NCBI GenBank assembly: GCA_903831745.1
Contig: CAIKYX010000261.1
Location: 4,685 to 68,684, forward strand
Reading direction: 5' to 3'
DNA length: 64,000 nucleotides
Origin: Oligoflexia bacterium
Lineage (GTDB): Bacteria; Bdellovibrionota; UBA1018; CAIMNF01
Every line of letters begins with the position of its first letter. Positions within the stretch are counted from its first letter, which is position 1. Below, in pieces: positions 1 through 64,000 of the stretch. The translations under genes and the position numbers were made by a program. The notes under the pieces are model-generated. The model had not been told where the DNA came from and did not search any database. It saw only the letters and a program-made list of their open reading frames with translations.

Positions 1-1046
1 AGATTGACGGCTCGAGCCTAAACTCACTCGAAGCTCCTTACGAACTGGTTCGTACCATGCGTGCCTCCGTTCTCGTACTCGGACCTCTGCTCGCCAGAAA
101 TGGCGAAGCCCGCGTCAGCCTTCCCGGTGGTTGCGCGATTGGTGCCCGCCCTGTGAATTACCACCTCACCGCGTTTGAGCGCATGGGCGCAAAATTCGAT
201 ATCGAGGGCGGTTATATTCACGGCAAAGCACCCAATGGACTAAAAGGAGCCTTCGTGCGCCTTCCATTTCCGAGCGTCGGTGCCACCGAAAATACATTGA
301 TGGGTGCAGTTCTCGCCGATGGAGATACTTTGATTCAAAACGCAGCCCGCGAGCCAGAAATTGCAGATCTTGCACGAGCGCTTCGTTCGATGGGCGCGAA
401 AATCGAAGGTGAAGGCACGTCTAACATCCAGGTAAAAGGCGTCAGCGAACTCAAGGGCATGAACCACTCGGTTTCTCCCGACCGAGTCGAGGCTTTTACC
501 TTTCTCGCATCCGGACTCATTACTCGCGGAAAAGTAACAGTCGAAGGCATCGATGCAACTTATCTTCAGTCTGCACTCGAACTGCTCACTCAAGCCGGTG
601 CAAAAATTACGAACACACCCAATTCCGTCACCGCTGAATTCGTAAAAGATCTAACAAAGGTATCTTTCACAACCGAACCCTTTCCAGGATTTCCTACCGA
701 CATGCAAGCGCAGTTCATGGCGCTTCTTACCCAAGCGAAAGGTACGTCACACATTTCAGAAACCATTTTTGAAAATCGCTTCATGCACGTTCCTGAATTG
801 GTGCGTCTCGGAGCCAAGATTCAAATCAAAGGCAATCAAGCTACGGTCGAGGGCCCCACTCCGCTTTCGGGCGCGACCGTCATGGCAACCGATCTCCGTG
901 CAAGCGCATCGCTGATTATTGCGGGCCTTGCCGCCAAGGGAGATACCCTGCTTCGCCGAATTTATCACTTGGATCGCGGGTACGAGCAAATTGAACAAAA
1001 ACTCTCGCAGTTAGGCGCAAAAATCGTTCGGGAGCACGAAAAATGA
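1..1046 (+). CDS. murA: UDP-N-acetylglucosamine 1-carboxyvinyltransferase (5' truncated by window)
   Basis: Frame open from window start: [23 protein letters not shown] (catalytic Cys), [29 protein letters not shown]. Confidence 0.98.
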
Positions 1047-1711
1047 GTGAATTCAACATTACGAGCGACGAAATCGAATCGTACTGTAAAAATCACAGCA
1101 CCCCGCCTCATCCCGTGCAAGTCGATCTCACTCAAGCAACTCTTGCTTTTGCAGGCGAAGCTGCTCGAATGCAAGTCGGACATCTCGAAGGAAAGTTCCT
1201 GACTCTTCTCACCCGCTTGATGAACGCTAAAACCGTAGTCGAGTTCGGAACGTTTACTGGCTATAGCGCACTTGCTTTTGCCGAAGGCGTCACTTCCGAT
1301 GGCCGCGTAACCACTCTCGATCGAGATCCAAAAGCAACTTCATTTGCCCGCGAATATTGGAACCAATCTCCGTTTGGCTCGAAGATCGAACTCCTTTTGG
1401 GCGATGGCCACCAAACAGTAAATACTTTGGCAAACGAGATTGCATCAGGTGTTCGCCCTCAGTTTGACCTGGCATTTATCGATGCAGATAAAGCGGGATA
1501 CCCCATTTATTGGGAGGCTTGTCATAAACTAGTTCGCAAAGGTGGCGCGATTCTCGTCGATAACGTTCTTTGGTCGGGCGCCGTCTTGAATCCGTCTGAT
1601 CGTTCGGACTTCGTCATCGACCACTTCAACAAATTGGTCAAAACCGATGTACGTGTTGAAAAAATCATGCTCCCCATCCGGGATGGCATTTTCCTCGCTC
1701 AAATTATTTAG
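1043..1711 (+). CDS. SAM-dependent O-methyltransferase (caffeoyl-CoA OMT / Methyltransf_3 family)
   Basis: VEFGTFTGYS, FDLAFIDADK, GGAILVDNVLW, LPIRDG. ATGA overlap with the murA stop. Confidence 0.9.
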   Translation: MSEFNITSDEIESYCKNHSTPPHPVQVDLTQATLAFAGEAARMQVGHLEGKFLTLLTRLMNAKTVVEFGTFTGYSALAFAEGVTSDGRVTTLDRDPKATSFAREYWNQSPFGSKIELLLGDGHQTVNTLANEIASGVRPQFDLAFIDADKAGYPIYWEACHKLVRKGGAILVDNVLWSGAVLNPSDRSDFVIDHFNKLVKTDVRVEKIMLPIRDGIFLAQII

Positions 1712-1870
1712 GACAGAATGACCCGCCTCATCCTTAGAAGCACTGCAAAATAGCGGGTTTTTAAATCGCTTACCAAATGCTGTTCAGATTTTTCATGGCA
1801 CTTTGAGACTTTATTGCTTACAACTAAATAGGTTGAATTCAATTAAGCCACAAGGAAGAGAGTAATTGCC

Positions 1871-2629
1871 ATGAACATGACCAAGGGGATTTTGTTAACT
1901 TTATTTATTGCCGTTTTAGGACTGGGAGCAGGAGGTTGTAACTCACCTACTCCGCAGAAATTTTTTGAAAACCTCGATCTGAAAGTAACCACAGTAGGAA
2001 CGGAATCGTTTCTTTCATTGGTTTCTGTGATTGATCTTGGAAACGTAAGCCTGGCCGAACTCGGCGTAGACGTCTTGGATCCAAAGACCAAGGCTTCTGT
2101 GGGTAAAGTGGATTTTTCGATGCTGCCAAACGGTCAAGCGCAAATTACATTGAGTGTAAACGCGGCACTGATTGATCACGCTGACGCAACTCTCGGCTCT
2201 ACCCTTCCTAACGGAAATCCAGTGCCCCTCGCACTCGGCGCTACTCCGGGCACCATGCTTGCGGTTCCACTGCTGACAAACTCACGGGTTTACGTCGGCG
2301 GAGACCTGAAGAAGGCCGTTTATGCCGGTGTCGCCGTTGGGATTTCAGGACTCGACCAAGTCATGAACCAACTCGATACTCCAGCCAATCTTTTCTTGAT
2401 GGCTAATTTCGGAACGAACATTCTTGCGGTCGGCGGAATTTACGGAAGCACAATCAAGGATCAGAACGGGATTGCAGTATTCGGAAAATACACTGCAAAC
2501 AAAGACCTTTTGATGCCAAATGGCGACACCTCAGCTGAAGACTATCAAGTCGAGAAACTGAGCCGTAAGACGCTACGTAAAATGAATCGCTTCTTTTACG
2601 GACGTCCAAAACTGGTTTATCCAAACTAA
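1871..2629 (+). CDS. hypothetical lipoprotein
   Basis: 252-aa ORF, AGGAAG SD, hydrophobic signal ending LGAGG-C. No family recognised. Confidence 0.75.
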   Translation: MNMTKGILLTLFIAVLGLGAGGCNSPTPQKFFENLDLKVTTVGTESFLSLVSVIDLGNVSLAELGVDVLDPKTKASVGKVDFSMLPNGQAQITLSVNAALIDHADATLGSTLPNGNPVPLALGATPGTMLAVPLLTNSRVYVGGDLKKAVYAGVAVGISGLDQVMNQLDTPANLFLMANFGTNILAVGGIYGSTIKDQNGIAVFGKYTANKDLLMPNGDTSAEDYQVEKLSRKTLRKMNRFFYGRPKLVYPN

Positions 2630-3321
2630 ATCAGAGGACAGGTTCCGATCTGATCAAATAGTCGGAGCCAGGTGTTTCCAAAACGGGAGTGGCAGGAAAT
2701 TTTCACTTTTGTTCGTGGATGCACGAATTCAATACGATAGGATTTTAGAAAGAGCTTTGCCCCCGGGCAGAGCTCTTTCCATATGCGGTTATGCCTTCCA
2801 TCACCATAAACCGAATCGCCGATCAGCGGGTGGGACAAATGCTTGAAGTGCCGTCTGATCTGATGAAAGCGTCCGGTAATCGGGCTTACTTCCATCAGCG
2901 AGTAACGAGAAGTAGGGTGCTGACCCACCGACACCGGTATTTCAAAACGTGAGAGTGTAGAGTAGTGGGTGAGTGCGTCCTTTTCATCGAGTGGTGAATC
3001 GATGATCGAATCGTCTTCAAGCCAACCGCGTACCAAGGCCAGATAAGTTTTCTTGATCTCTTTTTTCTGAAAAAGCGACTGAAGGTCACGAGCCATCTCG
3101 GGGTCGAGTGCAAACAAGAGCACTCCACTCGTGGATCGATCTAACCTGTGAACGGGATAAACCCAGCGACCTAACTGGGCCTTCAAAATGCGCTGTGCAT
3201 TGTTTCTAAACAGAACTTCGCCCCGGGCACTCATAGCTTCAGGGGTATGAACCTGCACGCCAGCTGGCTTTTCAACCACCACCAAGGATTCATCCTGAAA
3301 TAAGACCCGCATTTTTTGCAT
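2626..3321 (-). CDS. truC: RluA-family pseudouridine synthase, TruC-like
   Basis: VVEKPAG, VHRLDRSTSGVLLFA (catalytic Asp), TGRFHQIRRHFKHLSHPLIGD, YGDGRHN. No S4 domain. Confidence 0.85.
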   Translation of the reverse strand: MQKMRVLFQDESLVVVEKPAGVQVHTPEAMSARGEVLFRNNAQRILKAQLGRWVYPVHRLDRSTSGVLLFALDPEMARDLQSLFQKKEIKKTYLALVRGWLEDDSIIDSPLDEKDALTHYSTLSRFEIPVSVGQHPTSRYSLMEVSPITGRFHQIRRHFKHLSHPLIGDSVYGDGRHNRIWKELCPGAKLFLKSYRIEFVHPRTKVKISCHSRFGNTWLRLFDQIGTCPLI

Positions 3322-3339
3322 AAATTAAACTAAATTAGC

Positions 3340-3370
3340 TGTGCACGATTGTGCACAGTTGGGTGTGCAC
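3340..3370. promoter_or_regulatory. triple TGTGCAC motif, candidate enhancer (bEBP binding sites) for the lpxC sigma54 promoter
   Basis: TGTGCAC-gatt-GTGCACA perfect palindrome (3340-3357) plus a third TGTGCAC ending at 3370, 110-140 bp upstream of the -24 element. Confidence 0.55.
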
Positions 3371-3480
3371 GCTCAGCCACAATCCCTTAAGAATTCATAT
3401 ACTAAGCACAACGCAATGCACAACTGCCGCGTAAGGGTACGTTATTAAAAGTCTTTTATTTTAACCAGAACAACGCATCA

Positions 3481-3496
3481 TGGCACACTGGTTGCT
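3481..3496 (+). promoter_or_regulatory. sigma54 (-24/-12) promoter of lpxC
   Basis: TGGCAC-ACTGG-TTGCT matches TGGCAC-N5-TTGCW exactly (GG-N10-GC), 24 nt before the lpxC ATG. Confidence 0.8.
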
Positions 3497-3520
3497 TATT
3501 ATAGTGCGAGAGGTCTAAGG

Positions 3521-4477
3521 ATGAGACACATGGAATCAAAAAATAATACCACGCAAAGCACGATTCGACGGGATGTTCGAATTTCAGGGATTGGTTTGCA
3601 CTCTGGCAAAGAAGCTTCAATTACCATCAAGCCAGCCCTCCCGAACAGCGGCATTTTGTTCATTAGAAAAGACCTCGAGAATCCAATCGCGATTCCGGCA
3701 CTCCTTGAGTTTGTGACTCAAACCCGCCTGGCGACCACCCTGGGCCGCAATCAAGCACATATTTCTACTGTAGAGCATCTTCTTTCAGCGTTTAAACTGG
3801 TCGGCGTAGACAACGCTGTCGTTGAAGTCGAAGGACCAGAAGTTCCAATCATGGACGGCTCTGCCGCTCCGTTTTGTGATGCTTTAATGGAAGCCGGTAT
3901 TTACGATCTCGGCGTTGCCAAAAAGGTAGCTGTTTTAAAACGCAGAGTGGAAGTTCACAAAGGCGATAAATCAGCCATCGTCGAACCTTCTCGTCAGTTT
4001 AAGATCAATGCCCGTATCGAGTGGAATCACCCTGCGATTGGCGAGCAAGAACTGACTTTCGTACTCGGACAGTCCGACATTCGTGAAATTTCTCATGCCC
4101 GCACCTTCGGTTTTTTAAAGGACGTCGAAGCCCTTCATCGCATGGGCCTTGCTTGTGGTGGCTCACTCGATAACGCCGTGGTCATGGACGAGCAAAAAGT
4201 ATTGAACCCAACAGGTCTTCGCCATACCGACGAATTCGTTCGTCATAAAGTTCTGGATGCAATTGGTGACTTCGCACTGGCTCCACTGGCATTTCTCGGT
4301 GACGTTACTTTGGTAAAAGCCGGCCACGAATTACACGCCGAACTCGTTCAAGCGATTTTCTCGGATCCAGAAAACTATGAGATCAGAACCATGGACGAAG
4401 TTGCAGCTCACAAAGAGTCTGCCGCCTATGTTCTCAGCCCGGCATGGCTTGCCGGAACCCTTCAAGGAATTTACTAG
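3521..4477 (+). CDS. lpxC: UDP-3-O-acyl-N-acetylglucosamine deacetylase
   Basis: GIGLHSG, STVEHLLSA, EVPIMDGSA, ARTFGF, GGSLDNA, RHKVLDAIGD, KAGH. Start may be 3530. Confidence 0.97.
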   Translation: MRHMESKNNTTQSTIRRDVRISGIGLHSGKEASITIKPALPNSGILFIRKDLENPIAIPALLEFVTQTRLATTLGRNQAHISTVEHLLSAFKLVGVDNAVVEVEGPEVPIMDGSAAPFCDALMEAGIYDLGVAKKVAVLKRRVEVHKGDKSAIVEPSRQFKINARIEWNHPAIGEQELTFVLGQSDIREISHARTFGFLKDVEALHRMGLACGGSLDNAVVMDEQKVLNPTGLRHTDEFVRHKVLDAIGDFALAPLAFLGDVTLVKAGHELHAELVQAIFSDPENYEIRTMDEVAAHKESAAYVLSPAWLAGTLQGIY

Positions 4478-4527
4478 TAGTTTGCTGAAGACGAAGCAGT
4501 TTAAGCCCAATCTTCAGCCGTTTTTCT

Positions 4528-5163
4528 ATGAATAAAAGAAGAATTCTCTGCTTTGGCGACTCAAACACTTGGGGCTATGTTCCGAGAACTGACGATATTG
4601 AAGAAAGATATCCCTCTGGCGTGCGCTGGACGGGACGCCTTCAACTCTTGGGCGGCAATGAAATTGAAATTATCGAAGAAGGATTAAACAGCCGAACCAC
4701 GGCGATAGAAAATCCGGACCGCCCCGGACGAAATGGTCTTCAGTACCTGGGTCCCTGCCTCGAGTCACAAAACCCAATTGATCTCGTCATCCTAATGCTG
4801 GGTACGAACGATATTGTTCCAAAATACCATTCAAGTGCCGAACAAATTCTAGAACGAATCAAACTCCTCGTGCAAAAGATTCAGGAGCTCGGACAAACCC
4901 AAGCGCATACTCCCTGCAAGATTCTTTTGGTTGCGCCCCCGGAGCCGCTTTTCGAGTTTGCTTATGAAAAGTTTCGAGATCCTGATCTCGTGACGAAACT
5001 CAGAACCCTTTCGGCACTCATGAAAGACTTTGCGCTTCAGGAAAATATTCCATTCCTCAACCTTGCAAATGAAATTCAATCGAGCGAAGTCGATGGCGTG
5101 CACTTAAGTTCAGAGATGCATGAAAAACTGGCCCATTTGATCTGGAAGAAAATATCGCCCTAA
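4528..5163 (+). CDS. SGNH/GDSL-family hydrolase
   Basis: FGDSNTWG block I, EEGLNSRT, MLGTND, DGVH. Confidence 0.92.
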   Translation: MNKRRILCFGDSNTWGYVPRTDDIEERYPSGVRWTGRLQLLGGNEIEIIEEGLNSRTTAIENPDRPGRNGLQYLGPCLESQNPIDLVILMLGTNDIVPKYHSSAEQILERIKLLVQKIQELGQTQAHTPCKILLVAPPEPLFEFAYEKFRDPDLVTKLRTLSALMKDFALQENIPFLNLANEIQSSEVDGVHLSSEMHEKLAHLIWKKISP

Positions 5164-5201
5164 AAATCTCCACCCTCATTGATTAAAGGGCTGATTTGCT
5201 T

Positions 5202-5972
5202 CTAATGAACTTGCGACTCTTCTCGGACGGCAAGTTGAACATACTCATCCAGATGACCAAAAATTCGAGCTACCGCTTGAGCACTATACGCATTCATATG
5301 GGTTTCGAGATAATTCAATTCGGAATTGATCACTTCGGTGGCCTTCAGAAGTTGATACCTGGTTTTTAGTGAAGAAACTTTCGAAGAGACCACGAGCAGT
5401 TCTTCTTTAGCCGATATCAAATGACTTTTGACATCACTTCGCCACCACCTGCCACCCTGGGCGGCCTCTGAACCGACGCTTTCAATCTGGGTGACGAGAT
5501 CATAAAGAAGTTTCATTCTGGCAAATGGCGAAAGTTCGGTGTTGATGATTACACTTTGCATGGCCGCAAGCTCTGCCTGAATTGCGTTTTCGATTGCAAT
5601 CTGAAGCTTCGAGAATAGGTTCACTACCGCAACCGAGCCATAAGCACTATTCTGATTCGAACTTTGAAGTTCTTTATTCAGCATCTCTAGCGCTCGATTC
5701 AACTCTTTTTCGGCAAATTGAACCGACACCGTCTTGGATGCGGATACCAGAAAAACTTTCAAATCGGTGAGCTTGGTTCTTAACGCCGACGAACGCCAGG
5801 ATGATCCGCCTTCTGCCAGTCGAATTACGCCTTCGATTTTTGCCGATGGCGTAAAAACCACCACCATCTTTTGAGAAGAAGCTGCATTGCAAAACTCAGC
5901 GATATTATCTGCACGAACAGACAAACCAAACAAGAGCACGCCTAGCACGCCAATCAACATCGAAAGTTTCAT
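5202..5972 (-). CDS. secreted hypothetical protein with two tandem helical repeats
   Basis: Signal peptide MKLSMLIGVLGVLLFGLSVRA. Internal duplication (GGSSWRS / GGRWWRS; SAYGSVAV / NAYSAQAV). ATG 5972 preferred over TTG 5984. Confidence 0.75.
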   Translation of the reverse strand: MKLSMLIGVLGVLLFGLSVRADNIAEFCNAASSQKMVVVFTPSAKIEGVIRLAEGGSSWRSSALRTKLTDLKVFLVSASKTVSVQFAEKELNRALEMLNKELQSSNQNSAYGSVAVVNLFSKLQIAIENAIQAELAAMQSVIINTELSPFARMKLLYDLVTQIESVGSEAAQGGRWWRSDVKSHLISAKEELLVVSSKVSSLKTRYQLLKATEVINSELNYLETHMNAYSAQAVARIFGHLDEYVQLAVREESQVH

Positions 5973-6038
5973 TTGAAACGACAATGGCAGACCGAATAAT
6001 TTTAGTCAATAAAGCGGCCAAAATACAGCCTTTTTCGT

Positions 6039-7046
6039 TTAGAACAGTACCTGCACTCCAAGTGACTGCCGATCCACCACATAGTTGTTCAAATATTCGA
6101 TCGAAAATTTCGGCGTGACTAGGAATTCGGCACCATAATGATATTCCAAATGATGGATCTGATAAACATCATCATAACTGCGGATTGCACCACTGAACAT
6201 GAATCTTCCCACCGTGCTCGAAAGAGTCACAAACGCTGCATAACGACTTGTATGGCCCGTGGATTGGTAATGATAGCTTCCTGTGGTTTGTTGTACTGAA
6301 CTATAGGTGGGTACCGTCTGATATTGAATGACCACACCCTCGACTTGAAAGATCGGAGTTTTTAAACCGAGAGTCACCGTACTATAGGTTACTTTTGGCG
6401 AACTCCCATAGGCGGGATCAGTAGTGTAACTATATCCCGCTGAAAACTTCCAGACTTCGAAACCAATTCCAAACCCCGGAGTGAAGCCGCCCGTGTTTTT
6501 ATTATATTTCATCATCACGCCTAGCGAACTGGCGAGATCAAAGATCGACCTGAGCTTATCCTTGAAAAAGCTTGAAAGATCGACAGCAGAACCCAAATTC
6601 AGGGTTGGAAAAAGCGAACGATCGAAGGCGTTCGCGCCGGATTGTGTTGCCCCAGCAACACTCGAAGTCGAAGCACTGCCTGGGGTTTGAAACACGCTGC
6701 TTCCGTAAAAAGTTTCATCGCTATTGGTCGTAAGGGCGGTACCCACATGACCGAATCCCTTAATGAATGCAAATGAACTCTTACGATCGGTTCCGTTCAG
6801 GCTACCAATGTATTCGACCCCAAGCGGTACCTTGCCTGTCGGAATGGCGGCCGGATTCAGGTTAAACGCGTCACCTATCGAGGAATAGGCTCCACCGATC
6901 TTCGATTTCAGCTTTCCTTCTGATGTACAGTATTCCGAAAACCATGTGGGAAGGGGCGCCGAGTTTTTATACTCTTCACAAAGATCTTTGGCTTGAGCAT
7001 ACGGAAAGCAAATAAACAGAAGGGCCAAACTCATCCACGGGCGCAT
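6039..7046 (-). CDS. putative outer-membrane beta-barrel protein
   Basis: Signal peptide, AFNLNPAAI motif, alternating aromatic/hydrophobic strands, C-terminal Phe (LGVQVLF). Confidence 0.7.
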   Translation of the reverse strand: MRPWMSLALLFICFPYAQAKDLCEEYKNSAPLPTWFSEYCTSEGKLKSKIGGAYSSIGDAFNLNPAAIPTGKVPLGVEYIGSLNGTDRKSSFAFIKGFGHVGTALTTNSDETFYGSSVFQTPGSASTSSVAGATQSGANAFDRSLFPTLNLGSAVDLSSFFKDKLRSIFDLASSLGVMMKYNKNTGGFTPGFGIGFEVWKFSAGYSYTTDPAYGSSPKVTYSTVTLGLKTPIFQVEGVVIQYQTVPTYSSVQQTTGSYHYQSTGHTSRYAAFVTLSSTVGRFMFSGAIRSYDDVYQIHHLEYHYGAEFLVTPKFSIEYLNNYVVDRQSLGVQVLF

Positions 7047-7118
7047 TTAATAAATTTAAACCAGGCTAACTATTCCGGGCACTCGGTATTTCTTGCCTGC
7101 CTTAAAAACGAGGCGATT

Positions 7119-7147
7119 TTGACATTTCAGCACCCAAGCCCTATACT
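7119..7147 (+). promoter_or_regulatory. sigma70 promoter of queF
   Basis: TTGACA-N17-TATACT ending 29 nt before the ATG. Confidence 0.75.
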
Positions 7148-7176
7148 TACACACAATTAATAGATGAAGGGGCCCC

Positions 7177-7692
7177 ATGAAAAAGAAGAAATCAAAATCA
7201 AAAAACGATCTCGCCGGCATCTCCCTGCTCGGAAATGGTGCGACCGAATATCCAGAGACTTATGCCCCCGAAATACTTGAAGCATTCGAAAACAAAAACC
7301 CCGATCAGGACGCTTGGACCAGCTTTATCTGCACAGAATTTACATCACTTTGCCCAAAAACCGGGCAACCTGATTTTGCGAAAATCTTTATCAATTATAT
7401 TGCCGACAAAAAGATGGTCGAATCCAAATCGCTTAAGATTTATCTCTTCAGCTTTCGAAACCACGGCGACTTTCACGAAGACTGCGTTCAGAAGATCTGC
7501 AAAGACCTCTTTAAACTCATGAAGCCAAAATATATCGAAGTAATCGGTGAATTCACACCTCGCGGTGGCATCGCCATTTTTCCGTACGTAGCCATGTCGA
7601 ATGGACAAAAGAAATACGATGCCATCAAAGATCAGCGCGAAATGAATTACTCGCCCGGAAAATACGGAATGGACCTGGCAAAATTATACTAA
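7177..7692 (+). CDS. queF: preQ0 reductase, short (Bacillus-type) QueF
   Basis: [40 protein letters not shown]. Confidence 0.97.
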
Positions 7693-8774
7693 TGGACCTT
7701 GATTTCCTTGATCTTGTCCCAACGAATTTGATCACCACAGAGCGTACCGAACTTAACATGAGTTGGAACGAGCCCCGCCTGGGATTGAGAAATCGTCATC
7801 ACCACATGGGTACCAGGCGAACAACCATTCTTTGAATTCATCTGCACATTCGAATTTACAGCCGATAAGTCGGCCATAATAAAGTGGCCACTATTCGGAT
7901 CGCTTAAGAGATAAAGCGCATGATCATCTGAAGCGAACTTACTGATCACTGGGGTACTTTCACTTACCGAGCCCCCGAATAAACTCATTGAATAATACTT
8001 AAGCGGCAAATCCGGTTTGGGTTGCGAGCCCAGCGCGCCGACCATTACATTTTTCTCGTAGCTGGTAAGCGTATTGAATAACACGGTTCTGAATTTTGAT
8101 TTAAATTCGCCGCCAGATGAGAGTTTACTGGCAACTTTTTCGGCGCTTTCGATAAAGGGACTTTTCGTAAACACGAAATCTCGATCCGGCGCAAGCTTAT
8201 GGCACGCATGACAAGTCACTGCAATTTGGTGATCCTCGGAAGATTCAGGTGGAGTGCCGATCGAAAGCACCACGGCGTATCCCCATCCATCGGTATCGGG
8301 ATAGCGCTTGGCGTTTTTTTCCATGATTTGCATGCGGCCAAATGAATTGGGCTCGAGACTGACCGGAAACTCCGGGTCAGCCTGGGTATGAAACCCGAGT
8401 TTCGCAAAAATCGCACCATCTGGGTATTTACTTGCTCCACTTGCCATGGCTTTAACAGCAATGTCATTTGCGTAGACAAAACGCTGCTCGCCATTATCCG
8501 TACGATAACGAACGTTCAAAAGTTTCCATTTCGTCCAAAACTGATCGGATTTCGAAATCTTCATTCCGTCCCGGTCGCGAATATCTTTTAGACTTGGAAT
8601 CGGAAAGTGCGGCACCACTTGCTTTAGAGGTGCAGGGGTCGGTGCGCTATTGGCTGCGTTTTCAGCAACCTCTTGTTGATGGCGCTTGTACCAAAGGGGG
8701 GCGCCCACCAACACAACGACAATGAGCAGTACTGCTGATTGTTTCGAAAAAATCCACTGTTTGGTGGTGATCAT
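7689..8774 (-). CDS. membrane-anchored cytochrome P460-family protein with extra C-terminal domain
   Basis: N-terminal [23 protein letters not shown] heme motif followed by DFVF, about 150-aa extension. Confidence 0.8.
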
Positions 8775-8814
8775 ACAAACAGTGTACCGCGAAACCAGCG
8801 ACTGAAAACCCTTT

Positions 8815-10206
8815 TTAGACCATATTTTCGGGACGGACCCACTGATCGAACTGCTCGGCCGTCAAAAGCTTGAGATCGAGCGCCGCCTGCTTAAGGGTTG
8901 TTCCTTCCTTGTGGGCTTTTTTGGCGATCTTCGCCGCATTATCGTATCCAATATGCGGATTCAGCGCCGTAACCAGCATCAAGGACTCATTCAGGTGTTC
9001 CTGAATCTTCGAAAGATTAGGTTCGATTCCGACAGCGCAAAATTCATTGAAATTATTCATGCCGTCCGAAAGTAATCGAACAGACTGAAGAAAATTATGA
9101 ATCATGAGCGGCTTATACACATTGAGCTCGAAATTTCCGGAAGCACCGCCCAAATTAATCGCCACATCATTGCCCATGATCTGCGCACAAAGCATAGTCA
9201 TCGCTTCACACTGAGTGGGATTTACCTTACCCGGCATGATTGACGAACCCGGCTCGTTTTCAGGAATGGTAATCTCACCGAAACCACATCTTGGGCCAGA
9301 CGCCAGCCACCGAATGTCATTTGCGATCTTGAACAATGAGGCTGCAATACCCTTAAGTACGCCATGCATGTGCACGAGAGCATCATTTGCGGCGAGTGCC
9401 TCGAATTTATTGGGTGCACTGACAAACTTAAGTTGGGTTTCGCTCGCAATGCGGGCTGCAACTTTTTCGCCAAAACCAGGCTTTGCATTCAGGCCTGTAC
9501 CCACAGCCGTGCCGCCCAAGGCAAGTTCATGCAAGTGAGGCAGTGCCGAATCGATATGTTTCAGCGAATGCTCGAGTTGCGCGACATATCCTGAAAACTC
9601 TTGTCCGAGCGTCAGTGGGGTTGCATCCATCAAATGCGTTCGTCCGATCTTTACGATTTTAGCGAATGACTTTGCTTTAGCATCCAAGGTGCCTTTTAAA
9701 GTTTTTACTGCAGGAATCAGGTTTTTTACCACCGCTTGGGCCGCAGCAATGCTCATGGCCGTCGGAAACACATCGTTTGAACTTTGCCCACGGTTGACAT
9801 CATCATTCGGATGAACTCGTCTCGCCTCGCCCCGTTCGCCCCCCATGATCTCGCTTGCACGGTTTGCAAGGACCTCGTTGACGTTCATATTGGTTTGGGT
9901 ACCGCTACCGGTCTGCCAAATCGAAAGCGGAAATTCATTCGGGTGTTTGCCAGCCAGGACTTCGTCAGCGGCACTGACAATGGCATTCATTTTAGTGGGC
10001 TCGAGACCTGCAATCTCGGCATTGACCTGGGCTGCGGCTTTTTTCACCAGAGCCAGCGAGTGAATTAAAAGCGTAGGCATTTTCTCGGTCGAAATAGAAA
10101 AGTGATGAAGGGATCGTTGAGTTTGGGCACCCCAAAGCTGATGACTTGGAACTTCAATAGGGCCAAAGGTATCTTTTTCAATACGTGTAGGAGTTGAATG
10201 TTTCAT
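8815..10206 (-). CDS. fumC: class II fumarate hydratase
   Basis: [44 protein letters not shown]. Start taken at MKHS. Confidence 0.97.
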
Positions 10207-10252
10207 AGACTTATTTTTTCGCACAGCTTGCGAAGAGTGGCGAGCCTAAAAA

Positions 10253-10474
10253 TCAGCTTAAAAGATTTGAACTGTAGAAATAAGCCGCGGCTTCGCCCCG
10301 CGCGCGATTGGACAGGTGCATCACTGCGGCCTTTTCTGCGGGATCCCATTCGACAGTAATGGTTTCAGGCTTACCGATTTTAAGCGAAGACGAAGCAGCC
10401 TTTTCGGTAGAATTCTTAGTTCCATCGTGTTCGAACGACTCTTGTTTTCCAAAATTGGCAAAATATGTACTCAT
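10253..10474 (-). CDS. small hypothetical protein (73 aa)
   Basis: ATG 10474 with GAGG SD. Fills the gap between fumC and the peptidase-like gene on the same strand. Confidence 0.45.
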   Translation of the reverse strand: MSTYFANFGKQESFEHDGTKNSTEKAASSSLKIGKPETITVEWDPAEKAAVMHLSNRARGEAAAYFYSSNLLS

Positions 10475-10562
10475 AGCTGAACCTCGAGAAACCATTGTTC
10501 TCCGGCCCGACTCTATCACACAGGTATTATTTAAACAAATAATATTCAATATTGAAGAATGC

Positions 10563-11477
10563 TCAACGAGTTTCGTTGGCGTTAAACAAAAACAGGTTCT
10601 TGACGAAGCCTCGGGTGTCGATTCCTTTAAAACCAAAACCATCGAGCACATAGTTTTGATTTTGCGGATAAATCACCCCAGGTTTATGGGGTATTTTCAT
10701 CATCGTCACATTATCCCAGCGGGCATTGGGCGCCCGGGATGAATAGTCTACATTCGGATTCACAATCTTAAGAAGGATGTGGTCGTCGCCCCAGCTCGTA
10801 TCATAATCGTATCCCACCACCCACACATAGTGACCGGTCGAGTAGACCCATGACTTGTGGTTGGCATCATACTTATAATAATCGGCATGAAGAAACACGC
10901 CGGTTCCCCAGTAAATATTCGAACGAATATCCTGAATGGTAATCGGTCGATTGAAGTTTCTAAGCGGTTGCCCCGGTGGTGCATCCACAGCGGACGGACC
11001 TACGACATAGGCGAACGGGTTTTGAATTCCTGATGATGCAAGATAGGCCTTTAAACAGGCCTCGGCATCTACAACCAACGTGCCCGTCTCTGCATTTGTT
11101 TTGCACTCTTTTGCAAATTCGCGAACCTGAAGCGTATAATCACCATTCAGAGGGTCTTCAACCAGTGGAAGATTGAAATTGGGATCAGGACTCCAGAGTC
11201 GATAATAGGCCATTGCATTGGCCATCGTGGTAGGCCAACACAGAGAGCTGTTTCCTTTGGTTCCGAATAAATCGCTGAGTTTTGAATCGCCTTGGTAAAC
11301 CGCGAAGCCAGGCGCAATCATTTTTGATTCCGAAAAAAGATCTTCGCCAGTAGTCGTCGGCCAAAGTACTGGAATTTGGGATTCGTCAGGAGTAGGTGAT
11401 GGATCGGGAGCCGCAAAAGCAGCGTGAGAGGCTAAAATCATTCCCATCAGAAACGGTATTTTTTGAAAAACACTCAT
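10563..11477 (-). CDS. secreted papain-like (C39-like) cysteine peptidase
   Basis: Signal peptide ending AFA; LCWPTTMANAMAYY (Cys), GHYVWVVGYD (His), KIVNP (Asn). Confidence 0.7.
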   Translation of the reverse strand: MSVFQKIPFLMGMILASHAAFAAPDPSPTPDESQIPVLWPTTTGEDLFSESKMIAPGFAVYQGDSKLSDLFGTKGNSSLCWPTTMANAMAYYRLWSPDPNFNLPLVEDPLNGDYTLQVREFAKECKTNAETGTLVVDAEACLKAYLASSGIQNPFAYVVGPSAVDAPPGQPLRNFNRPITIQDIRSNIYWGTGVFLHADYYKYDANHKSWVYSTGHYVWVVGYDYDTSWGDDHILLKIVNPNVDYSSRAPNARWDNVTMMKIPHKPGVIYPQNQNYVLDGFGFKGIDTRGFVKNLFLFNANETR

Positions 11478-11769
11478 GAAGGACTCCCTTTCATCAAACG
11501 CAGGATTACGCACCCGAGCTTGATTAAATAAGGCTTGTATAACGCCCTTCAGCTCTAGTCAACTAAAAGGGTGTAAGATTGTCCCACTCAAAAAGTCTTT
11601 AAAATCAACGCCTCAGAATACCCGGCGTTTGCGCTTCTTTCGAAATGAGAATCAAAGCGTCAAGTGGCTGGCAGGCCCGCACCATCAAAGAACCAACACT
11701 GGAAGCGCCCATCAATTTGTAGGAAAATTTAATTTGTACTCGAAAGAGAGTAATCAAAAGGAGATCAGC

Positions 11770-12066
11770 ATGAGTAAGAAAAAAGGAAAGTTCGATTTAG
11801 GCCGCTTAGTACACGATGGTGCAATCAAGGATGGCGAAAAGTTTTATTTCGTCAGCAATCCTACCCAGTGGTTCGCTGTAGCAAAACAGCCGAATGGTGA
11901 GTTTAAAATTGCTACTCCTGAAGGAACGTCGACCGTTCATGCTTACGCAACCAAATGCCTGGGAGCCGAGCCACCCGAACACGCATCCCGTTGGTTCAGA
12001 AATGATCACGGCAAGACCCTTTATGAAATCTGGCACGCCGGTGAAGAAGACCAGTACGCTGCCTGA
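11770..12066 (+). CDS. small protein resembling a RAMA/DUF4357 DNA-binding domain
   Basis: AAGGAG SD. Pattern LGRLVHDGAIKDGEKFYF...NG..I...ST...A...W...GKTL.E.W matches the RAMA-like pattern by eye. Confidence 0.6.
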   Translation: MSKKKGKFDLGRLVHDGAIKDGEKFYFVSNPTQWFAVAKQPNGEFKIATPEGTSTVHAYATKCLGAEPPEHASRWFRNDHGKTLYEIWHAGEEDQYAA

Positions 12067-12087
12067 TCTACATTTTTAGCCAGTTAT

Positions 12088-13128
12088 CTAGACTATTGCT
12101 TTAGCCGGATAACCCATGTGGGAATACGCGAGGGGGGTTGCAATCCTCCCTCGCGGAGTTCTTTGTAAAAACCCCTCTTGAACCAAGAACGGTTCATAAA
12201 CTTCTTCGAGCGTATCCCGCTCTTCCGATAACACGCTTGAAAGCGTTTCGATGCCCACCGGGCCGCCATCAAACTTATCAATCATTGCAGTCAGCAGCTT
12301 TCGATCCATCGAATCGAGGCCTCTCGCGTCGATTTCAAAAAGATTCAGCGCTTCGTTCGCGGTTTTTCGATCAATGCTAAAACCAGTAACAGTCTTGAAT
12401 TTAACCTGTGCATAATCGCGCACTCGACGGATCAAGCGATTTGCAATTCGGGGCGTACCACGGGCACGCGCTGCAATTTCAAGCGCTCCTTCATCATCAA
12501 TTTCGATCGATAACAAAAGTGCAGAACGAGTAACGATTCGAGCAAGCTCATTGACAGGATAAAAGTCGAGTCGCATTTCGACGCCGAAGCGGCCTCGAAG
12601 CGGGCTCGACAAAAGTCCGGTACGCGTGGTTGCTCCGACCAAGGTAAATCTAGGCAGATCAATACGAATGGTTCGGGCACCCGGCCCCTGACCGATGATC
12701 AAATCCAGTTTGAAATCTTCCATTGCGCCGTAAAGCACTTCTTCGATGGCCATGTGTAATCGGTGAATCTCATCGATGAACAGCACATCGCCCGGCTGAA
12801 GATTGGTCAGTACCGCCGCAAGGTCGCCCTTTTTTTCGACAGTTGGTCCGGTAACAATATGAATTTGTGTTCCCATTTCGCGGGCGATGATTTGGGCTAG
12901 AGTTGTTTTTCCGAGCCCCGGAGGACCCGCGAGCAACACATGATCGAGTGAATCTCCGCGTTGGCACGCAGCCTTGATGAAGAGTGAAATCTTTTCGCGA
13001 ACTGAATCCTGACCCACATATTCATCCAGATTCTGGGGGCGAAGTGTTTGCTCGACCTTGATTTCTCCACCATCGACTGTGGTGTTTTCGTTGATGGTTC
13101 GCGATACCAGTCGTTCTTGCTCGTTCAT
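12088..13128 (-). CDS. ruvB: Holliday junction branch migration ATPase
   Basis: [44 protein letters not shown]. Confidence 0.98.
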
Positions 13129-13782
13129 CTAGTATCCCACCTGAAGTGCTTGTTTGATCACATCTTCGACTTGGCGAAGGCCCGTGTTTTTCTTCAATGC
13201 CGATTCGATCATCATTTTGGCCTGCGCCTCTTTGTAACCCAGACCCTGAAGCGCAAGATATGCCTCGATAAAAAGTTTTTCGGAGCTACCGACTCTGATC
13301 TCGGAGTTTTTACTTCCCGGAAGATCGAGCGAAGTTTGATTTCGAAGAATTCCAGCCTCGACCTTCTTGGCGATCGTGTCCTTCAGTTCGAGAATCATTC
13401 GCTCGGCCGTTTTCTTACCCACACCCGAGATGGCCGTAAGGCCTTCTTTATCCTGGTTCAGGATCATGCTCATCAGTGAGTTTTCATCCGCATGAGAAAG
13501 AAGCCCCAGCGCCATTTTTGGACCCACTCCAGAAACACTGAGTAGGGTCATGAAAAAATTCTTTTCGTTCTTGCTGATGAAGCCATAGAGATCGAACGCA
13601 TCTTCGCGAACATGCGTATAGAGATAGGCTTCGGCGCGGTGACCAGGAACGTAGGCCTCGTAGCGAGGATGATCGGGGGTCTTAACCTGATAGCCGACCC
13701 AACCTTGTTCATCACTTCCGACGGTGAGGATCATTTCGCCATTTTGTCGTTCTTTAACGGTTCCGGATAAATAGGAAAGCAT
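13129..13782 (-). CDS. ruvA: Holliday junction binding protein
   Basis: HVRED..LYGF, VSGVGPKMAL, ISGVGKKTAERMILELK, ALQGLGY. Confidence 0.97.
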   Translation of the reverse strand: MLSYLSGTVKERQNGEMILTVGSDEQGWVGYQVKTPDHPRYEAYVPGHRAEAYLYTHVREDAFDLYGFISKNEKNFFMTLLSVSGVGPKMALGLLSHADENSLMSMILNQDKEGLTAISGVGKKTAERMILELKDTIAKKVEAGILRNQTSLDLPGSKNSEIRVGSSEKLFIEAYLALQGLGYKEAQAKMMIESALKKNTGLRQVEDVIKQALQVGY

Positions 13783-13834
13783 GAAAAACCCCTCTCAACT
13801 GTTGTTTCAATCATGGCCTGAAACGGAACGGTTT

Positions 13835-14425
13835 TCAAGGTTTGAGGCGTTCGCCCAAGCTTTTCAAAGAAGAACTCTTTTTGGTTTTTTTCGTCAGGCC
13901 AGATGCAGTAGGGGAGAGCCCTTTTCGAAGTGAAAGTGCATGTGCCACGCCCAAAGCTAAAGCATCGGACGCATCCAAAGTTGCAAAATTCTGAACCCCA
14001 AGCATCATTTGAAGCATTTTAGCAACCTGCTCCTTGTCTGCTCGACCGTGGCCCGTAATGATGCTTTTAATTTCAGTGACACTGTACTCGTAAATTTCGA
14101 GATCATGAAGCGCGCCCGTGAGCAGCACCACGCCTCTCGCCTGGCCGAGTTTAAGCGCCGAAATCGCATTCTTGGCAAAGAAAACTTTTTCGACCGCCAT
14201 GACCTGAGGTCGGTGTTTTTGTATGACTTCTGTCAGCTTTTCGTAGATTTCCTTAAGCCTCGAAGGGGTTGTTTCGTCGACGGGAATTTTTTCGTATTCC
14301 TTATGAAAAAGACGAATTGTTCCATGCTCGAGGACGCGGATCTGGTTTCCTGTCTTTTCGACACAGCCAAAACCAAGAAGTCTCGAGCCCGGATCGATTC
14401 CGAGGATCTTAAGCGGTGGTTGCAT
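13835..14425 (-). CDS. ruvC: Holliday junction resolvase
   Basis: ILGIDPG, AVEKVFF, KLGQARG, GHGRADKEQV, DASDALA. Confidence 0.97.
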   Translation of the reverse strand: MQPPLKILGIDPGSRLLGFGCVEKTGNQIRVLEHGTIRLFHKEYEKIPVDETTPSRLKEIYEKLTEVIQKHRPQVMAVEKVFFAKNAISALKLGQARGVVLLTGALHDLEIYEYSVTEIKSIITGHGRADKEQVAKMLQMMLGVQNFATLDASDALALGVAHALSLRKGLSPTASGLTKKTKKSSSLKSLGERLKP

Positions 14426-15677
14426 GAACGCTAAAGTGGTCGAAGGCCAGTTTGTTCAGCATTTCAGTTTTTTCAGGATTACCTAGAATTCCGAATTCCT
14501 TGCCCACTTTGGCAAGATGTTCGAGCGCGTAATCAAGATCGTCTTTGGTATGTGACGCCATGTAACTGGTGCGAATCAATGCACACCCTTCCGGCACTGC
14601 GGGGCGAACAACCGGAGTCGTAAATACGCCCTCTTCACAAAGTTTTTGAGTGATTGCAAACGCTGTCGCATCATCACCAATCAAAAGAGGAATGATCGGA
14701 GTCTTGCTGTTCAGGGTGTTGTAACCCATTTCGCGAAGCCCTTTGCTCACATACTCTGAATTTTTACGAAGGTTTTGAATATGCTCGGGCTCGGTCTCCA
14801 TAATGTCGAGACACTTCAGCGCCGTTGCAGCCGCAGAAGGAGCCATGGCGGCAGAAAACATGAAAGGGCGGGCACGGTGCTTGATGTAGTGAACTACATC
14901 CGCTGTACCGGCAATAAATCCGCCCATGGAGGCAAACGATTTAGAGAATGTTCCCATGACGAGATCTACGTCTTGGTTAACGCCGAAATGGTGACCGGTT
15001 CCTTGTCCGAGTTCACCTAGAACACCCAAACCATGGGCATCATCGACATAAACTTTACAATTGTAGCGTTTTGCAATTTCGATAATTTTTGGAAGATTGA
15101 GGATATCGCCCGACATCGAGAACACGCCGTCCGCGATAATCATTGCGCCTTCATATTTCTGGCGGGTATTTTTAAGGATTCGCTCGAGGTCTTCCATGTC
15201 GTTGTGTCTGAAACGAAGCGTATCGCCCAGAGCAACTTGAGTTCCTTCGACGATCGACGCATGATTTTCGCGATCGCTATAAATGACATCACTTCGGCCG
15301 ATCAAACAGCCCAAGGTTCCTTGGTTTACAAAAAAACCGGTAGAAAAACAAAGAGCCGCTTCCTTACCTACGAACTTGGCCAAACGAGCTTCGAGCTCTT
15401 CATGCAAATCGAGATTTCCATTTAAAAAGCGTGATCCGGTACAGCCGGTACCGTATTTAGAGATCGCGGCTTGTGCCGCTTCCATCACCCGTGGGTCGTG
15501 GGTCAGACCTAGATAGTTATTAGAGCCGATCATGACCTGGCGTTTGCCGCCGGTGACTACGTTATTACCGGTCGATCCGGTAATCGGTCTGAAATAAGGG
15601 TATAGGCCCATGGCCTGAAGACGCTTGGCATCCTCAAATCGATAACACTTTGAAAACAAATCACCATTTCCGTTCAT
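14409..15677 (-). CDS. spt: alpha-oxoamine synthase, probably serine palmitoyltransferase
   Basis: YPYFRPI, GSNNYLGL, GTGCTGSRFLNG, NHASI, DDAHG, GTFSKS (PLP Lys). Looks closer to bacterial Spt than to BioF/Kbl by motif; substrate not proven. Confidence 0.75.
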   Translation of the reverse strand: MNGNGDLFSKCYRFEDAKRLQAMGLYPYFRPITGSTGNNVVTGGKRQVMIGSNNYLGLTHDPRVMEAAQAAISKYGTGCTGSRFLNGNLDLHEELEARLAKFVGKEAALCFSTGFFVNQGTLGCLIGRSDVIYSDRENHASIVEGTQVALGDTLRFRHNDMEDLERILKNTRQKYEGAMIIADGVFSMSGDILNLPKIIEIAKRYNCKVYVDDAHGLGVLGELGQGTGHHFGVNQDVDLVMGTFSKSFASMGGFIAGTADVVHYIKHRARPFMFSAAMAPSAAATALKCLDIMETEPEHIQNLRKNSEYVSKGLREMGYNTLNSKTPIIPLLIGDDATAFAITQKLCEEGVFTTPVVRPAVPEGCALIRTSYMASHTKDDLDYALEHLAKVGKEFGILGNPEKTEMLNKLAFDHFSVHATTA

Positions 15678-15755
15678 AAGTAAAAACTCCCCTTAATTCA
15701 ATACCTTATCTCATGTATCGGGTTTAATATCAAGGCCAAATTGGGACGTTGCATT

Positions 15756-15784
15756 ATCATATTAAAATGGTATACTATTGTCAA
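15756..15784 (-). promoter_or_regulatory. sigma70 promoter of the spt-ruvCAB operon
   Basis: Minus strand TTGACA-N17-TATGAT. It overlaps a weaker plus-strand TTGCAT-N16-TATACT (15749-15776). Confidence 0.75.
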
Positions 15785-16161
15785 GGCAGAAGAGAGATAA
15801 CTCCTTGATTCAAAAAGTAAACAGACCCGCATTTTTAACCCTTTTACAGTGCTCAAAACAGACAGAAAGCGACTCCGGATCGAGTCCTGGCGGGGGAGAT
15901 TCTTATGGTAACGGCCCGAACGACGAGTCAAAACCATCAGAAATAGCGGCCGATGCACCCCATTCGGACGAGAACGCCGAGAGCAAAAACAAGGCTCCAC
16001 CCATTGCCGCTGCAGTCGAAAAGAGCGGGATGACGGAAGTGATGAAAGAATTGTTCGAAAAGAAAAAGGAAACGCCCGCTGCTCAACCCGGCCTGACGAC
16101 CCAATATAGCGGAACCAACGGTACCGCAAAGGGTATGCTACTAAATAAAAAAGTGTATTAG
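15778..16161 (+). CDS. hypothetical, largely disordered protein
   Basis: Fills the intergenic space and has a plus-strand promoter candidate. Start uncertain. C-terminus KGMLLNKKVY. Confidence 0.45.
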   Translation: MSRQKRDNSLIQKVNRPAFLTLLQCSKQTESDSGSSPGGGDSYGNGPNDESKPSEIAADAPHSDENAESKNKAPPIAAAVEKSGMTEVMKELFEKKKETPAAQPGLTTQYSGTNGTAKGMLLNKKVY

Positions 16162-16667
16162 ACACGGGCTGCCACATCAGCAAAAAAAGTATCGAAAAGA
16201 TTCGCCCCACTCGAACCGTTAAAAACAGGATTCGAAACACTCGACCCCTGATCCAAATCATCAAAAAGCGTAATCAGCGTGTTTCCGCTGAGCAGTGGTG
16301 TCGTACTATTTACCATCGGAACCTGCCGATTAAACACGTTGGTTAAAAAATTAAAGAGTTCGTGCGAATCAGAATAACTCAAGATGAAGGTATGGTTCAT
16401 ATCCACCCCGTTATAGCGGGTTACCTGAATCTGAAACTGGGTGCTTGAGTTCAGTAACGCCATCGTGAAGTCAGTTTCGCCCGCGCCCCCGATCGCTTTC
16501 CAGTTCAGGAACAAAACAGAATGCGAACCGTGCACACTCGAACTGCTGGAAACCTGATTCGGAAGAATGACCTGACCGCATGCCGATAGCAGTAGCGCCG
16601 CACCCAGGACAAAACTCAAAGCTGATTTCCGAAACCAATTCACCCTGTGCCTTAAAGCCAGAAGCAT
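16158..16667 (-). CDS. hypothetical lipoprotein
   Basis: Lipobox LLLSA-C followed by a Ser-rich linker. Confidence 0.7.
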   Translation of the reverse strand: MLLALRHRVNWFRKSALSFVLGAALLLSACGQVILPNQVSSSSSVHGSHSVLFLNWKAIGGAGETDFTMALLNSSTQFQIQVTRYNGVDMNHTFILSYSDSHELFNFLTNVFNRQVPMVNSTTPLLSGNTLITLFDDLDQGSSVSNPVFNGSSGANLFDTFFADVAARV

Positions 16668-16754
16668 GCCACCGTTAAAACGATGAGGATCAAGATCAGG
16701 GCAAAAAGCTGTCTATATTCTAGGCAAGTGTTTCGAATGTTCGATCAATGATTT

Positions 16755-19544
16755 TCATCGATAGCGTTCATATTCGGAGTGATCCGGAGCATCCGGTGCA
16801 AGGTCGAGATAATTTCTGAAAGACTGGGTAGCTTTCGGCATGTCGCCACTATCCCGGTAAACCTGGCCCAATCGCTTGTGGATCTCGGGGTTTCCCTTAT
16901 CCAGAGCCAGCGCCGCCTGATAAAGCGCGATGGCTGAAGAAAACTGTCTCTTCAGATAATTCACGTAACCTGCTCCCATTTTGGCTTCTGGGTTTTGCGG
17001 GTCAATTTCCATCGCCTGAACAAAGGCCTTCATCGCTTCATCCAGACTGTTTCCGCGAGCGTAGATATTTCCTTCTTCGACCAAGGCGCGTACGAAACGA
17101 GGATTCAACTTCAGCTCTTCCTGCAGTTCATTCAATGCGTTTTTAATCTTACCGAGTTTTACAAAAAACTGAGCCCTTCTATAGTGCAGTTCGGGATATC
17201 GGGGCGAAACTTCGAAAACCTTGTTGAGCTGCTCTTCGGCAAGATCGAATCTCGACTCTGAGAGATAAATTTCGAAACAACGAAGGTAGCCGTACGGGTC
17301 CGAAATCTTGCGGTCTGAATAAGCCTTGAGTGCTTCAATCGCTCGTTTTTCTGCATCTTTATGAGTGAGCATTTGTCTGAGGTAAATCTCGCCTTCGATT
17401 CGATAACTCTCAGGAAAATCAGAATCCACATTCTTTGCCTGCTGTACAAACTGAAGCGCCTTATCATCCGTATGGTTCAAATAGTAAACTTCTGCAATTC
17501 CACAAAGCAAATCGGCGCGAGCCTTCGGCAACTTCGCCAGCTCTTCCTGAATTCTTCCTACGGCAGCATTCACGCCGTCCGTTTTCAATAAGCACTTGGC
17601 ACTTCCGATGATCGCAGAGAAATTATAAGGATCGAGTCGCTGGGCCAAAGAGAAGAAAAACTGGGCATCCTTACATTGATCGAGCTCACTGAGTGCGGCT
17701 GCATAAGAAGAATAAACCTCGGTGTCGATCGAATCACGCGCCATGGCTCGCCTATAAAAGTCGATGGCCTGAGTGTAATTTCCCTGAAGAAAGTCGAGAT
17801 CTCCGGCCAACCGATCGACCGAACTTTTTAATGCCGGATGAGAACGGAACTGGGCCAGGTAGCGTTTGGCATCTTCCCACTCATGGTTCTTTAACAATGC
17901 ACCAATCAGCTTGATTGCAGTTTCGCCACCCTTCGGATTCAACTCAACTGCTTTTTTGTAATTGATAACCGCTTTCTGATATTCGCCGGTCTTAAAAAAC
18001 AAGTCGCCCATTTTGATCAAAGGCACGGCTGATTTCGGAAATGCATCCTTGGCCTGCAGCAGGACAGTTACGGCCTCGTGATTTTTTCCTGCGCGAATAT
18101 CCCGTTCACCCTCAAGCACCAGCGCATACATCTGGGCAAGCTTCTGGTATTTCGAATCCTTTCCGGATTGCGCCATTAACGTATAATACTCGAGCCTCAG
18201 ATCTTCATTCTTGGGTTCAATTTCGATCGCACGATCGAGACTATCGATAGCCTCATCGGGCTGGTGAAAAAGAAGGCCAAGCTTGGATCGAAAGATCAGG
18301 GTCGACACATATTCGACCGGACTCTGAAGGGAAGGATTTGAGGTCAGGAAACCCACGTAGCGCGCGGAGTTCTTAAGCGTGCCTTTTTTCTCGCTGATTC
18401 GAACCAGACCCAGAATCGATTTTGCGTGCCTTGGATTGAGCTTAAGCGCCCGGCCATACTCTGCAAGAGCATCATCGAAGTCTCCGTTTTCTTCAAAGAG
18501 ATTACCGCGCAAATAATAGAGCTTTGGAATCGGCAGCGCGCTTGACGGAATCAAGTTCAGGTACTTAAGTGCAGTCGCTCCTTCGCCCTTTAGCGAGTAG
18601 AGCCAGCCGATATAGAAGTAAAGTACGGGATCAAACTTACCATTCACTTTCGAGTAGTCTGAAAGCTTTTGAATCGCTCCGTCGTAACGGCCGGAAGCCG
18701 CAAGAAATTCTACTTCCGCCAAGATGGTTTCAACCAACGCCAGGTCTTTTACCCGCGACAATTCAATCAGCTTGTTGATGACCGAAAACGTTTTTTCATC
18801 CTTGTTCGATGAATCAATCAGATTCAAATACGATGACGCGAGCATCGCAAGCGCCTTCACGTTCTGGGGATCATACTTCAGGGCCAGATTGAAAACATCA
18901 ACCGAACGACGATACCCCTGCACGGTATCTTCGGCGTAAGGCTTAAGTCCTTCGTTATAAATCTTCACACTCATCTCTGGATCGACTTTGCCGGTACCGC
19001 CCGAAGGAAGTTGGGGTCGAACCGCGACCATTACGACATGAGGTTTCTTTTTGGGTTCGTCATTCTCATAGGCGTATTCATAAGCAAGAATGGCGAGCAC
19101 CACGAGAATGAGAAACTGTTTTTTGGGAAGTTTGCTGCGCTTCTTTTCTTCTTTCGAAAAGAGCTCCTCAGGCCGCTCAAAAATCATGGTCGATTTTTTC
19201 TGGGTATCGCGATCCGGAAGGTCTTCAAATTCATTTAAAGGCGCGACTTGTTTCTCGGCCTCATTCTGGGTACTGACCCCGGTCTCTTCAAAAAGCCGGG
19301 TCTTATCTTCGTGAACCGCACCTTCGCGCTTGGACGGATCAAAAAGCAACGTCGCTTCCTCATCTTTGAAGTTACCTTCAAATTCCGGGTAGCTCTTCAG
19401 CTTCATTGCAAACTGATCTGGATAAACAGAGGCTTCGTCTTCAGGACCAAGCTCGCCGCTTAGGATTTTGGCTTTGACTGCCTCTGCACTCAGGGGGTCA
19501 CTGGCCTTACCGTTCTTAAAGCGTATGACATACTGATTTGCCAT
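16755..19544 (-). CDS. bitopic membrane protein: N-terminal GYF_2-like domain, TM, long TPR array
   Basis: YVIRFKNG...PLS...GELGPEDE N-domain, acidic linker, TM FLILVVLAILAY, many TPR motifs (ALKLNPRH, AVELNPKG, AMEIDPQN). Confidence 0.85.
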   Translation of the reverse strand: MANQYVIRFKNGKASDPLSAEAVKAKILSGELGPEDEASVYPDQFAMKLKSYPEFEGNFKDEEATLLFDPSKREGAVHEDKTRLFEETGVSTQNEAEKQVAPLNEFEDLPDRDTQKKSTMIFERPEELFSKEEKKRSKLPKKQFLILVVLAILAYEYAYENDEPKKKPHVVMVAVRPQLPSGGTGKVDPEMSVKIYNEGLKPYAEDTVQGYRRSVDVFNLALKYDPQNVKALAMLASSYLNLIDSSNKDEKTFSVINKLIELSRVKDLALVETILAEVEFLAASGRYDGAIQKLSDYSKVNGKFDPVLYFYIGWLYSLKGEGATALKYLNLIPSSALPIPKLYYLRGNLFEENGDFDDALAEYGRALKLNPRHAKSILGLVRISEKKGTLKNSARYVGFLTSNPSLQSPVEYVSTLIFRSKLGLLFHQPDEAIDSLDRAIEIEPKNEDLRLEYYTLMAQSGKDSKYQKLAQMYALVLEGERDIRAGKNHEAVTVLLQAKDAFPKSAVPLIKMGDLFFKTGEYQKAVINYKKAVELNPKGGETAIKLIGALLKNHEWEDAKRYLAQFRSHPALKSSVDRLAGDLDFLQGNYTQAIDFYRRAMARDSIDTEVYSSYAAALSELDQCKDAQFFFSLAQRLDPYNFSAIIGSAKCLLKTDGVNAAVGRIQEELAKLPKARADLLCGIAEVYYLNHTDDKALQFVQQAKNVDSDFPESYRIEGEIYLRQMLTHKDAEKRAIEALKAYSDRKISDPYGYLRCFEIYLSESRFDLAEEQLNKVFEVSPRYPELHYRRAQFFVKLGKIKNALNELQEELKLNPRFVRALVEEGNIYARGNSLDEAMKAFVQAMEIDPQNPEAKMGAGYVNYLKRQFSSAIALYQAALALDKGNPEIHKRLGQVYRDSGDMPKATQSFRNYLDLAPDAPDHSEYERYR

Positions 19545-19570
19545 CTAAGAATAGTTTAGCCTAAAACTCT

Positions 19571-21043
19571 CTAGTGCTGAAGTGCGATTCCTTTCAATAT
19601 CTGAATCACCAGGTTCGGCATGATTCCCCAGCCCACCACACCCAGAGCAGAAATCACCACTGCAAGTTGGCCGGTAAAACTGGTTTTGAAGGAAGCGGCT
19701 GTGGGATCTGCGTCCCGCATCACCATCAAGGCGATCGGGCGAAGATAGGCATAGGCGCCTACTACCGCACAAACCGCTGCCACTACGGCAAAAATACCCT
19801 CGCCCGCATCGAGAGAGGACAAAAAGACAAAGTATTTGGTAAAGAAACCAATCGTCAGAGGCATGCCGGCCATAGAAAGCAGAAAAATAGTCCAAAGCAA
19901 GGTTCTAAAGGGGCTCCGCTTAAAAAGCCCGGTCAGGTCGACGAGCTCTGTTCCTGCATCTTCACGCGGTTCGGATTGGCTGATCAATAGAAATAACCCG
20001 CACGTCATGAGCGAATAACCAAAGAGGTAGATCCAAACAGAATAGATCAGTTCGGGCTTCGTCATGGCCGCAAGCAATCCCAACAGCAAATAGCCGGAAT
20101 GCGAAATCGAAGAGTAGGCGAGCATGCGCTTTAAGTTCTTCTGGGTAACGACGACCGCACTGCCCACAACCAGACTCAATACCGCTACCAGGCGAATCAG
20201 TTGTTTGAGCGACTCAAAATAGGGCACCCATTCAATTCGGGCAGAATCGATCATTCCAAGCAGGCGTGCCAGCACCACAAATCCTGCCATGGTCACGACC
20301 GTTGCCATGACTCCGGTAACCGCAGTGGGCGCACCTTCATAGACGTCGGGTTTCCAGAAATGAAACGGAACCGCTGCAACCTTGAAGAGAAAGGCGATCA
20401 ACAGAAGCACATGACCTACGTAGAACAATCCAAAATTAGCGGTGGTTCCTTGTGACCAAAGAAAAATGTCCGCCAAATGGGTCGAACCTGTAGCGCCAAA
20501 AACAAAGGATGCACCCAATAGAAACACTGCGCCCAGTGTGCCTCCGGTAATGTAGTACTTGATCGCCGCTTCGTTCGAACGGGCGTCATTACGGCGAAAT
20601 CCGGCCAGAGTATACGCAGGCAAAGACATTACTTCGAGCGCAATGAACATCACCACGAGATCTTTGGCGCACATTAAAATAGAAGCACCCAGAATCAGGA
20701 TCAGTAACAAATGATAGTAATCTGAAAAATGAATCTTCTCTTTCGTCAAATAGCGTGAAGATCCGAAGCCAAAGAGAATTCCAAGCACAGATAAAAGTGC
20801 CAACGCCAAAGTGGTCAGGGGAGAAACTTCCATTGCTCCATTAAATAGCACCTGGGTGCCCTCGGGCATGTTTTTGAGGCAACACAAGAGCGTTAAAAAA
20901 AGCGTGAGGATGGCAAAAACCTGGGCTGGGCGCTTGGTGCTCACCCGAACCACACTAATCATCATGGTCGCCAGAATTCCTCCAGCCAGAACCAACCAAG
21001 GACTCACCAAAGAGAGCGATTCAAAAGAGTCCATTTCACCCAT
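19571..21043 (-). CDS. nuoN: NADH-quinone oxidoreductase subunit N
   Basis: IALEVMS, EAAIKY, FKVAAVPFHFWKPDVYEGAP, KRMLAYSSISH, GFFTKY. Confidence 0.96.
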   Translation of the reverse strand: MGEMDSFESLSLVSPWLVLAGGILATMMISVVRVSTKRPAQVFAILTLFLTLLCCLKNMPEGTQVLFNGAMEVSPLTTLALALLSVLGILFGFGSSRYLTKEKIHFSDYYHLLLILILGASILMCAKDLVVMFIALEVMSLPAYTLAGFRRNDARSNEAAIKYYITGGTLGAVFLLGASFVFGATGSTHLADIFLWSQGTTANFGLFYVGHVLLLIAFLFKVAAVPFHFWKPDVYEGAPTAVTGVMATVVTMAGFVVLARLLGMIDSARIEWVPYFESLKQLIRLVAVLSLVVGSAVVVTQKNLKRMLAYSSISHSGYLLLGLLAAMTKPELIYSVWIYLFGYSLMTCGLFLLISQSEPREDAGTELVDLTGLFKRSPFRTLLWTIFLLSMAGMPLTIGFFTKYFVFLSSLDAGEGIFAVVAAVCAVVGAYAYLRPIALMVMRDADPTAASFKTSFTGQLAVVISALGVVGWGIMPNLVIQILKGIALQH

Positions 21044-22463
21044 TTCCTTTCAAAAGTAACATCGGCTGAAAACCAAAATAAATCAGGATCAATACGAGAA
21101 CACTCAAAACGGCAATATCATAGACCCCCAGGTCTTTGACCGTTTGATCTCCGCTCGCTTCTCCAAACCCAAGCTGTTGGTAGAACTTAAGCATATAGAC
21201 TGCTCCTAAAACCACACCGAGAGCGCCCACCACCACACTTGGAACACTCGCTGAAAATGCGTGAAGCAAACTTAAGAATTCACCCACAAAATTCATGGTC
21301 CCCGGCAAGGCAACCGCTCCGAGTACCGCGATAAACATAAAAGTGAATAACACCGGGTAAACCCTAGCCAAACCATGAGAAACGCTCAAATCTGATACAT
21401 CCTTCCGTTCTTCTACCAGATGAAGCCCATAAAAAAGCATCGCACTGACCAAAGTGTGCCCAATGCTTAATAGAATCGCAGACGAAGCTCCACCACTCGA
21501 CAAAGAGAACACACCCAGCATCACGAATCCCAAATGGCTGATCGATGAATAGGCGAGTAACTCTTTCGGTGAATTTGCACGGATTGCAAGAAAGGCCGCA
21601 TAAAGAATTGAAACTGCGCTCAGCGCGAGGATCCACCCCTGATTCTCGAGTGCCAGGCCCGGAAAGATTGGAAGCACAAATCGCAAGAAACCAAACACGC
21701 CCAGCTTCGATAGAATAGCCGACATCCAGAGGGTCGCAGGCATGGGGGCATTGACATAAACCTCTTTAAGCCAACCATGAAACGGAAACACCGGAACCTT
21801 GATGGCAAAAGCGAGAAAGAATCCCAAAAAGCACCAATGCAGGGCCTGTCCGTTTTTAACCGAAGCGGCCTGAATCAAATCAGGCAAACTGCTTGAGTAC
21901 TGACCGGATTGTTCCTTGAATAAATAAATCAAGGCGAACATCGAAACCAGCATGAGTACCGACCCGAAGAAACTCATCAAGAAAAAGCGAAACACCGAAG
22001 TAGCCTTGGCATTCGACCCCCAAATGCCGACCATGAAAATCATCGGAATGAAGACTGCCTCATATGCCAGATAGAACAAAATGACGTCGTTACTTAAGAA
22101 CGCGGCATTGAGCGCAAACATCAGAAAGAAACCAAGCGCAGTAAACAGTCGAGAGTTCTTTCGATACCAAGGGCCCCTGAGACTAAACGCAAGCACAGCC
22201 ACCAATGAATTCAAAATAACGAACCAGCGCGAAACCGAATCCCACTTAAGGTTCAGTGACAACCCCAACTCAGGAAGCCAAACGAGCTTTACATCCCAGG
22301 GCGTGTCGCCCGCCTGAAGTGCGATATAGATGCTGACCGCAAGAATGACGAGACTTCCAAAAATCGCATAGATGCGCTGGCTAGTTTTTGGCATGATCCA
22401 GGAAAGAAAAATGCCTACCACCGGAAGCGAGAGTAATGCTGACAGGAGATTATAATTTACCAT
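21036..22463 (-). CDS. nuoM: NADH-quinone oxidoreductase subunit M
   Basis: AYEAVFIP, IKVPVFPFHGWL, LSKLG, AYSSISHLG, LPGTMNFVGE. Confidence 0.96.
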   Translation of the reverse strand: MVNYNLLSALLSLPVVGIFLSWIMPKTSQRIYAIFGSLVILAVSIYIALQAGDTPWDVKLVWLPELGLSLNLKWDSVSRWFVILNSLVAVLAFSLRGPWYRKNSRLFTALGFFLMFALNAAFLSNDVILFYLAYEAVFIPMIFMVGIWGSNAKATSVFRFFLMSFFGSVLMLVSMFALIYLFKEQSGQYSSSLPDLIQAASVKNGQALHWCFLGFFLAFAIKVPVFPFHGWLKEVYVNAPMPATLWMSAILSKLGVFGFLRFVLPIFPGLALENQGWILALSAVSILYAAFLAIRANSPKELLAYSSISHLGFVMLGVFSLSSGGASSAILLSIGHTLVSAMLFYGLHLVEERKDVSDLSVSHGLARVYPVLFTFMFIAVLGAVALPGTMNFVGEFLSLLHAFSASVPSVVVGALGVVLGAVYMLKFYQQLGFGEASGDQTVKDLGVYDIAVLSVLVLILIYFGFQPMLLLKGNG

Positions 22464-24312
22464 ATTGTCCTACTCCATAAATAACCCAGGCCAGAATTGC
22501 AAAAATTGCAATGGCCATCATCGCAAGATAGCCTTGAGCTGATCCCGACTGTGCAATCTTAAGAATGTTTCCCGAAAGGTCGACCGCGACCGCGCTCCAT
22601 CGAATGAGGCGCTGTACGATCATTTCCTCAAAAAACGTATTGATTCCGGTCGCAATTTTTTGTGTGCCCGTACCGAACGTACAAAGATAAAAAGAATCCC
22701 ACTTCATTCCATTCAGCAAAAAGGAATTTACCTTTTCGGCTTTTGAAGTTTGGCCATATTTTTTGTGCGCGATGAATGCTCCGATAAGCGCCATGACGAC
22801 ACTTCCACCCATGACGGCGTATTCGATTGCGTGGCTTTCGGTCGTGGTTTCAGCACCCACATGAACCGGGGCACCCAACCAACCTCCCACCAAAGCCAAG
22901 ATAGAAAGAACAATCAGGGGAGCTGCCATCAGCATCGGAGATTCGTGAATCTTGGCCGCAACCTTTGCGTCTACCCGTGATGGTCCGAAAAACACGAGAA
23001 CAAGCAAGCGAGTCATATAAAACGCAGTCAAGAATGCCGCGGCCACTGCAAGAATGAAAAAAGAAACGCTTCCATGAGGCGAGGTCAGTGATTGGTAAAT
23101 GATTTCGTCCTTCGAGAAAAATCCACTGAATGGGGGCAATCCGAGGATCGCAGCCCAACCCATGATGAAAGTCCAAGAGGTGATCGGAAGCTTTTTCATC
23201 AAACCGCCCATTTTGAAAATATCCTGTTCGCCATGAAGGGCGTGGATTACACTTCCTGCTCCCAAGAACAAAAGCGCCTTAAAAAAAGCGTGGGTCATGA
23301 CGTGAAACACTCCCGCATCAAACGCGCCGACACCGCAGCCCAAAAACATGAACCCCAATTGTGAAATCGTAGAATATGCCAATACCTTCTTGATATCGGT
23401 TTGCGCACACGCCATCAGGGCCGATAAAAATACTGTCACAGCGCCCGTCATTGCAATAACCATCAGGACCGTCTCGGAAGATGAAATGACCGACGACAAG
23501 CGAGTCAGCAAATAGATTCCGCTCGTCACCATGGTCGCCGCGTGAATCAATGCAGAGACCGGGGTAGGTCCGGCCATGGCATCTGGAAGCCACGTAAAAA
23601 GTGGGATCTGCGCCGACTTTCCGGTGCAGGCGAAAAAGATCAGAAGCCCAAACGGCAATACCAGTGCCGGCTCTAAACCAATTTTCTGAAGTTGAAGCAA
23701 ATCGAGGGTTCCGGTCGCACGAAAGGCCAGGAACATGGCCAAGAGAAATGCAAGGTCGCCAATGCGGTTCATAATGAAAGCCTTTTGACCGGCGGCTACT
23801 TTTTCAAGATCTCGATACCAATAGCCAATCAAGAGGTAACTGGCGAGACCGACACCTTCCCAACCCAAAAATACATGTGGAAGAGTGGCGCCCAAAACCA
23901 GATTCAACATCATGAAACAAAACAGATTCAAATAAGAGAAGTATTTGGCAGGAGTTTCGTCATCATGCATGTACCCAATCGAATACAAATGAATGAGCGA
24001 GCCCACACCGGTGATGACCAGACAAAAAACTGCGCTTAAGGAATCTAGCCTTAAAGTAAAGTCGAGCTGTAACTTTCCGAGCGAAATCCAGTTGAACAAA
24101 GTCTGCTCAAAGATACGCCCCTCTGCCGGAATATTTCGAAGAAGCAGAAATTGATAAAGGGCCACGCCGAAGGATGCAACCATGGCTGCAGTTGCGATAA
24201 AGCCAGAAACGTTGGCTGAGATTTTTCTTTTTGAATTCACGGCCATCAAATGAAGAAGTCCGTTGATTAAAAATCCCACTGCCGGAAATAGTATTAGCAA
24301 GCTCAATATCAT
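22450..24312 (-). CDS. nuoL: NADH-quinone oxidoreductase subunit L
   Basis: GWEGVG, NRIGD, GKSAQIPL, DAMAGPTPVSALIHAATMV, HAFFKALLFL, FSKDEI. Confidence 0.97.
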   Translation of the reverse strand: MILSLLILFPAVGFLINGLLHLMAVNSKRKISANVSGFIATAAMVASFGVALYQFLLLRNIPAEGRIFEQTLFNWISLGKLQLDFTLRLDSLSAVFCLVITGVGSLIHLYSIGYMHDDETPAKYFSYLNLFCFMMLNLVLGATLPHVFLGWEGVGLASYLLIGYWYRDLEKVAAGQKAFIMNRIGDLAFLLAMFLAFRATGTLDLLQLQKIGLEPALVLPFGLLIFFACTGKSAQIPLFTWLPDAMAGPTPVSALIHAATMVTSGIYLLTRLSSVISSSETVLMVIAMTGAVTVFLSALMACAQTDIKKVLAYSTISQLGFMFLGCGVGAFDAGVFHVMTHAFFKALLFLGAGSVIHALHGEQDIFKMGGLMKKLPITSWTFIMGWAAILGLPPFSGFFSKDEIIYQSLTSPHGSVSFFILAVAAAFLTAFYMTRLLVLVFFGPSRVDAKVAAKIHESPMLMAAPLIVLSILALVGGWLGAPVHVGAETTTESHAIEYAVMGGSVVMALIGAFIAHKKYGQTSKAEKVNSFLLNGMKWDSFYLCTFGTGTQKIATGINTFFEEMIVQRLIRWSAVAVDLSGNILKIAQSGSAQGYLAMMAIAIFAILAWVIYGVGQYGKL

Positions 24313-24325
24313 AATCTTCCTATCA

Positions 24326-24637
24326 TCAATCTCTTAGCATTTGTATTTGATCAGAATCGACCGTTCGAAGCGTACGAAACAGCGCGATTACCAAGCCCAA
24401 GCCTACCGCAGATTCGGCGGCGGCAACCGTCATCACGAACAACGCGGTCAGATCGCCCTCTACCAAATGATGAATTCTCGAGAACGCCACAAAACACAAA
24501 TTCACCGAATTCAGCATCAGCTCGATGCTCATCAACATGATGAGCAGGTTCTTTCGGACAATTACGCCCAGAAGCCCGATGGTAAAAACAATCATCGCCA
24601 CAATCAAAAGCATCCAAGGCTGAAGTTCTGGAATCAT
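24326..24637 (-). CDS. nuoK: NADH-quinone oxidoreductase subunit K
   Basis: MSIELMLN and VAAAESAVGL (both conserved Glu). Confidence 0.96.
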   Translation of the reverse strand: MIPELQPWMLLIVAMIVFTIGLLGVIVRKNLLIMLMSIELMLNSVNLCFVAFSRIHHLVEGDLTALFVMTVAAAESAVGLGLVIALFRTLRTVDSDQIQMLRD

Positions 24638-25173
24638 GACTCGCCCCCTAAAGCTGTTTTTCTTTTGGCCAAGGCAACCGTAGATACGATCGCTCCCAGT
24701 AACAAAAACGAGGTCAGTTCGAAATGAAACACGTGATCTGAAAAAAGAGCCTCTGAAACTACCCTGAGATTTCCACCCTGGGCCGTGATCTTTTCTTCGG
24801 TAAGTTGCCCGACCGCCACAATATCCTGAGCGCGTAATACCGTATGAATCAGAATCATCGCAAGACCTGCAAGAGCAAGCGCCGCAACGCCCTTGAACAA
24901 TCCCGAACTTTCTTTAAGGTCATTGACCGGCGTATCCTGATTCAAAAGCATGATGACGAACACAAATAGAACCATGATGGCTCCGGTGTACACCAGAATC
25001 TGAAGTGCAGCGATCAAGTGGGCGCCAATCAACGCGTACAAACCGGCAAACGCAAAGAATACCATGACCAACGCAAACGCAGATGAAACCGGATTCTTTT
25101 TTAAGACCACCGAAAGCGCCCCGAAGATCGCGATCGTCGAGAATACACAAAACGCAAAAAACCCCAGATTCAT
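24634..25173 (-). CDS. nuoJ: NADH-quinone oxidoreductase subunit J
   Basis: NPVSSA, QILVYTGAIMVLFVFVIML, FELTSFLL. Confidence 0.95.
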   Translation of the reverse strand: MNLGFFAFCVFSTIAIFGALSVVLKKNPVSSAFALVMVFFAFAGLYALIGAHLIAALQILVYTGAIMVLFVFVIMLLNQDTPVNDLKESSGLFKGVAALALAGLAMILIHTVLRAQDIVAVGQLTEEKITAQGGNLRVVSEALFSDHVFHFELTSFLLLGAIVSTVALAKRKTALGGES

Positions 25174-25616
25174 GATTTGTTTCCCCGCTGCTCCATCAAG
25201 AAGTCCTTTGAGTACACCGAGCGGTGCTCCTGACTCATTTCATAGATATTACTGAGCTTGATCGCATCCTTCGGACATGCCTCTTCGCACATGCCGCAAA
25301 AACAACAACGAAGCACATCAATCTCGAATTTTACTGGGTACTTTTCCTTGTCTTCGCGCTCGCCCGCCTCGATGTGAATACACTCGGCAGGGCAGACAGT
25401 CGGGCAAAGCATGCAGGCCGTACAGTTTTCAATTTCGTTTACGGCCTTGATATAATGTTGCCCGCGAAAACGAGACGAATATTCGCGACGCTCTTCCGGA
25501 AACTTAAGGGTCACCTTTTTATGAAAAAAGAAGTTTCGAATCGTAATCAATAGTCCCTGAATGATTTCGATCAAATAGAGGCGGTTCAAAAAGCCAGTTT
25601 TTCTTTGCGCCAGCAT
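25170..25616 (-). CDS. nuoI: NADH-quinone oxidoreductase subunit I
   Basis: FPEE, RFRG, CTACMLCPTVCP, CCFCGMCEEACP. Confidence 0.96.
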   Translation of the reverse strand: MLAQRKTGFLNRLYLIEIIQGLLITIRNFFFHKKVTLKFPEERREYSSRFRGQHYIKAVNEIENCTACMLCPTVCPAECIHIEAGEREDKEKYPVKFEIDVLRCCFCGMCEEACPKDAIKLSNIYEMSQEHRSVYSKDFLMEQRGNKS

Positions 25617-26696
25617 TTAGAGCACTCCTTTATAAATCAACAAGCCCGTAACAAATACATTGATCAGGGCGATGGGAAACAACACTTTCCAACCTAGTTT
25701 CATCAATTGGTCGAAACGAAAGCGCGGCAAGGTCCAGCGAACCCAGACAAAGAACCACATCCAAAATGCGACCTTGATGACAAACGAAACACCCTGAAAG
25801 AAAACCAGAATCAATTGAGCATGCTCGGTTCCTGCGAATTGGCCTGCAAGCCAGCCAAACCCCGGAAGGAGCTGCCAGCCGCCGAAAAAGAGTGAAGTAA
25901 TCAGGCCTGACGCCACAGCCATATTGATGAATTCGGCCATCATGAAAAGCGCGAACCTCATCGATCCGTACTCGAGATGGTAACCGGCAATCAACTCGGA
26001 CTCACCCTCTGGCAAATCGAATGGCAGACGGTTCGTCTCGGCAAAAACCGAAATGAGAAAAATAATGAACCCGACCGGCTGGATGAAAATTCCCCACTTT
26101 GGAATATCGAGTCCTGCAATCGAAACCAGGGTTTCACCCTGAGCTGCAGTGATGTCACCGAGCTTCACACTTTGAAACACCATGATGATACCGACAATCG
26201 ACAATCCCAGAGTCAATTCATAGCTGATCATCTGAGCAGAAGACCGAAGGCTTCCCAAAAGTGAATATTTATTATTCGACGCCCAACCCGCCATGATGAT
26301 TCCGTAAACGCCGAGTGAAGCGACTGAAAAACAATACAAGATACCCACATCGAGATTGGCAACCTGAAAGATCGCCTCAGAGCCATTCCATGACATTGAA
26401 CCCGCGAATGGAATGACTGCAAAAGTCATGAAGGCGGGGATAACCGCGAGCCAAGGAGCAAGCGAGTAATAGAATTTGTTGACGTGGCCAGGAGGGCTGT
26501 CTTCTTTGAAAATAAACTTAAGCACATCGCATGCGGCCTGAAACATCCCGAACGGCCCCATGCGGTTTGGTCCGAGACGATTCTGTAAAAGCGCTGATCC
26601 CCTGCGTTCTACAAACAACATGATCGGAACCACGGCAAGGAGTCCCGCCAGCACTACTGCGATCTTAATCATCATGAACGACATTTCGAAACTCAT
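25617..26696 (-). CDS. nuoH: NADH-quinone oxidoreductase subunit H
   Basis: ERR..Q.R.GPNR.GP, RSSAQMISYE, ETNRLPFDLPEGESEL, PRFRFDQLM. Confidence 0.97.
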   Translation of the reverse strand: MSFEMSFMMIKIAVVLAGLLAVVPIMLFVERRGSALLQNRLGPNRMGPFGMFQAACDVLKFIFKEDSPPGHVNKFYYSLAPWLAVIPAFMTFAVIPFAGSMSWNGSEAIFQVANLDVGILYCFSVASLGVYGIIMAGWASNNKYSLLGSLRSSAQMISYELTLGLSIVGIIMVFQSVKLGDITAAQGETLVSIAGLDIPKWGIFIQPVGFIIFLISVFAETNRLPFDLPEGESELIAGYHLEYGSMRFALFMMAEFINMAVASGLITSLFFGGWQLLPGFGWLAGQFAGTEHAQLILVFFQGVSFVIKVAFWMWFFVWVRWTLPRFRFDQLMKLGWKVLFPIALINVFVTGLLIYKGVL

Positions 26697-28108
26697 GATA
26701 CGGCTCCCGCCAGTGCTTTTTTATTCATCGCAAGCATCAGTACCTCAGAAAAAGCCTTGCACCGACCTCCTGGCAACACAGCTCGTCTCAGTTTTTGTTC
26801 GATTCCCATGTGATTGATGACAGTTCCGTCTTTTTCGGTAAACGAAAAACCCGGTAGCACCAGACTCAGGCCCGCAGTATCGGCCGCGAGAAACACACCC
26901 ACTCCAATGACTTTCTTAGCCTTGATGGCTGGAAGCACCGCACGTCCACCCCGAAAAACAATGACCGTGTCTGTCGATGATTTTCCGGAATAGGCGGGGA
27001 TGCCCAACTTTTCAGCACCATTCAAGTTCGAGGTCTTGCTCTTCATCTTCAGGATGGTGTCTTGCGGTCCATCCTGCGCGGTCGACTCAACTCCCTGAGT
27101 TCCAAAATGTTCTACTGTGATTTTTGAAAGGCCTGCGAACTCTTTGATCGTCGCCATTTCTTCAAGCGTCAGATCCGTACCCACCAGAAACGAAACTTTC
27201 GAAGCCGAAATTTCAGCCCGGAAGCTTTCCATGGCAGAATCCCACGAGGCCTTGATCAATTCTCCGGCGTCTCGTTTCATCGGCTCGAGAACGCGGGTAG
27301 GGTCCTGGGTATAGCGATAATTGAATCGACCTTCATCACACATCCAGAATTTATTGATTTGTTGGTTTTCGATAGGAACACAGCGGTAGACCACGTTGCC
27401 TTCGTGTTGAACTTCGATATTACAACCTTTCGAACACCCTTCACAAACAGACGCGGTTTTCTTCAGCATCCATGCGCGTTTACGAAAGCGAAAATCCTTA
27501 AGCGTCAAAGACCCGGTCGGGCAAATATCGGAATAATTTCCGGCATACTCGGTTTGAAGTTGTTTGCCGTCGATAGTGGTGATGTCGATATTATTTCCGC
27601 GTTGAACCGCCACCATTTCATGAATGCCTGCAATCTCATCGCCAAAGCGGATACAGCGAGTGCAATGAATACAGCGATTCATGTTCTTTTCGATGACCGG
27701 CCCCATGTCGACATCGACAAACGTTCTTCGCTCTTCTGAATGGCGCATGGTCGCATTGCCGTAACCGAAGGAATTATTCTGAAGATCGCATTCTCCCGAC
27801 TTATCACAGATCGGACAATCGAGCGGGTGATTGAGGAGCAAAAACTCCATCGTGCCTGCTCGCCCTTTGATTACATTTTCTGAATTGGTCTTTACCACCA
27901 TGCCTTCGCCGGCCATGGTCGAGCACGCCGTCTGAAGTTTTGGCATCTTCTCGACTTCGACATAACACATGCGACATTGGGCAACGACACTGAGGCCCGG
28001 GTGATAACAAAATACCGGAATCTCGACTCCCGCGCGCGCAGCGACTTTGATCAGATTTTCTCCGGCCGTAAATTCGACTTCCTTACCGTCGATCGTGCAT
28101 TTAGGCAT
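26693..28108 (-). CDS. nuoG: NADH-quinone oxidoreductase subunit G (short, about 471 aa)
   Basis: FCYH...CRMC, HPLDCPICDKSGEC, RCIHCTRC, CPTGSL, CEGCSKGC...C. Start taken at MPKC. Confidence 0.95.
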   Translation of the reverse strand: MPKCTIDGKEVEFTAGENLIKVAARAGVEIPVFCYHPGLSVVAQCRMCYVEVEKMPKLQTACSTMAGEGMVVKTNSENVIKGRAGTMEFLLLNHPLDCPICDKSGECDLQNNSFGYGNATMRHSEERRTFVDVDMGPVIEKNMNRCIHCTRCIRFGDEIAGIHEMVAVQRGNNIDITTIDGKQLQTEYAGNYSDICPTGSLTLKDFRFRKRAWMLKKTASVCEGCSKGCNIEVQHEGNVVYRCVPIENQQINKFWMCDEGRFNYRYTQDPTRVLEPMKRDAGELIKASWDSAMESFRAEISASKVSFLVGTDLTLEEMATIKEFAGLSKITVEHFGTQGVESTAQDGPQDTILKMKSKTSNLNGAEKLGIPAYSGKSSTDTVIVFRGGRAVLPAIKAKKVIGVGVFLAADTAGLSLVLPGFSFTEKDGTVINHMGIEQKLRRAVLPGGRCKAFSEVLMLAMNKKALAGAVS

Positions 28109-29390
28109 ATTTCTTCTGTCCTTTGATATACGCTTCAAATTCTGGTCTGAATTTTTTTACAAAACTGATGACCGGGCCGGCAGCAGCGTCACCCAGTGCA
28201 CAAAGTGTTTTACCACCAATGTTCTGAGCCACTTCGACCAACAAATCTAGATCCTGCATTTTTGCTTCGCCCTTGATCATCTTATGAAGCAGGGATTCCA
28301 TCCAATGGCAGCCTTCACGACAAGGCGTGCACTGACCACAGGATTCATGGGCATAAAACTTGGTGATTCTGAGAAGAAGCTTAACCAGATCGGTATCTTC
28401 GTGAATAACCATGATCGCCGCAGACCCCATCATCGTGCCGATTTTTTGAAGCGGCTCTACATCGTAAATGACATCAATCTCGTCCGCAGTCAGAATCGGC
28501 GCCGATGAACCTCCTGGAATGACCGCCTTCAGGCGTTTATCACCCAGCATTCCGCCGCCCAGATCTTGAATGATCTGACGAAGGGTCATGCCACCCGCCA
28601 TCACCTCATATACTCCCGGTTTTTTTACGTGTCCCGAAAGCGAAATCAGGCGAGTTCCGCCCGACTTGTCGATCTTACCCATTTTTGCAAAACTTTCGCC
28701 GCTCATTCGCATGATAAATGGAATGTTCGCAAGCGACTCGACATTGTTAACCGCAGTTGGGCACGAAAATGCTCCTGAAGTTGCAGGAAATGGTGGTTTT
28801 ACCCGCGGTTCGCCGCGCTTACCCTCAAGAGAGTTCAAAAGCCCGGTTTCTTCACCACAGATATAGGCGCCCGCTCCGCGATGAACGGTAATATCGAGAT
28901 CAAACTTAGAACCCATGATGCCTTGGCCCAGATAACCCTTGGCATAAGCTTCTTGAATGGCTTCGTCGAGAAGCTTTGCTTCACGAACATATTCACCCCG
29001 AATATAGATATAGGCGTGCTTGCACCCAATCGCATAAGAACCAATCACGAGGCCTTCGATCAAAAGATGCGGAGTATAGCGCATGATCTGGCGATCCTTG
29101 CACGTTCCTGGTTCTGACTCATCGGCGTTGCAAACCAGATATTTTGGCTTTTCGCTTTGTTTGGGGATAAAGCTCCACTTCATACCGGTTGGAAAACCGG
29201 CGCCGCCTCGGCCTCGTAAATTTGCTTTCTTTACTTCATCAATGACCTGATCCGGTGTGAGCTCGGTAAGCACACGCTTCGCGGCCTGATACCCGTTCAT
29301 TTTTTCGAGATAATAAGAGAGTGCGCGATTTGAATCCTTAAAGAAATGCTGGATAAAAAGAGAGCCTTCGCTCGCTTTAACTTCACTCAT
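28101..29390 (-). CDS. nuoF: NADH-quinone oxidoreductase subunit F
   Basis: RGRGGAGFPTG, NADESEPG, GAGAYICGEET, ESCGQCTPCREG. Confidence 0.98.
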   Translation of the reverse strand: MSEVKASEGSLFIQHFFKDSNRALSYYLEKMNGYQAAKRVLTELTPDQVIDEVKKANLRGRGGAGFPTGMKWSFIPKQSEKPKYLVCNADESEPGTCKDRQIMRYTPHLLIEGLVIGSYAIGCKHAYIYIRGEYVREAKLLDEAIQEAYAKGYLGQGIMGSKFDLDITVHRGAGAYICGEETGLLNSLEGKRGEPRVKPPFPATSGAFSCPTAVNNVESLANIPFIMRMSGESFAKMGKIDKSGGTRLISLSGHVKKPGVYEVMAGGMTLRQIIQDLGGGMLGDKRLKAVIPGGSSAPILTADEIDVIYDVEPLQKIGTMMGSAAIMVIHEDTDLVKLLLRITKFYAHESCGQCTPCREGCHWMESLLHKMIKGEAKMQDLDLLVEVAQNIGGKTLCALGDAAAGPVISFVKKFRPEFEAYIKGQKKYA

Positions 29391-29878
29391 GAGCGCACCC
29401 CGCCTTCCTTGATTTTTTCGATATAGGCATTGAGCTTGTGAATATCCAATTCTTCGACGTAATCATCGTTCGCCATCATCGCGGGCGCAGCGGTACACGC
29501 ACCAAGGCACTCTTCTTCCGAAAGCGTAAAGAGACCGTCTTTGGTGGTTTCGCCACATTCGATTTCGAGTTTCTTTTCGGCAAATCCCATGAGCTCATCA
29601 GCACCGCGCAGGCAACAAGCCACATTGGTGCAGATCTTCAGATGCATTTTTCCGACGGGCTTAAGATTATACATCGTGTAGAAACTGGCGACCTCACGAA
29701 TTTGCGCCTCGTGCACACCGATGTACTCAGCAACCGCGGCCAGGCTTTCTTTTGGAAGCCAGCCATATTCCTTTTGTGCTTGATGAAGGGCCGGCAGAAT
29801 GAGTGCTTTCTTATTGGGATAGCGACTCTCGAGCTTCTTCATTTCTTCGTAAAACTTGTTTGATAATGGTGTACTCAT
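29387..29878 (-). CDS. nuoE: NADH-quinone oxidoreductase subunit E
   Basis: FYTMY, CTNVAC, ECLGAC. Confidence 0.96.
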   Translation of the reverse strand: MSTPLSNKFYEEMKKLESRYPNKKALILPALHQAQKEYGWLPKESLAAVAEYIGVHEAQIREVASFYTMYNLKPVGKMHLKICTNVACCLRGADELMGFAEKKLEIECGETTKDGLFTLSEEECLGACTAAPAMMANDDYVEELDIHKLNAYIEKIKEGGVRS

Positions 29879-29880
29879 GA

Positions 29881-31161
29881 TTATCGATCGAGCTCCCCGG
29901 CAATGACGTTGATACTTCCCAGTGCTGCCACCAAGTCAGCAATATACCCACCCTGAATCATCGGCGATAGGCCTTGATAATGCCAAAATGAGGGACTTCT
30001 AATCCGCATGCGATGAGCATTCACATCGCCTTTGCTGACGATATAAAAACCCAGTTCACCGTTTGCCGCTTCAAAAGCTGTGTAAGCCTCGCCCGGCGGA
30101 ACGTTGAAACCTGTCATGAAAAATTTAAAATGGTGAATCAAACCTTCCATTGTGTTGTACACGGCTGCTTTTTCTGGAATCCTGACTCGCTTGTCTTCGG
30201 ACCAAATCGGGCCACTTCGAATTTTGTCGCAACATTGTGAAATGATGTTCAGTGACTGCTTCATTTCTTCCATTCGCACGTAGTAGCGATCAAAAACATC
30301 TCCAACTCGCGCAATCGGCACATCGAAATCCATCTTGTCATAGAACATACAAGGTTGATCACGACGAAGATCGATATCGACTCCGGCTGCGCGCGCGTTC
30401 GGACCGGTAAAACTATAGTTCAAACACTGCTCTTTATTAAAGACTGCTACGTTCTTTGTGCGATTCAACCAGATGCGGTTGTCGGTGAGCAATCGATCCA
30501 TTTCATCGATGACGTCTCGGGTTTCCTTCACCCAGGCTTTTACGTCTTTTTCCCAACCTTCGGGCGCATCATACATCAGGCCGCCGATGCGGGTATAAGA
30601 CGTGGTCAGTCGAGCTCCACAGAGTTGTTCAATCAGCGTGTACGCTTTTTCGCGTTGATGATAGCCGTACAAGAAGTAAGAGAATGCCCCCAGGTCGACG
30701 GCGTTGATGCCGACGCAAATCAAATGATCAATGACACGCGCGAGTTCGGCGCAAATCATGCGAATCCAAGTGGCGCGCTCGGGAACCTCAACCCCCATCA
30801 ACCGCTCGACCGAAAGGGCGTAGGTAACGTTGTTGATCAATGACGAACAATAATTCAGACGATCGGTATAAACGATGAATTGATGATACGTGCGATTTTC
30901 GCCCAGCTTCTCTTTTGCCCGGTGGGTATAGCCGAATTCGCAGTACGATTTTTCGATGATCTCGCCATTCAACTTGGCCATACATCGAAACGCGCCATGC
31001 ATCGCAGGATGGGTCGGACCAATATTAACGATGACCCGTGAGTCTTCGAAAATATCGTCCGAGTCTTTTTTCAGAGAAACGTCGTAGTGCGAAGGAAAAC
31101 CCCAGCGGGCAATATCCAAAGGCACGTCCGGCTGAAGTGCGTTTTCTTTTTCATTTTTCAT
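29881..31161 (-). CDS. nuoD: NADH-quinone oxidoreductase subunit D
   Basis: GPTHPAMHG, DRLNY, GELGFY, C-terminal GELDR. Confidence 0.97.
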   Translation of the reverse strand: MKNEKENALQPDVPLDIARWGFPSHYDVSLKKDSDDIFEDSRVIVNIGPTHPAMHGAFRCMAKLNGEIIEKSYCEFGYTHRAKEKLGENRTYHQFIVYTDRLNYCSSLINNVTYALSVERLMGVEVPERATWIRMICAELARVIDHLICVGINAVDLGAFSYFLYGYHQREKAYTLIEQLCGARLTTSYTRIGGLMYDAPEGWEKDVKAWVKETRDVIDEMDRLLTDNRIWLNRTKNVAVFNKEQCLNYSFTGPNARAAGVDIDLRRDQPCMFYDKMDFDVPIARVGDVFDRYYVRMEEMKQSLNIISQCCDKIRSGPIWSEDKRVRIPEKAAVYNTMEGLIHHFKFFMTGFNVPPGEAYTAFEAANGELGFYIVSKGDVNAHRMRIRSPSFWHYQGLSPMIQGGYIADLVAALGSINVIAGELDR

Positions 31162-31718
31162 TTCAAGAGCTCCGGATCAATCGGTTCTGGATTCAAAAAC
31201 ACCTGGTACCCTCGAAGCGGGTAATCTTTTCTAAGCGGGTGACCTTCCCAGCGAACATCCATGAGAATTCGTCTCAGGTCGGGGTGTCCCTCGAAGCTGA
31301 TACCAAACATATCGTAAATTTCGCGCTCGGCCCAATTTGCGCCCGCCCAAAGCGGAATGAACGTGCCTATCTTTTCATTTTCCGACAAACGAACCTTGAT
31401 GCGAATGCGCGCTTTCGTTTCTGGATTCATCAGGTGAAACACAAGCTCAAAGCGGGGATCATTCTGCTCATCGACTGCCGTCATGTCGGTCAGAAAACTA
31501 TAATTGTATTTTTCCTTGAGGGTTTGCAGAAACGAATGGGCAATCGCTTTCTTTACGTAAAGAATCGGAAGATCGGTTGCATCTTGCCCAGGCTTCAGAA
31601 CTTTTTCGACTCCTGACGAGAACTCAGCCAGGATGGATTCAATCTGTTGATTCCAGATCTCACCGAATTTTTCAGGAAAATATCCGTAATTGCCGGGAAT
31701 CAGTGTTTTAACGTTCAT
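31158..31718 (-). CDS. nuoC: NADH-quinone oxidoreductase subunit C
   Basis: [32 protein letters not shown] 31718 has a GAGG SD and overlaps the nuoB end. Confidence 0.95.
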
Positions 31719-32250
31719 GACCCACCTCAAGTCCGAGACTTGCCGGACGTTTGCTGTCATTTCGAAGATTTTTCTCACGGTTTTGAGAATGGGTTTCGCC
31801 TCTTGCAATCATTTCTTGAAGGCGAAACAACGCATTCAAAAGTCCTTCAGGCGAAGGCGGACAACCCGGAACATAAACATCAACAGGCAAAACGGTGTCG
31901 ATTCCTTGGGTGACGCTATAGACATTGAAAATTCCACCGGACGAAGCGCACGCACCCATCGAAATGACCCATTTTGGATCGGCCATCTGATCGTAAATAT
32001 TTCTGAGGATGGGCGCCATTTTGAGATTAACGATACCGGCGCAAATCAAAAGATCGCTTTGGCGCGGAGAGAACCGCACCACTTCAGCTCCGAATCGGGC
32101 CATATCGTAGCCCGACGCCAAGGTAGACATCAGCTCAATGCCGCAGCAACTGGTTCCGAAGGGGAGTGGAAACAATGAGTTTTTCCGTGCCCAGCTGACG
32201 ACATGGTCTAATTTGGTGGTAAAAAAATCTGATGCTCCGTCTTTAGACAT
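31708..32250 (-). CDS. nuoB: NADH-quinone oxidoreductase subunit B
   Basis: [25 protein letters not shown]. Confidence 0.97.
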
Positions 32251-32263
32251 ATGTATTTCCTAC

Positions 32264-32626
32264 TTATTCCCAATTTAAAGCGCCTTTTCTGACGATATAG
32301 ACATAGCCCACAATCAGAACCGCTACGAAAGACAACATTTCAAGTAATACGAAATTTCCGGTCGACATGAATTTCTTAAAAACAACCGCCCAGGGATAAA
32401 AGAACACCGTCTCTACGTCGAACAACAAAAATAAAATGGCGACGAGGTAGAACTGAACCGATACGCGCTTGTGTTTTCCGGAGTCGACAGGCGGCACGCC
32501 ACATTCGACAGGAGAGTTTTTCATTCGATTGGGTAACTTGGGTCCGAGCAGTGATGTAATGACCAACACTGCTCCACCTACAGCGATCCCCGCTGACATC
32601 ATGACCAGCACAGGAAGGTAGTCCAT
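32264..32626 (-). CDS. nuoA: NADH-quinone oxidoreductase subunit A
   Basis: ECG loop, FLLFDVETVFFYPW, GALNWE. Confidence 0.96.
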   Translation of the reverse strand: MDYLPVLVMMSAGIAVGGAVLVITSLLGPKLPNRMKNSPVECGVPPVDSGKHKRVSVQFYLVAILFLLFDVETVFFYPWAVVFKKFMSTGNFVLLEMLSFVAVLIVGYVYIVRKGALNWE

Positions 32627-32673
32627 TTCCTTATCCTTTCCAAAAATTTCAAAAGGCTGTTTTTTTAGTCACC

Positions 32674-34038
32674 TTACCATAAATTAATAGCAGGGTGTTC
32701 ATTTAATAATGTGACCAGGGGCGCTCTCGACGCGGTTAAAAAGACGATGATGAACAAATAAAGCACAAAAAACAAGACTTCACCGGAAATCAGCTTCCGG
32801 TTCAAACCTGACTCACATTTGAATAATGCGATTTTTCCAACTTTTTGAATTGAAGAAGCGGTGGCACCGAACCAAGTAAGGGCAATCACAACGGCCAGGG
32901 GCAGAAGGTCAGCTGAAATCATTTCATGCATCAATCGAAAAAATTGATGTCCCATTTCAAGGGGCGGTGCACCGACCAAAGCGAAGATGGTGGCGACCAT
33001 CAGAAACTTGTTCTGATACTTCTCTTCTTGAAAAGAATAGCCCGCCAGCAGGAACGTGATCAAAAACGCCAGTGAAAGAATATAGAACGCCGGAAGCGAA
33101 TGGTCTCCTCCGAGTACCAACGAAAACCAGCCGATCCCACAGAGGCTTGGCAGAATCGCCGACAACCAATCCGCATGTCCAGTCGTGCGAATCGCGAGCA
33201 CCACGTAACGGATGGTGAAGCCAGAGAACAGCAGGCCTAGAAAAAGCTGAGCTGCGTTTTTTGACAAGAATTCGGAAGCGTTTAAGAAAGGAATACCAAT
33301 CCTCAGCCAAAACACCGATACCATGACAAAGGAAACCAGATTCATACAAGCCAAGGCAAACGGGCTTTTTCCTCTAAAGACATTACCATGGGTCATGACG
33401 GATCCCAGGGCGAACAAGATCACGCCCATTCCCAATAAGGAAAAGGACTTTTCATGATGAAGCTTGACCCATTCGATGTATTCCGAAAAATAAATCGACC
33501 CCGAGGACAAACTCGAAATCGTAAAGAACGCGAAAAACAGACCGAGTAAAAGTGAAAAACCAAACGCCTGTTGCCGAATGGTCTTAATCCAACCTTCGTG
33601 GAGCTTGCTCTCGACCAGAATCAAATTTCGTGCAGAAATAGCGGACCCAAGCCACGCAAGCGCGTAGAGCAAAATGCTGTTACTCATGAAGCCGAGGTCG
33701 AGAAACAAGCAAAGAAACAAAACAAATAGAAGCGCTCTTTGCTTTTCGAGGTAAACCATTCCTCTGTGCAAATGAATACTCAAAGAGCCCAAAATCAAAA
33801 GTAGGAGTGAAAAAATTCTGCCAAAATAGGTGACGGAATCAGAGACCAGGATTTTCTCAGGCGGTGAAAAATAGGCGAGATCGGTCCGCATCAGAAAAAA
33901 CGAAGCTCCGGCAAGTGTGAAGAGTGAAAACACGAGAGGCAACGAGCGATAAGTGACTGGCTTGAAATTCAAGGAAAGCATCGCCACAAAGAACTGCACT
34001 AAAATTAATAATTCCGGAATCCAGTCGAGAAGAATCAC
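32674..34038 (-). CDS. highly divergent NuoN-like membrane protein
   Basis: Last gene of the second cluster; multi-TM. SNSILLYALAWL ~ AKDLVVMFIALE, LVGAPPL ~ MAGMPL. GTG start overlaps the upstream stop (GTGA). Confidence 0.7.
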   Translation of the reverse strand: MILLDWIPELLILVQFFVAMLSLNFKPVTYRSLPLVFSLFTLAGASFFLMRTDLAYFSPPEKILVSDSVTYFGRIFSLLLLILGSLSIHLHRGMVYLEKQRALLFVLFLCLFLDLGFMSNSILLYALAWLGSAISARNLILVESKLHEGWIKTIRQQAFGFSLLLGLFFAFFTISSLSSGSIYFSEYIEWVKLHHEKSFSLLGMGVILFALGSVMTHGNVFRGKSPFALACMNLVSFVMVSVFWLRIGIPFLNASEFLSKNAAQLFLGLLFSGFTIRYVVLAIRTTGHADWLSAILPSLCGIGWFSLVLGGDHSLPAFYILSLAFLITFLLAGYSFQEEKYQNKFLMVATIFALVGAPPLEMGHQFFRLMHEMISADLLPLAVVIALTWFGATASSIQKVGKIALFKCESGLNRKLISGEVLFFVLYLFIIVFLTASRAPLVTLLNEHPAINLW

Positions 34039-35027
34039 AGATGGCCCACCCTTTCCAACCAGAAAAATGCCACTGCACAAAACAGCTGGGTCGCCACCAC
34101 GATATAGTAGCGAAATCGCACTGACGAGTTTGGCTCTCTCTCGCGGAACTCATGACCCACATTCAGGGCGAATGCCTGAAGCGTGAAGGCCACGATTAGA
34201 ACCCAGATCCAATTCACATTCAGAGCCACAATGCTTTTTAGTGAATAGAAGAGTCCCGAGCAAACCAGAAATCCAGGCATACCGGCCAAAAACACTCTCG
34301 AGAAAACCTCGGTCTTACGTCCTAATTGTTGCCCAAGCGAAATCAGAATGGGCGAAGTCATCATCACTACCGAAAGCGAAGCAATCGCCAAGCGAACCAA
34401 GGATTCTGAATCCACCATCAGGACAAACATGCTCAATCCCAACCAAGCTTGAGTCAGGTGAATCCACTTTGAACGCGACTTGCGCTTCATCAGGGATAAC
34501 CAGGAGCCTGCGAGGAAAGTGGATAACCCAAGAATGGTCAGAACCAGATCCCAAGTCTGGGTCCACTCGACTCTCATCTCGGGCTTGATTCTCATCAACA
34601 CATTCAGCGTCGCTAGCGCTGGCAAGAGGCTCGAGTACAAATAAGTGCGCTGGGTGACTCCATGTTCTTGCCTTTCAAAAATCAAAGACCAAAGAACCGT
34701 AGGCAAAGACAAGACTAACCCGATGAAAATCAGTAAGGAAGAGAGCGGACTTCCCTGAAGCGCAACGCCGAACAAGCTCACAAAAAGAAAGAAGCACCGA
34801 AGTGAAAAGTTCATTTGTGACAGGACCGCGTTCGAGCGCTTTCCTTGGCGGCTAGAAATCAAATACGAAGCCATGGTCAGCAGAATCAATAGAAGAATAC
34901 TGACTTCCATCGAACCCGAAAAAACCGCTCCTGCTGCAAGCGCGATCGGACCAAGCCCCACTGGGGTTGACGTCACCAACCACGCAATGACCATCACTGC
35001 ACTGAGAAAGCTCCAATCAAAATTCAA
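34035..35027 (-). CDS. highly divergent, shortened NuoM-like membrane protein (330 aa)
   Basis: GGAGG SD. HLTQAWLG ~ YSSISHLG, LAGMPGFLVCSGL ~ VALPGTMNFVGE. Position between L-like and N-like. Confidence 0.65.
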   Translation of the reverse strand: MNFDWSFLSAVMVIAWLVTSTPVGLGPIALAAGAVFSGSMEVSILLLILLTMASYLISSRQGKRSNAVLSQMNFSLRCFFLFVSLFGVALQGSPLSSLLIFIGLVLSLPTVLWSLIFERQEHGVTQRTYLYSSLLPALATLNVLMRIKPEMRVEWTQTWDLVLTILGLSTFLAGSWLSLMKRKSRSKWIHLTQAWLGLSMFVLMVDSESLVRLAIASLSVVMMTSPILISLGQQLGRKTEVFSRVFLAGMPGFLVCSGLFYSLKSIVALNVNWIWVLIVAFTLQAFALNVGHEFREREPNSSVRFRYYIVVATQLFCAVAFFWLERVGHL

Positions 35028-35868
35028 AGGAACCTCCTTTTTCGATCAGAACCACACCCACCCATAACACCACCATGATCAAGGTCCACCAAAAAATAGA
35101 TTGATAGGCCGGGGCAATCTCACCTGAATGTTCACGCTCGGCTTTTTCGAGCCAAAAGCGGCCAAATGTAGCTCGGTCACCGATCGCGCGGAAGGCGCGC
35201 TCACTTGAAGCCTGGATTCGATTCAACCATCCTTCAAAATCAGGGGTTTTAAAGTGGTTCCAAATGAAGATTCCAAGAAGCACGGTGAGAATCGCGCCTC
35301 CTGCAATGACCAATGGCTCACTCTCTGCGATCGTCATGACTGCCGGTCGAAAAGAAAGCAGCACGCCCACCAACAAGAAGGGCTCTAGCCATTTTTGAAT
35401 CAATTCCTGTTTTTTAACCTTGAGTGCCTTCAGTGATTCTTTGATCACCACCGACCCGACAGCGGTTCCTAAAACCACTTCCATGAACTCGGGTTGCGCA
35501 AAATAGCTTCGAGAAAGAATCAAAGCGACGACCACTCCCAAACGATCGAGTCCTCCAGAATAAGAGACCCCCAAGACCCCGAAGATCGTAAAAAACTCTC
35601 GGAAGGGTGCCGGTGCTGCCATGCCGATCAATAACAGTAAAATGGATACAGAATCTTTTACTCTGAAGGGGGTCGGAAGATTTTCGCGGGCTCTCGACCA
35701 GACCACGAGTGTCGCGGTCAGAATCGCAAAGACGTCGCCCTTTAAAAACGCACCGATGGCGATTGCAATAAACGGCAAAACAGTGCGCTCACGCACCAAG
35801 CCTAGAAGTGCGGCGAGAAAGAAATAGAGTGAAATCTGATTCAGCTGTAACCAATCATTCAGATTCAT
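35017..35868 (-). CDS. highly divergent, shortened NuoL-like membrane protein (283 aa)
   Basis: LQLNQISLYF ~ LRLDSLSAVF, FRVKD ~ NRIGD, C-terminal amphipathic stretch followed by HSG...Y and a final TM. Confidence 0.6.
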   Translation of the reverse strand: MNLNDWLQLNQISLYFFLAALLGLVRERTVLPFIAIAIGAFLKGDVFAILTATLVVWSRARENLPTPFRVKDSVSILLLLIGMAAPAPFREFFTIFGVLGVSYSGGLDRLGVVVALILSRSYFAQPEFMEVVLGTAVGSVVIKESLKALKVKKQELIQKWLEPFLLVGVLLSFRPAVMTIAESEPLVIAGGAILTVLLGIFIWNHFKTPDFEGWLNRIQASSERAFRAIGDRATFGRFWLEKAEREHSGEIAPAYQSIFWWTLIMVVLWVGVVLIEKGGSFEF

Positions 35869-36094
35869 GGTCGAGTTGAACTTCCTTTCTCAATACCATC
35901 ATGGCGCCAACCAGAATGATGGCGGTCAAAAAAACGGCTCCACCCAAAATCAAAGTGTCGTGACTTCTGAGCGCCAGAAGAGCATCTAAAACCAAGGCCA
36001 AACGCGCAACCCCAATAGAAACTCGGGGACCATCTTCAGCCATGAGAAGCTCAAACAAAGCATAAGCTAATAATAGAATCACAAACCAAATCAT
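35855..36094 (-). CDS. NuoK-like 3-TM protein lacking both conserved Glu
   Basis: 79 aa, three hydrophobic segments, ATGA overlap with J-like. Assignment mainly by position and size. Confidence 0.55.
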   Translation of the reverse strand: MIWFVILLLAYALFELLMAEDGPRVSIGVARLALVLDALLALRSHDTLILGGAVFLTAIILVGAMMVLRKEVQLDHESE

Positions 36095-36459
36095 CGTTTT
36101 CTTCTCTCCGTGATCAGGGCAATCAACGCTAGCGCCACTACCAAGGCCATTCCCAGATAAACAGGAAGCAACGGGCCATTCCAAAGATCTTCAGGCGACA
36201 GATCGACCTTCTTCTCGGGCTCTGGTCCGATCAGAGAAAGACCCACACTTACCGAAAGAATGAGCGCCAGAAATGCGGATTGCACCATTTTCAAGCGAGA
36301 CGCTCCCCGCGGACGGGTCCCTAAAAGCAAGAGAGTCTTCCAAAATTGGGCACCATAAAAGAGTCCGAGCAAAACAAGGAAGACTCCGAATGCAGGAACC
36401 TTCATGCCGAGGACGGCGGCGGTCGCAATCAACAGTGCCAGATCAAAAAAAACAATCAC
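36091..36459 (-). CDS. NuoJ-like membrane protein (122 aa)
   Basis: Hydrophobic, FYGA motif, LW...LLP before the last TM. GTGA overlap with I-like. Confidence 0.55.
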   Translation of the reverse strand: MIVFFDLALLIATAAVLGMKVPAFGVFLVLLGLFYGAQFWKTLLLLGTRPRGASRLKMVQSAFLALILSVSVGLSLIGPEPEKKVDLSPEDLWNGPLLPVYLGMALVVALALIALITERRKR

Positions 36460-36848
36460 CGTCGCCCCCTTCCAAAGCTCATCTTCAAATCATTCGGACT
36501 GAGTACGGCAGGCTGAATCTCTTTGGTCTGAACCAGAGCGTTTGGATCGCAAACATCGACACAGAACCCGCAAAAAATGCATTGTGAAAAATCGATATCG
36601 AATTTCGACACCCAAGGACGATGGCTTTTTTCGCTCTCCTGATATTCAAGTTCGATGCATTGCGTGGGACAAACTTTCACGCACTCTTCGCAAGCCGTGC
36701 ATTTTTCGATCGAATTAAAAATCAATCCTCGGGCCCGAGCCGGAAAATCGTCTTTTCCGCGCGATGAAACTGGGTCCGGATAAAACTCCGTATCAATTTT
36801 TCGGATTTCGCCTTCATTCAAAAGATGCTTCATTACCCGCTTAAGCAT
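36456..36848 (-). CDS. NuoI-like 2x[4Fe-4S] ferredoxin subunit
   Basis: YPD, RARG, CTACEECVKVCP, FDIDFSQCIFCGFCVDVC. ATG 36848 overlaps the H-like stop. Confidence 0.88.
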   Translation of the reverse strand: MLKRVMKHLLNEGEIRKIDTEFYPDPVSSRGKDDFPARARGLIFNSIEKCTACEECVKVCPTQCIELEYQESEKSHRPWVSKFDIDFSQCIFCGFCVDVCDPNALVQTKEIQPAVLSPNDLKMSFGRGRR

Positions 36849-37614
36849 GACTTCCCCCATAAGATACGAGGCCAAAAATGATCGCTGAAAACAACCAAAG
36901 CGCAATGGCCATCGGCAAGAGATAGACGAGGGATATCCTGAATAAGTCTTGCTTCGAATAAGCCGGAAAATACCGACCGAGCAGGCGGCACGCGACGAAG
37001 AGAACGGCGCTTTTCAGATGACCATCCAGAATAAAGAGATTGCCCTTCAAGAACAAATGAGTGGCAACCATGCACCAGCCATAAAACCTTGCCGACTGAA
37101 GCCAACTTTGTTCGCGCACGCCCGATTGAAACGGGTATTCGAGAAACAGAATCATTCCGGCAACCAAAAACAATGGCACAAACACCAAATGAAGAGGCGT
37201 CCATTCGTTTTGAATGAAAACACTCATGGCACTGAGGACGCCGAGCAGAGAACCAATCAGGAAAAATACCTGCGATCGATCCGCATTAATTCTGGCCTCG
37301 ACTTCATTGTTGAGCGGCGAAGCGGTCACCAACACCAGAGAATTGAGTGCCAGGTAGATTAAAAACACAGTCACAAAATTGTATTCGAGAAAAAACACCA
37401 GGCTGAGTTGAAGTACCAATACCGCCCAGGACTTCCACGCTCTCGAGGCGACCAGCTCTGACCATGAATCAACCCACAATTGATATAAAAACCCAGGAAA
37501 AGTAGCCCCTTTGCCCACGCGAGATTGATGGGTCACGTTCGTGCGCTCACTGATGCCGTAAACCAGGAAAGAAATCGGAAAAAAAATCAGAATCGAGATC
37601 AAAGTAGAAATCAT
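36841..37614 (-). CDS. divergent, shortened NuoH-like membrane protein (257 aa)
   Basis: ISERTNVTHQSRVG ~ VERRGSALLQNRLG, QLWVD ~ QAACD, EYPFQ ~ RLPFD. Confidence 0.7.
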   Translation of the reverse strand: MISTLISILIFFPISFLVYGISERTNVTHQSRVGKGATFPGFLYQLWVDSWSELVASRAWKSWAVLVLQLSLVFFLEYNFVTVFLIYLALNSLVLVTASPLNNEVEARINADRSQVFFLIGSLLGVLSAMSVFIQNEWTPLHLVFVPLFLVAGMILFLEYPFQSGVREQSWLQSARFYGWCMVATHLFLKGNLFILDGHLKSAVLFVACRLLGRYFPAYSKQDLFRISLVYLLPMAIALWLFSAIIFGLVSYGGSHA

Positions 37615-38636
37615 CGATCAATCTCCGTCACCAGGAAACCCAGGCTTTTTAAAATCAGAGGAGTGTCTTCAAAATATTCACTTTCGAGGGCAGGAATGAT
37701 GGCTCCCAAAATGGCGTCGGACGGAGTTCCGACCTTCATTGACTCGACTTTAAGATCTTCGCCGAGCTTCAACTCAAGCGCCCATTCACCTCGCCAGCAA
37801 ACCAAATCGCGAGTGCTCGCGGGCTTGATTCGTTTATTCCAACCTTCTACCAAAAATGCACCCTTATGGGGAGTTGCAACCAAAGCCATGATTTCGTCCG
37901 CACAACTGCGGGTGCAATTCAGCACAAACACCAAGCGCGACTCGACTTGACTGACCAGGCCTACATGAGTCGTCTGCACAGACGTTTCACTGACAAATCC
38001 GAACTTGCCTCCATCGACTACCGTGCCAATTGCTTGAAGGCGGTTTTGAAACGTATGTGACCAGAGAAACATCGACTGAATCCGGTCGAAATCTGCGAGG
38101 TAATTTTTAATCCAGATCTCTATCCGCTCGAGGAATCCTTCGGTAATATCGTATCGAACGCCGCCTGCGCGGACGAAACAATATCCATACCGTGAGCCCG
38201 TCAAAAGCTCGGTCAAATCGAGAAGCTCCTCACGGTGTTTGAGGAGAATATTCTTCAGGATCAATAGCCCCATCGCTTCAGCCATGACCGCCAGATACTT
38301 AAGCATCGAACTGAACTCACTCACCGTGGTCGATACTTCTCGAATCCAAACGGCACGGTCTTCGACACTCCATCCGAGACACTCTTCTACTGCTTCAGAA
38401 AAAATCCGATCGAGCAGGACTGCGCTTTCGGGCTCGATTCGAGAGAACCAATGGCGCGCTTGAACAAAAGAAGTTCCCAATATTTTTTTCTCTACATCTT
38501 TTTTCGCGTAGCCGAATTCATGAGCTCCGCTGACCATTTGATCTCCATGGAGATCAATCGAGAGCCGCATGGGGCCGGGCAACCAATGATGAATCGGACC
38601 TAAGTTCAGGCGAGACTGAATTTTGGGATCGTTCAT
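37611..38636 (-). CDS. NuoD-like protein without quinone-binding residues or NiFe ligands
   Basis: NLGPIH, EFGY, HREELLDL..LTGSR...GGV, RGE, TPS, terminal EIDR. No CxxC. ATGA overlap with B-like. Confidence 0.85.
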   Translation of the reverse strand: MNDPKIQSRLNLGPIHHWLPGPMRLSIDLHGDQMVSGAHEFGYAKKDVEKKILGTSFVQARHWFSRIEPESAVLLDRIFSEAVEECLGWSVEDRAVWIREVSTTVSEFSSMLKYLAVMAEAMGLLILKNILLKHREELLDLTELLTGSRYGYCFVRAGGVRYDITEGFLERIEIWIKNYLADFDRIQSMFLWSHTFQNRLQAIGTVVDGGKFGFVSETSVQTTHVGLVSQVESRLVFVLNCTRSCADEIMALVATPHKGAFLVEGWNKRIKPASTRDLVCWRGEWALELKLGEDLKVESMKVGTPSDAILGAIIPALESEYFEDTPLILKSLGFLVTEIDR

Positions 38637-39010
38637 TTTTGTCCCTCCCGCAGCGCCAGCAATCCATTCATGATGGCTTCGGGTCGCGGAGGGCATCCGG
38701 TCACATAAACGTTCACGGGAACTGACTCGTCCCGCTTGAGTGGAAAGAGTCCTCCGCCACAGGCACAGGTGCCAATCGCCAGCACATATTTCGGTGATTT
38801 CATCGCCGCGTAGTAAGTTTCGACTTCTTTTTGAAGTTTTTCGTTCAGAGTTCCCTGAATGATCAACAAATTTGCTTCATCATGATGATCCGCAGGCCGG
38901 CACCCCAGGCGCTCAAGGTCATATCGACTGGATTCGGTCTGCATCCAGTCGTCTCCACAGCAGGAAATGCCTACTCTAAAGTATTTGAGTGTCGGTTTAG
39001 TGGTTTTCAT
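38633..39010 (-). CDS. minimal NuoB-like [4Fe-4S] subunit (125 aa)
   Basis: SCCG, YDLERLG, PKYVLAIGTCACGGG, VTGCPPRPEA. Confidence 0.88.
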   Translation of the reverse strand: MKTTKPTLKYFRVGISCCGDDWMQTESSRYDLERLGCRPADHHDEANLLIIQGTLNEKLQKEVETYYAAMKSPKYVLAIGTCACGGGLFPLKRDESVPVNVYVTGCPPRPEAIMNGLLALREGQK

Positions 39011-39218
39011 CCCGGTCTTTCTTCAGAAAGTTCTGTGCACACAAAAAGAAAGACAAAAAGACTACCAACATGACCAAAATCGCGATTAAATAGGAAATAA
39101 TTTTGATCTCCTTTGAGATAAAAATCGGAAGCGAAAACAAAAGCGGAATCCAGAGGAAAATGATTCCCTGGGACAATTGTGTTGTCTTGATCTCAAACGG
39201 CAGTATTTTCTTGAACAT
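38997..39218 (-). CDS. small 2-TM protein, probable NuoA remnant
   Basis: 73 aa; KILPFE resembles the NuoA loop; first gene of the cluster, overlapping B-like by 14 nt. Confidence 0.5.
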   Translation of the reverse strand: MFKKILPFEIKTTQLSQGIIFLWIPLLFSLPIFISKEIKIISYLIAILVMLVVFLSFFLCAQNFLKKDRDENH

Positions 39219-39232
39219 AACTTCTTATACAG

Positions 39233-39262
39233 AGGCTACTTGAAAAGGAAAGGGTGAGTCAA
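39233..39262 (-). promoter_or_regulatory. candidate sigma70 promoter for the divergent nuo cluster
   Basis: Minus strand TTGACT-N18-TAGCCT in the 43-nt divergent gap; the -35 touches the mfd ATG. Confidence 0.35.
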
Positions 39263-42200
39263 TGGTCGGGAACCAGATCGAGCTAAAATTTAACTCGCTC
39301 CTCGCCCATGCTTTCTCGGTTTTGAAGCTTGCAACCCAAGCGGGACCGAAGAGCCCGCCCCTCATTGTGATCCTCATTCACTCAAAAGAGCTGCTTGAAG
39401 ATTACTTTTCACTGCTGCAAACGCTGATCAATGCAGATGGCCATGCCGTTTCACTTCACCAATGGCAAGCATGGGAACATCCACCGTTCTCGCCCGTTGC
39501 TTCGTCCATCACGCAGAAAATAGATCGCCTGAAGACCCTTTACTCGATTACGGGAGCTAAGACACCGACTATTGTCCTGGCGACCGTCGAAGCCTGGATT
39601 CAACCCACCGTTCCGAAGGAAAACTATCAAAGCAATCATTTGGTACTCGAATTGAATCAAGATGTGGGCTCTCGAGAACAGCTTCGAGAACGCCTGCAAG
39701 CCTTGGGGTACTTGAAAGCGGATGTTGTAGACGAGCCCGGTCAATATGCCGTAAGAGGAGAGATCCTAGACCTCTTTATTCCGCATGCTCCAGCACCTTA
39801 CCGGATTGAATTTTTTGACACGGTCGTTGAGGCCATTCGAACGTTTCATCCCGAAACCCAAAGAACCCAGAGTTCAAACGAGCCGATTCGAAGTCTCGAG
39901 ATCACTCCTGCCGAAGAAATTCTCTTTCCGTGGAAAGATTTCTCGGTAGTTCTAGAACGGGTAAAGGCCTATTCCGACCAGCGGCAAATCTCGAGAAAGA
40001 TCAGGGATCCGATTTTCGAGAACATTCGGAACGGCTTTTTGCCCGATCACTTTAGGACCTGGATTCCGTTTATTCATGAAAAATGCGGGGCACTTCTCGA
40101 TTATCTCCCCGAACACACGTCTTTAATCACTTTCGAGCCCGAACAACTCAAAATCGAGCTCACCCAAACCCTGGATTATCTCAAAAAAGAGGAAGTTCGC
40201 TATTCTCAACCTCACTGGATCACTCCCGATTTTTCTCAACTCTATTCTCGGGCAGAGGCGTTGCTCGCGCAAGCCATTCAGTCGTCGCGTTTCATCATTC
40301 GAAACGCCCCACTATCTGATCGGGCGCTCGCTCCGATTCCGTCTGAACCCGTTTCCGAGCTCAGGCTCGATGAAAAGGCCGTTTACGAGTGGCTTGAGGA
40401 CGGCTTCTTTGTCTGGATTGGAAGCCGTGGGATTTCTCATCAAGAGCGCCTGAAATTTATTTTAAAGCGGGTGCTCAGCAAGCCAGGCCTGAAATTTCTA
40501 GCGGACGACCCTCGCGAATCGCTGCAGTTCCTGACCGAAAAAACCATCATCTTATCGGAAGACCTTTTTCTCGGAAAGTCGCAGGCCGCAGTCAAGAAAA
40601 AGAGCACCCCACACGTGTTTCCGAAAACAGAGGGCCTGCCTTCCGAAGAACTCACTCACCTCAGTGATCTTTCGATCGGTGATTTTGTAGTTCATGCCAC
40701 CCACGGTGTCGGAAAATATGTGGCCCTTCAGGAACTTCAGTCCCAAGGAAGAAACCTGGGAGAATACCTTCTGATCGAATATTCGGGTGGTGACCGATTG
40801 TTTCTTCCGGTCTATCGCTTAAACACAATTCAGCGTTATGTGGGTGCGGGTGGAAACCCATCACTCGACAAACTCGGAACCGCCCAATTCGAGAAAGCGA
40901 AACAAAAAGCGCGTGACTCGGCCCGAAAACTGGCAATCAACCTGATCGAAATCTACGCGAAACGAGAACTCCTGAAGGGCGTTCCCTTCGCACCCGAAGA
41001 CCAGAGCTATTTCGATTTCGTAGACGAGTTCGAATTTCAGGAAACCGAAGGGCAACTCAAGGCCACACAGGACACACTTCATGACTTAGAGAGCGGAAAA
41101 TTGCTCGATCGTCTGGTGTGCGGAGACGTGGGATTCGGAAAAACCGAAGTGGCCATGCGGGCCGCCTTTCAAGCAGTGCAAAGCGGATACCAGGTGGCAC
41201 TTTTGGTACCCACCACCTTGCTTGCCTTTCAACACGAACAATCGTTTCGTAGGCGTTTTAAGAATTTTCCGGTTCAGATTGAATCGATTTCGCGCTTTAA
41301 ATCTAAGAAAATGCAGCAAGAGGTGCTGAAGTCGCTTGCGGAGGGAAAAATCGACATCCTGGTCGGAACCCATCGCCTGATTTCGAAAGATGTAGAATGG
41401 AACAAGCTCGGACTCTTGATCATTGATGAAGAACATCGCTTTGGGGTAGAGCACAAAGAAAAGATCAAGGCAGTGCAGGCCAACACCCATACCCTGACCC
41501 TGACGGCCACGCCGATTCCAAGAACCCTGAATATGGCTATTTCGGGACTAAAAGATATCAGCTTGATCAAGACGCCACCCACGAATCGTCAGCCGATTAA
41601 GACTTTCGTCTCTCACGACTCTGAAGAGTTGATCAAATCTGCGCTCGAAAACGAGCTCGCGCGAGGCGGCCAGGTGTTTTATCTCTACAACCGGGTTGCA
41701 TCAATCTTCAAGAAAGCGGAAGAGCTTCAAAAACTCGTTCCCCAGGCAAAAATCATCGTTGCGCACGGACAAATGAAAGAAGACGAAATTGAATCAAAAA
41801 TGATCGAATTCTATCAGGGTCAGGCGCAAATACTGGTGTGTACCACCATCATCGAATCCGGAATCGATGTGCCGAATGCCGGAACCATTATCATTCAAAA
41901 TGCGGATCGCCTGGGATTGGCCCAGCTCTACCAGATCCGCGGCCGGGTGGGACGGAGTCACCGAAAAGCGTTTGCCTATTTATTAGTCGATGAAGAAAGA
42001 ACACTTACCCAGGAAGCAAAAATGCGCCTCGATGTGCTTCAACGGTTCATCGAACTCGGAAGTGGCTTTCAGATCGCCTCGTACGATCTCGAAATCCGCG
42101 GCGGCGGTAACTTTCTCGGTGCAGAACAATCGGGTCACATCGCCTCAGTGGGACTCGATCTGTTTACCGAACTTCTCGAAGAAGCGGTACAAGAGCTGCG

Positions 42201-42732
42201 TGGTCAAAAAATTGACATCGATGAGCGGCATTTTGAGCCAGAAATTCAAGTTCCGGTAACTTGCGAGATTTCTCCAAAACTGATCGAAGACCCAAAAATG
42301 CGGCTCTCATTTTATCGAAAACTTTCAAATGCCCGAACGGATGCCCAATTGGATTCACTTCACGAAGAGCTGGTCGATCGCTTTGGCGAGCTTCCAGAAG
42401 AGGTGACCAATCTTTTCTGGCTGATCCGAATTAAAAACCTACTCAAGCGTGTAGGCGTTGAACAACTTTCGACCTCACCGGTTCGAAGCTCACTCACTGT
42501 CAGAAAAACCACGCTAATCGACGTAAACGAGGTGATGAAACTCTATACTGGGCCGCCAAAAATCCGCGATCCGCGAGTTTCGATCACTCCAGACTCGAAA
42601 ATCGTGCTTCAGGCTCCGTTTCAGTCGATGCAGTCACTTCTTTTCGAGCTTGAAGGTTTTTTTAAGAAAATCGCCCCAAAAGCATTTGAAACGATTGAAA
42701 ACCCAAAAAGCACTGATAGACTAAGCTTATGA
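39262..42732 (+). CDS. mfd: transcription-repair coupling factor
   Basis: AVRGEILD, VVHATHGVG (RID), CGDVGFGKTEVA, IIDEEHRFG, TATPIPRTL, QIRGRVGRS, DLEIRGGG. Confidence 0.97.
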   Translation: MVGNQIELKFNSLLAHAFSVLKLATQAGPKSPPLIVILIHSKELLEDYFSLLQTLINADGHAVSLHQWQAWEHPPFSPVASSITQKIDRLKTLYSITGAKTPTIVLATVEAWIQPTVPKENYQSNHLVLELNQDVGSREQLRERLQALGYLKADVVDEPGQYAVRGEILDLFIPHAPAPYRIEFFDTVVEAIRTFHPETQRTQSSNEPIRSLEITPAEEILFPWKDFSVVLERVKAYSDQRQISRKIRDPIFENIRNGFLPDHFRTWIPFIHEKCGALLDYLPEHTSLITFEPEQLKIELTQTLDYLKKEEVRYSQPHWITPDFSQLYSRAEALLAQAIQSSRFIIRNAPLSDRALAPIPSEPVSELRLDEKAVYEWLEDGFFVWIGSRGISHQERLKFILKRVLSKPGLKFLADDPRESLQFLTEKTIILSEDLFLGKSQAAVKKKSTPHVFPKTEGLPSEELTHLSDLSIGDFVVHATHGVGKYVALQELQSQGRNLGEYLLIEYSGGDRLFLPVYRLNTIQRYVGAGGNPSLDKLGTAQFEKAKQKARDSARKLAINLIEIYAKRELLKGVPFAPEDQSYFDFVDEFEFQETEGQLKATQDTLHDLESGKLLDRLVCGDVGFGKTEVAMRAAFQAVQSGYQVALLVPTTLLAFQHEQSFRRRFKNFPVQIESISRFKSKKMQQEVLKSLAEGKIDILVGTHRLISKDVEWNKLGLLIIDEEHRFGVEHKEKIKAVQANTHTLTLTATPIPRTLNMAISGLKDISLIKTPPTNRQPIKTFVSHDSEELIKSALENELARGGQVFYLYNRVASIFKKAEELQKLVPQAKIIVAHGQMKEDEIESKMIEFYQGQAQILVCTTIIESGIDVPNAGTIIIQNADRLGLAQLYQIRGRVGRSHRKAFAYLLVDEERTLTQEAKMRLDVLQRFIELGSGFQIASYDLEIRGGGNFLGAEQSGHIASVGLDLFTELLEEAVQELRGQKIDIDERHFEPEIQVPVTCEISPKLIEDPKMRLSFYRKLSNARTDAQLDSLHEELVDRFGELPEEVTNLFWLIRIKNLLKRVGVEQLSTSPVRSSLTVRKTTLIDVNEVMKLYTGPPKIRDPRVSITPDSKIVLQAPFQSMQSLLFELEGFFKKIAPKAFETIENPKSTDRLSL

Positions 42733-43520
42733 AACAAATGATTCTTTTAGCTGTGGTAATGGGTCTGCACGGTTTAAACGCATTTGCTGCAATCGAAGCA
42801 GCATCGGTAAATGGCAAAGCCATTACGATTGAACAAGTGAATTCGCGATTTGCGGCGGGAGATGTCGCAAGCAAACGCGCGGCCCTCGACGAGCTCATCA
42901 AGCATGAGTCAGCGGTTCAAGAAGCCAAGAAAATGAAATTGGATCAGGATCCAGCGGTTCAAGCCCAAATGGATAATGTCCTGGTGGCTGCACTTCTGGA
43001 TAGAAAAGTAGGCCCTGAGTTCAACAAGCTTACCGTTTCAGAAGCCGAGGCAAAAAATTATTACGCCAAGAACCCTGAAATGCGGACCAGCCACATCTAT
43101 ATCGCGCTTCCTTCAGACGACAGCAACAAAGAGCTGGTTCAAAAAGCAACAGACAAGCTCAAAGGCATTCTGGCCGACATCAAGGCAGGCAAAGTCTCTT
43201 TTGCTGAAGCCGCCCAAGCCAATTCTGAAGATGCAAGCTCGGTCGTCGGTGGTGACATGGATTACCGCATGAAGGACCGCATGGAGCCTGAATATTATGA
43301 AGCCGCTATGAAGCTTAAGGTTGGCGAGATGAGTGGTCTCGTTCGTACCGCTTTCGGGCTTCACATCATTCGCCTGACCGCCAAGCACACCTGGACCCAG
43401 GTCAACCACACTCAAGTGAAGCGAATTATGGTTGAAGAAAAGCGTGCAGAGCTGGTTGGTCGGTATTTAAACGATTTGCGTCAAAAAGCCAAAGTTTCGG
43501 TCAACGACAAAGCCCTTTAA
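42729..43520 (+). CDS. periplasmic parvulin-type peptidyl-prolyl isomerase
   Basis: Signal peptide, SHI, SED...GGD, SGLVRTAFGLHII. Confidence 0.9.
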   Translation: MKQMILLAVVMGLHGLNAFAAIEAASVNGKAITIEQVNSRFAAGDVASKRAALDELIKHESAVQEAKKMKLDQDPAVQAQMDNVLVAALLDRKVGPEFNKLTVSEAEAKNYYAKNPEMRTSHIYIALPSDDSNKELVQKATDKLKGILADIKAGKVSFAEAAQANSEDASSVVGGDMDYRMKDRMEPEYYEAAMKLKVGEMSGLVRTAFGLHIIRLTAKHTWTQVNHTQVKRIMVEEKRAELVGRYLNDLRQKAKVSVNDKAL

Positions 43521-43560
43521 GGTTGGCATTCACTGCTGATTATGAGAAATCTTGAATGTG

Positions 43561-44532
43561 ATGAGCATTCAAGATTTTTTTTTGGCAAGCCTTTGTTCTG
43601 CTTTGATTTTAACCGGTAGCTGCACCTCAGCACGGGCCGCTCTGGTTGAGAGGGTCGAGGCGGTGGTCAACAAGAAAGCCATCTATAAATCAGACATCGA
43701 TCGATTTAGAAAAATGGTGCCCCTTCGCATGAAGGTAGACCCACTTTTTTCTAACGACCCACTCGCCAAGAAGGCCAGCGCTACTGACTCTGAAATTGTA
43801 AGTTTTCTCATTGATGAAACCATCGTGGTCGAAAAGTTTCAAGTCAACGACGGCGAAGTCGAGCAAGAGATCACTGGCATTCAAGGCAATCTGCATATCG
43901 ACCGCGATCAACTCAAGGCGGCCATCGTTCGAGAAGGCTTTACCTTCGAGCAGTACTTTAATCTCATGCGCGTCTCAATCGCCAAAAGACAACTGATCGA
44001 CCGCGAGATTAGAAATAAGGCCACCGTATCGGATGACGACCTGAAGGCAGAATTCAAACGCCAACACTCAACCGCCAAAAACTTCAGTGGCGCGTTTCAT
44101 ATTTCACTCGTCAAGTTCGCAAAGAAAACCTACAAGACACCACTGTTGGCAAAAGCTGAAGCCCTGAAAGCAGAAGAAGAGCTCAAAAAAGGAACCTCTT
44201 TTGAAGAGATGGTTAAAAAATATGGCGATGATGCGGCCTCAGCCACCGGGGGCGACCTGGGGTATCTGAGTTACTCAGAAATGAGTCCGGAGCTTCAAAA
44301 AGAGGTTCACAAACTCGGACCGCAAAAGACCAGCTCGGTCATTGAAACCAAAAACGAATTCATGATCGTCAAAGTAGGGGATGTCAAAGCGGATGTCGAC
44401 GCCGCTTACGACAAAGAGCGCGAAGCACTTCGCTCTAAACTGCTTGAAGGCGAATTTGCACACCAAGTTCGCCTCTGGCTCGACAATCAAAGAAATCAAA
44501 ATTACGTAAGGATCACCGCACCGAAAGCATGA
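43561..44532 (+). CDS. surA: SurA-like chaperone/PPIase
   Basis: RVEAVVN...SD N-domain, GGDLGY; immediately upstream of pdxA as in surA-pdxA operons. Confidence 0.8.
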   Translation: MSIQDFFLASLCSALILTGSCTSARAALVERVEAVVNKKAIYKSDIDRFRKMVPLRMKVDPLFSNDPLAKKASATDSEIVSFLIDETIVVEKFQVNDGEVEQEITGIQGNLHIDRDQLKAAIVREGFTFEQYFNLMRVSIAKRQLIDREIRNKATVSDDDLKAEFKRQHSTAKNFSGAFHISLVKFAKKTYKTPLLAKAEALKAEEELKKGTSFEEMVKKYGDDAASATGGDLGYLSYSEMSPELQKEVHKLGPQKTSSVIETKNEFMIVKVGDVKADVDAAYDKEREALRSKLLEGEFAHQVRLWLDNQRNQNYVRITAPKA

Positions 44533-45467
44533 AAAACTTATCTCTGGTGATTACCCCGGGAGATCCAGAGGGCGTCGGTCCCGAGGTCACTGCAAAAGCC
44601 CTTTCGAAACTTGCTCCCAAACTCAAGTCCTGGGATGTGGTCATTTTTGGCGCTCAAAAACCATTTCAAAAGCACAAGAGTCTGATTAAAAAAGCAGCGC
44701 CCGTATTTTTTGAACCTCCCACCCGTTCGAGTCCCGGTTACCAATCAGGTTGGGCTATCGATGCGGCGACTCAATTCATGTTGGCCTCTCCGAAAAAAAG
44801 AGTGCTCGTCACCGGCCCCATCAGCAAGGAGCGGCTGCAAGCAGCGGGCTACCAATATAATGGTCACACCGATTTTTTAGCTGCACTTTCGGGTACGCCG
44901 CAAGTCACGATGATGCTTGCGAATGAGTTCTTCAGTGTCGTTCTTGCCACCGACCATTGTCCACTTAAGTTGGTTTCAAAAAATCTGCATCCGAAAAACA
45001 TCCTGCAGACCCTTGCCCATGCTTATGAGTTTTCAAAAAACCTTCAAAAGAAAAGGCGTCCCCGCATTGCCATTTTGGGCTTAAACCCCCATGCCGGAGA
45101 AAATGGACTACTGGGTAATGAAGAAAAAGACATTTTGATTCCTGTCATGAAGGCATTTTCAGATAAATTTCCGGATGCAGTTCTGAACGGTCCTCTTTCA
45201 GCGGATTCATTTTTCGCGGTGGAGCTAAAGAAGAAACCAGCCGAACGTCACGATGTCATTCTCGCCATGTATCACGATCAAGGATTGATACCGGTCAAAC
45301 TCTCGGGTTTTTCTAAAAGCATCAACATGACTCTAGGACTTCCGTTCATTCGAACCTCGGTCGATCACGGCACCGCCTTTAATATCGCAGGAAAAAACAA
45401 AGCCGATCCGGGAAGCATGATTTATGCGATCACCCGCGCTATTCAATATTCAGGAGCAAAAATATGA
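44529..45467 (+). CDS. pdxA: 4-hydroxythreonine-4-phosphate dehydrogenase
   Basis: GDPEGVGPE, GHTDFLA, LNPHAGE, MYHDQGL, RTSVDHGTA. Confidence 0.96.
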   Translation: MKNLSLVITPGDPEGVGPEVTAKALSKLAPKLKSWDVVIFGAQKPFQKHKSLIKKAAPVFFEPPTRSSPGYQSGWAIDAATQFMLASPKKRVLVTGPISKERLQAAGYQYNGHTDFLAALSGTPQVTMMLANEFFSVVLATDHCPLKLVSKNLHPKNILQTLAHAYEFSKNLQKKRRPRIAILGLNPHAGENGLLGNEEKDILIPVMKAFSDKFPDAVLNGPLSADSFFAVELKKKPAERHDVILAMYHDQGLIPVKLSGFSKSINMTLGLPFIRTSVDHGTAFNIAGKNKADPGSMIYAITRAIQYSGAKI

Positions 45468-46870
45468 AAATCAATGAAACCATTTTTCGTGAATACGACA
45501 TTCGAGGAATCGCGGGCAACGATTTGACTGCAGAATTCGCCAAAACCCTGGGGCTTACTTATGCGGAATATGCGTTCGAGAAACTGGGCAAAGATTCAAT
45601 CACGATCAGCGTGGGTCGCGACTGTCGCCTTTCGAGCGATGAATACGCCGACGCCCTGATCGCGGGCCTAAGAGAGGGCGGAATCAATGTGCTGAACATT
45701 GGCGTGTGCCCGACTCCGCTCACCTACTTCTCTATTTTTCATTACCACACTGACGGCGGAATCATGGTCACGGGCTCTCATAATCCGGCCAATTACAACG
45801 GTTTTAAAATCTGCCTGCAAAAAAACACCATTCATGGCGAAGAGATTCAAGTTCTAAAACGTATTTTCATGAAAAATGTGTTCACGAAGCGCAAGCACGG
45901 TACCCAAAAGGACGAACCCATCATTCCGTACTATCAGGATTATGTTTCTGAACAATCCAAGCCCGCACGCAAGCTCAAGGTCGTTCTCGATGCCGGAAAC
46001 GGTACCGCCTCGACCGTGGCTCCACTTTTATTCAAAGAAATTGGCGCCGAAGTCATCGAACTCTATTGCGAGCTCGACGGTCGCTTTCCCAACCACCATC
46101 CAGACCCGACTGTTCCTAAAAACCTTACGGCACTCATCGCCGCGGTCAAGGAACACAAGGCCGACTTCGGAGTGGGTTACGATGGCGATTCCGACCGAAT
46201 CGGCGCAGTCGACGAAAATGGCCGGGTGATTTTCGGTGACGAACTGATGGTTATTTTTGCCCGCGATGTTCTCGCTCATCACCCCGGAGCCACCATTATC
46301 TCTGAGGTCAAATCGAGCAATCGCCTGTATCAAGACATCGAGAAGCGGGGCGGAAAAGGCATCATGTGGAAAACCGGCCACTCGCTGATCAAATCGAAGA
46401 TGAAAGAAACCAATGCACTTCTGGCAGGCGAAATGTCGGGCCACATCTTCTTTGCCGATCGTTGGTTTGGTTTCGATGACGCCATTTATGCCTCGGTTCG
46501 CCTTTATGAAATTGTGGCAAAAAACGGTAAACTCTCTGAGTTGATGTCGGGTCTAAAACCGGTAGTCAGCACTCCCGAGATCAGAATTGACTGCGAAGAA
46601 GACAAGAAGTTTGCTTTGATCGAAGAAACTGCAAAGCTATTGCAAGACGCTTCGGCTAAACTGACCACCATTGATGGCCTCAGAGTAGACTACGAAGACC
46701 GCTGGGGATTGATTCGTGCTTCGAACACTCAGCCGGTCATTGTCATGAGATTCGAAGCTCATACCGAAGCGCTCTTAAATGAAATTAAGTCGCGGTTCGA
46801 AGCCGCACTCGAAACAGCCGGAAAGAAGTTGGGTCATGGCAAGTTCGAATTCACCGAAAAGTCTCACTAA
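45464..46870 (+). CDS. phosphomannomutase/phosphoglucomutase
   Basis: FREYDIRG, TGSHNP, DGDSDR, GEMSGH, RASNTQP. Confidence 0.95.
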   Translation: MKINETIFREYDIRGIAGNDLTAEFAKTLGLTYAEYAFEKLGKDSITISVGRDCRLSSDEYADALIAGLREGGINVLNIGVCPTPLTYFSIFHYHTDGGIMVTGSHNPANYNGFKICLQKNTIHGEEIQVLKRIFMKNVFTKRKHGTQKDEPIIPYYQDYVSEQSKPARKLKVVLDAGNGTASTVAPLLFKEIGAEVIELYCELDGRFPNHHPDPTVPKNLTALIAAVKEHKADFGVGYDGDSDRIGAVDENGRVIFGDELMVIFARDVLAHHPGATIISEVKSSNRLYQDIEKRGGKGIMWKTGHSLIKSKMKETNALLAGEMSGHIFFADRWFGFDDAIYASVRLYEIVAKNGKLSELMSGLKPVVSTPEIRIDCEEDKKFALIEETAKLLQDASAKLTTIDGLRVDYEDRWGLIRASNTQPVIVMRFEAHTEALLNEIKSRFEAALETAGKKLGHGKFEFTEKSH

Positions 46871-49439
46871 ACGTTCTACCAGAAACGATAGTGAAATCAC
46901 CATTCGTGGCGCTCGCGTTCATAACTTAAAGAACATCAGCGTCAGCATTCCTCATCGCTCGCTGACCGTAATTACGGGGCCATCGGGATCCGGAAAATCG
47001 TCGCTCGCGTTTGATACGATTCATGCCGAAGGACAACGTCGTTATATCGAGACGTTTTCGACTTATGCCCGTCAGTTTCTAGAACAAATCGAAAAGCCGG
47101 ACGTGGATGAACTTCAGGGATTATCGCCCACGATCGCCATTCTACAAAAGACTACGTCGTACAATCCTCGCTCTACTGTTGGAACTGTCACCGAAATTTA
47201 CGATCACTTGCGGCTTTTGTTCGCCAGAATCTCGCATGCGTTTTGCCCGAACTGCGGAGACCCGATCGAATCCTCCTCGACCCAACAAATCGTAGATTCG
47301 ATTCTGACGTACCCAGAAGGCACAAAGATTTCGATTCTTGCTCCGATTGCGCGCGAGAAAAAAGGCGAGTTTCAGAAGGAACTTCTGTCACTCAGACAAA
47401 AGGGTTACACCAAAGCCAGAATTGACGGCGAAATTCGAGACTTGGCCGACCCCATTCGGTTAGAAAAAACCTACAAGCATACGATCGAAATCGTCATTGA
47501 CCGGGCAATCATCAAGCCCAAAGACAGCGCACTTGCTGCACGCTTGTTTGATAGCGTCGATCTGGGTTTAAAACTGACCAAGGGATCGCTCAATCTTCTC
47601 GAACAGTTGCCTAACGGAAAAACAACCGAAAGGTTCGTGTCGCAGAACTTCGCCTGTACGAAGTGTGATATTTATTTGCCCACACCAGAACCCCGCGTCT
47701 TCTCATTCAATAGCCCAATGGGAGCCTGCAAGACTTGCGATGGCTTGGGGTACGAGAATTTTGATGAAGAAGAGGCCGAAGAAAGTGACGAGGTAACCGA
47801 CGCTCACACCTACACTTTTCACAAAGTTTGTCCTGATTGCAAAGGCTCGAGGCTATCAGTCGAAGCCCGTTCTTTTAAGATTTCGAAACTGAACATTTCT
47901 GAAGTCTGCGAAAAACCCATCGACAAACTCGATGAATTTCTAGAGAGCATCAAGCTCTCAGAGCGCGAGAAGAAAATTGCCGAGGGCCTGATCAAAGAAA
48001 CCCACGAGCGTGTGGGATTTTTAACCAAGGTCGGGGTCGGCTATTTATCACTCAGTCGTCCGCTTTTTTCACTCTCCGGAGGTGAATCTCAGCGCATTCG
48101 ACTGGCGTCGCAGCTGGGCAGTTCTCTGGTGGGTATTACTTATATTTTGGATGAGCCATCGATCGGCCTTCATCCTCGCGATAACAAACTTCTGATCGAT
48201 AGTCTGAAGCGCTTACGCGACATGGGTAATACCGTGGTCGTGGTCGAACACGACGAAGAAACCATGATGGCAAGTGACTATATCGTCGACATCGGTCCGG
48301 GTGCCGGCGTGAATGGTGGTTCCGTTATTGTGGCAGGAACTCCAGACGTCGTTAGTCACGACAAGAACAGCCTGACCGGAAAATATTTGCTGAAGACGCT
48401 TCAGGTAAATCCGCCAAAAACGAGAAGAAAGGCTGATCTTAAGAAGGTACTCAAACTCGAGAAGGTTTCTCTGAACAATCTCGAGAATGTTTCTGCGTCG
48501 ATTCCACTCGGAATCTTTACCTGCGTGACCGGCGTCTCTGGTAGCGGCAAGAGTTCGCTCATCATCGATACGCTCTACCCAAAACTGCTCAATCACTTTT
48601 ACGACTCGACGATTCCGGAGATGACTGCAAAGATCACGCAAGGCCTCGATCAAGTCGATAAGGTGATCGAAATCGATCAGAATCCGATCGGCCGAACGCC
48701 GAGATCGAATCCGGCGACTTATACCGGTGTCTTTGGTTTTATTCGCGCACTCTTCGCACAATTGCCAGATGCCCAACTCAGATCCTTTAAGCCGGGACGT
48801 TTTTCGTTCAATGTCAAAGGCGGACGTTGTGACGATTGCGGCGGCGACGGCATCAAAAAAATTACGATGAATTTCATGGCTGATGCTCATATTACTTGCG
48901 AAACCTGCAAGGGCTCGCGCTATAAGGCCGATACCCTTCAGGTTCTCTTCAAGGGCAAGAATATCGCGGAGGTTCTTGCGATGTCGGTCGAAGAGGCGCT
49001 CGTATTCTTTCAGAATATTCCACCCGTCAAAGACAAGCTTCAAGTGATGAACGATGTGGGCCTAGGGTATGTAAAGCTCGGTCAATCCGCAACGACGCTT
49101 TCGGGGGGCGAAGCTCAACGAATTAAACTGGCAAAAGAATTGGCCAAACGATCCACTGGCAAAACCGTATTTATTCTGGATGAGCCGTCTACTGGCCTTC
49201 ATTTTGACGATATCAAGAAGTTGCTTGGAATTCTTCATCGCCTCGTCGACCAAGGAAACACCGTGATCGTCATCGAACACAATCTCGACATCATTTGCTC
49301 GGCTGACTACATCATGGATCTCGGCCCCGAAGCCGGAGCAGGGGGCGGAAAAATTGTTGCCCAAGGTACTCCAGAAGAAGTGGCTAAAAGCAAAGACAGC
49401 AAGATCGCGCCATTTTTAAGAGAAAAATTTAAAAAGTAG
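46836..49439 (+). CDS. uvrA: excinuclease ABC subunit A (insertion domain absent)
   Basis: GPSGSGKSSLAFDT, LSGGESQRIRLA, GVSGSGKSS, FSFNVKGGRC, LSGGEAQR. Start taken at ATG 46836. Confidence 0.97.
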   Translation: MASSNSPKSLTKRSTRNDSEITIRGARVHNLKNISVSIPHRSLTVITGPSGSGKSSLAFDTIHAEGQRRYIETFSTYARQFLEQIEKPDVDELQGLSPTIAILQKTTSYNPRSTVGTVTEIYDHLRLLFARISHAFCPNCGDPIESSSTQQIVDSILTYPEGTKISILAPIAREKKGEFQKELLSLRQKGYTKARIDGEIRDLADPIRLEKTYKHTIEIVIDRAIIKPKDSALAARLFDSVDLGLKLTKGSLNLLEQLPNGKTTERFVSQNFACTKCDIYLPTPEPRVFSFNSPMGACKTCDGLGYENFDEEEAEESDEVTDAHTYTFHKVCPDCKGSRLSVEARSFKISKLNISEVCEKPIDKLDEFLESIKLSEREKKIAEGLIKETHERVGFLTKVGVGYLSLSRPLFSLSGGESQRIRLASQLGSSLVGITYILDEPSIGLHPRDNKLLIDSLKRLRDMGNTVVVVEHDEETMMASDYIVDIGPGAGVNGGSVIVAGTPDVVSHDKNSLTGKYLLKTLQVNPPKTRRKADLKKVLKLEKVSLNNLENVSASIPLGIFTCVTGVSGSGKSSLIIDTLYPKLLNHFYDSTIPEMTAKITQGLDQVDKVIEIDQNPIGRTPRSNPATYTGVFGFIRALFAQLPDAQLRSFKPGRFSFNVKGGRCDDCGGDGIKKITMNFMADAHITCETCKGSRYKADTLQVLFKGKNIAEVLAMSVEEALVFFQNIPPVKDKLQVMNDVGLGYVKLGQSATTLSGGEAQRIKLAKELAKRSTGKTVFILDEPSTGLHFDDIKKLLGILHRLVDQGNTVIVIEHNLDIICSADYIMDLGPEAGAGGGKIVAQGTPEEVAKSKDSKIAPFLREKFKK

Positions 49440-50352
49440 GCTTGGGAATGATCACCGCTTGGTTTTGATAAACATGAAAAACCAAGCGACCGTTTAGAAT
49501 CCCTACAGGAGAATTGGTTCCTAAATCATGCTCGAGCGGGAGTGACTGAACCACCATTCGATCATCTTTGAAATAAACGAGCGAGAATTCAGGAATCTCT
49601 GGGTTGGTCGCCTCAACGGTAATGCCGGCACGCTCAGCATACCCAACCACAGTACCTCCGGTAATCAGAGAGTTTGCTCTTTCTGTTCTCATCGTCCTAA
49701 GCTCATTGATTACGGTTTGGTACGGCGAAGTTTGCCAAGGATAGGTCCATTTGATTTTGACTTTGATCCTTGCAGTATAATGTTTGATTATCATCGCTAC
49801 GGTTTTGTCTTCAAACTGAATGAACTCATGCACAAAGTGTCTGTCGGCATTGAGCATGAATTCGCGTCCGCGCTGCTTACCTTTCGAAAGATCATCAAAG
49901 AGAGTCTCGAGAGCCCGTCCCACTGCAACGTCCTGGTCGCCATTAAAACCCTTAAATAAAATATCGCCCGTTATTCTTCCCTGACCATCTTTTCGTACAA
50001 CATTGACCTTGGCTTCCGAATCGAGCATGCGCCCCTGATATTTGAGGGTCAGCGTATTTTCATTTCCCAACGACAGAGTTACTTCATCATAGAGTGAAAC
50101 ACCGGCGTACACATTAGTAACATGACCCGATTTATGGATAGCGGCTTCAATCGCCATATAATCTGCAACTTTTTCGATCGGGGCCGTGTAACTCACCGAG
50201 GTAGATTCTCGAGTGCATTCGGTCGGAAAGAGTTTGATATCATTTGAAAATGGAACCGTCTCAACCAGACCCGCGCGAGCAGGTAGCGCCATCAAAAGTA
50301 GAGAAATAATGGCTAAAGATTGAAAGGCCGAGGTCATAGAAAATAAATCCAT
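49429..50352 (-). CDS. secreted hypothetical protein
   Basis: Signal peptide ending ARA; convergent with uvrA (11-nt overlap). Confidence 0.7.
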   Translation of the reverse strand: MDLFSMTSAFQSLAIISLLLMALPARAGLVETVPFSNDIKLFPTECTRESTSVSYTAPIEKVADYMAIEAAIHKSGHVTNVYAGVSLYDEVTLSLGNENTLTLKYQGRMLDSEAKVNVVRKDGQGRITGDILFKGFNGDQDVAVGRALETLFDDLSKGKQRGREFMLNADRHFVHEFIQFEDKTVAMIIKHYTARIKVKIKWTYPWQTSPYQTVINELRTMRTERANSLITGGTVVGYAERAGITVEATNPEIPEFSLVYFKDDRMVVQSLPLEHDLGTNSPVGILNGRLVFHVYQNQAVIIPKPTF

Positions 50353-50498
50353 TCTGTGCAGCTAAAATATCAAGGCACAGAGAAATAGAGTACAAAAATC
50401 GTTTGGTCGACAATTCCGTGTTCACTGACTTCCTTTTTACATTTAATTTGTGTAATTAATTATTTTCGTGGTATCCCATATCCACATTTGGAGGACTC

Positions 50499-50936
50499 AT
50501 GAAATTTTTAACTCTTGCACTCATTGGTACTGCACTCTCGACCCAAGCCGCGCACGCGGGCCCTTTTGATCAGTTTCGAACTGATCTCGAGAAATGCAGA
50601 ACCTCATCTCGCTCGACTTCGGATCAAGGTGCCACAATTAATGCGATGTCTTGCTTTGGCGGCGTGTTCATCGATGCGATCGAGTACCTAGCTACCCAAC
50701 ACACCTCGCCTTCGAATCGCTATGTTGCTTTTTACAGCTCGATCAACTGTAGCGACGCTCCGTTTAGCGAAGTGACCTATTCGAACAATCGTTCTGAGGA
50801 CATTTCAATTTGTTCAAGCAAAAGCTCCATTACTCGAAAAGCAGTAGGCTCTTACCAGGCTCGTGGTGGCGCCTGCATTAGCACTGCCGAAAGTGGTCTC
50901 GACCTATATTCTGCTTGTATGGTCGCAAGAAACTAA
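50499..50936 (+). CDS. small secreted Cys-rich hypothetical protein
   Basis: GGAGG SD, signal peptide ending AHA, six Cys in the mature part. Confidence 0.75.
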   Translation: MKFLTLALIGTALSTQAAHAGPFDQFRTDLEKCRTSSRSTSDQGATINAMSCFGGVFIDAIEYLATQHTSPSNRYVAFYSSINCSDAPFSEVTYSNNRSEDISICSSKSSITRKAVGSYQARGGACISTAESGLDLYSACMVARN

Positions 50937-51002
50937 AATAAAAATTTAACGGTATTGATTTTGCATTCTTACTGTCGCCAAACACAAGCGAAGTAGAAGG
51001 AT

Positions 51003-51031
51003 TTACCTCCATTTTAGAAGAATGGAGGTGA
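51003..51031 (+). promoter_or_regulatory. hairpin sequestering the SD of the downstream small ORF (alternatively a terminator of 50499-50936)
   Basis: TTACCTCCATTTT-AGA-AGAATGGAGGTGA, 13-bp stem including 2 G-U pairs, followed by TTTT-ATG. Confidence 0.65.
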
Positions 51032-51035
51032 TTTT

Positions 51036-51200
51036 ATGAGAGCTACCAGACGTAGTTCTTATCGACTGGATCAGAAAAAACTTAATAGCCAATTGAAAAA
51101 AAGGTTATTAATTATGCAAAATATATGGCTTTTAATCGTTCTAAGCCGTGTTTTGTCCATACTGATCTTGATTCTGACTCACTATCACGAACGATTCTGA
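51036..51200 (+). CDS. 54-aa basic/hydrophobic peptide, type I toxin-like (not in the ORF track)
   Basis: GGAGGTGA SD directly upstream; translation MRATRRSSYRLDQKKLNSQLKKRLLIMQNIWLLIVLSRVLSILILILTHYHERF. Confidence 0.55.
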   Translation: MRATRRSSYRLDQKKLNSQLKKRLLIMQNIWLLIVLSRVLSILILILTHYHERF

Positions 51201-51293
51201 GGAGACCGGTACAGCGATGTAAACCCGGAGTTTCTCAGGACGAGAATCGTTTGTGTTTGGTTTTCTTTTCGACCATGCAGTCTTGAAACAAAT

Positions 51294-51331
51294 AAAAAAA
51301 CCCCGGACACCAAACAGTACCCGGGGTTTTT
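51294..51331. terminator. bidirectional intrinsic terminator downstream of atpE
   Basis: AAAAAAA-CCCCGG...CCGGGG-TTTTT; on the minus strand a 10-bp stem plus U7. Confidence 0.88.
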
Positions 51332-51352
51332 AAATTTGAAATTAACTCGTGA

Positions 51353-51658
51353 TTACATTTTCAAGATTGCGATAACGAAAGCGTAAAGAACGAGAGACTC
51401 GATCATCGCGAGACCGATAATCATCGGAGTTTGGATTTGTTTGGTAGCTGAAGGATTGCGAGAAATCCCTTCGAGAGCTGCCGCAGTTGCTTTACCTTGA
51501 CCCATGCCGCCGCCGAGAGCTGCAAGACCGAGGCCCAAACCTGCTGCCAATGCACCCAGACCGTGGCCTGATGATGCTGCTGCACCTGCTTCTTCAGCAA
51601 ACGCTGATCCAGTGATGAGCAAACCTGCAACCGCCACTAATAAAGATTTCAATTTCAT
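51353..51658 (-). CDS. atpE: F0 subunit c with signal-like N-terminal extension
   Basis: [23 protein letters not shown]. Confidence 0.96.
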
Positions 51659-51683
51659 TTCCTATTCTTCCTTTCGTTGTGTG

Positions 51684-52403
51684 TTAATGATCATGACTTG
51701 ATGACAATGAGATGTAAACCATCGTCATCAGACAAAATACAAATGACTGAACCAATGCCACGAACAAGCCGAGGCCATAAAATACCAAGGGGATCACGTA
51801 CGGGGTCAGATGGTTAAAAATTCCTAATAAAATGTGGTCACCCATGATGTTTCCGCGAAGACGAAGGGCCAGTGAAATCGGGCGGAAGATGTGGGATGCA
51901 AGCTCTACCACCAACATCAGTGGAGCAAGCCAAAGAACCGGACCTAAAAAGTGCTTGAGGTAGCCAACGCCGTTCGACTTGAAGCCTACATAATTGTAGT
52001 ACACAAACACGAAGGTTCCGAGGGCGAGGGTAGTATTCAGATTGTCGGTCGGCGGGGCAATTCCCGGAACCAGACCTAGAAAATTGGATACGAAAATGAA
52101 AATAAAGAGGGTCGCGATCAGACCGAAGTGCTGTTCGGCATCGTGCTTGCCCATAACGCCTTCAGCAAGGTCGTAGATCTTCTCTGCAATGATCTCGAAG
52201 AGGTTGCGGAAAGTGAGCTTAGATTCGGCGGCAAGGCCTTCGTGAGCTTCTTTTTGAGCCGATGCGAGTTGCAGGCGGGCAATGAATGCCGCAATGAGGA
52301 TGATCACCATGATGATCGTGGTCATTAGAATATGACCCGTCTCGTGAATGATCTCTCCGCTATATCCTGGAATTAAACTGAGCCAGTTAAAGCCGTGTTG
52401 CAT
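51684..52403 (-). CDS. atpB: F0 subunit a
   Basis: SNFLGLVP, PPTDNLN, RPISLALRLRGN, VQSFVF. Start taken at MQHG. Confidence 0.96.
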   Translation of the reverse strand: MQHGFNWLSLIPGYSGEIIHETGHILMTTIIMVIILIAAFIARLQLASAQKEAHEGLAAESKLTFRNLFEIIAEKIYDLAEGVMGKHDAEQHFGLIATLFIFIFVSNFLGLVPGIAPPTDNLNTTLALGTFVFVYYNYVGFKSNGVGYLKHFLGPVLWLAPLMLVVELASHIFRPISLALRLRGNIMGDHILLGIFNHLTPYVIPLVFYGLGLFVALVQSFVFCLMTMVYISLSSSHDH

Positions 52404-52413
52404 ACTTTTCCTA

Positions 52414-52791
52414 TTATTCCCTTTTGTTCCGAGCAAAGAGGGCCGCAATACCCGGTCCGACTCCGATGAATCCGATCCCGAGCATCAAAACGCCCACTGG
52501 AACACTTTGTAATCTTTTGAGCTTTATAGCTAAAAAACCCAAACAAACCAACTTAAAAGTGACATAACTCAGAATCTTAAGCCTATTTTGGGTGTTGGCT
52601 TGGCGAGATTCGAGCAAATAAACAACAATAAGAATTAAAAAAAAGAGGTCCAGCGCGGTCAAAGCGAAGAGCTGGACAAAATTCATGAGGTTTTCGGATT
52701 CACCCCAGAAATAAAGTGTTCCACCCCCCAACCAAACCAGACCAATGAAGGCCAGTGCCTTAAAAAACTCCTTCGGACTTACCTCGTTCAT
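52414..52791 (-). CDS. AtpI-like 4-TM protein
   Basis: Four hydrophobic segments; lies between the atpZ-like gene and atpB. Confidence 0.65.
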   Translation of the reverse strand: MNEVSPKEFFKALAFIGLVWLGGGTLYFWGESENLMNFVQLFALTALDLFFLILIVVYLLESRQANTQNRLKILSYVTFKLVCLGFLAIKLKRLQSVPVGVLMLGIGFIGVGPGIAALFARNKRE

Positions 52792-53021
52792 TTCTCATCC
52801 TCTCGATTCCACTTCTGGATCAGTAAATAAATCCGGTAGAAGCCCACACCCAGACCCACCATCATGGCACCTATGGTCGCAATTGTCCGATAAGGCTTTC
52901 CGGCCGTCAGCCAGTAACTCATCAGTCCGAGGATCCCTGGCGCGAAGGCGATCTCACTCATGATGCTGACGAGAAGCGCAAGCTGCCGGTATGGATTTTC
53001 GTCTTTTGGGGGTTCTTTCAT
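52788..53021 (-). CDS. AtpZ/AtpI-family 2-TM protein
   Basis: 77 aa, two TM segments, G...G...GFY pattern, upstream of atpB. Confidence 0.7.
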   Translation of the reverse strand: MKEPPKDENPYRQLALLVSIMSEIAFAPGILGLMSYWLTAGKPYRTIATIGAMMVGLGVGFYRIYLLIQKWNREDEK

Positions 53022-53827
53022 TTTCTCTTCTTCTTCATCCGTTGTTCAATTCTCAGCATTCGAATTTGAATGACCTTCGACGCGGGATAAGTCTTTTCGA
53101 TCTTCTTAAATAAAGCGTACGCCTCTTCGAGTTGATCGAGCTCCTCGCGGGTCGCCGCTTCTCCGAAGACCGCTTCCTGATAAAGTTCTGGAAAACTCTC
53201 GTGCGACGAAGCTTCTAACGATTGAAACAGCTGAAGCGCCTTCGCATAAGCCTGTTTATCGGTGTCGCCCAGGGCGTACCAGCAGTTTCCAAGATCGAGT
53301 TTTGCCTTAAGCGCATAAAAAGATTTTGGATAAATCTCGATGACCTGCTCATCAAGTTCGATTGCCTTTTTGATCTGATTCGACAAAAAGTGCGAACGGG
53401 CAATTCGATAACTGAAGAGTGCCCGATCCTCATCCGAAAACTTTTTTGCGGTCAAAAGTTTCTGATAATACTCGATTGCTTTTGAATATTGATTCAATTT
53501 CGAGAAATAAATGTCTCCGATTTCACGCTGAACCTGCGGCACCAACTCCGAACTTGATGCCCGTTCAATGAAGGAAAGTAGGCCTTTTAACGCATCTTCT
53601 TGCTGATTTAAAAACAGGGTCCGGGTCATCGAAGCCCGCCATAAAGACTGAAGCCCCAGTGATGTATTGGGTGATTCCTTGACGATGCGATCGAACTCGA
53701 GAACGGCTGCTGCGTAATTCTTCTCAGTCCAGAGTTTTTCAGCCGAAAGATACCGGTTCGACAATGACGACTGAATCGTGCAGGCGCTCAGTGTTGCCAA
53801 GAGCAAAAAGGAACACAGGCGCCACAT
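53018..53827 (-). CDS. TPR lipoprotein (BamD/YfiO-like architecture)
   Basis: Lipobox LSA-C, TPR helices (IVKESP, IEIYPKS, EKTYPAS). Confidence 0.8.
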   Translation of the reverse strand: MWRLCSFLLLATLSACTIQSSLSNRYLSAEKLWTEKNYAAAVLEFDRIVKESPNTSLGLQSLWRASMTRTLFLNQQEDALKGLLSFIERASSSELVPQVQREIGDIYFSKLNQYSKAIEYYQKLLTAKKFSDEDRALFSYRIARSHFLSNQIKKAIELDEQVIEIYPKSFYALKAKLDLGNCWYALGDTDKQAYAKALQLFQSLEASSHESFPELYQEAVFGEAATREELDQLEEAYALFKKIEKTYPASKVIQIRMLRIEQRMKKKRK

Positions 53828-53830
53828 GAA

Positions 53831-56335
53831 TCAATGACTCAATTCTTTTGAAGCTTCGTCTTCAACCGGAAGATTCTCGACAGCCACCACTTTTTCGCCA
53901 CCCTCTACGTTCATCAAGCGAACGCCCTGGGTGTTACGACTTTGTTCGCTGATCTCGCCAATGTGCAGCCGGATCAGTTTTCCGCGGCTCGATACGAGCA
54001 TCAGATCGTCTTTCGGCGTCACTTGTCGGGCGGACACAAGATTTCCGGTTTTTTCGGTAACCTTAAGCGTGATGATTCCCTTACCACCCCGGGTTTGCAC
54101 CCGATATTCGCCTACATTCGTGCGTTTTCCATAGCCGAGCTCTGATACCACCAAGATTTCCTGGCCTTCTTGATTGGCATTCAGCACATCCATTCCGACT
54201 ACGGTATCGCCCGCTTCGAGTGCCATTCCATACACTCCGTATGCAGTTCGACCCATCGAACGAACGTCGTTTTCAGAGAAACGAATGCTCATTCCACTGG
54301 CGCTGGTCATGAAGATCTCCTGATTACCGTCGCTTAATCGCGCGCCAATCAGTTCATCGCCTTCTTCAATCGAAATCGCATTGATTCCGTTTGCACGAAT
54401 GTTCTTATATTCGTTCAGCGCAGTTTTCTTGATAATCCCTTTTTTGGTTCCCATGATCACGAACGTGTTGTCGGTGAATTCTTTTACCGGAAGCACCATG
54501 ACCACTTTTTCATTCGCCTGAAGAGAAATCAGGTTCACGATCGCCTTACCTTTACCGGTACGAGTCGCTTCAGGAACCTTGTAAACCTTAACGACGTGCA
54601 AACGACCCTTGTCTGAAAGACAGAAAAGGTGGCTTAAGGTCGTGGTTCTAAAGATTTGGGTTACAAAATCATCATCCTCGGTAGAAGCACCTATGATTCC
54701 TTTTCCGCCTCGTCCTTGCGATCTGAATTGGTTCGGATCCTGGCGCTTGATGTACCCCGTACGAGTGATGGTCACGAGCGTCGGTTCGTCTGTAATCAGA
54801 TCTTCGATATCAATGTCAGAACCTTCTTCGATCGTCAGTTCGGTTCGTCTTGGATCGGCATATTCTTCACGAATTTCGGTCAATTCTGCAGAAATGATCT
54901 GCATGACCCGTGGCTCATTTGCCAGAATATCGCGAAGTTCATTGATGAGCTTTAAGACTTCATTGAACTCTTGTACAATCTTATCGCGCTCGAGACCGGT
55001 CAAGCGTTGAAGTCTCATATCGAGAATGGCCTGAGCCTGAAGCTGCGAGAAACTGAACTGGGTCATCAAGCCATTTAAAGCTTCGGGAGCATTGGCGCTT
55101 CCACGAATGAGCGCGATCACGGCGTCGAGTTGTTCGACTGCTCGCTTTAATCCTTCTAAGATGTGCAAGCGTGCTTCGGCTTTACGCAGATCAAATACGG
55201 TACGACGAATGACCACGTCTTTTCGATGCTCGATAAACGCCTGAATCATGTCTTTAAGATTGAACATCTTTGGCTGATGATGATCGATCGCAAGCAAGGC
55301 AATACCGTAGCTGTCTTGAAGTTGGGTCATCTTAAAAAGACGGTTCAGTACGATGCTCGCACTTTCGCCCTTTTTGAGTTCAACCACCATCCGCATACCC
55401 GTACGATCCGATTCATCGCGAATATCCGAAATACCGTCGAGTTTGTCATCATTGACGAGGTCAGCGATTTTTTCGATCAAGCGGGCTTTGTTCACTTGGT
55501 AAGGAAGTTCGGTTACGACGATGCGCTCGCGATCGCTTTTATACGTTTCGATCTCGGTCTTGGCACGAATCGTAATGACCGCACGGCCTGTTTTATAGGC
55601 TAATTTGATCGCATTTCCGCCAATGATGATTCCACCAGTCGGAAAGTCAGGGCCCTTGACGAATTCCATCAGGCCATCAATCGTAATACTCGGATCTTTA
55701 ATCAATGCAAGTGTGGCATCGACGACTTCACCCAAGTTATGAGGGGGAATATTGGTCGCCATACCGACTGCAATTCCGGTTGAACCGTTGATCAAAAGAT
55801 TGGGAATACGGGTAGGAAGAACGAGCGGTTCAGTAAGTGATCCATCGTAGTTTGGTCCGAAATCGACGGTCTCTTTTTCGAGATCGGCCAGAATTTCGTC
55901 TGTAATCTTGTCCATTCGAATTTCGGTGTAACGCATGGCTGCCGCTGCGTCTCCATCGACCGATCCGAAGTTTCCTTGTCCGTCGATGAGTGGATTACGA
56001 AGTGAAAAGTCCTGTGCCATACGAACGATGGTGTCGTAAACCGCACTATCTCCATGGGGGTGATATTTACCGATGACGTCACCGACAACACGTGCCGATT
56101 TCTTGTACGGTTTATTGTAGACGTTTCCGAGATCATACATGGCGTACAAAACGCGGCGATGAACCGGTTTTAGTCCATCACGAACATCCGGAAGCGCGCG
56201 TCCAATGATTACGCTCATGGCATAATCGAGGTACGCTCCACGCATTTCGTCTTCGATATTGATCTGTACAATTCTATTGCCGCCGTCGCCCGGTGCAGTC
56301 GGTGCGGCTGGTGTTTTATTCTCAGGTGTATCCAT
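53831..56335 (-). CDS. gyrA: DNA gyrase subunit A
   Basis: [31 protein letters not shown], GyrA-box QGRGGKG. Confidence 0.98.
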
Positions 56336-56347
56336 AACTTTATCCTT

Positions 56348-57358
56348 CTAAAAGCGGAAGATTGCCGAACCCCAGGTAAATCCGCTTCCAAAAGCGGCTG
56401 AAGCAACCAACATTCCTTTTTTAAGCTTGCCCGCACGAACTGCTTCATCAATACCGATCGGAATGGTGGCAGCAGTGGTGTTGGCGTACTTTTGAATCGT
56501 GTTAAAATATTTGTGTTCCGGAATCGAAAACTGTTTCGCGACCATGTCGATGATTCGAAGGTTTGCTTGGTGAAATACGAAGAAATCGATATCTTCGATC
56601 TTAAGCTCATTAGCCTTTAACGCTTCTTCGATGGCTTCGGGCATGCGTTTGACCGCATGAACAAACACGTTTTTGCCGTTCATTTTTGGATAAATCAGCC
56701 CTTCATCCATCATCTGTTGAGTCAATCGATCTCCGGTAGTATCAAAGCCCGGACTCGGCACCCAAAGCTCTTCAGCGAAAGTGCCGTCGGCATGAAGGTG
56801 GGTAGAATACAAATAAGAGTCTTTCTTAGGATCTTTCACTTCGGTTGCAGTAATGATCGCAGCGCCAGCCCCGTCGCCAAAGAGAACAGAAATTTCTCGG
56901 CCGTTCGGAGTCTTGTCCAAACCCTTCGAGTGAACTTCTGCACCAATGACCAGAATCGTTTTATACGTACCGGTACGGATATATTGATCCGCTATCGAAA
57001 GTCCGTAAATGAAGCCAGTACACTGCTGACGGACGTCGAGTGCGGGAATGCCTGGAACTCCCAATTTCTTTTGCAGAAAACAGGCAGTGCCCGGAAATTC
57101 GTGGTCGGGCGAAAGGTTTGCGAGAATGATCATGTCGATCTGACTTTTGTCGATACCCGCGTTCTTGATCGCAATCAGGGATGCTTCGAGAGCAAGGTCA
57201 GAAGTGGCTACTTTTCCTTCAACCCAATGGCGTTGCTCGATACCAGTTCGCTGACGGATCCATTCGTCAGACGTATCCATCATCGGGGCGAGGTCATTAT
57301 TCGTCACCACTTTAGGTGGAACATACATGCCAGTTGCGAGGATTTTAGAACGTAACAT
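56348..57358 (-). CDS. fabH: 3-oxoacyl-ACP synthase III family
   Basis: DTSDEWIRQRTGI, QCTGF (Cys), FGDGAGA, HQAN (His), ANT (Asn), FGSGFTWG. Confidence 0.92.
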   Translation of the reverse strand: MLRSKILATGMYVPPKVVTNNDLAPMMDTSDEWIRQRTGIEQRHWVEGKVATSDLALEASLIAIKNAGIDKSQIDMIILANLSPDHEFPGTACFLQKKLGVPGIPALDVRQQCTGFIYGLSIADQYIRTGTYKTILVIGAEVHSKGLDKTPNGREISVLFGDGAGAAIITATEVKDPKKDSYLYSTHLHADGTFAEELWVPSPGFDTTGDRLTQQMMDEGLIYPKMNGKNVFVHAVKRMPEAIEEALKANELKIEDIDFFVFHQANLRIIDMVAKQFSIPEHKYFNTIQKYANTTAATIPIGIDEAVRAGKLKKGMLVASAAFGSGFTWGSAIFRF

Positions 57359-57380
57359 TCAAGACTCCGTTTATTTCGGG

Positions 57381-60966
<3,586 letters not shown>

Positions 60967-60973
60967 TGAGAGG

Positions 60974-62077
60974 CTAGATTCGCATTGGCATGATCACGTA
61001 ACAGTGATTTTTATGGGCAGCGGCCTGAATCAGACCTGGCTTGGTCTTATCTTTGAAATTGAATTCGATTTCGTCGTCTTTCATGACTTCGAGACAATCG
61101 AGGATATATTTGGCGTTAAAGCCAATTTCAAAAGATTCGCCATGATAATCGAGATTGATCTCGTCCCGTGCTTCGCCCATGTCTGGATTTGAAGAAGCAA
61201 TCGAAAGCAAACCATCTTGAATATTCAGCTTCACTCCTTTGCTCTTTTCATGAGCCATCAAGGATACTCGCTTCAGCGCCCCAAGAAGGTCTTCGCGCTT
61301 CAGTTTTGCCACTTTGTCGAGAGACTGAGGAATGACCTGACGATAATCTGGATAATCGGCTTCAATCAAACGGATGAAGAGGAATGAATTTTCTGCTTTT
61401 GCATAAAGATAACCTTTCTCAAAAGAGATTCCGATGTTCTTCGTGCCTTGAAGCATCTTATGAAGTTCCATCAATCCTTTACGAGGAATGACTACTCCTC
61501 GTTTGAGATCGATCGGTTTAGTGAATACTTCGTAATCAATATAAGAGAGTCGATGACCATCCGTCGCGGTCATACGGATCAGGCTATTTTCTAAAACTTC
61601 GAGATACACACCATTCAGATGATAGCGGGTAGCGTCGGTAGAAACGGCGAACTCGGTCTTATCAATCATTTCGCTGAGGCGTTCAGAATTTGCGTAATTG
61701 TAATTTTTCTCATCAAACAGTGGAAGGCTCGGGTATCCATCGGCTGAAATGCTGACAACATTGAAGCGAGCCTTGGCGCAAGTGATCTCAACCCAGTGAT
61801 TAGGCTTGAGGTTAAAATGCATCACCTGGTTCGGTAACTCTTTGGTGATGTCGAAGATATGTCTGGTTGAGAGTGTAAGGCGTCCTGGTTCGGTTATCTG
61901 GGCATCTAACGAAATTTGAATACCAACCTCTAGGTCGGTACCACTCAACGTCAGCTTGTCGTTCTTCGCCTCAAAAAGAATATTCCCCAGGATCTCCATG
62001 GTGTGTTTCTTTTCGATCACAGATGAAATTTTCTGTAACGCGTTTAACAGGCTCTCTCTTTGAATATTAAACTTCAT
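60974..62077 (-). CDS. dnaN: DNA polymerase III beta clamp
   Basis: GTDLE, RYHLNG, ATDGHRL, YPDY, GFNAKY, C-terminal IMPMRI. Confidence 0.98.
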   Translation of the reverse strand: MKFNIQRESLLNALQKISSVIEKKHTMEILGNILFEAKNDKLTLSGTDLEVGIQISLDAQITEPGRLTLSTRHIFDITKELPNQVMHFNLKPNHWVEITCAKARFNVVSISADGYPSLPLFDEKNYNYANSERLSEMIDKTEFAVSTDATRYHLNGVYLEVLENSLIRMTATDGHRLSYIDYEVFTKPIDLKRGVVIPRKGLMELHKMLQGTKNIGISFEKGYLYAKAENSFLFIRLIEADYPDYRQVIPQSLDKVAKLKREDLLGALKRVSLMAHEKSKGVKLNIQDGLLSIASSNPDMGEARDEINLDYHGESFEIGFNAKYILDCLEVMKDDEIEFNFKDKTKPGLIQAAAHKNHCYVIMPMRI

Positions 62078-62097
62078 GTTCTAATCCTTTAACTGGT

Positions 62098-62540
62098 CTA
62101 TCCACAACTTGAAGCTCTGATTTCTCTCATAGAAATATATATATATAAAGATCATAGTAGTCATAGGGGTGTTGATGGGGTGGATAACCCGCTACCCAAT
62201 TAAAATCATTGAATAAAAGTGTACCCAGTCTGGTGAAAAAACCGGGGTGGATGAATGGGACAAAATTGTGGATAACTCAAAAAATTCCTAAAAGACGAGT
62301 TTTCAACATCCATCCACCGGCTTATCCACCGTTGTTAAATAATTTTTAAAAATGACGCATCGAACGTAGAAATGACACAAAAGTTATCCCCCATTTTTAT
62401 CCACAATGATGGTGAATTGGGTGGGTAATGTTCGGTGGAAACACTTCTTTGAAAAGCATATATGGGGGATAAATCTTCTAACTCCATAGAACAATAGGAT
62501 TAATTACTATCCACCAAGGTGGGTAGAACTTGGTGGATGA
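62098..62540. other. chromosomal replication origin (oriC)
   Basis: Perfect DnaA boxes at 62267-62275 and 62397-62405; about ten 1-2-mismatch boxes (62098, 62179, 62246, 62310, 62322, 62384, 62420, 62464, 62507, 62532); AT run 62131-62150; TAG trios 62155-62166; directly upstream of dnaN. Confidence 0.9.
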
Positions 62541-62560
62541 AATAGGAAAACTTTTCGAGA

Positions 62561-64000
62561 TTAGAACGCGATTGCGCCCTTCATCTCAGGACAGCCATCT
62601 TTTGCAGGCGCATCGTACTCAATGTACTTTTGTCCATTTTCGGCAGTTTTTACTTCGTAAGGGATTTGATTATCCTTCAGGTGCTGAGCGACTTCGTCGA
62701 TACTCACCTTTTGAATCGGTTTGCCGCCTACGGTTTCACCAACAGCGTCGCTCGCCAGGGTAGGAGAAGTTTTTTCGATCTTTCCTGCCTCGTCGATAAT
62801 GAAAGCCGAGCGACCCCCTTTGGCGTTCTTGGTCTGAACCACAAAGCGATTGTCATTCGGTCCGTAACTGTAAACCTTCTCGACATTTTCGCCTTTTGGT
62901 ATTTTGATTTCCTGGTGATTGAGTTTTAGGGGATGAGGTTCTTTATCTGCGATATTGAGTTTACCGTCAGATGAACTGAACCAACCTTGCTCGAGTTCCT
63001 GGGCATCTTTAATTCCTTCGATATTTGGAACGTTCGCTTTATTTGGTTTTCCCTTTAAATCACGTTCGATTCGATTGAACGCGGTTTCTTGAGAGTTTTT
63101 GAATCCTTCCGGAAGTTTGTTGATCTCGAGTGTCTTTACTCCGTTCACATCACGGAAGCTATTCTCGTCGACCATAAAATCAGCAATTCTTTGCTGATAG
63201 CTCGCATTGGTCGCAGGGTCGATTCCGTTAGCTTCGAGTCTGAGTTTCTCAGCTCGAATCTTATCGGCAATCGCTTTTTTCTCGGCCAATTGAGCTTCGG
63301 TTTGGGTACCCCATTTAATCAGACCATCATTCTTAAGGGCATTCCCAATTCCCTTGGCACCGGTTGCACTCGATTTTAGTAATATTTTATCAGGTGCTTC
63401 GAATACAGCCTGACTGACGCCGCCAACCACTTTGACGGTTACTTTTGTAGTACCGACGAGGAGTGCGCCTGGAGTCAGGCCCTTCGGATCGAGTAACCAC
63501 GTATGAATGATCGATCCATGTTTGGTTGCAATCCAATCAGCATAGGCCATCGACATGCGTGTGCTGAGCCTGCCACTTACGGCAATTCCGTGGGCTACTA
63601 TCTTCTTCGTACCTTTGGCGACACCGGTTCCTAAACGTTCATCAAGCCAAAGCGCGCCGACACTGACGTGCTTAAGTGTTCCCATGGTCACTTTGCCCAT
63701 CAGGTACATCATCATCCAGTCTTTTCCGACCTGACTTACGGCCTGACAAAAAGCTGCGAACTTATCTTTACATTTAGAGCAAAACCAAACGTCCCAATCG
63801 TGTTTGAATTCCTGATAACCGGTCGCGAATTCTAATAACCTACCAGTCCAACTCTTTTCGAAATCACTTTCATTCTTTAAATCTTTGTCACTTGCATTAC
63901 TCAGTCCGTGGGCCTGAACGCTAGTGGTTTTATCCATAATGGCGTTCTTTCGATAAAATTTTTCGACGGTGTTTTCCCAAACCGCGTTTCCGACAGCCCG
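62561..64000 (-). CDS. large hypothetical protein, C-terminal part (5' end outside the window)
   Basis: The frame of the 62561-63937 ORF stays open to the window edge (RAVGNAVWENTVEKFYRKNAI-MDKTT). No DnaA motifs. Confidence 0.8.
   Translation of the reverse strand, partial: RAVGNAVWENTVEKFYRKNAIMDKTTSVQAHGLSNASDKDLKNESDFEKSWTGRLLEFATGYQEFKHDWDVWFCSKCKDKFAAFCQAVSQVGKDWMMMYLMGKVTMGTLKHVSVGALWLDERLGTGVAKGTKKIVAHGIAVSGRLSTRMSMAYADWIATKHGSIIHTWLLDPKGLTPGALLVGTTKVTVKVVGGVSQAVFEAPDKILLKSSATGAKGIGNALKNDGLIKWGTQTEAQLAEKKAIADKIRAEKLRLEANGIDPATNASYQQRIADFMVDENSFRDVNGVKTLEINKLPEGFKNSQETAFNRIERDLKGKPNKANVPNIEGIKDAQELEQGWFSSSDGKLNIADKEPHPLKLNHQEIKIPKGENVEKVYSYGPNDNRFVVQTKNAKGGRSAFIIDEAGKIEKTSPTLASDAVGETVGGKPIQKVSIDEVAQHLKDNQIPYEVKTAENGQKYIEYDAPAKDGCPEMKGAIAF

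Follow-up and report, generated by a model that had tools for sequence, protein, structure and literature searches.

Why should an uncultured freshwater Bdellovibrionota bacterium carry, directly upstream of a canonical 14-gene nuo operon, a second ("shadow") row of complex I-like genes, and what could such a set still do? The locus was examined in a window of 64,000 nucleotides (CAIKYX010000261.1, positions 4685-68684, of assembly GCA_903831745.1), which is the whole stretch of DNA that was analysed.

Gene layout between mfd and the canonical nuo operon

A sequence-only reading of the window had placed ten minus-strand ORFs in the order A-B-D-H-I-J-K-L-M-N, with no C, E, F or G, between positions 32674 and 39218. 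All ten were recovered there, covering 6545 of the 6545 bases (Table 1). ORF starts were refined from orthologue alignments and inspection of the junctions; for D′, the 361-aa ORF begins 20 codons too early. The overlaps of 4-14 nt noticed earlier were seen at the junctions, measuring 14 nt at A′/B′, 8 nt at H′/I′, 14 nt at K′/L′, and 11 nt at L′/M′, with start/stop ATGA at B′/D′, D′/H′, and J′/K′ and GTGA at I′/J′ and M′/N′. Purine-rich SD-like stretches were present 5′ of D′, I′, J′, K′, M′, and N′. The longest stop-free run in the cluster reached 491 codons; across 200 shuffles it averaged 141 and never exceeded 259. As also read earlier, the cluster ends 47 nt before the ATG of canonical nuoA.

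Table 1. Positions and properties of the shadow genes and their neighbours in the window
Feature	Position	Strand	Description
A′	38997-39218	-	73 aa, 2 predicted TM, NuoA-position gene
B′	38633-39010	-	125 aa, NuoB homologue with N2 cluster ligands, N-terminus truncated
D′	37611-38636	-	341 aa (refined), NuoD homologue without quinone-site triad, ~45 aa internal deletion
H′	36841-37614	-	257 aa, ~5 TM, reduced NuoH homologue (profile-supported)
I′	36456-36848	-	130 aa, NuoI homologue, both 4Fe-4S motifs, start ATG 36848
J′	36091-36459	-	122 aa, 4 TM, NuoJ-position gene
K′	35855-36094	-	79 aa, 3 TM, NuoK-position gene without both membrane Glu, start ATG 36094
L′	35017-35868	-	283 aa, ~5 TM, orphan membrane protein at NuoL position
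M′	34035-35027	-	330 aa, ~9 TM, truncated antiporter-like subunit (profile-supported)
N′	32674-34038	-	454 aa, ~13 TM, antiporter-like subunit of NuoN type (profile-supported), start GTG 34038
N′ stop/nuoA spacer	32627-32673	-	47 nt, contains SD-like stretch only
Canonical 14-gene nuo operon, nuoA to nuoN	19571-32626	-	ORFs and blast labels; nuoA ATG 32626
A′/mfd spacer	39219-39261	.	43 nt, mfd divergent
mfd-like gene	39262-42732	+	1156 aa; conserved upstream neighbour of cluster

Pfam and NCBIfam models detected no NuoE, NuoF, or NuoG gene among the ten ORFs, and E, F, and G occurred in the downstream canonical operon only. At the NuoC position, B′ and D′ overlap each other directly. No second NuoC was found in the whole assembly (91% complete), in which the sole match to Complex1_30kDa (PF00329) was the canonical nuoC and the 49-kDa matches numbered two.

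Homology of the individual subunits

Library models of Pfam and NCBIfam matched only three of the ten ORFs, namely B′, D′, and I′, and by sequence these three are certain Nuo homologues. B′ matched PF01058 (2.9e-21) and NF005012 (8.3e-34), I′ matched TIGR01971 (9.2e-21), and D′ matched PF00346 in its N-terminal part only (2.1e-15); hhalign gave 100% for each of them, over the full length in the case of D′, and a phmmer search of D′ against PDB retrieved complex I 49-kDa subunits (1.5e-21). Profile-profile comparison also supported H′, M′, and N′ as Nuo homologues. H′, which had no Pfam match, aligned with full-size NuoH (hhalign 96.4%, E 1.4e-9) and with no other subunit, and N′ aligned with NuoN (94.6%, E 6.6e-8), while M′ scored 95.8%, 72.7%, and 68.9% against the NuoL, NuoM, and NuoN profiles, respectively, NuoL being its best match. 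According to the alignment, M′ lacks the N-terminal ~110 aa and key charged residues.

Synteny and weak signals hint that J′, K′, and A′ may be Nuo counterparts. NuoJ was the best hhalign partner of J′, albeit a weak one (E 3.8e-3 to 4.6e-3), and no Pfam match was found; K′ gave a weak match to NuoK in one comparison (E 4.8e-3) and no signal in another. A′ had no match in Pfam/NCBIfam and no significant one by hhalign. Its alignment to NuoA takes in TM2-TM3 and the basic motif at the C-terminus, the 109-aa orthologue in genome G006 retains TM1, and A′ was found in all 12 genus genomes that bear the cluster. L′ showed no similarity to NuoL by profile comparison, even via the 466-aa and 414-aa forms of genomes G006 and G018, and no match in Pfam/NCBIfam, the ESM Atlas, or PDB sequences. 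On this evidence L′ is an orphan, called "L-like" from its position only; its C-terminal part runs from a TM through an amphipathic helix (muH up to 0.63, residues 210-235) to another TM.

The description of the cluster as ten Nuo paralogues is upheld by profiles for B′, D′, I′, H′, M′, and N′; for L′ no detectable similarity bears it out, and for K′ and A′ it finds no profile support. Likewise, the profile-profile check proposed for the membrane ORFs matched H′, M′, and N′, gave a weak result for J′, and left K′, A′, and L′ without support. With L′, K′, and A′ as no more than putative Nuo homologues, part of the membrane arm's composition is an assumption. In the full-size relative G040, ten subunits were scanned (A, B, C, D, H, and J to N), and all nine besides A passed the Pfam cut-offs.

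Fe-S ligands are kept while quinone-site and pump residues are lost

By alignment, the ligands for three 4Fe-4S clusters (N6a, N6b, and N2) are retained, and all 12 ligand cysteines are invariant in the genus. The eight cysteines of I′, arranged in two CxxCxxCxxxC motifs (N6a/N6b), were present in 13/13 genus sequences and 68/68 others, and the four N2 cysteines of B′, including the consecutive pair, in 13/13 genus sequences and 55-57 of 57 others.

The positions in the antiporter-like subunits (Lys/Glu), NuoK (Glu), and the NuoH loop (acids) that we take to matter for pumping were located by alignment to the window's own canonical subunits. In the aligned shadow sequences, substitutions or deletions were seen at both glutamates of K, at the acids of NuoA and of the NuoH loop, and at the Lys/Glu of TM5/7/8/12 in L/M/N, these calls hinging on alignment quality in the most diverged subunits. 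The TM5-6 loop acidic motif is absent from H′; in N′, other residues replace the Glu of TM5 and the Lys of TM7 and TM12; and L′ could not be aligned to NuoL at all.

The quinone site was numbered as in Thermus thermophilus Nqo4, with the register fixed on chain 2fug_4. His38, Tyr87, and Asp139 are described as the proton donors in quinol formation (PMC6465577). Among 72 shadow D sequences, His38 was found in none, Tyr87 in one, Asp139 in none, and the full triad in none; canonical D carried all three residues in 50/50. In all 13 D′ sequences of the genus, Pro occupies both the His38 and the Tyr87 position, and Arg, Ala, or Gln the Asp139 position. The window's canonical operon retains His38/Tyr87/Asp139 in D, both Glu of K, the NuoH loop motif, and the Lys/Glu of L/M/N.

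Absence of catalytic residues is no proof of absent activity; other residues could substitute. Since quinone-site and pump-residue loss is present in the full-size relatives too, any new role would be older than the shrinkage of the cluster.

Selection on the shadow genes

Frames that are intact and translationally coupled had been taken earlier as a sign of selection, and both halves of that argument hold. The frames are stop-free, the overlaps are kept, and all ten frames are open in 12/12 cluster-bearing genus genomes wherever a contig covers them. In the closest pairs (dS 0.1-1.6), dN/dS was 0.00-0.07 for all ten genes (0.05-0.06 for L′), which indicates strong purifying selection and therefore not decay. 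For a full-size pair, dN/dS was 0.01-0.17, sC (0.17) and sL (0.11) being the least constrained genes. Columns conserved at ≥90% amounted to 56% in I′ and 55% in B′, and fell to 9% in K′, L′, and M′.

Distribution and reduction of the cluster

The slot mfd, cluster, nuoA-B-C-D-E... was conserved in 12 of 16 genus relatives and was present also in two genomes of a sister order, and canonical nuoA lay 3′ of the cluster in 57/57 loci with both sN and nuoA. This slot conservation, together with dN/dS values far from 1, answers the check by synteny and substitution rates that had been proposed. Of 25 genomes sampled in the window's order, 24 had a family-specific NuoI (E ≤ 6.5e-47); of 125 sampled beyond it, 3 gave matches, all weak. 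Throughout the order, relatives carry an 11-gene A-B-C-D-H-I-J-K-L-M-N cluster flanked by mfd on one side and the canonical 14-gene nuo operon on the other, and the set (A, B, C, D, H-N) was complete in 48 of 69 related loci. The idea that the cluster is a stand-alone novelty of this genome has to be given up: because the 11-gene form shares the same slot across the order and the sister order, it is not an invention of this genome alone. A literature search found no published description of the cluster.

By gene content and position, the window cluster is a reduced end-member of this second, 11-gene nuo-like cluster. The window's genus and a sister genus have lost NuoC and have shortened A, B, D, H, J, L, and M; the window cluster totals 2,194 aa versus roughly 3,300 aa in its own full-size relatives and is about one third smaller; NuoC-less forms with full-size L/M/N occur in other lineages. 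As the synteny indicates, the 11-subunit paralogue has stood in tandem with canonical nuo since before the window's order arose. In a four-species clade of the genus the whole cluster is cleanly deleted, with mfd abutting nuoA; it is therefore dispensable there.

Transcription signals

No terminator-like site was found in the 47-nt gap between the N′ stop and canonical nuoA, a gap whose median in 57/57 related loci is near 37 nt. Together with the overlapping genes, this hints that the shadow cluster and complex I are probably on one transcript. The A′/mfd spacer holds a -35-like TTGACT followed after 18 nt by TAGCCT, kept in 11 of 12 genus sequences; these bases double as the SD of mfd on the opposite strand, and a generic promoter scan found nothing in the 39219-39261 spacer. 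A conserved -10-like TATGATACT 5′ of nuoA was seen only in cluster-less genomes, a further hint of co-transcription where the cluster is present.

Comparison with known complexes

The earlier placement of the cluster outside canonical complex I, the 11-subunit enzymes, group 4 hydrogenases, and Ehr was borne out when their features were compared one by one. The nearest likeness is to NUO11 (nomenclature as in PMC4758237), the "ancestral" complex I without NuoEFG, of which a report describes working ferredoxin-linked enzymes, e.g., in Desulfitobacterium hafniense (PMC11238625). Shared with it are the missing NADH-oxidising module, the nuo gene order, the tandem-Cys N2 site in NuoB, and the two 4Fe-4S motifs in NuoI; moreover, the full-size relatives of the window cluster carry exactly 11 genes, and full-size shadow D finds its nearest counterpart in T. 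thermophilus Nqo4 (1e-77). However, the shadow form lacks the quinone-site triad and the pump residues. Short NuoD relatives kept His38 and Tyr87 in 108 of 117 cases; of nine NUO11-type NuoD from named other phyla, all nine had Tyr87 and eight His38, the ninth being a partial record without the region. Unlike NUO11, the window form also has no NuoC and a 283-aa orphan in place of the ~640-aa NuoL, and the shadow cluster is always in tandem with a canonical 14-gene operon.

With the 14-subunit enzyme the shadow cluster shares superfamily, subunit order, and Fe-S ligands, but in the window cluster C, E, F, and G are missing and, those ligands aside, so is every catalytic residue. Two complex I gene sets within one genome have been described, the second isozymes reported there being complete 14-subunit enzymes from another clade (Spero et al. 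2015, PMC4453560). Ehr complexes are described as hydrogenase-related, closer to group 4 hydrogenases than to complex I, and with NiFe ligands lost (PMC6349859). Like these, the cluster has a large-subunit homologue without NiFe-binding cysteines and antiporter-like subunits in the membrane. At the sites of the group 4 CxxC pairs (N- and C-terminal NiFe ligands), D′ has no Cys, and its C-terminus resembles that of complex I NuoD. In contrast to Ehr and group 4 [NiFe] enzymes, full-size shadow D is closer to Nqo4 (1e-77) than to Mbh (9e-42) or formate hydrogenlyase (4e-31), B′ has the consecutive Cys pair of complex I type, the gene order is nuoA-N, and the antiporter-like subunits have lost their conserved Lys/Glu. 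In a tree, shadow D stood apart from, yet adjacent to, canonical NuoD; Ehr was compared through its published description.

Discussion

We favour, with evenly balanced confidence, a selected, non-pumping scaffold derived from complex I that bears a three-cluster Fe-S relay. The cluster would encode a membrane complex whose ancestor was an 11-subunit complex I paralogue without NuoEFG, and which is presumably expressed with complex I on a single long transcript. It would leave quinone unreduced at the canonical site and pump no protons: in effect, an Fe-S module anchored in the membrane on a complex I scaffold with its catalysis disabled. A ferredoxin-like donor or a docked module may feed electrons in at I′, to be held or passed on at N2. 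With the quinone site gone, N2 is without an evident acceptor, and a relay would therefore lack a known endpoint; the module may serve as a relay that conserves no energy, or it may sense redox or Fe-S status. An Fe-S wire, a sensor, a scaffold, and a partner of complex I are the live candidates. More tentatively, the same may apply class-wide, to a "pseudo-complex I" that abandoned quinone reduction and pumping long ago and was kept as an Fe-S membrane scaffold co-expressed with complex I.

It is also conceivable, though unlikely, that the shadow proteins are complex I partners, either swapped in to give uncoupled hybrids or forming a scaffold for assembly or stability, or a regulator, with NuoC and the NuoEFG module in common with the canonical enzyme. 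Catalytically dead paralogues often act on active relatives, and the constant tandem arrangement, the probable common transcript, the single nuoC of a genome whose shadow cluster has none, and the weaker constraint on sC and sL in full-size form all fit such a partnership. Yet a complete parallel subunit set, every member of which is under selection, favours a separate assembly over single swap-ins, shadow and canonical subunits share 20-30% identity, which makes mixed interfaces doubtful, and a pure scaffold would not need invariant Fe-S ligands.

An oxidoreductase that still converts energy, e.g., driven by ferredoxin, through a non-canonical acceptor site and another ion path, appears quite improbable. 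It would account for the intact Fe-S chain, the otherwise complete complex I gene order under strong purifying selection, and the genus-conserved membrane charges R26/E27/R59/D72 in L′ and E9/D53/D67/K99 in N′, and 11-subunit relatives elsewhere are reported to work with ferredoxin (PMC11238625). Against it stand the absence of an intact triad from every shadow D, the joint loss of the NuoK, NuoH, NuoA, and L/M/N charges, the absence of the N-terminal segment from B′ and of helices from H′, A′, L′, and M′ in the window, and the conservation of only 9-21% of columns in the membrane subunits.

That a nuo operon, duplicated or acquired, is decaying here and has left this cluster as a relic, its frames open by chance, is hardly credible: high divergence within the genus (mean identity 38-40% for L′, M′, and J′), lost catalytic residues, missing or shortened subunits, and the clade with the whole cluster deleted would suit it, but frames open across the cluster-bearing genomes of the genus, start/stop overlaps preserved at the junctions, and a degenerate state at least as old as the class, beyond the survival time of unselected frames, speak against it, and dN/dS of 0.00-0.07 at dS up to 1.6 refutes it.

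If the class-wide reading of a "pseudo-complex I" is true, the complex I superfamily would gain a functional class that is new, e.g., a redox or Fe-S-status sensor, or a regulator or assembly partner of complex I. The genus would also offer a natural experiment in how far the architecture can be pared down, here to ten subunits, 2,194 residues, and no NuoC, while still holding an N6a-N6b-N2 chain in the membrane.

A second nuo-like cluster upstream of canonical nuo

Between the mfd-like gene and the ordinary 14-gene complex I operon (canonical nuo), the window carries a second, or shadow, nuo-like cluster, whose members are marked here with a prime. Its ten ORFs, with starts refined by orthologue alignments and junction inspection, follow the order A′-B′-D′-H′-I′-J′-K′-L′-M′-N′, and the cluster has no C, E, F, or G gene. 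Adjacent genes overlap by 4 to 14 nt, with ATGA junctions at B′/D′, D′/H′, and J′/K′ and GTGA junctions at I′/J′ and M′/N′. Coding sequence covers 6545 of 6545 bases. Its longest run free of stops spans 491 codons; none of 200 shuffles exceeded 259. From the N′ stop to the canonical nuoA ATG is a distance of 47 nt, and the divergent mfd-like gene begins 43 nt upstream of A′. The sequence-only reading had described ten intact, overlapping ORFs in this order, lacking C, E, F, and G and ending 47 nt before nuoA, and all of this was borne out. The assembly (91% complete) contains two matches to the 49-kDa subunit and a single match to Complex1_30kDa, namely canonical nuoC.

Coordinates of the nuo clusters and of other features observed in the window and in related loci
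Feature	Sequence	Position	Strand	Size or remark
A′-mfd spacer	window	39219-39261		40-43 nt in the genus
Shadow cluster A′-N′	window	32674-39218	-	A′ 73, B′ 125, D′ 341, H′ 257, I′ 130, J′ 122, K′ 79, L′ 283, M′ 330, N′ 454 aa
Canonical nuoA-nuoN	window	32626 down to 19571	-	nuoA ATG at 32626
Canonical NuoG	window	26693-28138	-	481 aa
TPR-repeat protein	window	16755-19544	-	929 aa; directly downstream of canonical nuoN, same strand
gyrA and gyrB	window	53831-59795	-
Three further ORFs	window	59773-63937
Positive AT skew (0.19-0.30)	window	20001-26000 and 32001-38000	-	membrane-subunit genes of both nuo clusters
Less reduced cluster (G006)	L029	547-7940	-	A 109 aa (third TM kept), H 311 aa, L 466 aa
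Sister-order extra membrane gene	L121	6033-7394	-	about 454 aa
Sister-order extra membrane gene	L122	5749-7113	-	about 454 aa

Canonical NuoG is short: its N-terminal Fe-S domains are present, but only a fragment of the molybdopterin-like domain is (Pfam). The strong AT skew over the membrane-subunit genes probably derives from T-rich hydrophobic codons. The window also holds gyrA and gyrB, and it may lie near the chromosome origin.

Homology of the ten ORFs to Nuo subunits

Library models matched three of the ten ORFs: B′ matched PF01058 (2.9e-21) and NF005012 (8.3e-34); D′ matched PF00346 over its N-terminal part (2.1e-15) and NF004739 at 7.6e-34, far under that model's cut-off; and I′ matched TIGR01971 at 9.2e-21, likewise under the model's cut-off. 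No meaningful match among these models was obtained for H′, A′, J′, K′, L′, M′, or N′. Genus alignments (9 to 12 orthologues) were then compared, profile to profile, with less diverged relatives. B′, D′, and I′ matched their cognate subunits at 100%, the best partners of H′ and N′ were NuoH (96.4%, E 1.4e-9) and NuoN (94.6%, E 6.6e-8), and M′ scored 95.8%, 72.7%, and 68.9% against NuoL, NuoM, and NuoN, respectively. The proposal that all ten ORFs are Nuo paralogues is thus upheld for these six; J′, with NuoJ as its best partner, reached only an E of about 4e-3, and K′, A′, and L′ gave no significant profile-profile signal to any partner.

The A′ alignment covers TM2-TM3 and the C-terminal basic motif of NuoA, and the A′ orthologue of the related genome G006 (109 aa) retains TM1. 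No similarity of L′ to NuoL was detectable, including via the longer forms in G006 (466 aa) and in the sister-genus genome G018 (414 aa). The ESM Atlas yielded no usable match (pLDDT of the L′ Atlas model, 0.50), the best E of the L′ profile among PDB sequences was 0.49, and a search with the L′ alignment among longer proteins, covering 817 to 2330 aa and thus above the 500 to 800 aa in which NuoL lies, gave no match. The L′ C terminus is laid out as TM, amphipathic helix, TM, recalling the lateral helix and anchor of NuoL, a resemblance that proves nothing.

Fe-S ligands are kept and quinone-site and pump residues are lost

All eight Cys of NuoI were kept in 13 of 13 sequences of the window's genus and in 68 of 68 others. 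NuoB kept its four Cys in 13 of 13 and in 55 to 57 of 57, respectively. Protons for quinol formation come from the quinone-site triad His38/Tyr87/Asp139 (PMC6465577). With the register fixed on T. thermophilus Nqo4, the whole triad was present in 50 of 50 canonical D sequences. Among 59 shadow D sequences from other lineages, His38 never occurred (Pro in 49), Tyr87 occurred once (Pro in 49), and Asp139 was absent, and all 13 from the window's genus had Pro at both of the first two positions and no Asp139.

The pump-residue positions, whose importance is known from the complex I literature, were located via the window's own canonical subunits. Already in the full-size family, NuoK has neither membrane Glu, NuoH is without its acidic TM5-6 loop, and NuoA has lost its acidic pair. 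NuoL lacks TM5 Glu, TM7 Lys, and TM12 Lys/Asp; NuoM lacks TM5 Glu, TM8 Lys, and TM12 Glu and has Arg for TM7 Lys; and NuoN has Gln for TM5 Glu and lacks TM7 Lys. In the sister order, D retains Tyr87 without His38 and Asp139, and K and M are degenerate as well, so the residue loss is old and stepwise.

Of the 150 representatives closest to the shadow-D profile, 60 had the canonical His/Tyr, and the top scorers were almost all non-canonical. Canonical NuoD, including that of the window's order, formed one clade of the tree apart from the shadow forms. His/Tyr was found in 108 of the 117 neighbours of one deep-branching NuoD representative. Of the ten neighbours with source names, one, from Bdellovibrionales, was non-canonical; the other nine came from other phyla and had Tyr87 in 9/9 and His38 in 8/9, the ninth being a partial record without that region. 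Taken together, this points to a membrane complex derived from complex I in which a chain of three 4Fe-4S clusters (N6a, N6b, and N2) is the only chemistry conserved. Such a complex would neither reduce quinone at the canonical site nor pump protons.

Distribution of the full-size cluster

NuoD matches occurred in 41 of 41 searched genomes of the window's order, with at least two copies in 36, typically about 10 kb apart. In the other families of the order, the upstream copy sits in a full 11-gene cluster, A-B-C-D-H-I-J-K-L-M-N, directly followed by canonical nuoA-B-C-D-E. In the full-size cluster of the related genome G040, Pfam cut-offs were passed by 9 of 10 scanned subunits (A failed; I lay outside the scan). 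The family NuoI motif retrieved 80 loci from public genomes, whose titles named a Bdellovibrionota taxon in 74 cases and generic names alone in 6. A C gene was present in 48 of the 69 loci with shadow B and D, and B abuts D in 21. Median sizes in C-bearing loci were A 146, B 157, D 378, H 359, I 199, J 181, K 96, L 646, M 502, and N 490 aa. Canonical nuoA came next after shadow N in 57 of 57 loci, at a median gap near 37 nt.

In an even sample of 150 genomes across the phylum, family NuoI was found in 24 of 25 genomes of the window's order (E ≤ 6.5e-47) and, weakly (E 1e-24 to 2e-29), in 3 of 125 outside it, two of these being from the sister order of the same class. The layout in these two genomes was mfd, a 12-gene nuo-like cluster, and canonical nuo; the twelfth gene, between L and M, encodes a membrane protein that is also without the usual charged residues. 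Two of the 80 loci belong to the magnetotactic MAGs FG-1 and FG-2, assigned to GTDB class, order, and family UBA1018 in PMC13200544; UBA1018 is probably also the order of the window.

A MAG artefact was rejected because the same arrangement recurs in dozens of independent assemblies, and recent horizontal transfer was rejected given a GC content like that of the surroundings and the class-wide layout. In L064, L075, L077, L086, L098, and L105, one shadow gene (L, M, H, or D) is split into two or three ORFs, and L064 and L075 also have a split canonical nuoB or nuoD; the splits in these few MAG loci could reflect assembly error or occasional pseudogenisation.

Reduction and loss in the window's genus

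The short form was found solely in the window's genus, where 12 of 16 relatives carry it in addition to the window, and the sister genus has an intermediate (G018; L 414, M 353, and N 389 aa). The reduced form totals 2,194 aa versus roughly 3,300 aa at full size. A FastTree topology built from shadow B+D, with canonical B+D as root, joins the reduced clade to a sister clade that has no NuoC but has L, M, and N at full size, which suggests that C was lost first and shrinkage came afterwards. Three more C-less loci were placed elsewhere in this tree. The less reduced cluster of G006 is a possible stepping stone from full size to the reduced form. The cluster is absent from four species of the genus, in which mfd and canonical nuoA are 98 to 111 nt apart; these species form one clade (support 1.00) nested within the genus, a topology indicating a single clean deletion.

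Probable co-transcription with complex I and possible roles

A generic promoter and terminator scan found sites no more numerous than in shuffles, and no terminator-like site was found in the 47-nt spacer between N′ and nuoA. The sequence TATGATACT is conserved upstream of nuoA in the four cluster-less genomes only; where the cluster is present, that place has only an SD-like stretch. Given the overlapping genes, the terminator-free spacer, and the restriction of TATGATACT to cluster-less genomes, we infer that the shadow cluster is co-transcribed with canonical nuo. The sequencing runs containing the stretch were four DNA runs of one lake-water metagenome study, no RNA run among them, and most of the stretch occurred in just one. 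In the A′-mfd spacer, TTGACT, 18 nt, and TAGCCT were found in 11 of 12 genus sequences; since, on the opposite strand, these bases also serve mfd for ribosome binding, the cause of this conservation is ambiguous.

With moderate confidence, we read the product of the cluster as an Fe-S relay or sensor that conserves no energy and is produced together with complex I. We consider it unlikely that the cluster encodes a partner of canonical complex I or supplies subunits for hybrids. Still less probable is an enzyme that has remained coupled and works through unconventional residues.

Selection on the shadow genes

In the two closest genus pairs, dN/dS was 0.00 to 0.07 for all ten shadow genes (dS 0.1 to 1.6) and 0.00 to 0.06 for canonical A-D. 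In an unsaturated full-size pair (dS 0.34 to 0.52), it was 0.01 to 0.17 for shadow genes, highest in C (0.17), A (0.16), J (0.13), and L (0.11), and 0.05 to 0.10 for canonical A-D. Simple decay, for which the sequence-only reading had named values near 1 as the mark, is ruled out by the genus pairs, and a relic in decay is therefore a very improbable account of the cluster.

Mean within-genus identity was 73% for I′, 70% for B′, 63% for A′, 54% for D′, 48% for H′, 46% for K′, 41% for N′, 40% for M′, 39% for J′, and 38% for L′; canonical NuoD of the relatives was 83 to 87% identical to the window's. Columns conserved at 90% or more made up 56% of I′ and 55% of B′, down to 9% in K′, L′, and M′. 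Therefore, constraint is focused on the Fe-S subunits, and every gene is under some.

Comparison with known systems and significance

The window cluster differs from canonical complex I in C/E/F/G, quinone site, and pump residues, and from 11-subunit complex I-like enzymes in subunit set and quinone site. Unlike group 4 hydrogenases, it has no NiFe ligands, and it is unlike Ehr, as far as the description in PMC6349859 goes, in that its D is far nearer Nqo4 than Mbh. On these last two grounds a hydrogenase or Ehr identity was rejected, and the earlier claim that the cluster fits none of the last three classes stands. To our knowledge, the complex I field knows no natural, complete paralogue that keeps the Fe-S chain and has lost quinone chemistry and all pump residues. 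In the literature covered, which did not extend to a Bdellovibrio nuo figure in the supplement of PMC4758237, no description was found of a tandem, catalytically stripped nuo paralogue.

In databases, shadow proteins carry names such as "NADH-quinone oxidoreductase subunit D", or are called hypothetical. Because of such labels, metabolic reconstructions of these freshwater Bdellovibrionota count two complex I enzymes, of which probably just one is energy-conserving. The forms make up a graded series that starts with the sister order (Tyr87 kept), passes through the window's order (whole triad lost) and the NuoC-less clade, and ends with the shortened A, B, D, H, J, L, and M of the window's genus. 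This series may show the stepwise dismantling, under selection, of a large respiratory machine. A complex of this kind would reveal other uses of the complex I architecture, and which of its parts are needed merely for assembly and for holding the clusters.

Follow-up and report, generated by a model that had tools for sequence, protein, structure and literature searches.

A second complex-I-type gene cluster next to the nuo operon

The window, i.e., the whole 64,000-nucleotide stretch of DNA analysed, from an uncultured relative of Bdellovibrio (Bdellovibrionota), contains a complete canonical nuoA-N operon (19571..32626, minus strand), which was used as an internal control and has its nuoK, nuoL (620 aa), nuoM and nuoN downstream of a second complex-I-like cluster. 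This second cluster consists of ten genes on the minus strand in the order A2-B2-D2-H2-I2-J2-K2-L2-M2-N2 (39218-32674), all co-oriented and overlapping by 4-20 nt. The canonical operon begins 47 nt downstream of N2; a ribosome-binding site lies in this gap, which is free of terminator-like hairpins. The first-pass annotation was confined to 32674-36459, where the tightly overlapping minus-strand ORFs J2, K2, L2, M2 and N2 are five real genes; the second cluster reaches 39218. BLASTP of the noted membrane ORFs at 32674-36459 against the adjacent canonical genes detected no similarity, Pfam gave no match for the six membrane subunits scanned (H2, J2, K2, L2, M2, N2), and NCBIfam gave none for the noted ORFs. 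A profile search of the genome returned only three PF00361 matches, all of them in the canonical operon. A published description of such a cluster was not found in our literature search.

B2 (38633..39010, minus strand, 125 aa) is NuoB-like (PF01058, 2.9e-21; NCBIfam NuoB, 8e-34) and keeps the four Cys of cluster N2 in 13/13 aligned sequences, and the NuoI-like I2 (36456..36860, minus strand, 134 aa; ATG at 36860 in an ORF extending to 36905) matches Fer4 families and NCBIfam NuoI (9e-21) and keeps all eight Cys columns for two [4Fe-4S] clusters, again in 13/13. D2 (37611..38636, minus strand, 341 aa; ATG at 38636, ORF to 38696) is NuoD-like (PF00346, 2e-15), with NuoD and FpoD as its best NCBIfam models, and aligns with canonical NuoD over its full length with two loops missing; its columns for the quinone His and Tyr are substituted in all eight D2 sequences of second clusters. 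The identity of B2 and D2 to NuoB and NuoD is 25-40%. H2 (36841..37614, minus strand) is a reduced NuoH-like subunit of 257 aa vs 359, recognized by a chain in which the genus profile reaches the H2 of sister families (hhalign, 92%, E 5e-7) and the latter reaches canonical NuoH (BLASTP, 5e-22). A2 (38997..39218, minus strand), a two-helix membrane protein of 73 aa, is NuoA-like by position only; in 7/7 genus loci covering that region a homologue of 50-73% identity is found upstream of B2, and the dN/dS of A2 is 0.00-0.04.

The synteny of the second cluster is kept in 9/9 fetched genus loci, two of which end at contig ends. Of 60 other genomes belonging to the order, 47 contain D2 profile matches, whereas none of 240 genomes from elsewhere does; the cluster is order-wide in this Bdellovibrionota lineage. 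Strong purifying selection acts on each of the ten genes, with dN/dS (NG86) of 0.000-0.115 in the computable pairs of four genomes, compared with 0.000-0.061 for the canonical nuoA-C. That the cluster is a decaying duplicate, with pseudogenes in the making, could be argued from its membrane subunits, which are shrunken and extremely divergent within the genus (22-39% identity vs 59-90% for the canonical nuoA-D). However, all ten reading frames are uninterrupted, both in the window and in the genus loci that were fetched, although the N2 matches of 2/10 genomes were reported with an internal stop (a TGA and a TAA); the dN/dS range (0.00-0.12) contradicts decay, the Fe-S ligands are invariant, and the cluster is kept in those 47 genomes. 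We consider the chance of a decaying duplicate to be next to nil.

No genes for NuoC, NuoE, NuoF or NuoG were found within the second cluster. The corresponding cluster of sister families has 11 genes, including C2, with full-length L2, M2 and N2, and likewise lacks E, F and G; since the sister families still have C2, family f1, to which the window belongs, has lost it. It is conceivable, though rather unlikely, that the ten genes encode alternative subunits which join the canonical NuoC, E, F and G to give a hybrid isoform of complex I whose arm does not pump. The loss of C2 would fit such a hybrid, as would the finding that the sole PF00329 match in the genome (91% complete) is the canonical nuoC, and the cluster is co-oriented with nuoA without an apparent terminator in the 47 nt between them. 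On the other hand, D2 and B2 are so distant from NuoD and NuoB that the interface to canonical NuoC may be lost, and the absence of E, F and G from the 11-gene version resembles stand-alone 11-subunit enzymes.

Membrane subunits and their relay positions

N2 (32674..34038, minus strand; GTG at 34038, ORF to 34080) is a full-length NuoN-type antiporter-like subunit of 454 aa. Its AlphaFold model (pLDDT 86.8, pTM 0.89) predicts a full 14-helix antiporter-like fold, which Foldseek matched to NdhB, NuoN and MrpD with probability 1.00 and TM 0.73-0.79; it superimposes on NdhB (Z 35.7, rmsd 2.8 A, 441 residues) and likewise on NuoN of E. coli (Z 34.9). The hhalign chain leads from the genus profile to sister-family N2 (96%, E 4.6e-9) and from there to NuoN (100%, E 1.7e-52). 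M2 (34035..35027, minus strand) is a shortened antiporter-like subunit, 330 aa vs 475 aa in canonical NuoM, with a PF00361-type core that lacks TM1-3. Its fold is supported by the Atlas's own model (pLDDT 0.70), in which residues 1-330 resemble PF00361 clusters (TM by query 0.80-0.87), and its mapping to NuoM residues depends on an hhalign alignment of 42% probability (E 2.7e-4, residues 95-288 vs 206-424).

The first-pass annotation had read AWL for ALE and FALGS for FKVAA in N2, and the LSLP region for IKVP and SGL for VGE in M2. Profile-profile alignments gave the same replacements, and the expected charge at the canonical TM5, TM7, TM8 and TM12 columns is present in 0/10 genus sequences of either subunit. 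The absence of both Glu that it had noted in K2 (35855..36094, minus strand; ATG at 36094, ORF to 36184), a three-helix membrane protein of 79 aa, was likewise borne out: across the 10 aligned genus sequences no Glu is conserved in the membrane helices, and the neighbouring canonical NuoK has E39 and E75. The relay residues are present in the canonical operon of the window and invariant in the phylum controls for NuoM (30/30) and NuoK (29/29), and for NuoN at three of four positions (E137, K221, K403; 12/12). The clusters of sister families are already partly stripped, with Q, G, A or F in place of E and Q, G, L or R in place of K; at TM8 and TM12 their N2 retains a basic residue, Arg or Lys.

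N2 has semi-conserved charges close to its two helix breaks, in TM7 and TM12: K/R224 (8/10), D/E364 (8/10) and K/R368 (6/10). M2 keeps the basic residues R119 (9/10), R/K146 (10/10), K/R148 (10/10) and K/R264 (9/10), and the only conserved ionisable residues in hydrophobic surroundings are R32 of K2 and R244 of M2. An arm that still moves ions along a re-wired path could use these N2 charges, the basic residues of M2 (R119, R/K146, K/R148, K/R264) and Glu residues of L2, all of which are semi-conserved to invariant across the genus. The strong purifying selection on the membrane subunits, which implies more than space filling, and the Arg or Lys kept in sister-family N2 would agree with this. 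Nevertheless, only R246 among these charges of N2 is invariant in the genus alignment, and R246 is the counterpart of a conserved Arg that canonical subunits carry besides their relay; at position 364 the N2 of the window itself has His. No substitute for the TM5 Glu or the TM7 Lys, which are invariant in the controls, occurs in the same helices. In complex I, the two NuoK Glu connect the E-channel to NuoN, and both are missing from K2. We regard a re-wired path as improbable.

K2, L2 and J2 (36091..36459, minus strand, a four-helix membrane protein of 122 aa) have no detectable sequence similarity to their sister-family counterparts and are assigned from gene order. Profiles of K2 and J2 show no similarity to NuoK and NuoJ; the sister-family genes at these positions match PF00420 (3e-7, likewise without both Glu) and PF00499 (7e-11), respectively. 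J2 has orthologues in 8 genus sequences and a dN/dS of 0.05-0.12.

L2 (35017..35868, minus strand), which lies at the nuoL position by gene order and was modelled, has 283 aa vs the 620 aa of NuoL, as had been stated before. About 150 N-terminal residues in short helices are followed by a TM (184-206), an amphipathic segment (~208-235) and a final TM (251-277); the C-terminal amphipathic segment and last helix had been seen correctly in the first pass, and the hydrophobic moment of the segment is 0.40-0.65 in 13/13 family members. The RxxD motif described as retained is not: RAIGD (226-230) occurs in the window sequence alone and is unconserved. E130, E144 and E162 are invariant in the genus alignment, and dN/dS is 0.04-0.07.

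The earlier description of L2 as a minimised NuoL holds in part. The slot between K2 and M2 is kept in all versions of the cluster, with a graded length series of 544-662 aa in sister families, 414 aa in a sister genus and 283 aa in the window. When its AlphaFold model (pLDDT 73, pTM 0.72) was compared with 48,161 chains by VIA-align, antiporter-like subunits made up 22 of the top 24 rows (Z 6.4-8.7), the best Z of 8.7 falling where the program speaks of a possibly common helical arrangement. The link of L2 to the antiporter fold suggested by the model is weak. The L2 profile has no similarity to NuoL or to sister-family L2, and Foldseek and Atlas searches gave no match. Alternatively, L2 could have taken the place of NuoL2 as a membrane protein of other origin, with an amphipathic helix unrelated to helix HL, which we deem possible but doubtful. 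In favour of such a replacement, the profile comparison with the sister-genus L2 of 414 aa gave nothing beyond a 39-residue local match of 1% probability, and even the 544-662-aa L2 of sister families are without a Pfam match (3/3). The retained slot and graded lengths argue against it, as do the antiporter-like structural matches and the collinearity of sister-family L2 with the N-terminal part of NuoL (66-310 vs 76-311), at 10% hhalign probability. As to the claim that L2 keeps the transverse helix, the amphipathic C-terminal segment is real, and it is a putative homologue of helix HL.

A proposed role for the second assembly

We propose, with a probability of about 0.7, that the genes at 32674-36459 specify the membrane arm of a second complex-I-type assembly, one that is strongly reduced and derives from an ancient duplicate; the arm would be a scaffold without the canonical relay. 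The earlier view that the architecture was kept and the transport chemistry was not agrees with the folds predicted for N2 and M2 and with the uncharged relay columns. Judged from the uncharged relay positions, non-pumping is a reasonable inference, and the second arm probably does something other than pump.

The ancestor of the assembly would be a nuo cluster for 11 subunits, duplicated long ago in this Bdellovibrionota order, and its ten proteins could form a membrane-anchored Fe-S electron-transfer complex whose membrane arm has a scaffolding role and no working canonical proton relay. I2 might be the entry point for electrons, supplied either by a ferredoxin-like donor or by canonical Nuo subunits that the co-oriented operon lends; from there they would reach the B2 cluster and exit through the remodelled D2/H2 pocket to an acceptor bound unlike ubiquinone in complex I. 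L2 would be a shrunken descendant of a NuoL-position subunit, and its C-terminal amphipathic helix and anchor helix probably run alongside M2 in the manner of helix HL of complex I.

Comparison with known systems

The second cluster shares with canonical complex I (the window operon, E. coli and T. thermophilus; PDB 7z7r, 4he8) the gene order A, B, D, H, I, J, K, L, M, N, the NuoB-type ligands of cluster N2, the eight NuoI-type Cys and a D2 of NuoD type with E-I-D-R at its end. It differs in the lack of C, E, F and G, in the shorter length of all its membrane subunits and in the loss of the TM5 Glu, TM7 Lys, TM8 Lys, TM12 Lys/Glu, both NuoK Glu and the NuoD His and Tyr. The cyanobacterial NDH-1 and Fpo, with which the sister-family cluster shares exactly the set A, B, C, D, H, I, J, K, L, M, N, retain the relay residues and pump, whereas the second cluster has lost these residues and, in the window's genus, also the NuoC homologue. 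NDH-1 and Fpo are 11-subunit relatives of complex I without the N-module (Moparthi and Hagerhall 2011, PMC3144371). NdhB chains are the top structural matches of N2.

The Ehr complexes are presented in PMC6349859 as members of the complex I and group 4 hydrogenase superfamily without catalytic-site ligands and of unknown function, which keep Mrp antiporter-like subunits presumed to translocate charge; D2, in contrast, scores best with NuoD and FpoD models and not with hydrogenase large subunits. Its missing TM1-3 link M2 to another antiporter-like subunit: metazoan ND2 works without three N-terminal helices. The relay residues are kept in ND2, whereas their positions in M2 are uncharged.

DabC of the DAB1 CO2-uptake complexes is the best precedent for M2 and L2. 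The account in bioRxiv 10.64898/2026.05.01.722082 gives DabC as half-size and without a Pfam family, with helices that align with NuoM and hydrophobic residues at the relay positions; it is required in vivo, is judged structural and not catalytic, and has the pumping DabB and a carbonic anhydrase as partners. Unlike DAB1, the second cluster has neither DabA nor DabB, and every antiporter-like subunit of its arm is stripped.

Organization and conservation of the second complex I-like cluster

The span 32674-36459 on the minus strand holds five ORFs, J2 (36091-36459, 122 aa), K2 (35855-36094, 79 aa counted from the ATG used by its homologues), L2 (35017-35868, 283 aa), M2 (34035-35027, 330 aa), and N2 (32674-34038, 454 aa from a GTG overlapping the M2 stop), which are part of a longer run of tightly overlapping minus-strand ORFs named here by position. 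Upstream of J2 the unit continues with I2, which is NuoI-like and carries two [4Fe-4S] motifs, H2, D2, which matches PF00346 with NuoD and FpoD as the top-scoring models, B2, which matches PF01058, and A2 (38997-39218, minus strand), a 73-aa two-helix ORF with 50-73% identity in the 7/7 genus loci that hold this region. The genes overlap by 4-20 nt, and the run stands directly upstream of the canonical nuoA-N operon, which is complete and extends from 32626 to 19571 on the minus strand. The 47-nt gap between N2 and nuoA contains an AGGA ribosome-binding site and no terminator-like site, and its folding is no better than that of shuffled sequences (z -0.29). Across 32200-39400, the promoter scan returned no promoter-like site on the minus strand, and the 16 terminator-like sites were not above the 11.0 (sd 3.5) found in shuffles. 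The start of A2 (39218, minus strand) lies only 43 nt (39219-39261) from the start of a divergent 1156-aa mfd-like gene (39262, plus strand); because of this short gap, the promoters of the two units must overlap or sit within coding sequence.

None of the ten cluster genes encodes NuoC, NuoE, NuoF, or NuoG. The genome (3.83 Mb, 91% complete) has a single match to PF00329, the canonical nuoC, and a six-frame genome search with PF00361 gave three matches only, the canonical nuoL, nuoM, and nuoN.

The order B2-D2-H2-I2-J2-K2-L2-M2-N2-nuoA is held in nine loci of the genus, seven of them complete and two cut by contig ends. Identity to the window across these loci is uneven, with 64-71% for B2, 66-70% for I2, 44-47% for D2, 38-41% for H2, 28-35% for K2, 22-36% for L2, 27-39% for M2, and 29-37% for N2, next to 84-90% for canonical nuoB, 82-88% for nuoD, and 66-74% for nuoA. 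The N2 protein has matches in 9/11 other genomes of the genus and in 0/289 other sampled genomes of the phylum. Among 1.84 billion representative proteins, the N2 profile reached 26 at E up to 0.001, and canonical NuoN was not among them; 25 of the matches belong to the N2 family, either in full length or as fragments, and the remaining one, a 2457-aa protein aligned over 42 residues, is probably spurious. The M2 and L2 profiles found at least five proteins each in word-indexed searches, and a search for related loci with a 10-sequence alignment returned two.

All ten genes are under purifying selection, with dN/dS of 0.000-0.115 (NG86, four closely related genomes; six pair values were not computable owing to saturated dS). 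In the closest pair the ratio was 0.00 for A2, 0.033 for B2, 0.034 for D2, 0.025 for H2, 0.014 for I2, 0.050 for J2, 0.044 for K2, 0.056 for L2, 0.022 for M2, and 0.018 for N2, comparable to 0.048 for nuoC. The low values indicate functional genes and not decaying copies, and the reading of the cluster as a set of pseudogenes is thereby ruled out.

Fold and relay residues of the membrane subunits

The membrane subunits have diverged beyond the reach of ordinary searches. BLASTP of N2, M2, L2, and K2 against the adjacent canonical NuoN, NuoM, NuoL, and NuoK gave no significant alignment, Pfam and NCBIfam held no match for H2, J2, K2, L2, M2, or N2 (for L2, M2, and N2 none at E up to 1), and none of L2, M2, and N2 reached the gathering score of PF00361. 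The N2 profile against PDB sequences returned a chance match alone (E 0.86).

The structural model of N2 is more informative. The AlphaFold model built from 25 sequences (pLDDT 86.8, pTM 0.89) retrieved NdhB, NuoN, MrpD, NuoM, and MbsH in Foldseek at probability 1.00 and TM 0.73-0.79, superposed on NdhB with Z 35.7 and rmsd 2.8 Å over 441 residues and on E. coli NuoN with Z 34.9, and has helix breaks at residues 218-225 and 356-360, as expected for broken TM7 and TM12. A homology path leads the same way, since the genus N2 profile aligns with N2 of the sister family f3 (hhalign 96%, E 4.6e-9, 432 columns), which in turn aligns with canonical NuoN (100%, E 1.7e-52). We regard as settled that N2 has the predicted 14-helix antiporter-like fold, including the two inverted five-helix repeats and the breaks in TM7 and TM12. 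For M2, residues 95-288 align with residues 206-424 in a 30-sequence NuoM profile (42%, E 2.7e-4), and its ESM Atlas model (pTM 0.77) matched seven cluster types, all PF00361, over residues 1-330 with TM by query of 0.80-0.87; M2 is therefore an antiporter core without TM1-3. H2 is tied to NuoH via the sister-family H2 (92%, followed by BLASTP 5e-22 to NuoH).

The assignment of J2, K2, and L2 is less direct. In hhalign, K2, J2, and L2 stayed at a probability of at most 5% against canonical, sister-family, and sister-genus proteins and against M2 or N2, and K2 had no Pfam match to PF00420 and scored 0.9% to NuoK. In one sister-family genome (G041), the gene at the K2 position matches PF00420 at 3e-7, J2 matches PF00499 (7e-11), and the additional gene C2 matches PF00329. 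The identities of J2, K2, and L2 would follow from their kept position along the lineage series.

The relay positions (TM5 Glu, TM7 Lys, TM8 Lys/His, and TM12 Lys/Glu) were scored in aligned columns of ten genus sequences. Canonical subunits of the phylum served as controls and kept E135, K222, K253, and E395 in 30/30 NuoM, E39 and E75 in 29/29 NuoK, and E137, K221, and K403 in 12/12 NuoN; the NuoN TM8 position is Lys in 8/12, Thr in three, and Ala in one, and is Thr251 in the canonical nuoN of the window (19571-21043, minus strand). In the NuoL of the window, all four relay residues (Glu, Lys, His, and Lys) are present. An expected relay charge occurs in N2 or M2 of none of the ten genus sequences. 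In N2, the TM5 ALE becomes A-W, the TM7 FKVAA becomes FALGS, the TM8 position is hydrophobic, and the TM12 FTKY maps to F366; across the ten sequences, no acidic residue stands at 128-131, no basic residue at 210-213 or 238-240, and no charge at 366. In M2, the TM7 position reads L-S-L-P-T-V with a basic residue in 0/10 and P109 in 10/10, the TM8 Lys aligns to a gap, and the TM12 Glu is replaced by S-G-L, with an acidic residue at 257-259 in 0/10. K2 has no conserved Glu in its three helices, and R32 is its sole conserved ionisable residue in hydrophobic surroundings. The alignments thus recover the same N-like and M-like substitutions that the first-pass annotation had listed by eye, and its description of a K-like protein lacking both Glu agrees with K2.

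Other charges are retained. In N2, K/R224 (8/10) lies in the TM7 break loop, D/E364 (8/10; His in the window) and K/R368 (6/10) lie at the start of TM12b, and the invariant R246 aligns with the conserved Arg that ends TM8 in canonical subunits. M2 keeps R119 (9/10), R/K146 and K/R148 (10/10 each), and K/R264 (9/10). The TM1 Glu E9 and TM3 Arg R74 of N2 are conserved in the genus and in the sister-family N2 (E10 and R79), but neither is conserved in canonical NuoN. The two may make up a buried pair that is specific to this family and turned toward the K2/J2 side.

The NuoL-position subunit and the origin of the cluster

L2 sits between the nuoK-type and nuoM-type genes. Its comparison with NuoL gave nothing in BLASTP and less than 2% in hhalign against the N- and C-terminal NuoL profiles. 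The L2 model from 13 sequences (pLDDT 73, pTM 0.72) places seven short helices of 12-20 residues in residues 1-148, interrupted at the invariant G44, followed by two long helices at 154-181 and 184-206, the latter transmembrane, a 20-residue helix at 211-230 (pLDDT about 55), a disordered stretch, and a final transmembrane helix at 251-277. In Foldseek the best hits were GPCRs (E 0.065, TM 0.15), and in the ESM Atlas the protein's own model had pTM 0.33 and no usable match. Comparison of the L2 model with 48,161 representative chains by VIA-align placed chains from complex I, NDH-1, Mrp, MBH, or MBS in 22 of the best 24 rows, several of them chains that also match the N2 model. These rows have Z 6.4-8.7 over about 154-192 residues, typically residues 1-154, at rmsd 3.1-3.5 Å, and those for NuoL, ND5, and MrpA reach as far as residue 214-259; a Z below about 13 in helical proteins may reflect a common arrangement only. 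The enrichment of antiporter chains among the matches of the L2 model is suggestive of an antiporter fold and falls short of proof.

The first-pass annotation described a minimised L-like protein that keeps a C-terminal amphipathic segment, a final transmembrane helix, and an RxxD motif. The predicted model has helices arranged in this way at 184-206, 211-230, and 251-277, and residues 208-235 are strongly amphipathic in 13/13 family members (hydrophobic moment 0.40-0.65, with up to 0.63 in helix 211-230), compared with 0.2-0.46 in the helix HL region of the window's own NuoL. The kinship with NuoL implied by that description did not extend to any sequence similarity, and the linker between the last two transmembrane helices, at about 44 residues, is roughly half as long as HL; in the window's NuoL the linker has about 70-80. 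The RxxD motif corresponds to RAIGD at 226-230, which is not conserved in the family alignment, so this part of the claim fell. The C-terminal helix of L2 could act as a clamp along M2, as HL does in complex I. R26, E27, R59, E130, E144, and E162 are invariant in L2, and E162 opens a hydrophobic helix. Since charges remain in N2, M2, and L2, ions may still take a re-wired, non-canonical path through them; none of the charges that remain in N2 or M2 is at an expected relay position.

The stripped membrane arm is part of a cluster that is widespread in the order. A profile built from D2 alone and applied at E up to 1e-30, a cut-off that canonical NuoD does not reach, found 47/60 other genomes of the order and 0/240 sampled outside it. 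Three genomes of the sister family carry an 11-gene version, A2-B2-C2-D2-H2-I2-J2-K2-L2-M2-N2, directly upstream of the canonical operon, with larger L2 (544-662 aa), M2 (491-501 aa), and N2 (484-493 aa). Sister-family L2 has no Pfam match in 3/3 genomes, and its profile is collinear with the N-terminal part of NuoL (66-310 against 76-311) at only 10% probability. The sister genus, which is the second genus in the window's family, has a ten-gene version that lacks C2 (locus L112, G033:C13:402000-416000, positions 1352-8414), in which L2 has 414 aa, M2 353 aa, and N2 389 aa. Not even hhalign could align the membrane subunits of this version with those of the sister family or of the window's own genus. 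The arm therefore changes very rapidly from one genus to the next although it is constrained inside each, and the series of versions indicates that the window's genus carries an old 11-subunit duplicate cluster in its most reduced form.

In the three sister-family genomes, the N2 positions read Q, G, and Q for the TM5 Glu, Q, G, and L for the TM7 Lys, R in all three at TM8, and R, K, and K for the TM12 Lys. The M2 positions read A, F, and G (TM5 Glu), R in each (TM7 Lys), A, S, and P (TM8 Lys), and H, L, and H (TM12 Glu), and the two Glu of K2 are replaced by Q, H, and Q and by P, M, and Q, respectively. Because the sister family is already partly stripped, the loss of charges is old, and it is more complete in the window's genus. 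In other families of the phylum (e.g., f15, f17, and f18), many genomes have two canonical-type nuoM and nuoK matches, which points to an additional, ordinary nuo cluster that is not related to the stripped one.

Redox module and possible function

The Fe-S ligands are intact, as the four Cys positions of B2 and the eight of I2 hold Cys in 13/13 aligned sequences from the genus, sister genus, sister family, and canonical operons. D2 aligns end to end with NuoD, from which it differs by the absence of two loops, and keeps the E-I-D-R C-terminal end. The His of M-H-G and the Tyr of N-Y-C are both Pro in 6/6 aligned genus D2, and these positions are substituted in 8/8 D2 sequences of second clusters. 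In NuoD this His and Tyr bind the quinone head group, as H38 and Y87 do in T. thermophilus Nqo4. A group 4 [NiFe] hydrogenase appears unlikely, since D2 lacks Cys motifs, such as the CxxC NiFe ligands of hydrogenase large subunits, and its best models are NuoD or FpoD; the hydrogenase-type large subunits of Ehr lack these ligands as well. Upstream of its first cluster motif, I2 (36456-36860, minus strand) has the N-terminal stretch T-E-x-Y-P-D-P-[VI]-S-S-[RK]...P-[AP]-R-x-R-G, which is common to all second-cluster I2; canonical NuoI has a shorter and different stretch at this site.

We favour the view that the second cluster uses a complex I scaffold for a membrane-anchored electron-transfer complex with Fe-S clusters, which would not run the canonical proton relay and for which NuoC or the N-module could be borrowed from the canonical operon. 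The fold, the missing canonical residues, the Fe-S ligands, and the selection are what the analysis shows, whereas we infer that the products assemble, which way the electrons flow, that pumping is lacking, that L2 acts as a clamp, and that NuoC or the N-module may be borrowed. Going further, we hypothesize tentatively, at roughly three chances in ten, that the second cluster represents a 'pump-dead' complex I maintained by natural selection, an order-wide paralogue retaining an Fe-S wire and a conformationally coupled scaffold with neither a proton relay nor quinone ligands, which would work as a non-electrogenic redox enzyme or as a redox- or voltage-sensing device. Its scaffold would consist of H2, J2, K2, three antiporter-fold subunits, and the clamp helix, in its most reduced form here, and both NuoC and the N-module would possibly be supplied by the canonical operon, which is presumably co-transcribed.

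How quinone reduction in complex I drives pumping up to 200 Å away is still debated, and the debate leans on mutants of the same residues that are missing in the second cluster. If the 'pump-dead' hypothesis is true, the cluster is a natural dissection of complex I into architecture and chemistry. In this lineage a complex I-type assembly persists order-wide under purifying selection with those residues replaced, NuoL reduced to 283 aa, and NuoM reduced to 330 aa. It could serve as a natural control that defines a minimal scaffold and indicates that pumping is not the only reason for which the antiporter fold, and perhaps the lateral clamp, can be retained, and it points to a redox function of the N6a/N6b/N2 wire (N2 here being the Fe-S cluster held by the NuoB-type subunit) without the canonical quinone site. 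As the canonical operon adjoins in the same genomes, both complexes could be compared directly in one host background.

Literature searches, supplements excluded, returned no published description of the second cluster, and the available part of PMC12361115 does not mention Bdellovibrio or second copies. The second cluster differs from both of the two ordinary nuo clusters of predatory Bdellovibrionota, which share 37.5-41.5% identity according to the accessible portion of PMC13147790. Within the superfamily, the nearest 'ligand-less' relatives appear to be the Ehr complexes, as far as the consulted sections of PMC6349859 describe them. The nearest published precedent for such a stripped antiporter-fold subunit seems to be DabC; the excerpt of bioRxiv 10.64898/2026.05.01.722082 presents it as half the usual size, free of charges, outside any Pfam family, and retained in a structural role.

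What the first reader, a model, noticed from the sequence alone, without database searches (positions are those of the whole stretch)
36456..39010. Fe-S wire kept but quinone site erased in the paralogous peripheral arm
Seen: B-like keeps the tandem CC and the other two N2 ligands (SCCG, GTCA, GCPP), has an extra Cys (CACGGG), and lacks the N-terminal helices. I-like keeps all 8 Cys. In D-like, GPTHPAMHG becomes GPIHHWLPG and DRLNY becomes SRIEP compared with the canonical copy in this window. It is about 85 aa shorter yet retains the terminal EIDR. Established: the second His and that Tyr ligate the quinone headgroup. Inference: three [4Fe-4S] clusters are still under selection, but the terminal acceptor is not quinone bound in the normal way.
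Basis: partly seen in the sequence, partly recalled or inferred. Interest (0 to 1): 0.75.

Follow-up and report, generated by a model that had tools for sequence, protein, structure and literature searches.

The report
Second complex-I-like module without quinone site
In front of an ordinary complex I operon lies a tightly packed, well-conserved nine-gene copy of the complex I core that keeps its iron-sulfur wire but lacks the residues that hold quinone, so it resembles the poorly understood "hydrogenase-related" complexes whose substrate is unknown.

Summary
B' (38633-39010), D' (37611-38636), H' (36841-37614) and I' (36456-36848) are there. All 12 Fe-S cysteines are kept. In D', Thermus His38, Tyr87 and Asp139 correspond to Pro, Pro and Gly.

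These features hold in relatives. D' shows them in 43 proteins. B' keeps its cysteines in 76-78 of 78 clusters. I' keeps all 8 Cys in 12 of 12 loci. dN/dS is 0.01-0.06.

The feature is larger than reported. It is nine translationally coupled genes running to 32674:
- H' has the ND1/NuoH fold.
- The last gene has the NuoN fold.
- The 330-aa gene is weakly antiporter-like.
- Three genes have no detectable family.
- There is no NuoA, C, E, F or G copy.

In 9 of 9 Bdellovibrionales loci with enough flank, the module sits between mfd and nuoA-N.

D' is not a recent copy of the resident NuoD. It falls in a broad third clade that lacks both the quinone and the NiFe ligands. "Erased" is therefore unproven; the residues may never have been present.

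The closest known kind is the Ehr complexes, whose function is unknown. I rate this a new variant of a known kind, of moderate interest.

The parts
38633..39010 (-). B': NuoB-like subunit, 125 aa. It keeps the tandem CC plus two more Cys (an N2-type [4Fe-4S] site) and has an extra Cys in CACGGG. It lacks the N-terminal helix and the C-terminal tail.
   Evidence: Sequence. PF01058 at 2.9e-21. NF005012 NuoB at 116.5 bits against a cutoff of 116. Alignment. Counts over 78 clusters.
37611..38636 (-). D': NuoD / hydrogenase-large-subunit-like protein, 341 aa from M21 (the ORF runs up to 38696). Pro, Pro and Gly stand at Thermus His38, Tyr87 and Asp139. There are no NiFe cysteines. It ends in EIDR.
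   Evidence: PF00346 matches residues 150-226 only. NuoD NCBIfam models score 117 bits against a cutoff of 360. Clade placement.
36841..37614 (-). H': short (257 aa) ND1/NuoH-fold membrane subunit.
   Evidence: No family by sequence. AlphaFold2 model with pLDDT 79.5 and pTM 0.82. The 50 Foldseek PDB hits listed are, by chain label, ND1/NuoH chains, with TM 0.67-0.75 and E from 8e-5. Motifs ER...R.G, E.PF and YFP...Q.DLL are conserved in 12 of 12 sequences.
36456..36848 (-). I': NuoI-like 2x[4Fe-4S] ferredoxin subunit. The start is probably at the Met of MLKRV (the ORF runs up to 36905).
   Evidence: Fer4 families. TIGR01971 NuoI at 73.7 bits against a cutoff of 113. 8 Cys invariant in 12 of 12 sequences.
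36091..36459 (-). J'?: 122-aa membrane protein (3-4 predicted TM helices). It stands where nuoJ stands in nuo order. Its family is unknown.
   Evidence: ORF present in 9 of 9 long loci. No Pfam hit. dN/dS 0.05.
35855..36094 (-). K'?: roughly 79-aa membrane protein with 3 TM helices (the ORF runs up to 36184). It stands where nuoK stands. Its family is unknown.
   Evidence: dN/dS 0.04.
35017..35868 (-). 283-aa membrane protein with no detectable relatives outside this module.
   Evidence: No Pfam match in 10 of 10 members. No usable ESM Atlas hit. No hhalign match to NuoA, NuoC or the other module subunits. dN/dS 0.06.
34035..35027 (-). 330-aa truncated antiporter-like (NuoL/M/N, MrpD) subunit. 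The support is weak.
   Evidence: 3 of 10 orthologues hit PF00361 Proton_antipo_M, best E 1.8e-5. hhalign to the window's NuoL gives E 0.005. dN/dS 0.02.
32674..34080 (-). 468-aa NuoN/ND2-fold antiporter-like subunit. The true start is probably about 14 codons inside the ORF.
   Evidence: AlphaFold2 model with pLDDT 79.6 and pTM 0.83; residues 1-15 fall below 50. Foldseek top hits are NuoN, NdhB, ND2 and MrpD, with TM 0.70-0.81 and E from 4e-9. 21 of 30 ESM Atlas hits are Proton_antipo_M clusters. No Pfam hit in 0 of 9 members.
19571..32626 (-). Context: the canonical nuoA-N operon, starting 47 nt downstream of the module.
   Evidence: Pfam and NCBIfam matches for nuoA-D. ORFs; nuoE-N are named by size, order and the tblastn synteny.

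Best explanation
This is a nine-subunit, stand-alone member of the complex I / group 4 hydrogenase superfamily of the Ehr kind. It is specific to a clade of Bdellovibrionales and is encoded directly upstream of the ordinary nuoA-N operon.

Shown:
- B', D', H' and I' plus at least one NuoN-fold subunit are real genes under strong purifying selection.
- The ligands for three [4Fe-4S] clusters (two in I', one N2-type in B') are kept.
- D' lacks the quinone head-group triad and all NiFe cysteines.
- D' belongs to a broad third clade of large subunits that lack both.

Inferred:
- The proteins assemble like the junction of complex I: I' on B'D', which sit on H' and the small membrane subunits.
- Electrons enter at I' from a soluble low-potential carrier (ferredoxin- or flavodoxin-like). 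This is how N-module-less relatives such as NDH-1 and Mbh work; it is recalled knowledge.
- The electrons run over the three clusters to the N2-type cluster.
- They leave to an acceptor that does not use the complex I quinone chamber. Every element that builds that chamber is changed or missing: the D' ligands, the B' N-terminal helix, the long H' loops, and any NuoA copy.
- The canonical Glu/Lys residues of the antiporter-like subunit could not be matched, so proton pumping is doubtful.

The acceptor itself is unknown.
For: - Gene content and tight packing. In the window, four junctions (B'/D', D'/H', I'/J', J'/K') are 4-nt ATGA/GTGA overlaps by the ORF coordinates and the orthologue-supported starts; the same is likely at the 330-aa/468-aa junction with its probable start, and the other three overlap by 8-14 nt. 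The loci show the same 4-nt overlaps at B'/D' and D'/H'.
- Synteny: mfd-module-nuoA... in 9 of 9 loci with enough flank. The two short contigs hold mfd-B'D'H'I'.
- Fe-S ligands are conserved.
- Quinone triad replaced: (Thermus and Yarrowia offsets; at least 90% of 43 homologues).
- No CxxC pairs at the NiFe positions.
- H' has the ND1 fold. Its modelled TM1-TM2 loop has about 9 residues, and the protein is 257 aa against 359 for the resident NuoH.
- The 468-aa protein has the NuoN fold.
- The 330-aa protein hits Proton_antipo_M in 3 of 10 orthologues.
- dN/dS is 0.01-0.06 for all nine genes in the closest pair, L010-L011, with dS 0.5-1.0.
- D' clade: the nearest non-family hits of the profile search (E 1e-63 to about 1e-31) mostly carry the same LPGP / DPE pattern, with canonical HG / DY types from about 1e-30 (3611 hits at E<=1e-3, best 150 examined). 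Trees.
Against: - No NuoC-like gene is in the module. As far as I recall, every solved relative (complex I, NDH-1, Mbh, MBS, FHL) has a NuoC-like domain, so a stand-alone assembly is not assured.
- Three of the nine proteins have no recognisable family, so the J'/K' labels rest on gene order only.
- No donor or acceptor gene is linked. The neighbours are housekeeping genes: mfd, SurA-like, pdxA, TPR.
- The claim that the proton-channel residues are lost rests on one weak alignment (E 0.04).
- The tandem CC of B' is the Nuo/Fpo-type N2 signature (recalled), and B' just passes the NuoB subfamily cutoff. This fits a quinone-type enzyme better than a hydrogenase-type one.
- NuoD homologues without H38/Y87/D139 occur in otherwise complete Nuo clusters (passages of PMC4758237), so quinone use by another binding mode is not excluded.
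- No named Ehr sequence could be placed in my trees.
Confidence: 0.5

Rival explanations
1. It is still a quinone reductase. The module would reduce a membrane quinone at a shallower or differently built site, as may be the case for Nuo-type complexes whose NuoD also lacks H38, Y87 and D139.
For: - B' keeps the tandem-Cys N2 signature and reaches the NuoB subfamily cutoff.
- D' keeps the Arg before the lost Tyr and mostly keeps the first His of GPxH.
- H' keeps the ND1 fold and the motifs ER, E.PF and P...D.
- PMC4758237 (passages read) reports natural NuoD without these three residues in Sulfolobus, Nautiliales and Desulfurobacteriales.
Against: - All three head-group residues are replaced by Pro/Pro/Gly, which cannot hydrogen-bond through a side chain.
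- H' loops are shortened.
- The B' N-terminus is missing.
- There is no NuoA copy.
- The function of those other natural variants is itself unknown.
Confidence: 0.22
2. It is an alternative core that borrows shared subunits. B'D'H'I' and the membrane genes would replace B, D, H-N in a second isoform of complex I that uses the single-copy NuoA, C, E, F and G of the adjacent operon. NADH electrons would then be diverted to a non-quinone end point.
For: - The module lacks exactly A, C, E, F and G and follows the order B-D-H-I-(J-K-L-M-N).
- It is always fused to the front of nuoA-N, with a spacer of only 35-50 nt, in 9 of 9 loci.
- No terminator-like site lies in the 47-nt spacer of the window (a crude scan).
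Against: - D' is a deep relative of the resident NuoD, not a recent copy. Interfaces to NuoC and NuoG would have had to be kept over a long divergence (25% identity).
- Module genes evolve much faster than the nuo genes: 22-48% identity for D', H' and the membrane genes against 58-90% for nuoA-G between loci.
- Nothing was tested about binding.
Confidence: 0.12
3. It is a non-catalytic relic, kept as a scaffold, assembly helper or regulator of complex I, with Fe-S clusters retained only for folding or redox sensing.
For: - The membrane subunits are so diverged that sequence profiles fail.
- Canonical channel residues could not be matched.
- No donor or acceptor genes are linked.
Against: - dN/dS of 0.01-0.06 in all nine genes.
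- Near-perfect retention of 12 cluster ligands plus one extra Cys over 78 clusters. This argues for a demanding function of the whole wire.
Confidence: 0.1

Closest known systems
Ehr (energy-converting / Ech hydrogenase-related) complexes, e.g. Geobacter sulfurreducens GSU0739-45, and those of Nitrospira and Margulisbacteria
   Same: - Membrane complexes of the complex I / group 4 hydrogenase superfamily with small (NuoB-like) and large (NuoD-like) subunits, a NuoH-like subunit and NuoL-like antiporter subunits.
- The large subunit lacks the NiFe cysteines.
- The function and substrate are unknown.

Sources (passages read): PMC6349859, PMC10284858, PMC12342949, PMC7894505, PMC4758237.
   Different: - Those papers place Ehr close to group 4f hydrogenases. 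D' falls in a clade apart from all sampled NiFe hydrogenases and from NuoD, though no named Ehr sequence was in my trees.
- B' has the Nuo-type tandem CC.
- The module has a NuoI-like subunit, follows nuo gene order and is fused to a canonical nuo operon.
- The founding paper (Marreiros 2013) is not held, so its definition could not be read.
Canonical respiratory complex I (NuoA-N), including the copy in this window
   Same: - NuoB-type N2 ligands and NuoI-type 8 Cys.
- NuoD N-terminal half, with E 1e-21 to PDB 49-kDa subunits.
- ND1 fold and NuoN fold.
- Gene order.
   Different: - No His38/Tyr87/Asp139.
- No NuoA, C, E, F or G.
- D' is 85 aa shorter, H' about 100 aa shorter and B' about 55 aa shorter.
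- The D' and I' NCBIfam scores are far below the cutoffs.
- The membrane subunits are not recognisable by sequence.
Nuo-type clusters whose NuoD lacks H38/Y87/D139 (Sulfolobus, Nautiliales, Desulfurobacteriales), and Mbx/MBS
   Same: Large subunits of the superfamily without the quinone ligands. These are taken to predate effective quinone reactivity or to lack it (passages of PMC4758237).
   Different: - Those are the organism's main 11-subunit-type clusters and include NuoA and NuoC.
- Here the module is a second set beside a full 14-gene operon.
- MBS keeps part of the NiFe Cys set and reduces polysulfide (recalled, not checked here).
Other nuo clusters of Bdellovibrionota
   Same: PMC13147790 (passages read) reports several nuo clusters in this phylum, including a nuoAHJKLMN cluster shared by all members. 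The only named members of the wider LPGP/DPE clade of D' are from Bdellovibrio sp. and Bdellovibrionota (P0211 and P0224).
   Different: That paper does not describe this nine-gene module or the missing quinone ligands. The wider-clade proteins are 368-390 aa, not 337-342 aa. Their gene context could not be fetched.

Membership tests
Respiratory complex I (Nuo) Q-module | NuoB with four Cys for cluster N2, including the tandem CC | tested here: met
   12 of 12; 76, 78 and 77 of 78 for the three motifs. NF005012 at 116.5 bits against a cutoff of 116.
Respiratory complex I (Nuo) Q-module | NuoD with the quinone head-group ligands His38 and Tyr87 (Thermus numbering) and the partner Asp139 | tested here: not met
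   Pro, Pro and Gly stand at these columns, conserved in at least 90% of 43 homologues. NuoD equivalog models score 117 and 94 bits against cutoffs of 360 and 459.
Respiratory complex I (Nuo) Q-module | NuoI with two CxxCxxCxxxC(P) motifs | tested here: met
   8 Cys in 12 of 12 sequences. The second motif ends in C-D/E/G instead of C-P. TIGR01971 scores 73.7 bits against a cutoff of 113, so the curated cutoff is not reached.
Respiratory complex I (Nuo) Q-module | NuoC (30-kDa) subunit, and NuoA, present in the set | tested here: not met
   The only NuoC or NuoA relatives are the canonical ones (tblastn). hhalign of the unassigned module proteins against NuoC and NuoA profiles gives E 0.02-0.8.
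Respiratory complex I membrane arm | NuoH/ND1 subunit | tested here: met
   By fold only: TM 0.67-0.75 to ND1/NuoH chains. Sequence profiles find nothing.
Respiratory complex I membrane arm | Antiporter-like subunits with the conserved TM5 Glu and TM7/TM8/TM12 Lys | tested here: inconclusive
   The fold is met for the 468-aa protein. PF00361 is hit in 3 of 10 orthologues of the 330-aa protein. The charged residues are not matched in the only alignment available, which is weak (E 0.04).
Group 4 [NiFe] hydrogenase | Two CxxC pairs (L1 and L2 motifs) in the large subunit | tested here: not met
   D' and all 7 family representatives have no Cys at these positions, whereas 19 sampled hydrogenases do.
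Ehr complexes | Superfamily large subunit without NiFe ligands, in a membrane complex with NuoB-, NuoH- and NuoL-like subunits | tested here: met
   The definition is taken from passages of PMC6349859 and PMC7894505.
Ehr complexes | Phylogenetic affiliation with group 4 hydrogenases (reported close to group 4f) | tested here: inconclusive
   D' lies in a clade separate from the sampled NiFe rows. No sequence named Ehr was available to place, and the tree is unrooted.

The most novel reading that the evidence does not exclude
The module is an alternative redox and membrane core that docks the single-copy NuoA/C/E/F/G of the adjoining operon. On this reading these predatory-clade bacteria build two complex I isoforms from one transcript: the normal NADH:quinone pump, and a second one that takes NADH electrons down an intact Fe-S wire to a non-quinone end point, with the extra conserved Cys beside the N2-type cluster taking part in the chemistry.
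Probability: 0.1. Interest if true: 0.85.

Novelty: new variant of a known kind. Interest (0 to 1): 0.52.

Why it matters
Complexes of this superfamily that have neither a NiFe site nor a quinone site (Ehr and relatives) are widespread, yet none has a known substrate. This module offers a compact example under very strong selection, with a full three-cluster wire, a Nuo-type N2 signature and an invariant extra cysteine. It sits in organisms whose relatives can be cultured, next to a normal complex I that serves as an internal control.

If its acceptor were found, that would help answer what the terminal cluster of these enzymes does when there is no quinone chamber. It would also show how the quinone site arose or was lost in complex I evolution. 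For genome annotation, the practical point is that these genes are currently named NuoB and NuoD although D' cannot bind quinone in the known way.

Tried and rejected
- **Recent duplication of the resident NuoD: rejected.**
  - D' and NuoD share 25% identity.
  - D' groups with 'neither'-type proteins.
  - Forcing D' together with NuoD costs 57.9 lnL, p-AU 0.032. The 44 rows and the tested group were chosen after seeing the first tree, so this is only moderate evidence.
  - The same test on the 133-row set did not finish in three runs.
- **Decaying pseudogenes: rejected** by dN/dS.
- **Hydrogenase: rejected**, because there are no NiFe cysteines.
- **Sequence-profile identification of the membrane genes mostly failed.**
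  - Pfam and NCBIfam found nothing.
  - hmmsearch of the H' profile against PDB sequences gave 0 hits.
  - hhalign against the window's NuoA/H/I/J/K/L/M/N gave a best E of 0.005.
  - hhalign among the three large membrane families gave E of 0.0095 or worse.
  - hhalign against NuoA and NuoC profiles found nothing.
- **The idea that the 283-aa protein supplies NuoA- or NuoC-like parts found no support**. ESM Atlas gave no usable hit for it.
- **The promoter/terminator scan was uninformative:** 9 promoter-like sites against 9.2 expected.
- **Marreiros et al. 2013 is not held**.
- **Literature searches** for this module found Ehr and Bdellovibrionota nuo papers, but none that describes this nine-gene unit. 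Subscription journals and supplements were not searched.
- **Complex prediction was not used.** No binding claim here would have been settled by it.
- **Not available:** The gene context of the wider clade therefore stayed unchecked.


Full report
**What is at the coordinates**

The minus strand from 39010 down to 36456 holds four overlapping ORFs.
- B' (125 aa) matches PF01058 and the NuoB subfamily model NF005012, at 116.5 bits against a cutoff of 116.
- D' is a 361-aa ORF, or 341 aa from the start that its orthologues use. It matches PF00346 only over residues 150-226. It matches NuoD and FpoD models over its first ~227 residues at 117 bits or less, far below their cutoffs.
- The 257-aa H' has no Pfam or NCBIfam match.
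- I' matches 4Fe-4S dicluster families and NuoI models, again below the curated cutoffs.

The canonical NuoB, C and D of the window (31708-32250, 31158-31808, 29881-31161) score normally against complex I families, with NuoD clearing its curated cutoffs.

**The quinone columns**

The pairwise alignment of D' with the resident NuoD puts GPIHHWLPG over GPTHPAMHG and SRIEP over DRLNY.

Independent HMMER matches to solved 49-kDa/Nqo4 chains give these ranges:
- D' 29-226 on Thermus Nqo4 27-224.
- D' 29-227 on Yarrowia NUCM 84-282.

Pro40 and Pro89 of the 361-aa ORF therefore fall on Thermus His38 and Tyr87, and on Yarrowia His95 and Tyr144 (the Yarrowia numbers are recalled). In the printed alignments (to two fungal 49-kDa chains, 9iho_D and 7zm7_C), Gly143 falls on the Asp of the conserved AMDVGA stretch, which I take to be the Thermus Asp139 equivalent.

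Passages of PMC4758237 state that quinone is hydrogen-bonded to H38 and Y87 in Thermus, and that H38 and D139 bond to each other. The first His of GPxH and the Arg before the lost Tyr are kept.

**Conservation**

- 43 homologues of D' were found, at 41-56% identity and 319-342 aa. Where named, they come from Bdellovibrionales.
- In their alignment the Pro, Pro and Gly are at least 90% conserved and the C-terminal E.DR is kept.
- I' keeps all 8 Cys in 12 of 12 sequences.
- B' keeps CC, C, C and the extra Cys in 12 of 12 sequences.
- In a wider search, 78 short B'-type clusters were examined:

| Feature | Kept |
|---|---|
| Tandem CC | 76 of 78 (the two misses are 103-aa N-truncated gene calls) |
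| Third ligand | 78 of 78 |
| Fourth ligand | 77 of 78 (P0364 has Phe) |
| Extra Cys | 77 of 78 (P0355 has Thr) |

- The 42 longer (canonical) NuoB hits in the same list carry CASSGG in 41 of 42.
- Nei-Gojobori dN/dS for the closest locus pair (L010-L011, dS 0.5-1.0) is 0.01-0.06 for all nine module genes, against 0.00-0.01 for nuoA and nuoD.

**The unit is larger than the finding**

Downstream of I' lie five more ORFs of 122, 109, 283, 330 and 468 aa. nuoA follows after 47 nt.

Eleven related loci were found, all Bdellovibrionales or Oligoflexia MAGs. In 9 of 9 with enough flank the order is mfd (divergent), B', D', H', I', two small genes, then the 283-, 330- and 468-aa homologues, then nuoA-B-C-D-E-F-G. 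The two short contigs hold mfd-B'D'H'I'.

Start and stop codons overlap by 4 nt at B'/D', D'/H', I'/J' and J'/K', and by 8-14 nt (or probably 4 nt, with the likely 468-aa start) at the other junctions.

Identity between loci:

| Gene(s) | Identity |
|---|---|
| B' | 64-74% |
| I' | 64-70% |
| D' | 44-48% |
| H' | 36-40% |
| Three large membrane genes | 22-36% |
| nuoA-G | 58-90% |

**Identity of the membrane genes**

- **H'.** An AlphaFold2 model built on 12 sequences (pLDDT 79.5, pTM 0.82) finds only ND1/NuoH chains among the 50 PDB hits listed, judging by chain labels, with TM 0.67-0.75. The alignment keeps NuoH-like motifs.
- **468-aa protein.** Its model (pLDDT 79.6, pTM 0.83) matches NuoN, NdhB, ND2 and MrpD with TM 0.70-0.81. 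ESM Atlas points the same way, with 21 of 30 hits in Proton_antipo_M clusters. Pfam finds nothing in 0 of 9 members.
- **330-aa protein.** It hits Proton_antipo_M in 3 of 10 orthologues.
- **283-aa protein and the two small ones.** No relatives could be detected. Calling the small ones J' and K' rests on position alone.
- **Channel residues.** The one collinear alignment of the 468-aa family with the resident NuoM (E 0.04) does not match the TM5 Glu or the TM7/TM8 Lys. This is weak evidence.
- **Missing subunits.** No NuoC, NuoA, NuoE, NuoF or NuoG relative other than the canonical ones is present.

**Where D' belongs**

A profile of the 43 D' proteins was scored against 1.84 billion representatives. 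It gave 3611 hits at E<=1e-3 and 61 at E<=1e-30.

Among the best 150, the proteins just outside the D' family (E 1e-63 to about 1e-31) mostly carry GP.H..LPGP and R.DPE at the two sites and S.SE.DR at the end. Canonical HG / DRLDY types begin near 1e-30, and CxxC hydrogenases come later.

In a tree of the 133 rows of at least 300 aa (17 shorter rows dropped), the result was as follows (quick search, SH-aLRT only, unrooted):
- The D' family is 7 rows with 97% support.
- It lies inside an 11-row clade with 100% support.
- That clade lies inside a set of 50 rows, all lacking both ligand sets.
- A branch with 98% support splits this set from the 83 rows that hold all 30 His/Tyr types and all 19 four-Cys types.

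In a 44-row subset chosen afterwards, the three classes are each one side of a branch (100, 96 and 100%). Holding D' together with the His/Tyr types costs 57.9 lnL, p-AU 0.032.

A search with 36 members of the wider clade returned about 68 such proteins among the best 120 (368-390 aa). The only two that are named come from Bdellovibrio sp. and Bdellovibrionota.

The residues in D' are thus a clade property and not a recent erasure. Without a root I cannot say whether they were lost or were never there.

**Comparison with what is known**

- Ehr complexes are described as group-4-hydrogenase-like membrane complexes that lack the NiFe ligands and have unknown function (passages of PMC6349859, PMC10284858, PMC12342949, PMC7894505 and PMC4758237).
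- NuoD without H38/Y87/D139 is reported for Sulfolobus, Nautiliales and Desulfurobacteriales (PMC4758237).
- Several nuo clusters are reported in Bdellovibrionota (PMC13147790), but not this module.
- My searches found no description of it. The founding Ehr paper is not held, and supplements were not read.

The module meets the working definition of Ehr. It differs in five ways: a Nuo-type tandem-Cys B subunit, a NuoI-like subunit, nuo gene order, fixed fusion to a canonical nuo operon, and a large subunit that does not group with sampled hydrogenases.

**Mechanism**

Shown: the wire ligands are kept, the quinone and NiFe ligands are absent, ND1 and NuoN folds are present, and selection is strong.

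Inferred: the proteins assemble like the complex I junction. Electrons enter at I' from a soluble low-potential carrier and pass over three clusters. They leave to an acceptor that does not use the quinone chamber, because the D' ligands, the B' N-terminus, the long H' loops and NuoA are all changed or missing.

The absence of a NuoC-like gene and of any linked donor or acceptor gene leaves three other readings open: a hybrid with shared NuoA/C/E/F/G, non-canonical quinone use, and a non-catalytic role.

**Verdict**

This is a new variant of a known kind, of moderate interest.

Noticed in passing
window 62561-63937 (minus strand; the ORF runs off the window end at 64000): The 458-aa ORF directly upstream of dnaN-recF-gyrB, where dnaA usually lies, has no DnaA or any other Pfam domain, even at E up to 10. 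The only hit is DUF3892 at 0.015.
   Followed up: partly
window 38633-39010 and 78 related clusters: An extra Cys two residues after the third N2 ligand (C-A/S-C-G-G-G) is kept in 77 of 78 B'-type proteins. It is absent from 41 of 42 canonical NuoB hits, which have CASSGG. One B' cluster (P0364) has Phe in place of the fourth ligand.
   Followed up: partly
window 35017-35868: The 283-aa membrane protein of the module is under strong purifying selection (dN/dS 0.06) yet has no detectable relative by Pfam, hhalign or ESM Atlas. It is an orphan subunit.
   Followed up: yes
window 26693-28138: The ORF in the nuoG position of the canonical operon is only 481 aa. That is much shorter than the NuoG proteins I recall (700-900 aa). 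It was not scanned for domains.
   Followed up: no
window 7689-8774: A 361-aa protein with a cytochrome P460 domain (E 3e-23) lies next to fumarase and queF.
   Followed up: no
window 31158-31808: The canonical NuoC has an N-terminal extension of about 80 residues before the 30-kDa domain (Pfam match 84-202 of 216 aa). tblastn to the other loci aligns only from residue 22-31 onward.
   Followed up: no
protein P0413: A 146-aa B'-like protein (55% identity, also with CACSGG) is listed with the same longest-contig length (457,844 bp) as a canonical NuoB (P0407). This hints at a more distant lineage that also carries both types.
   Followed up: no
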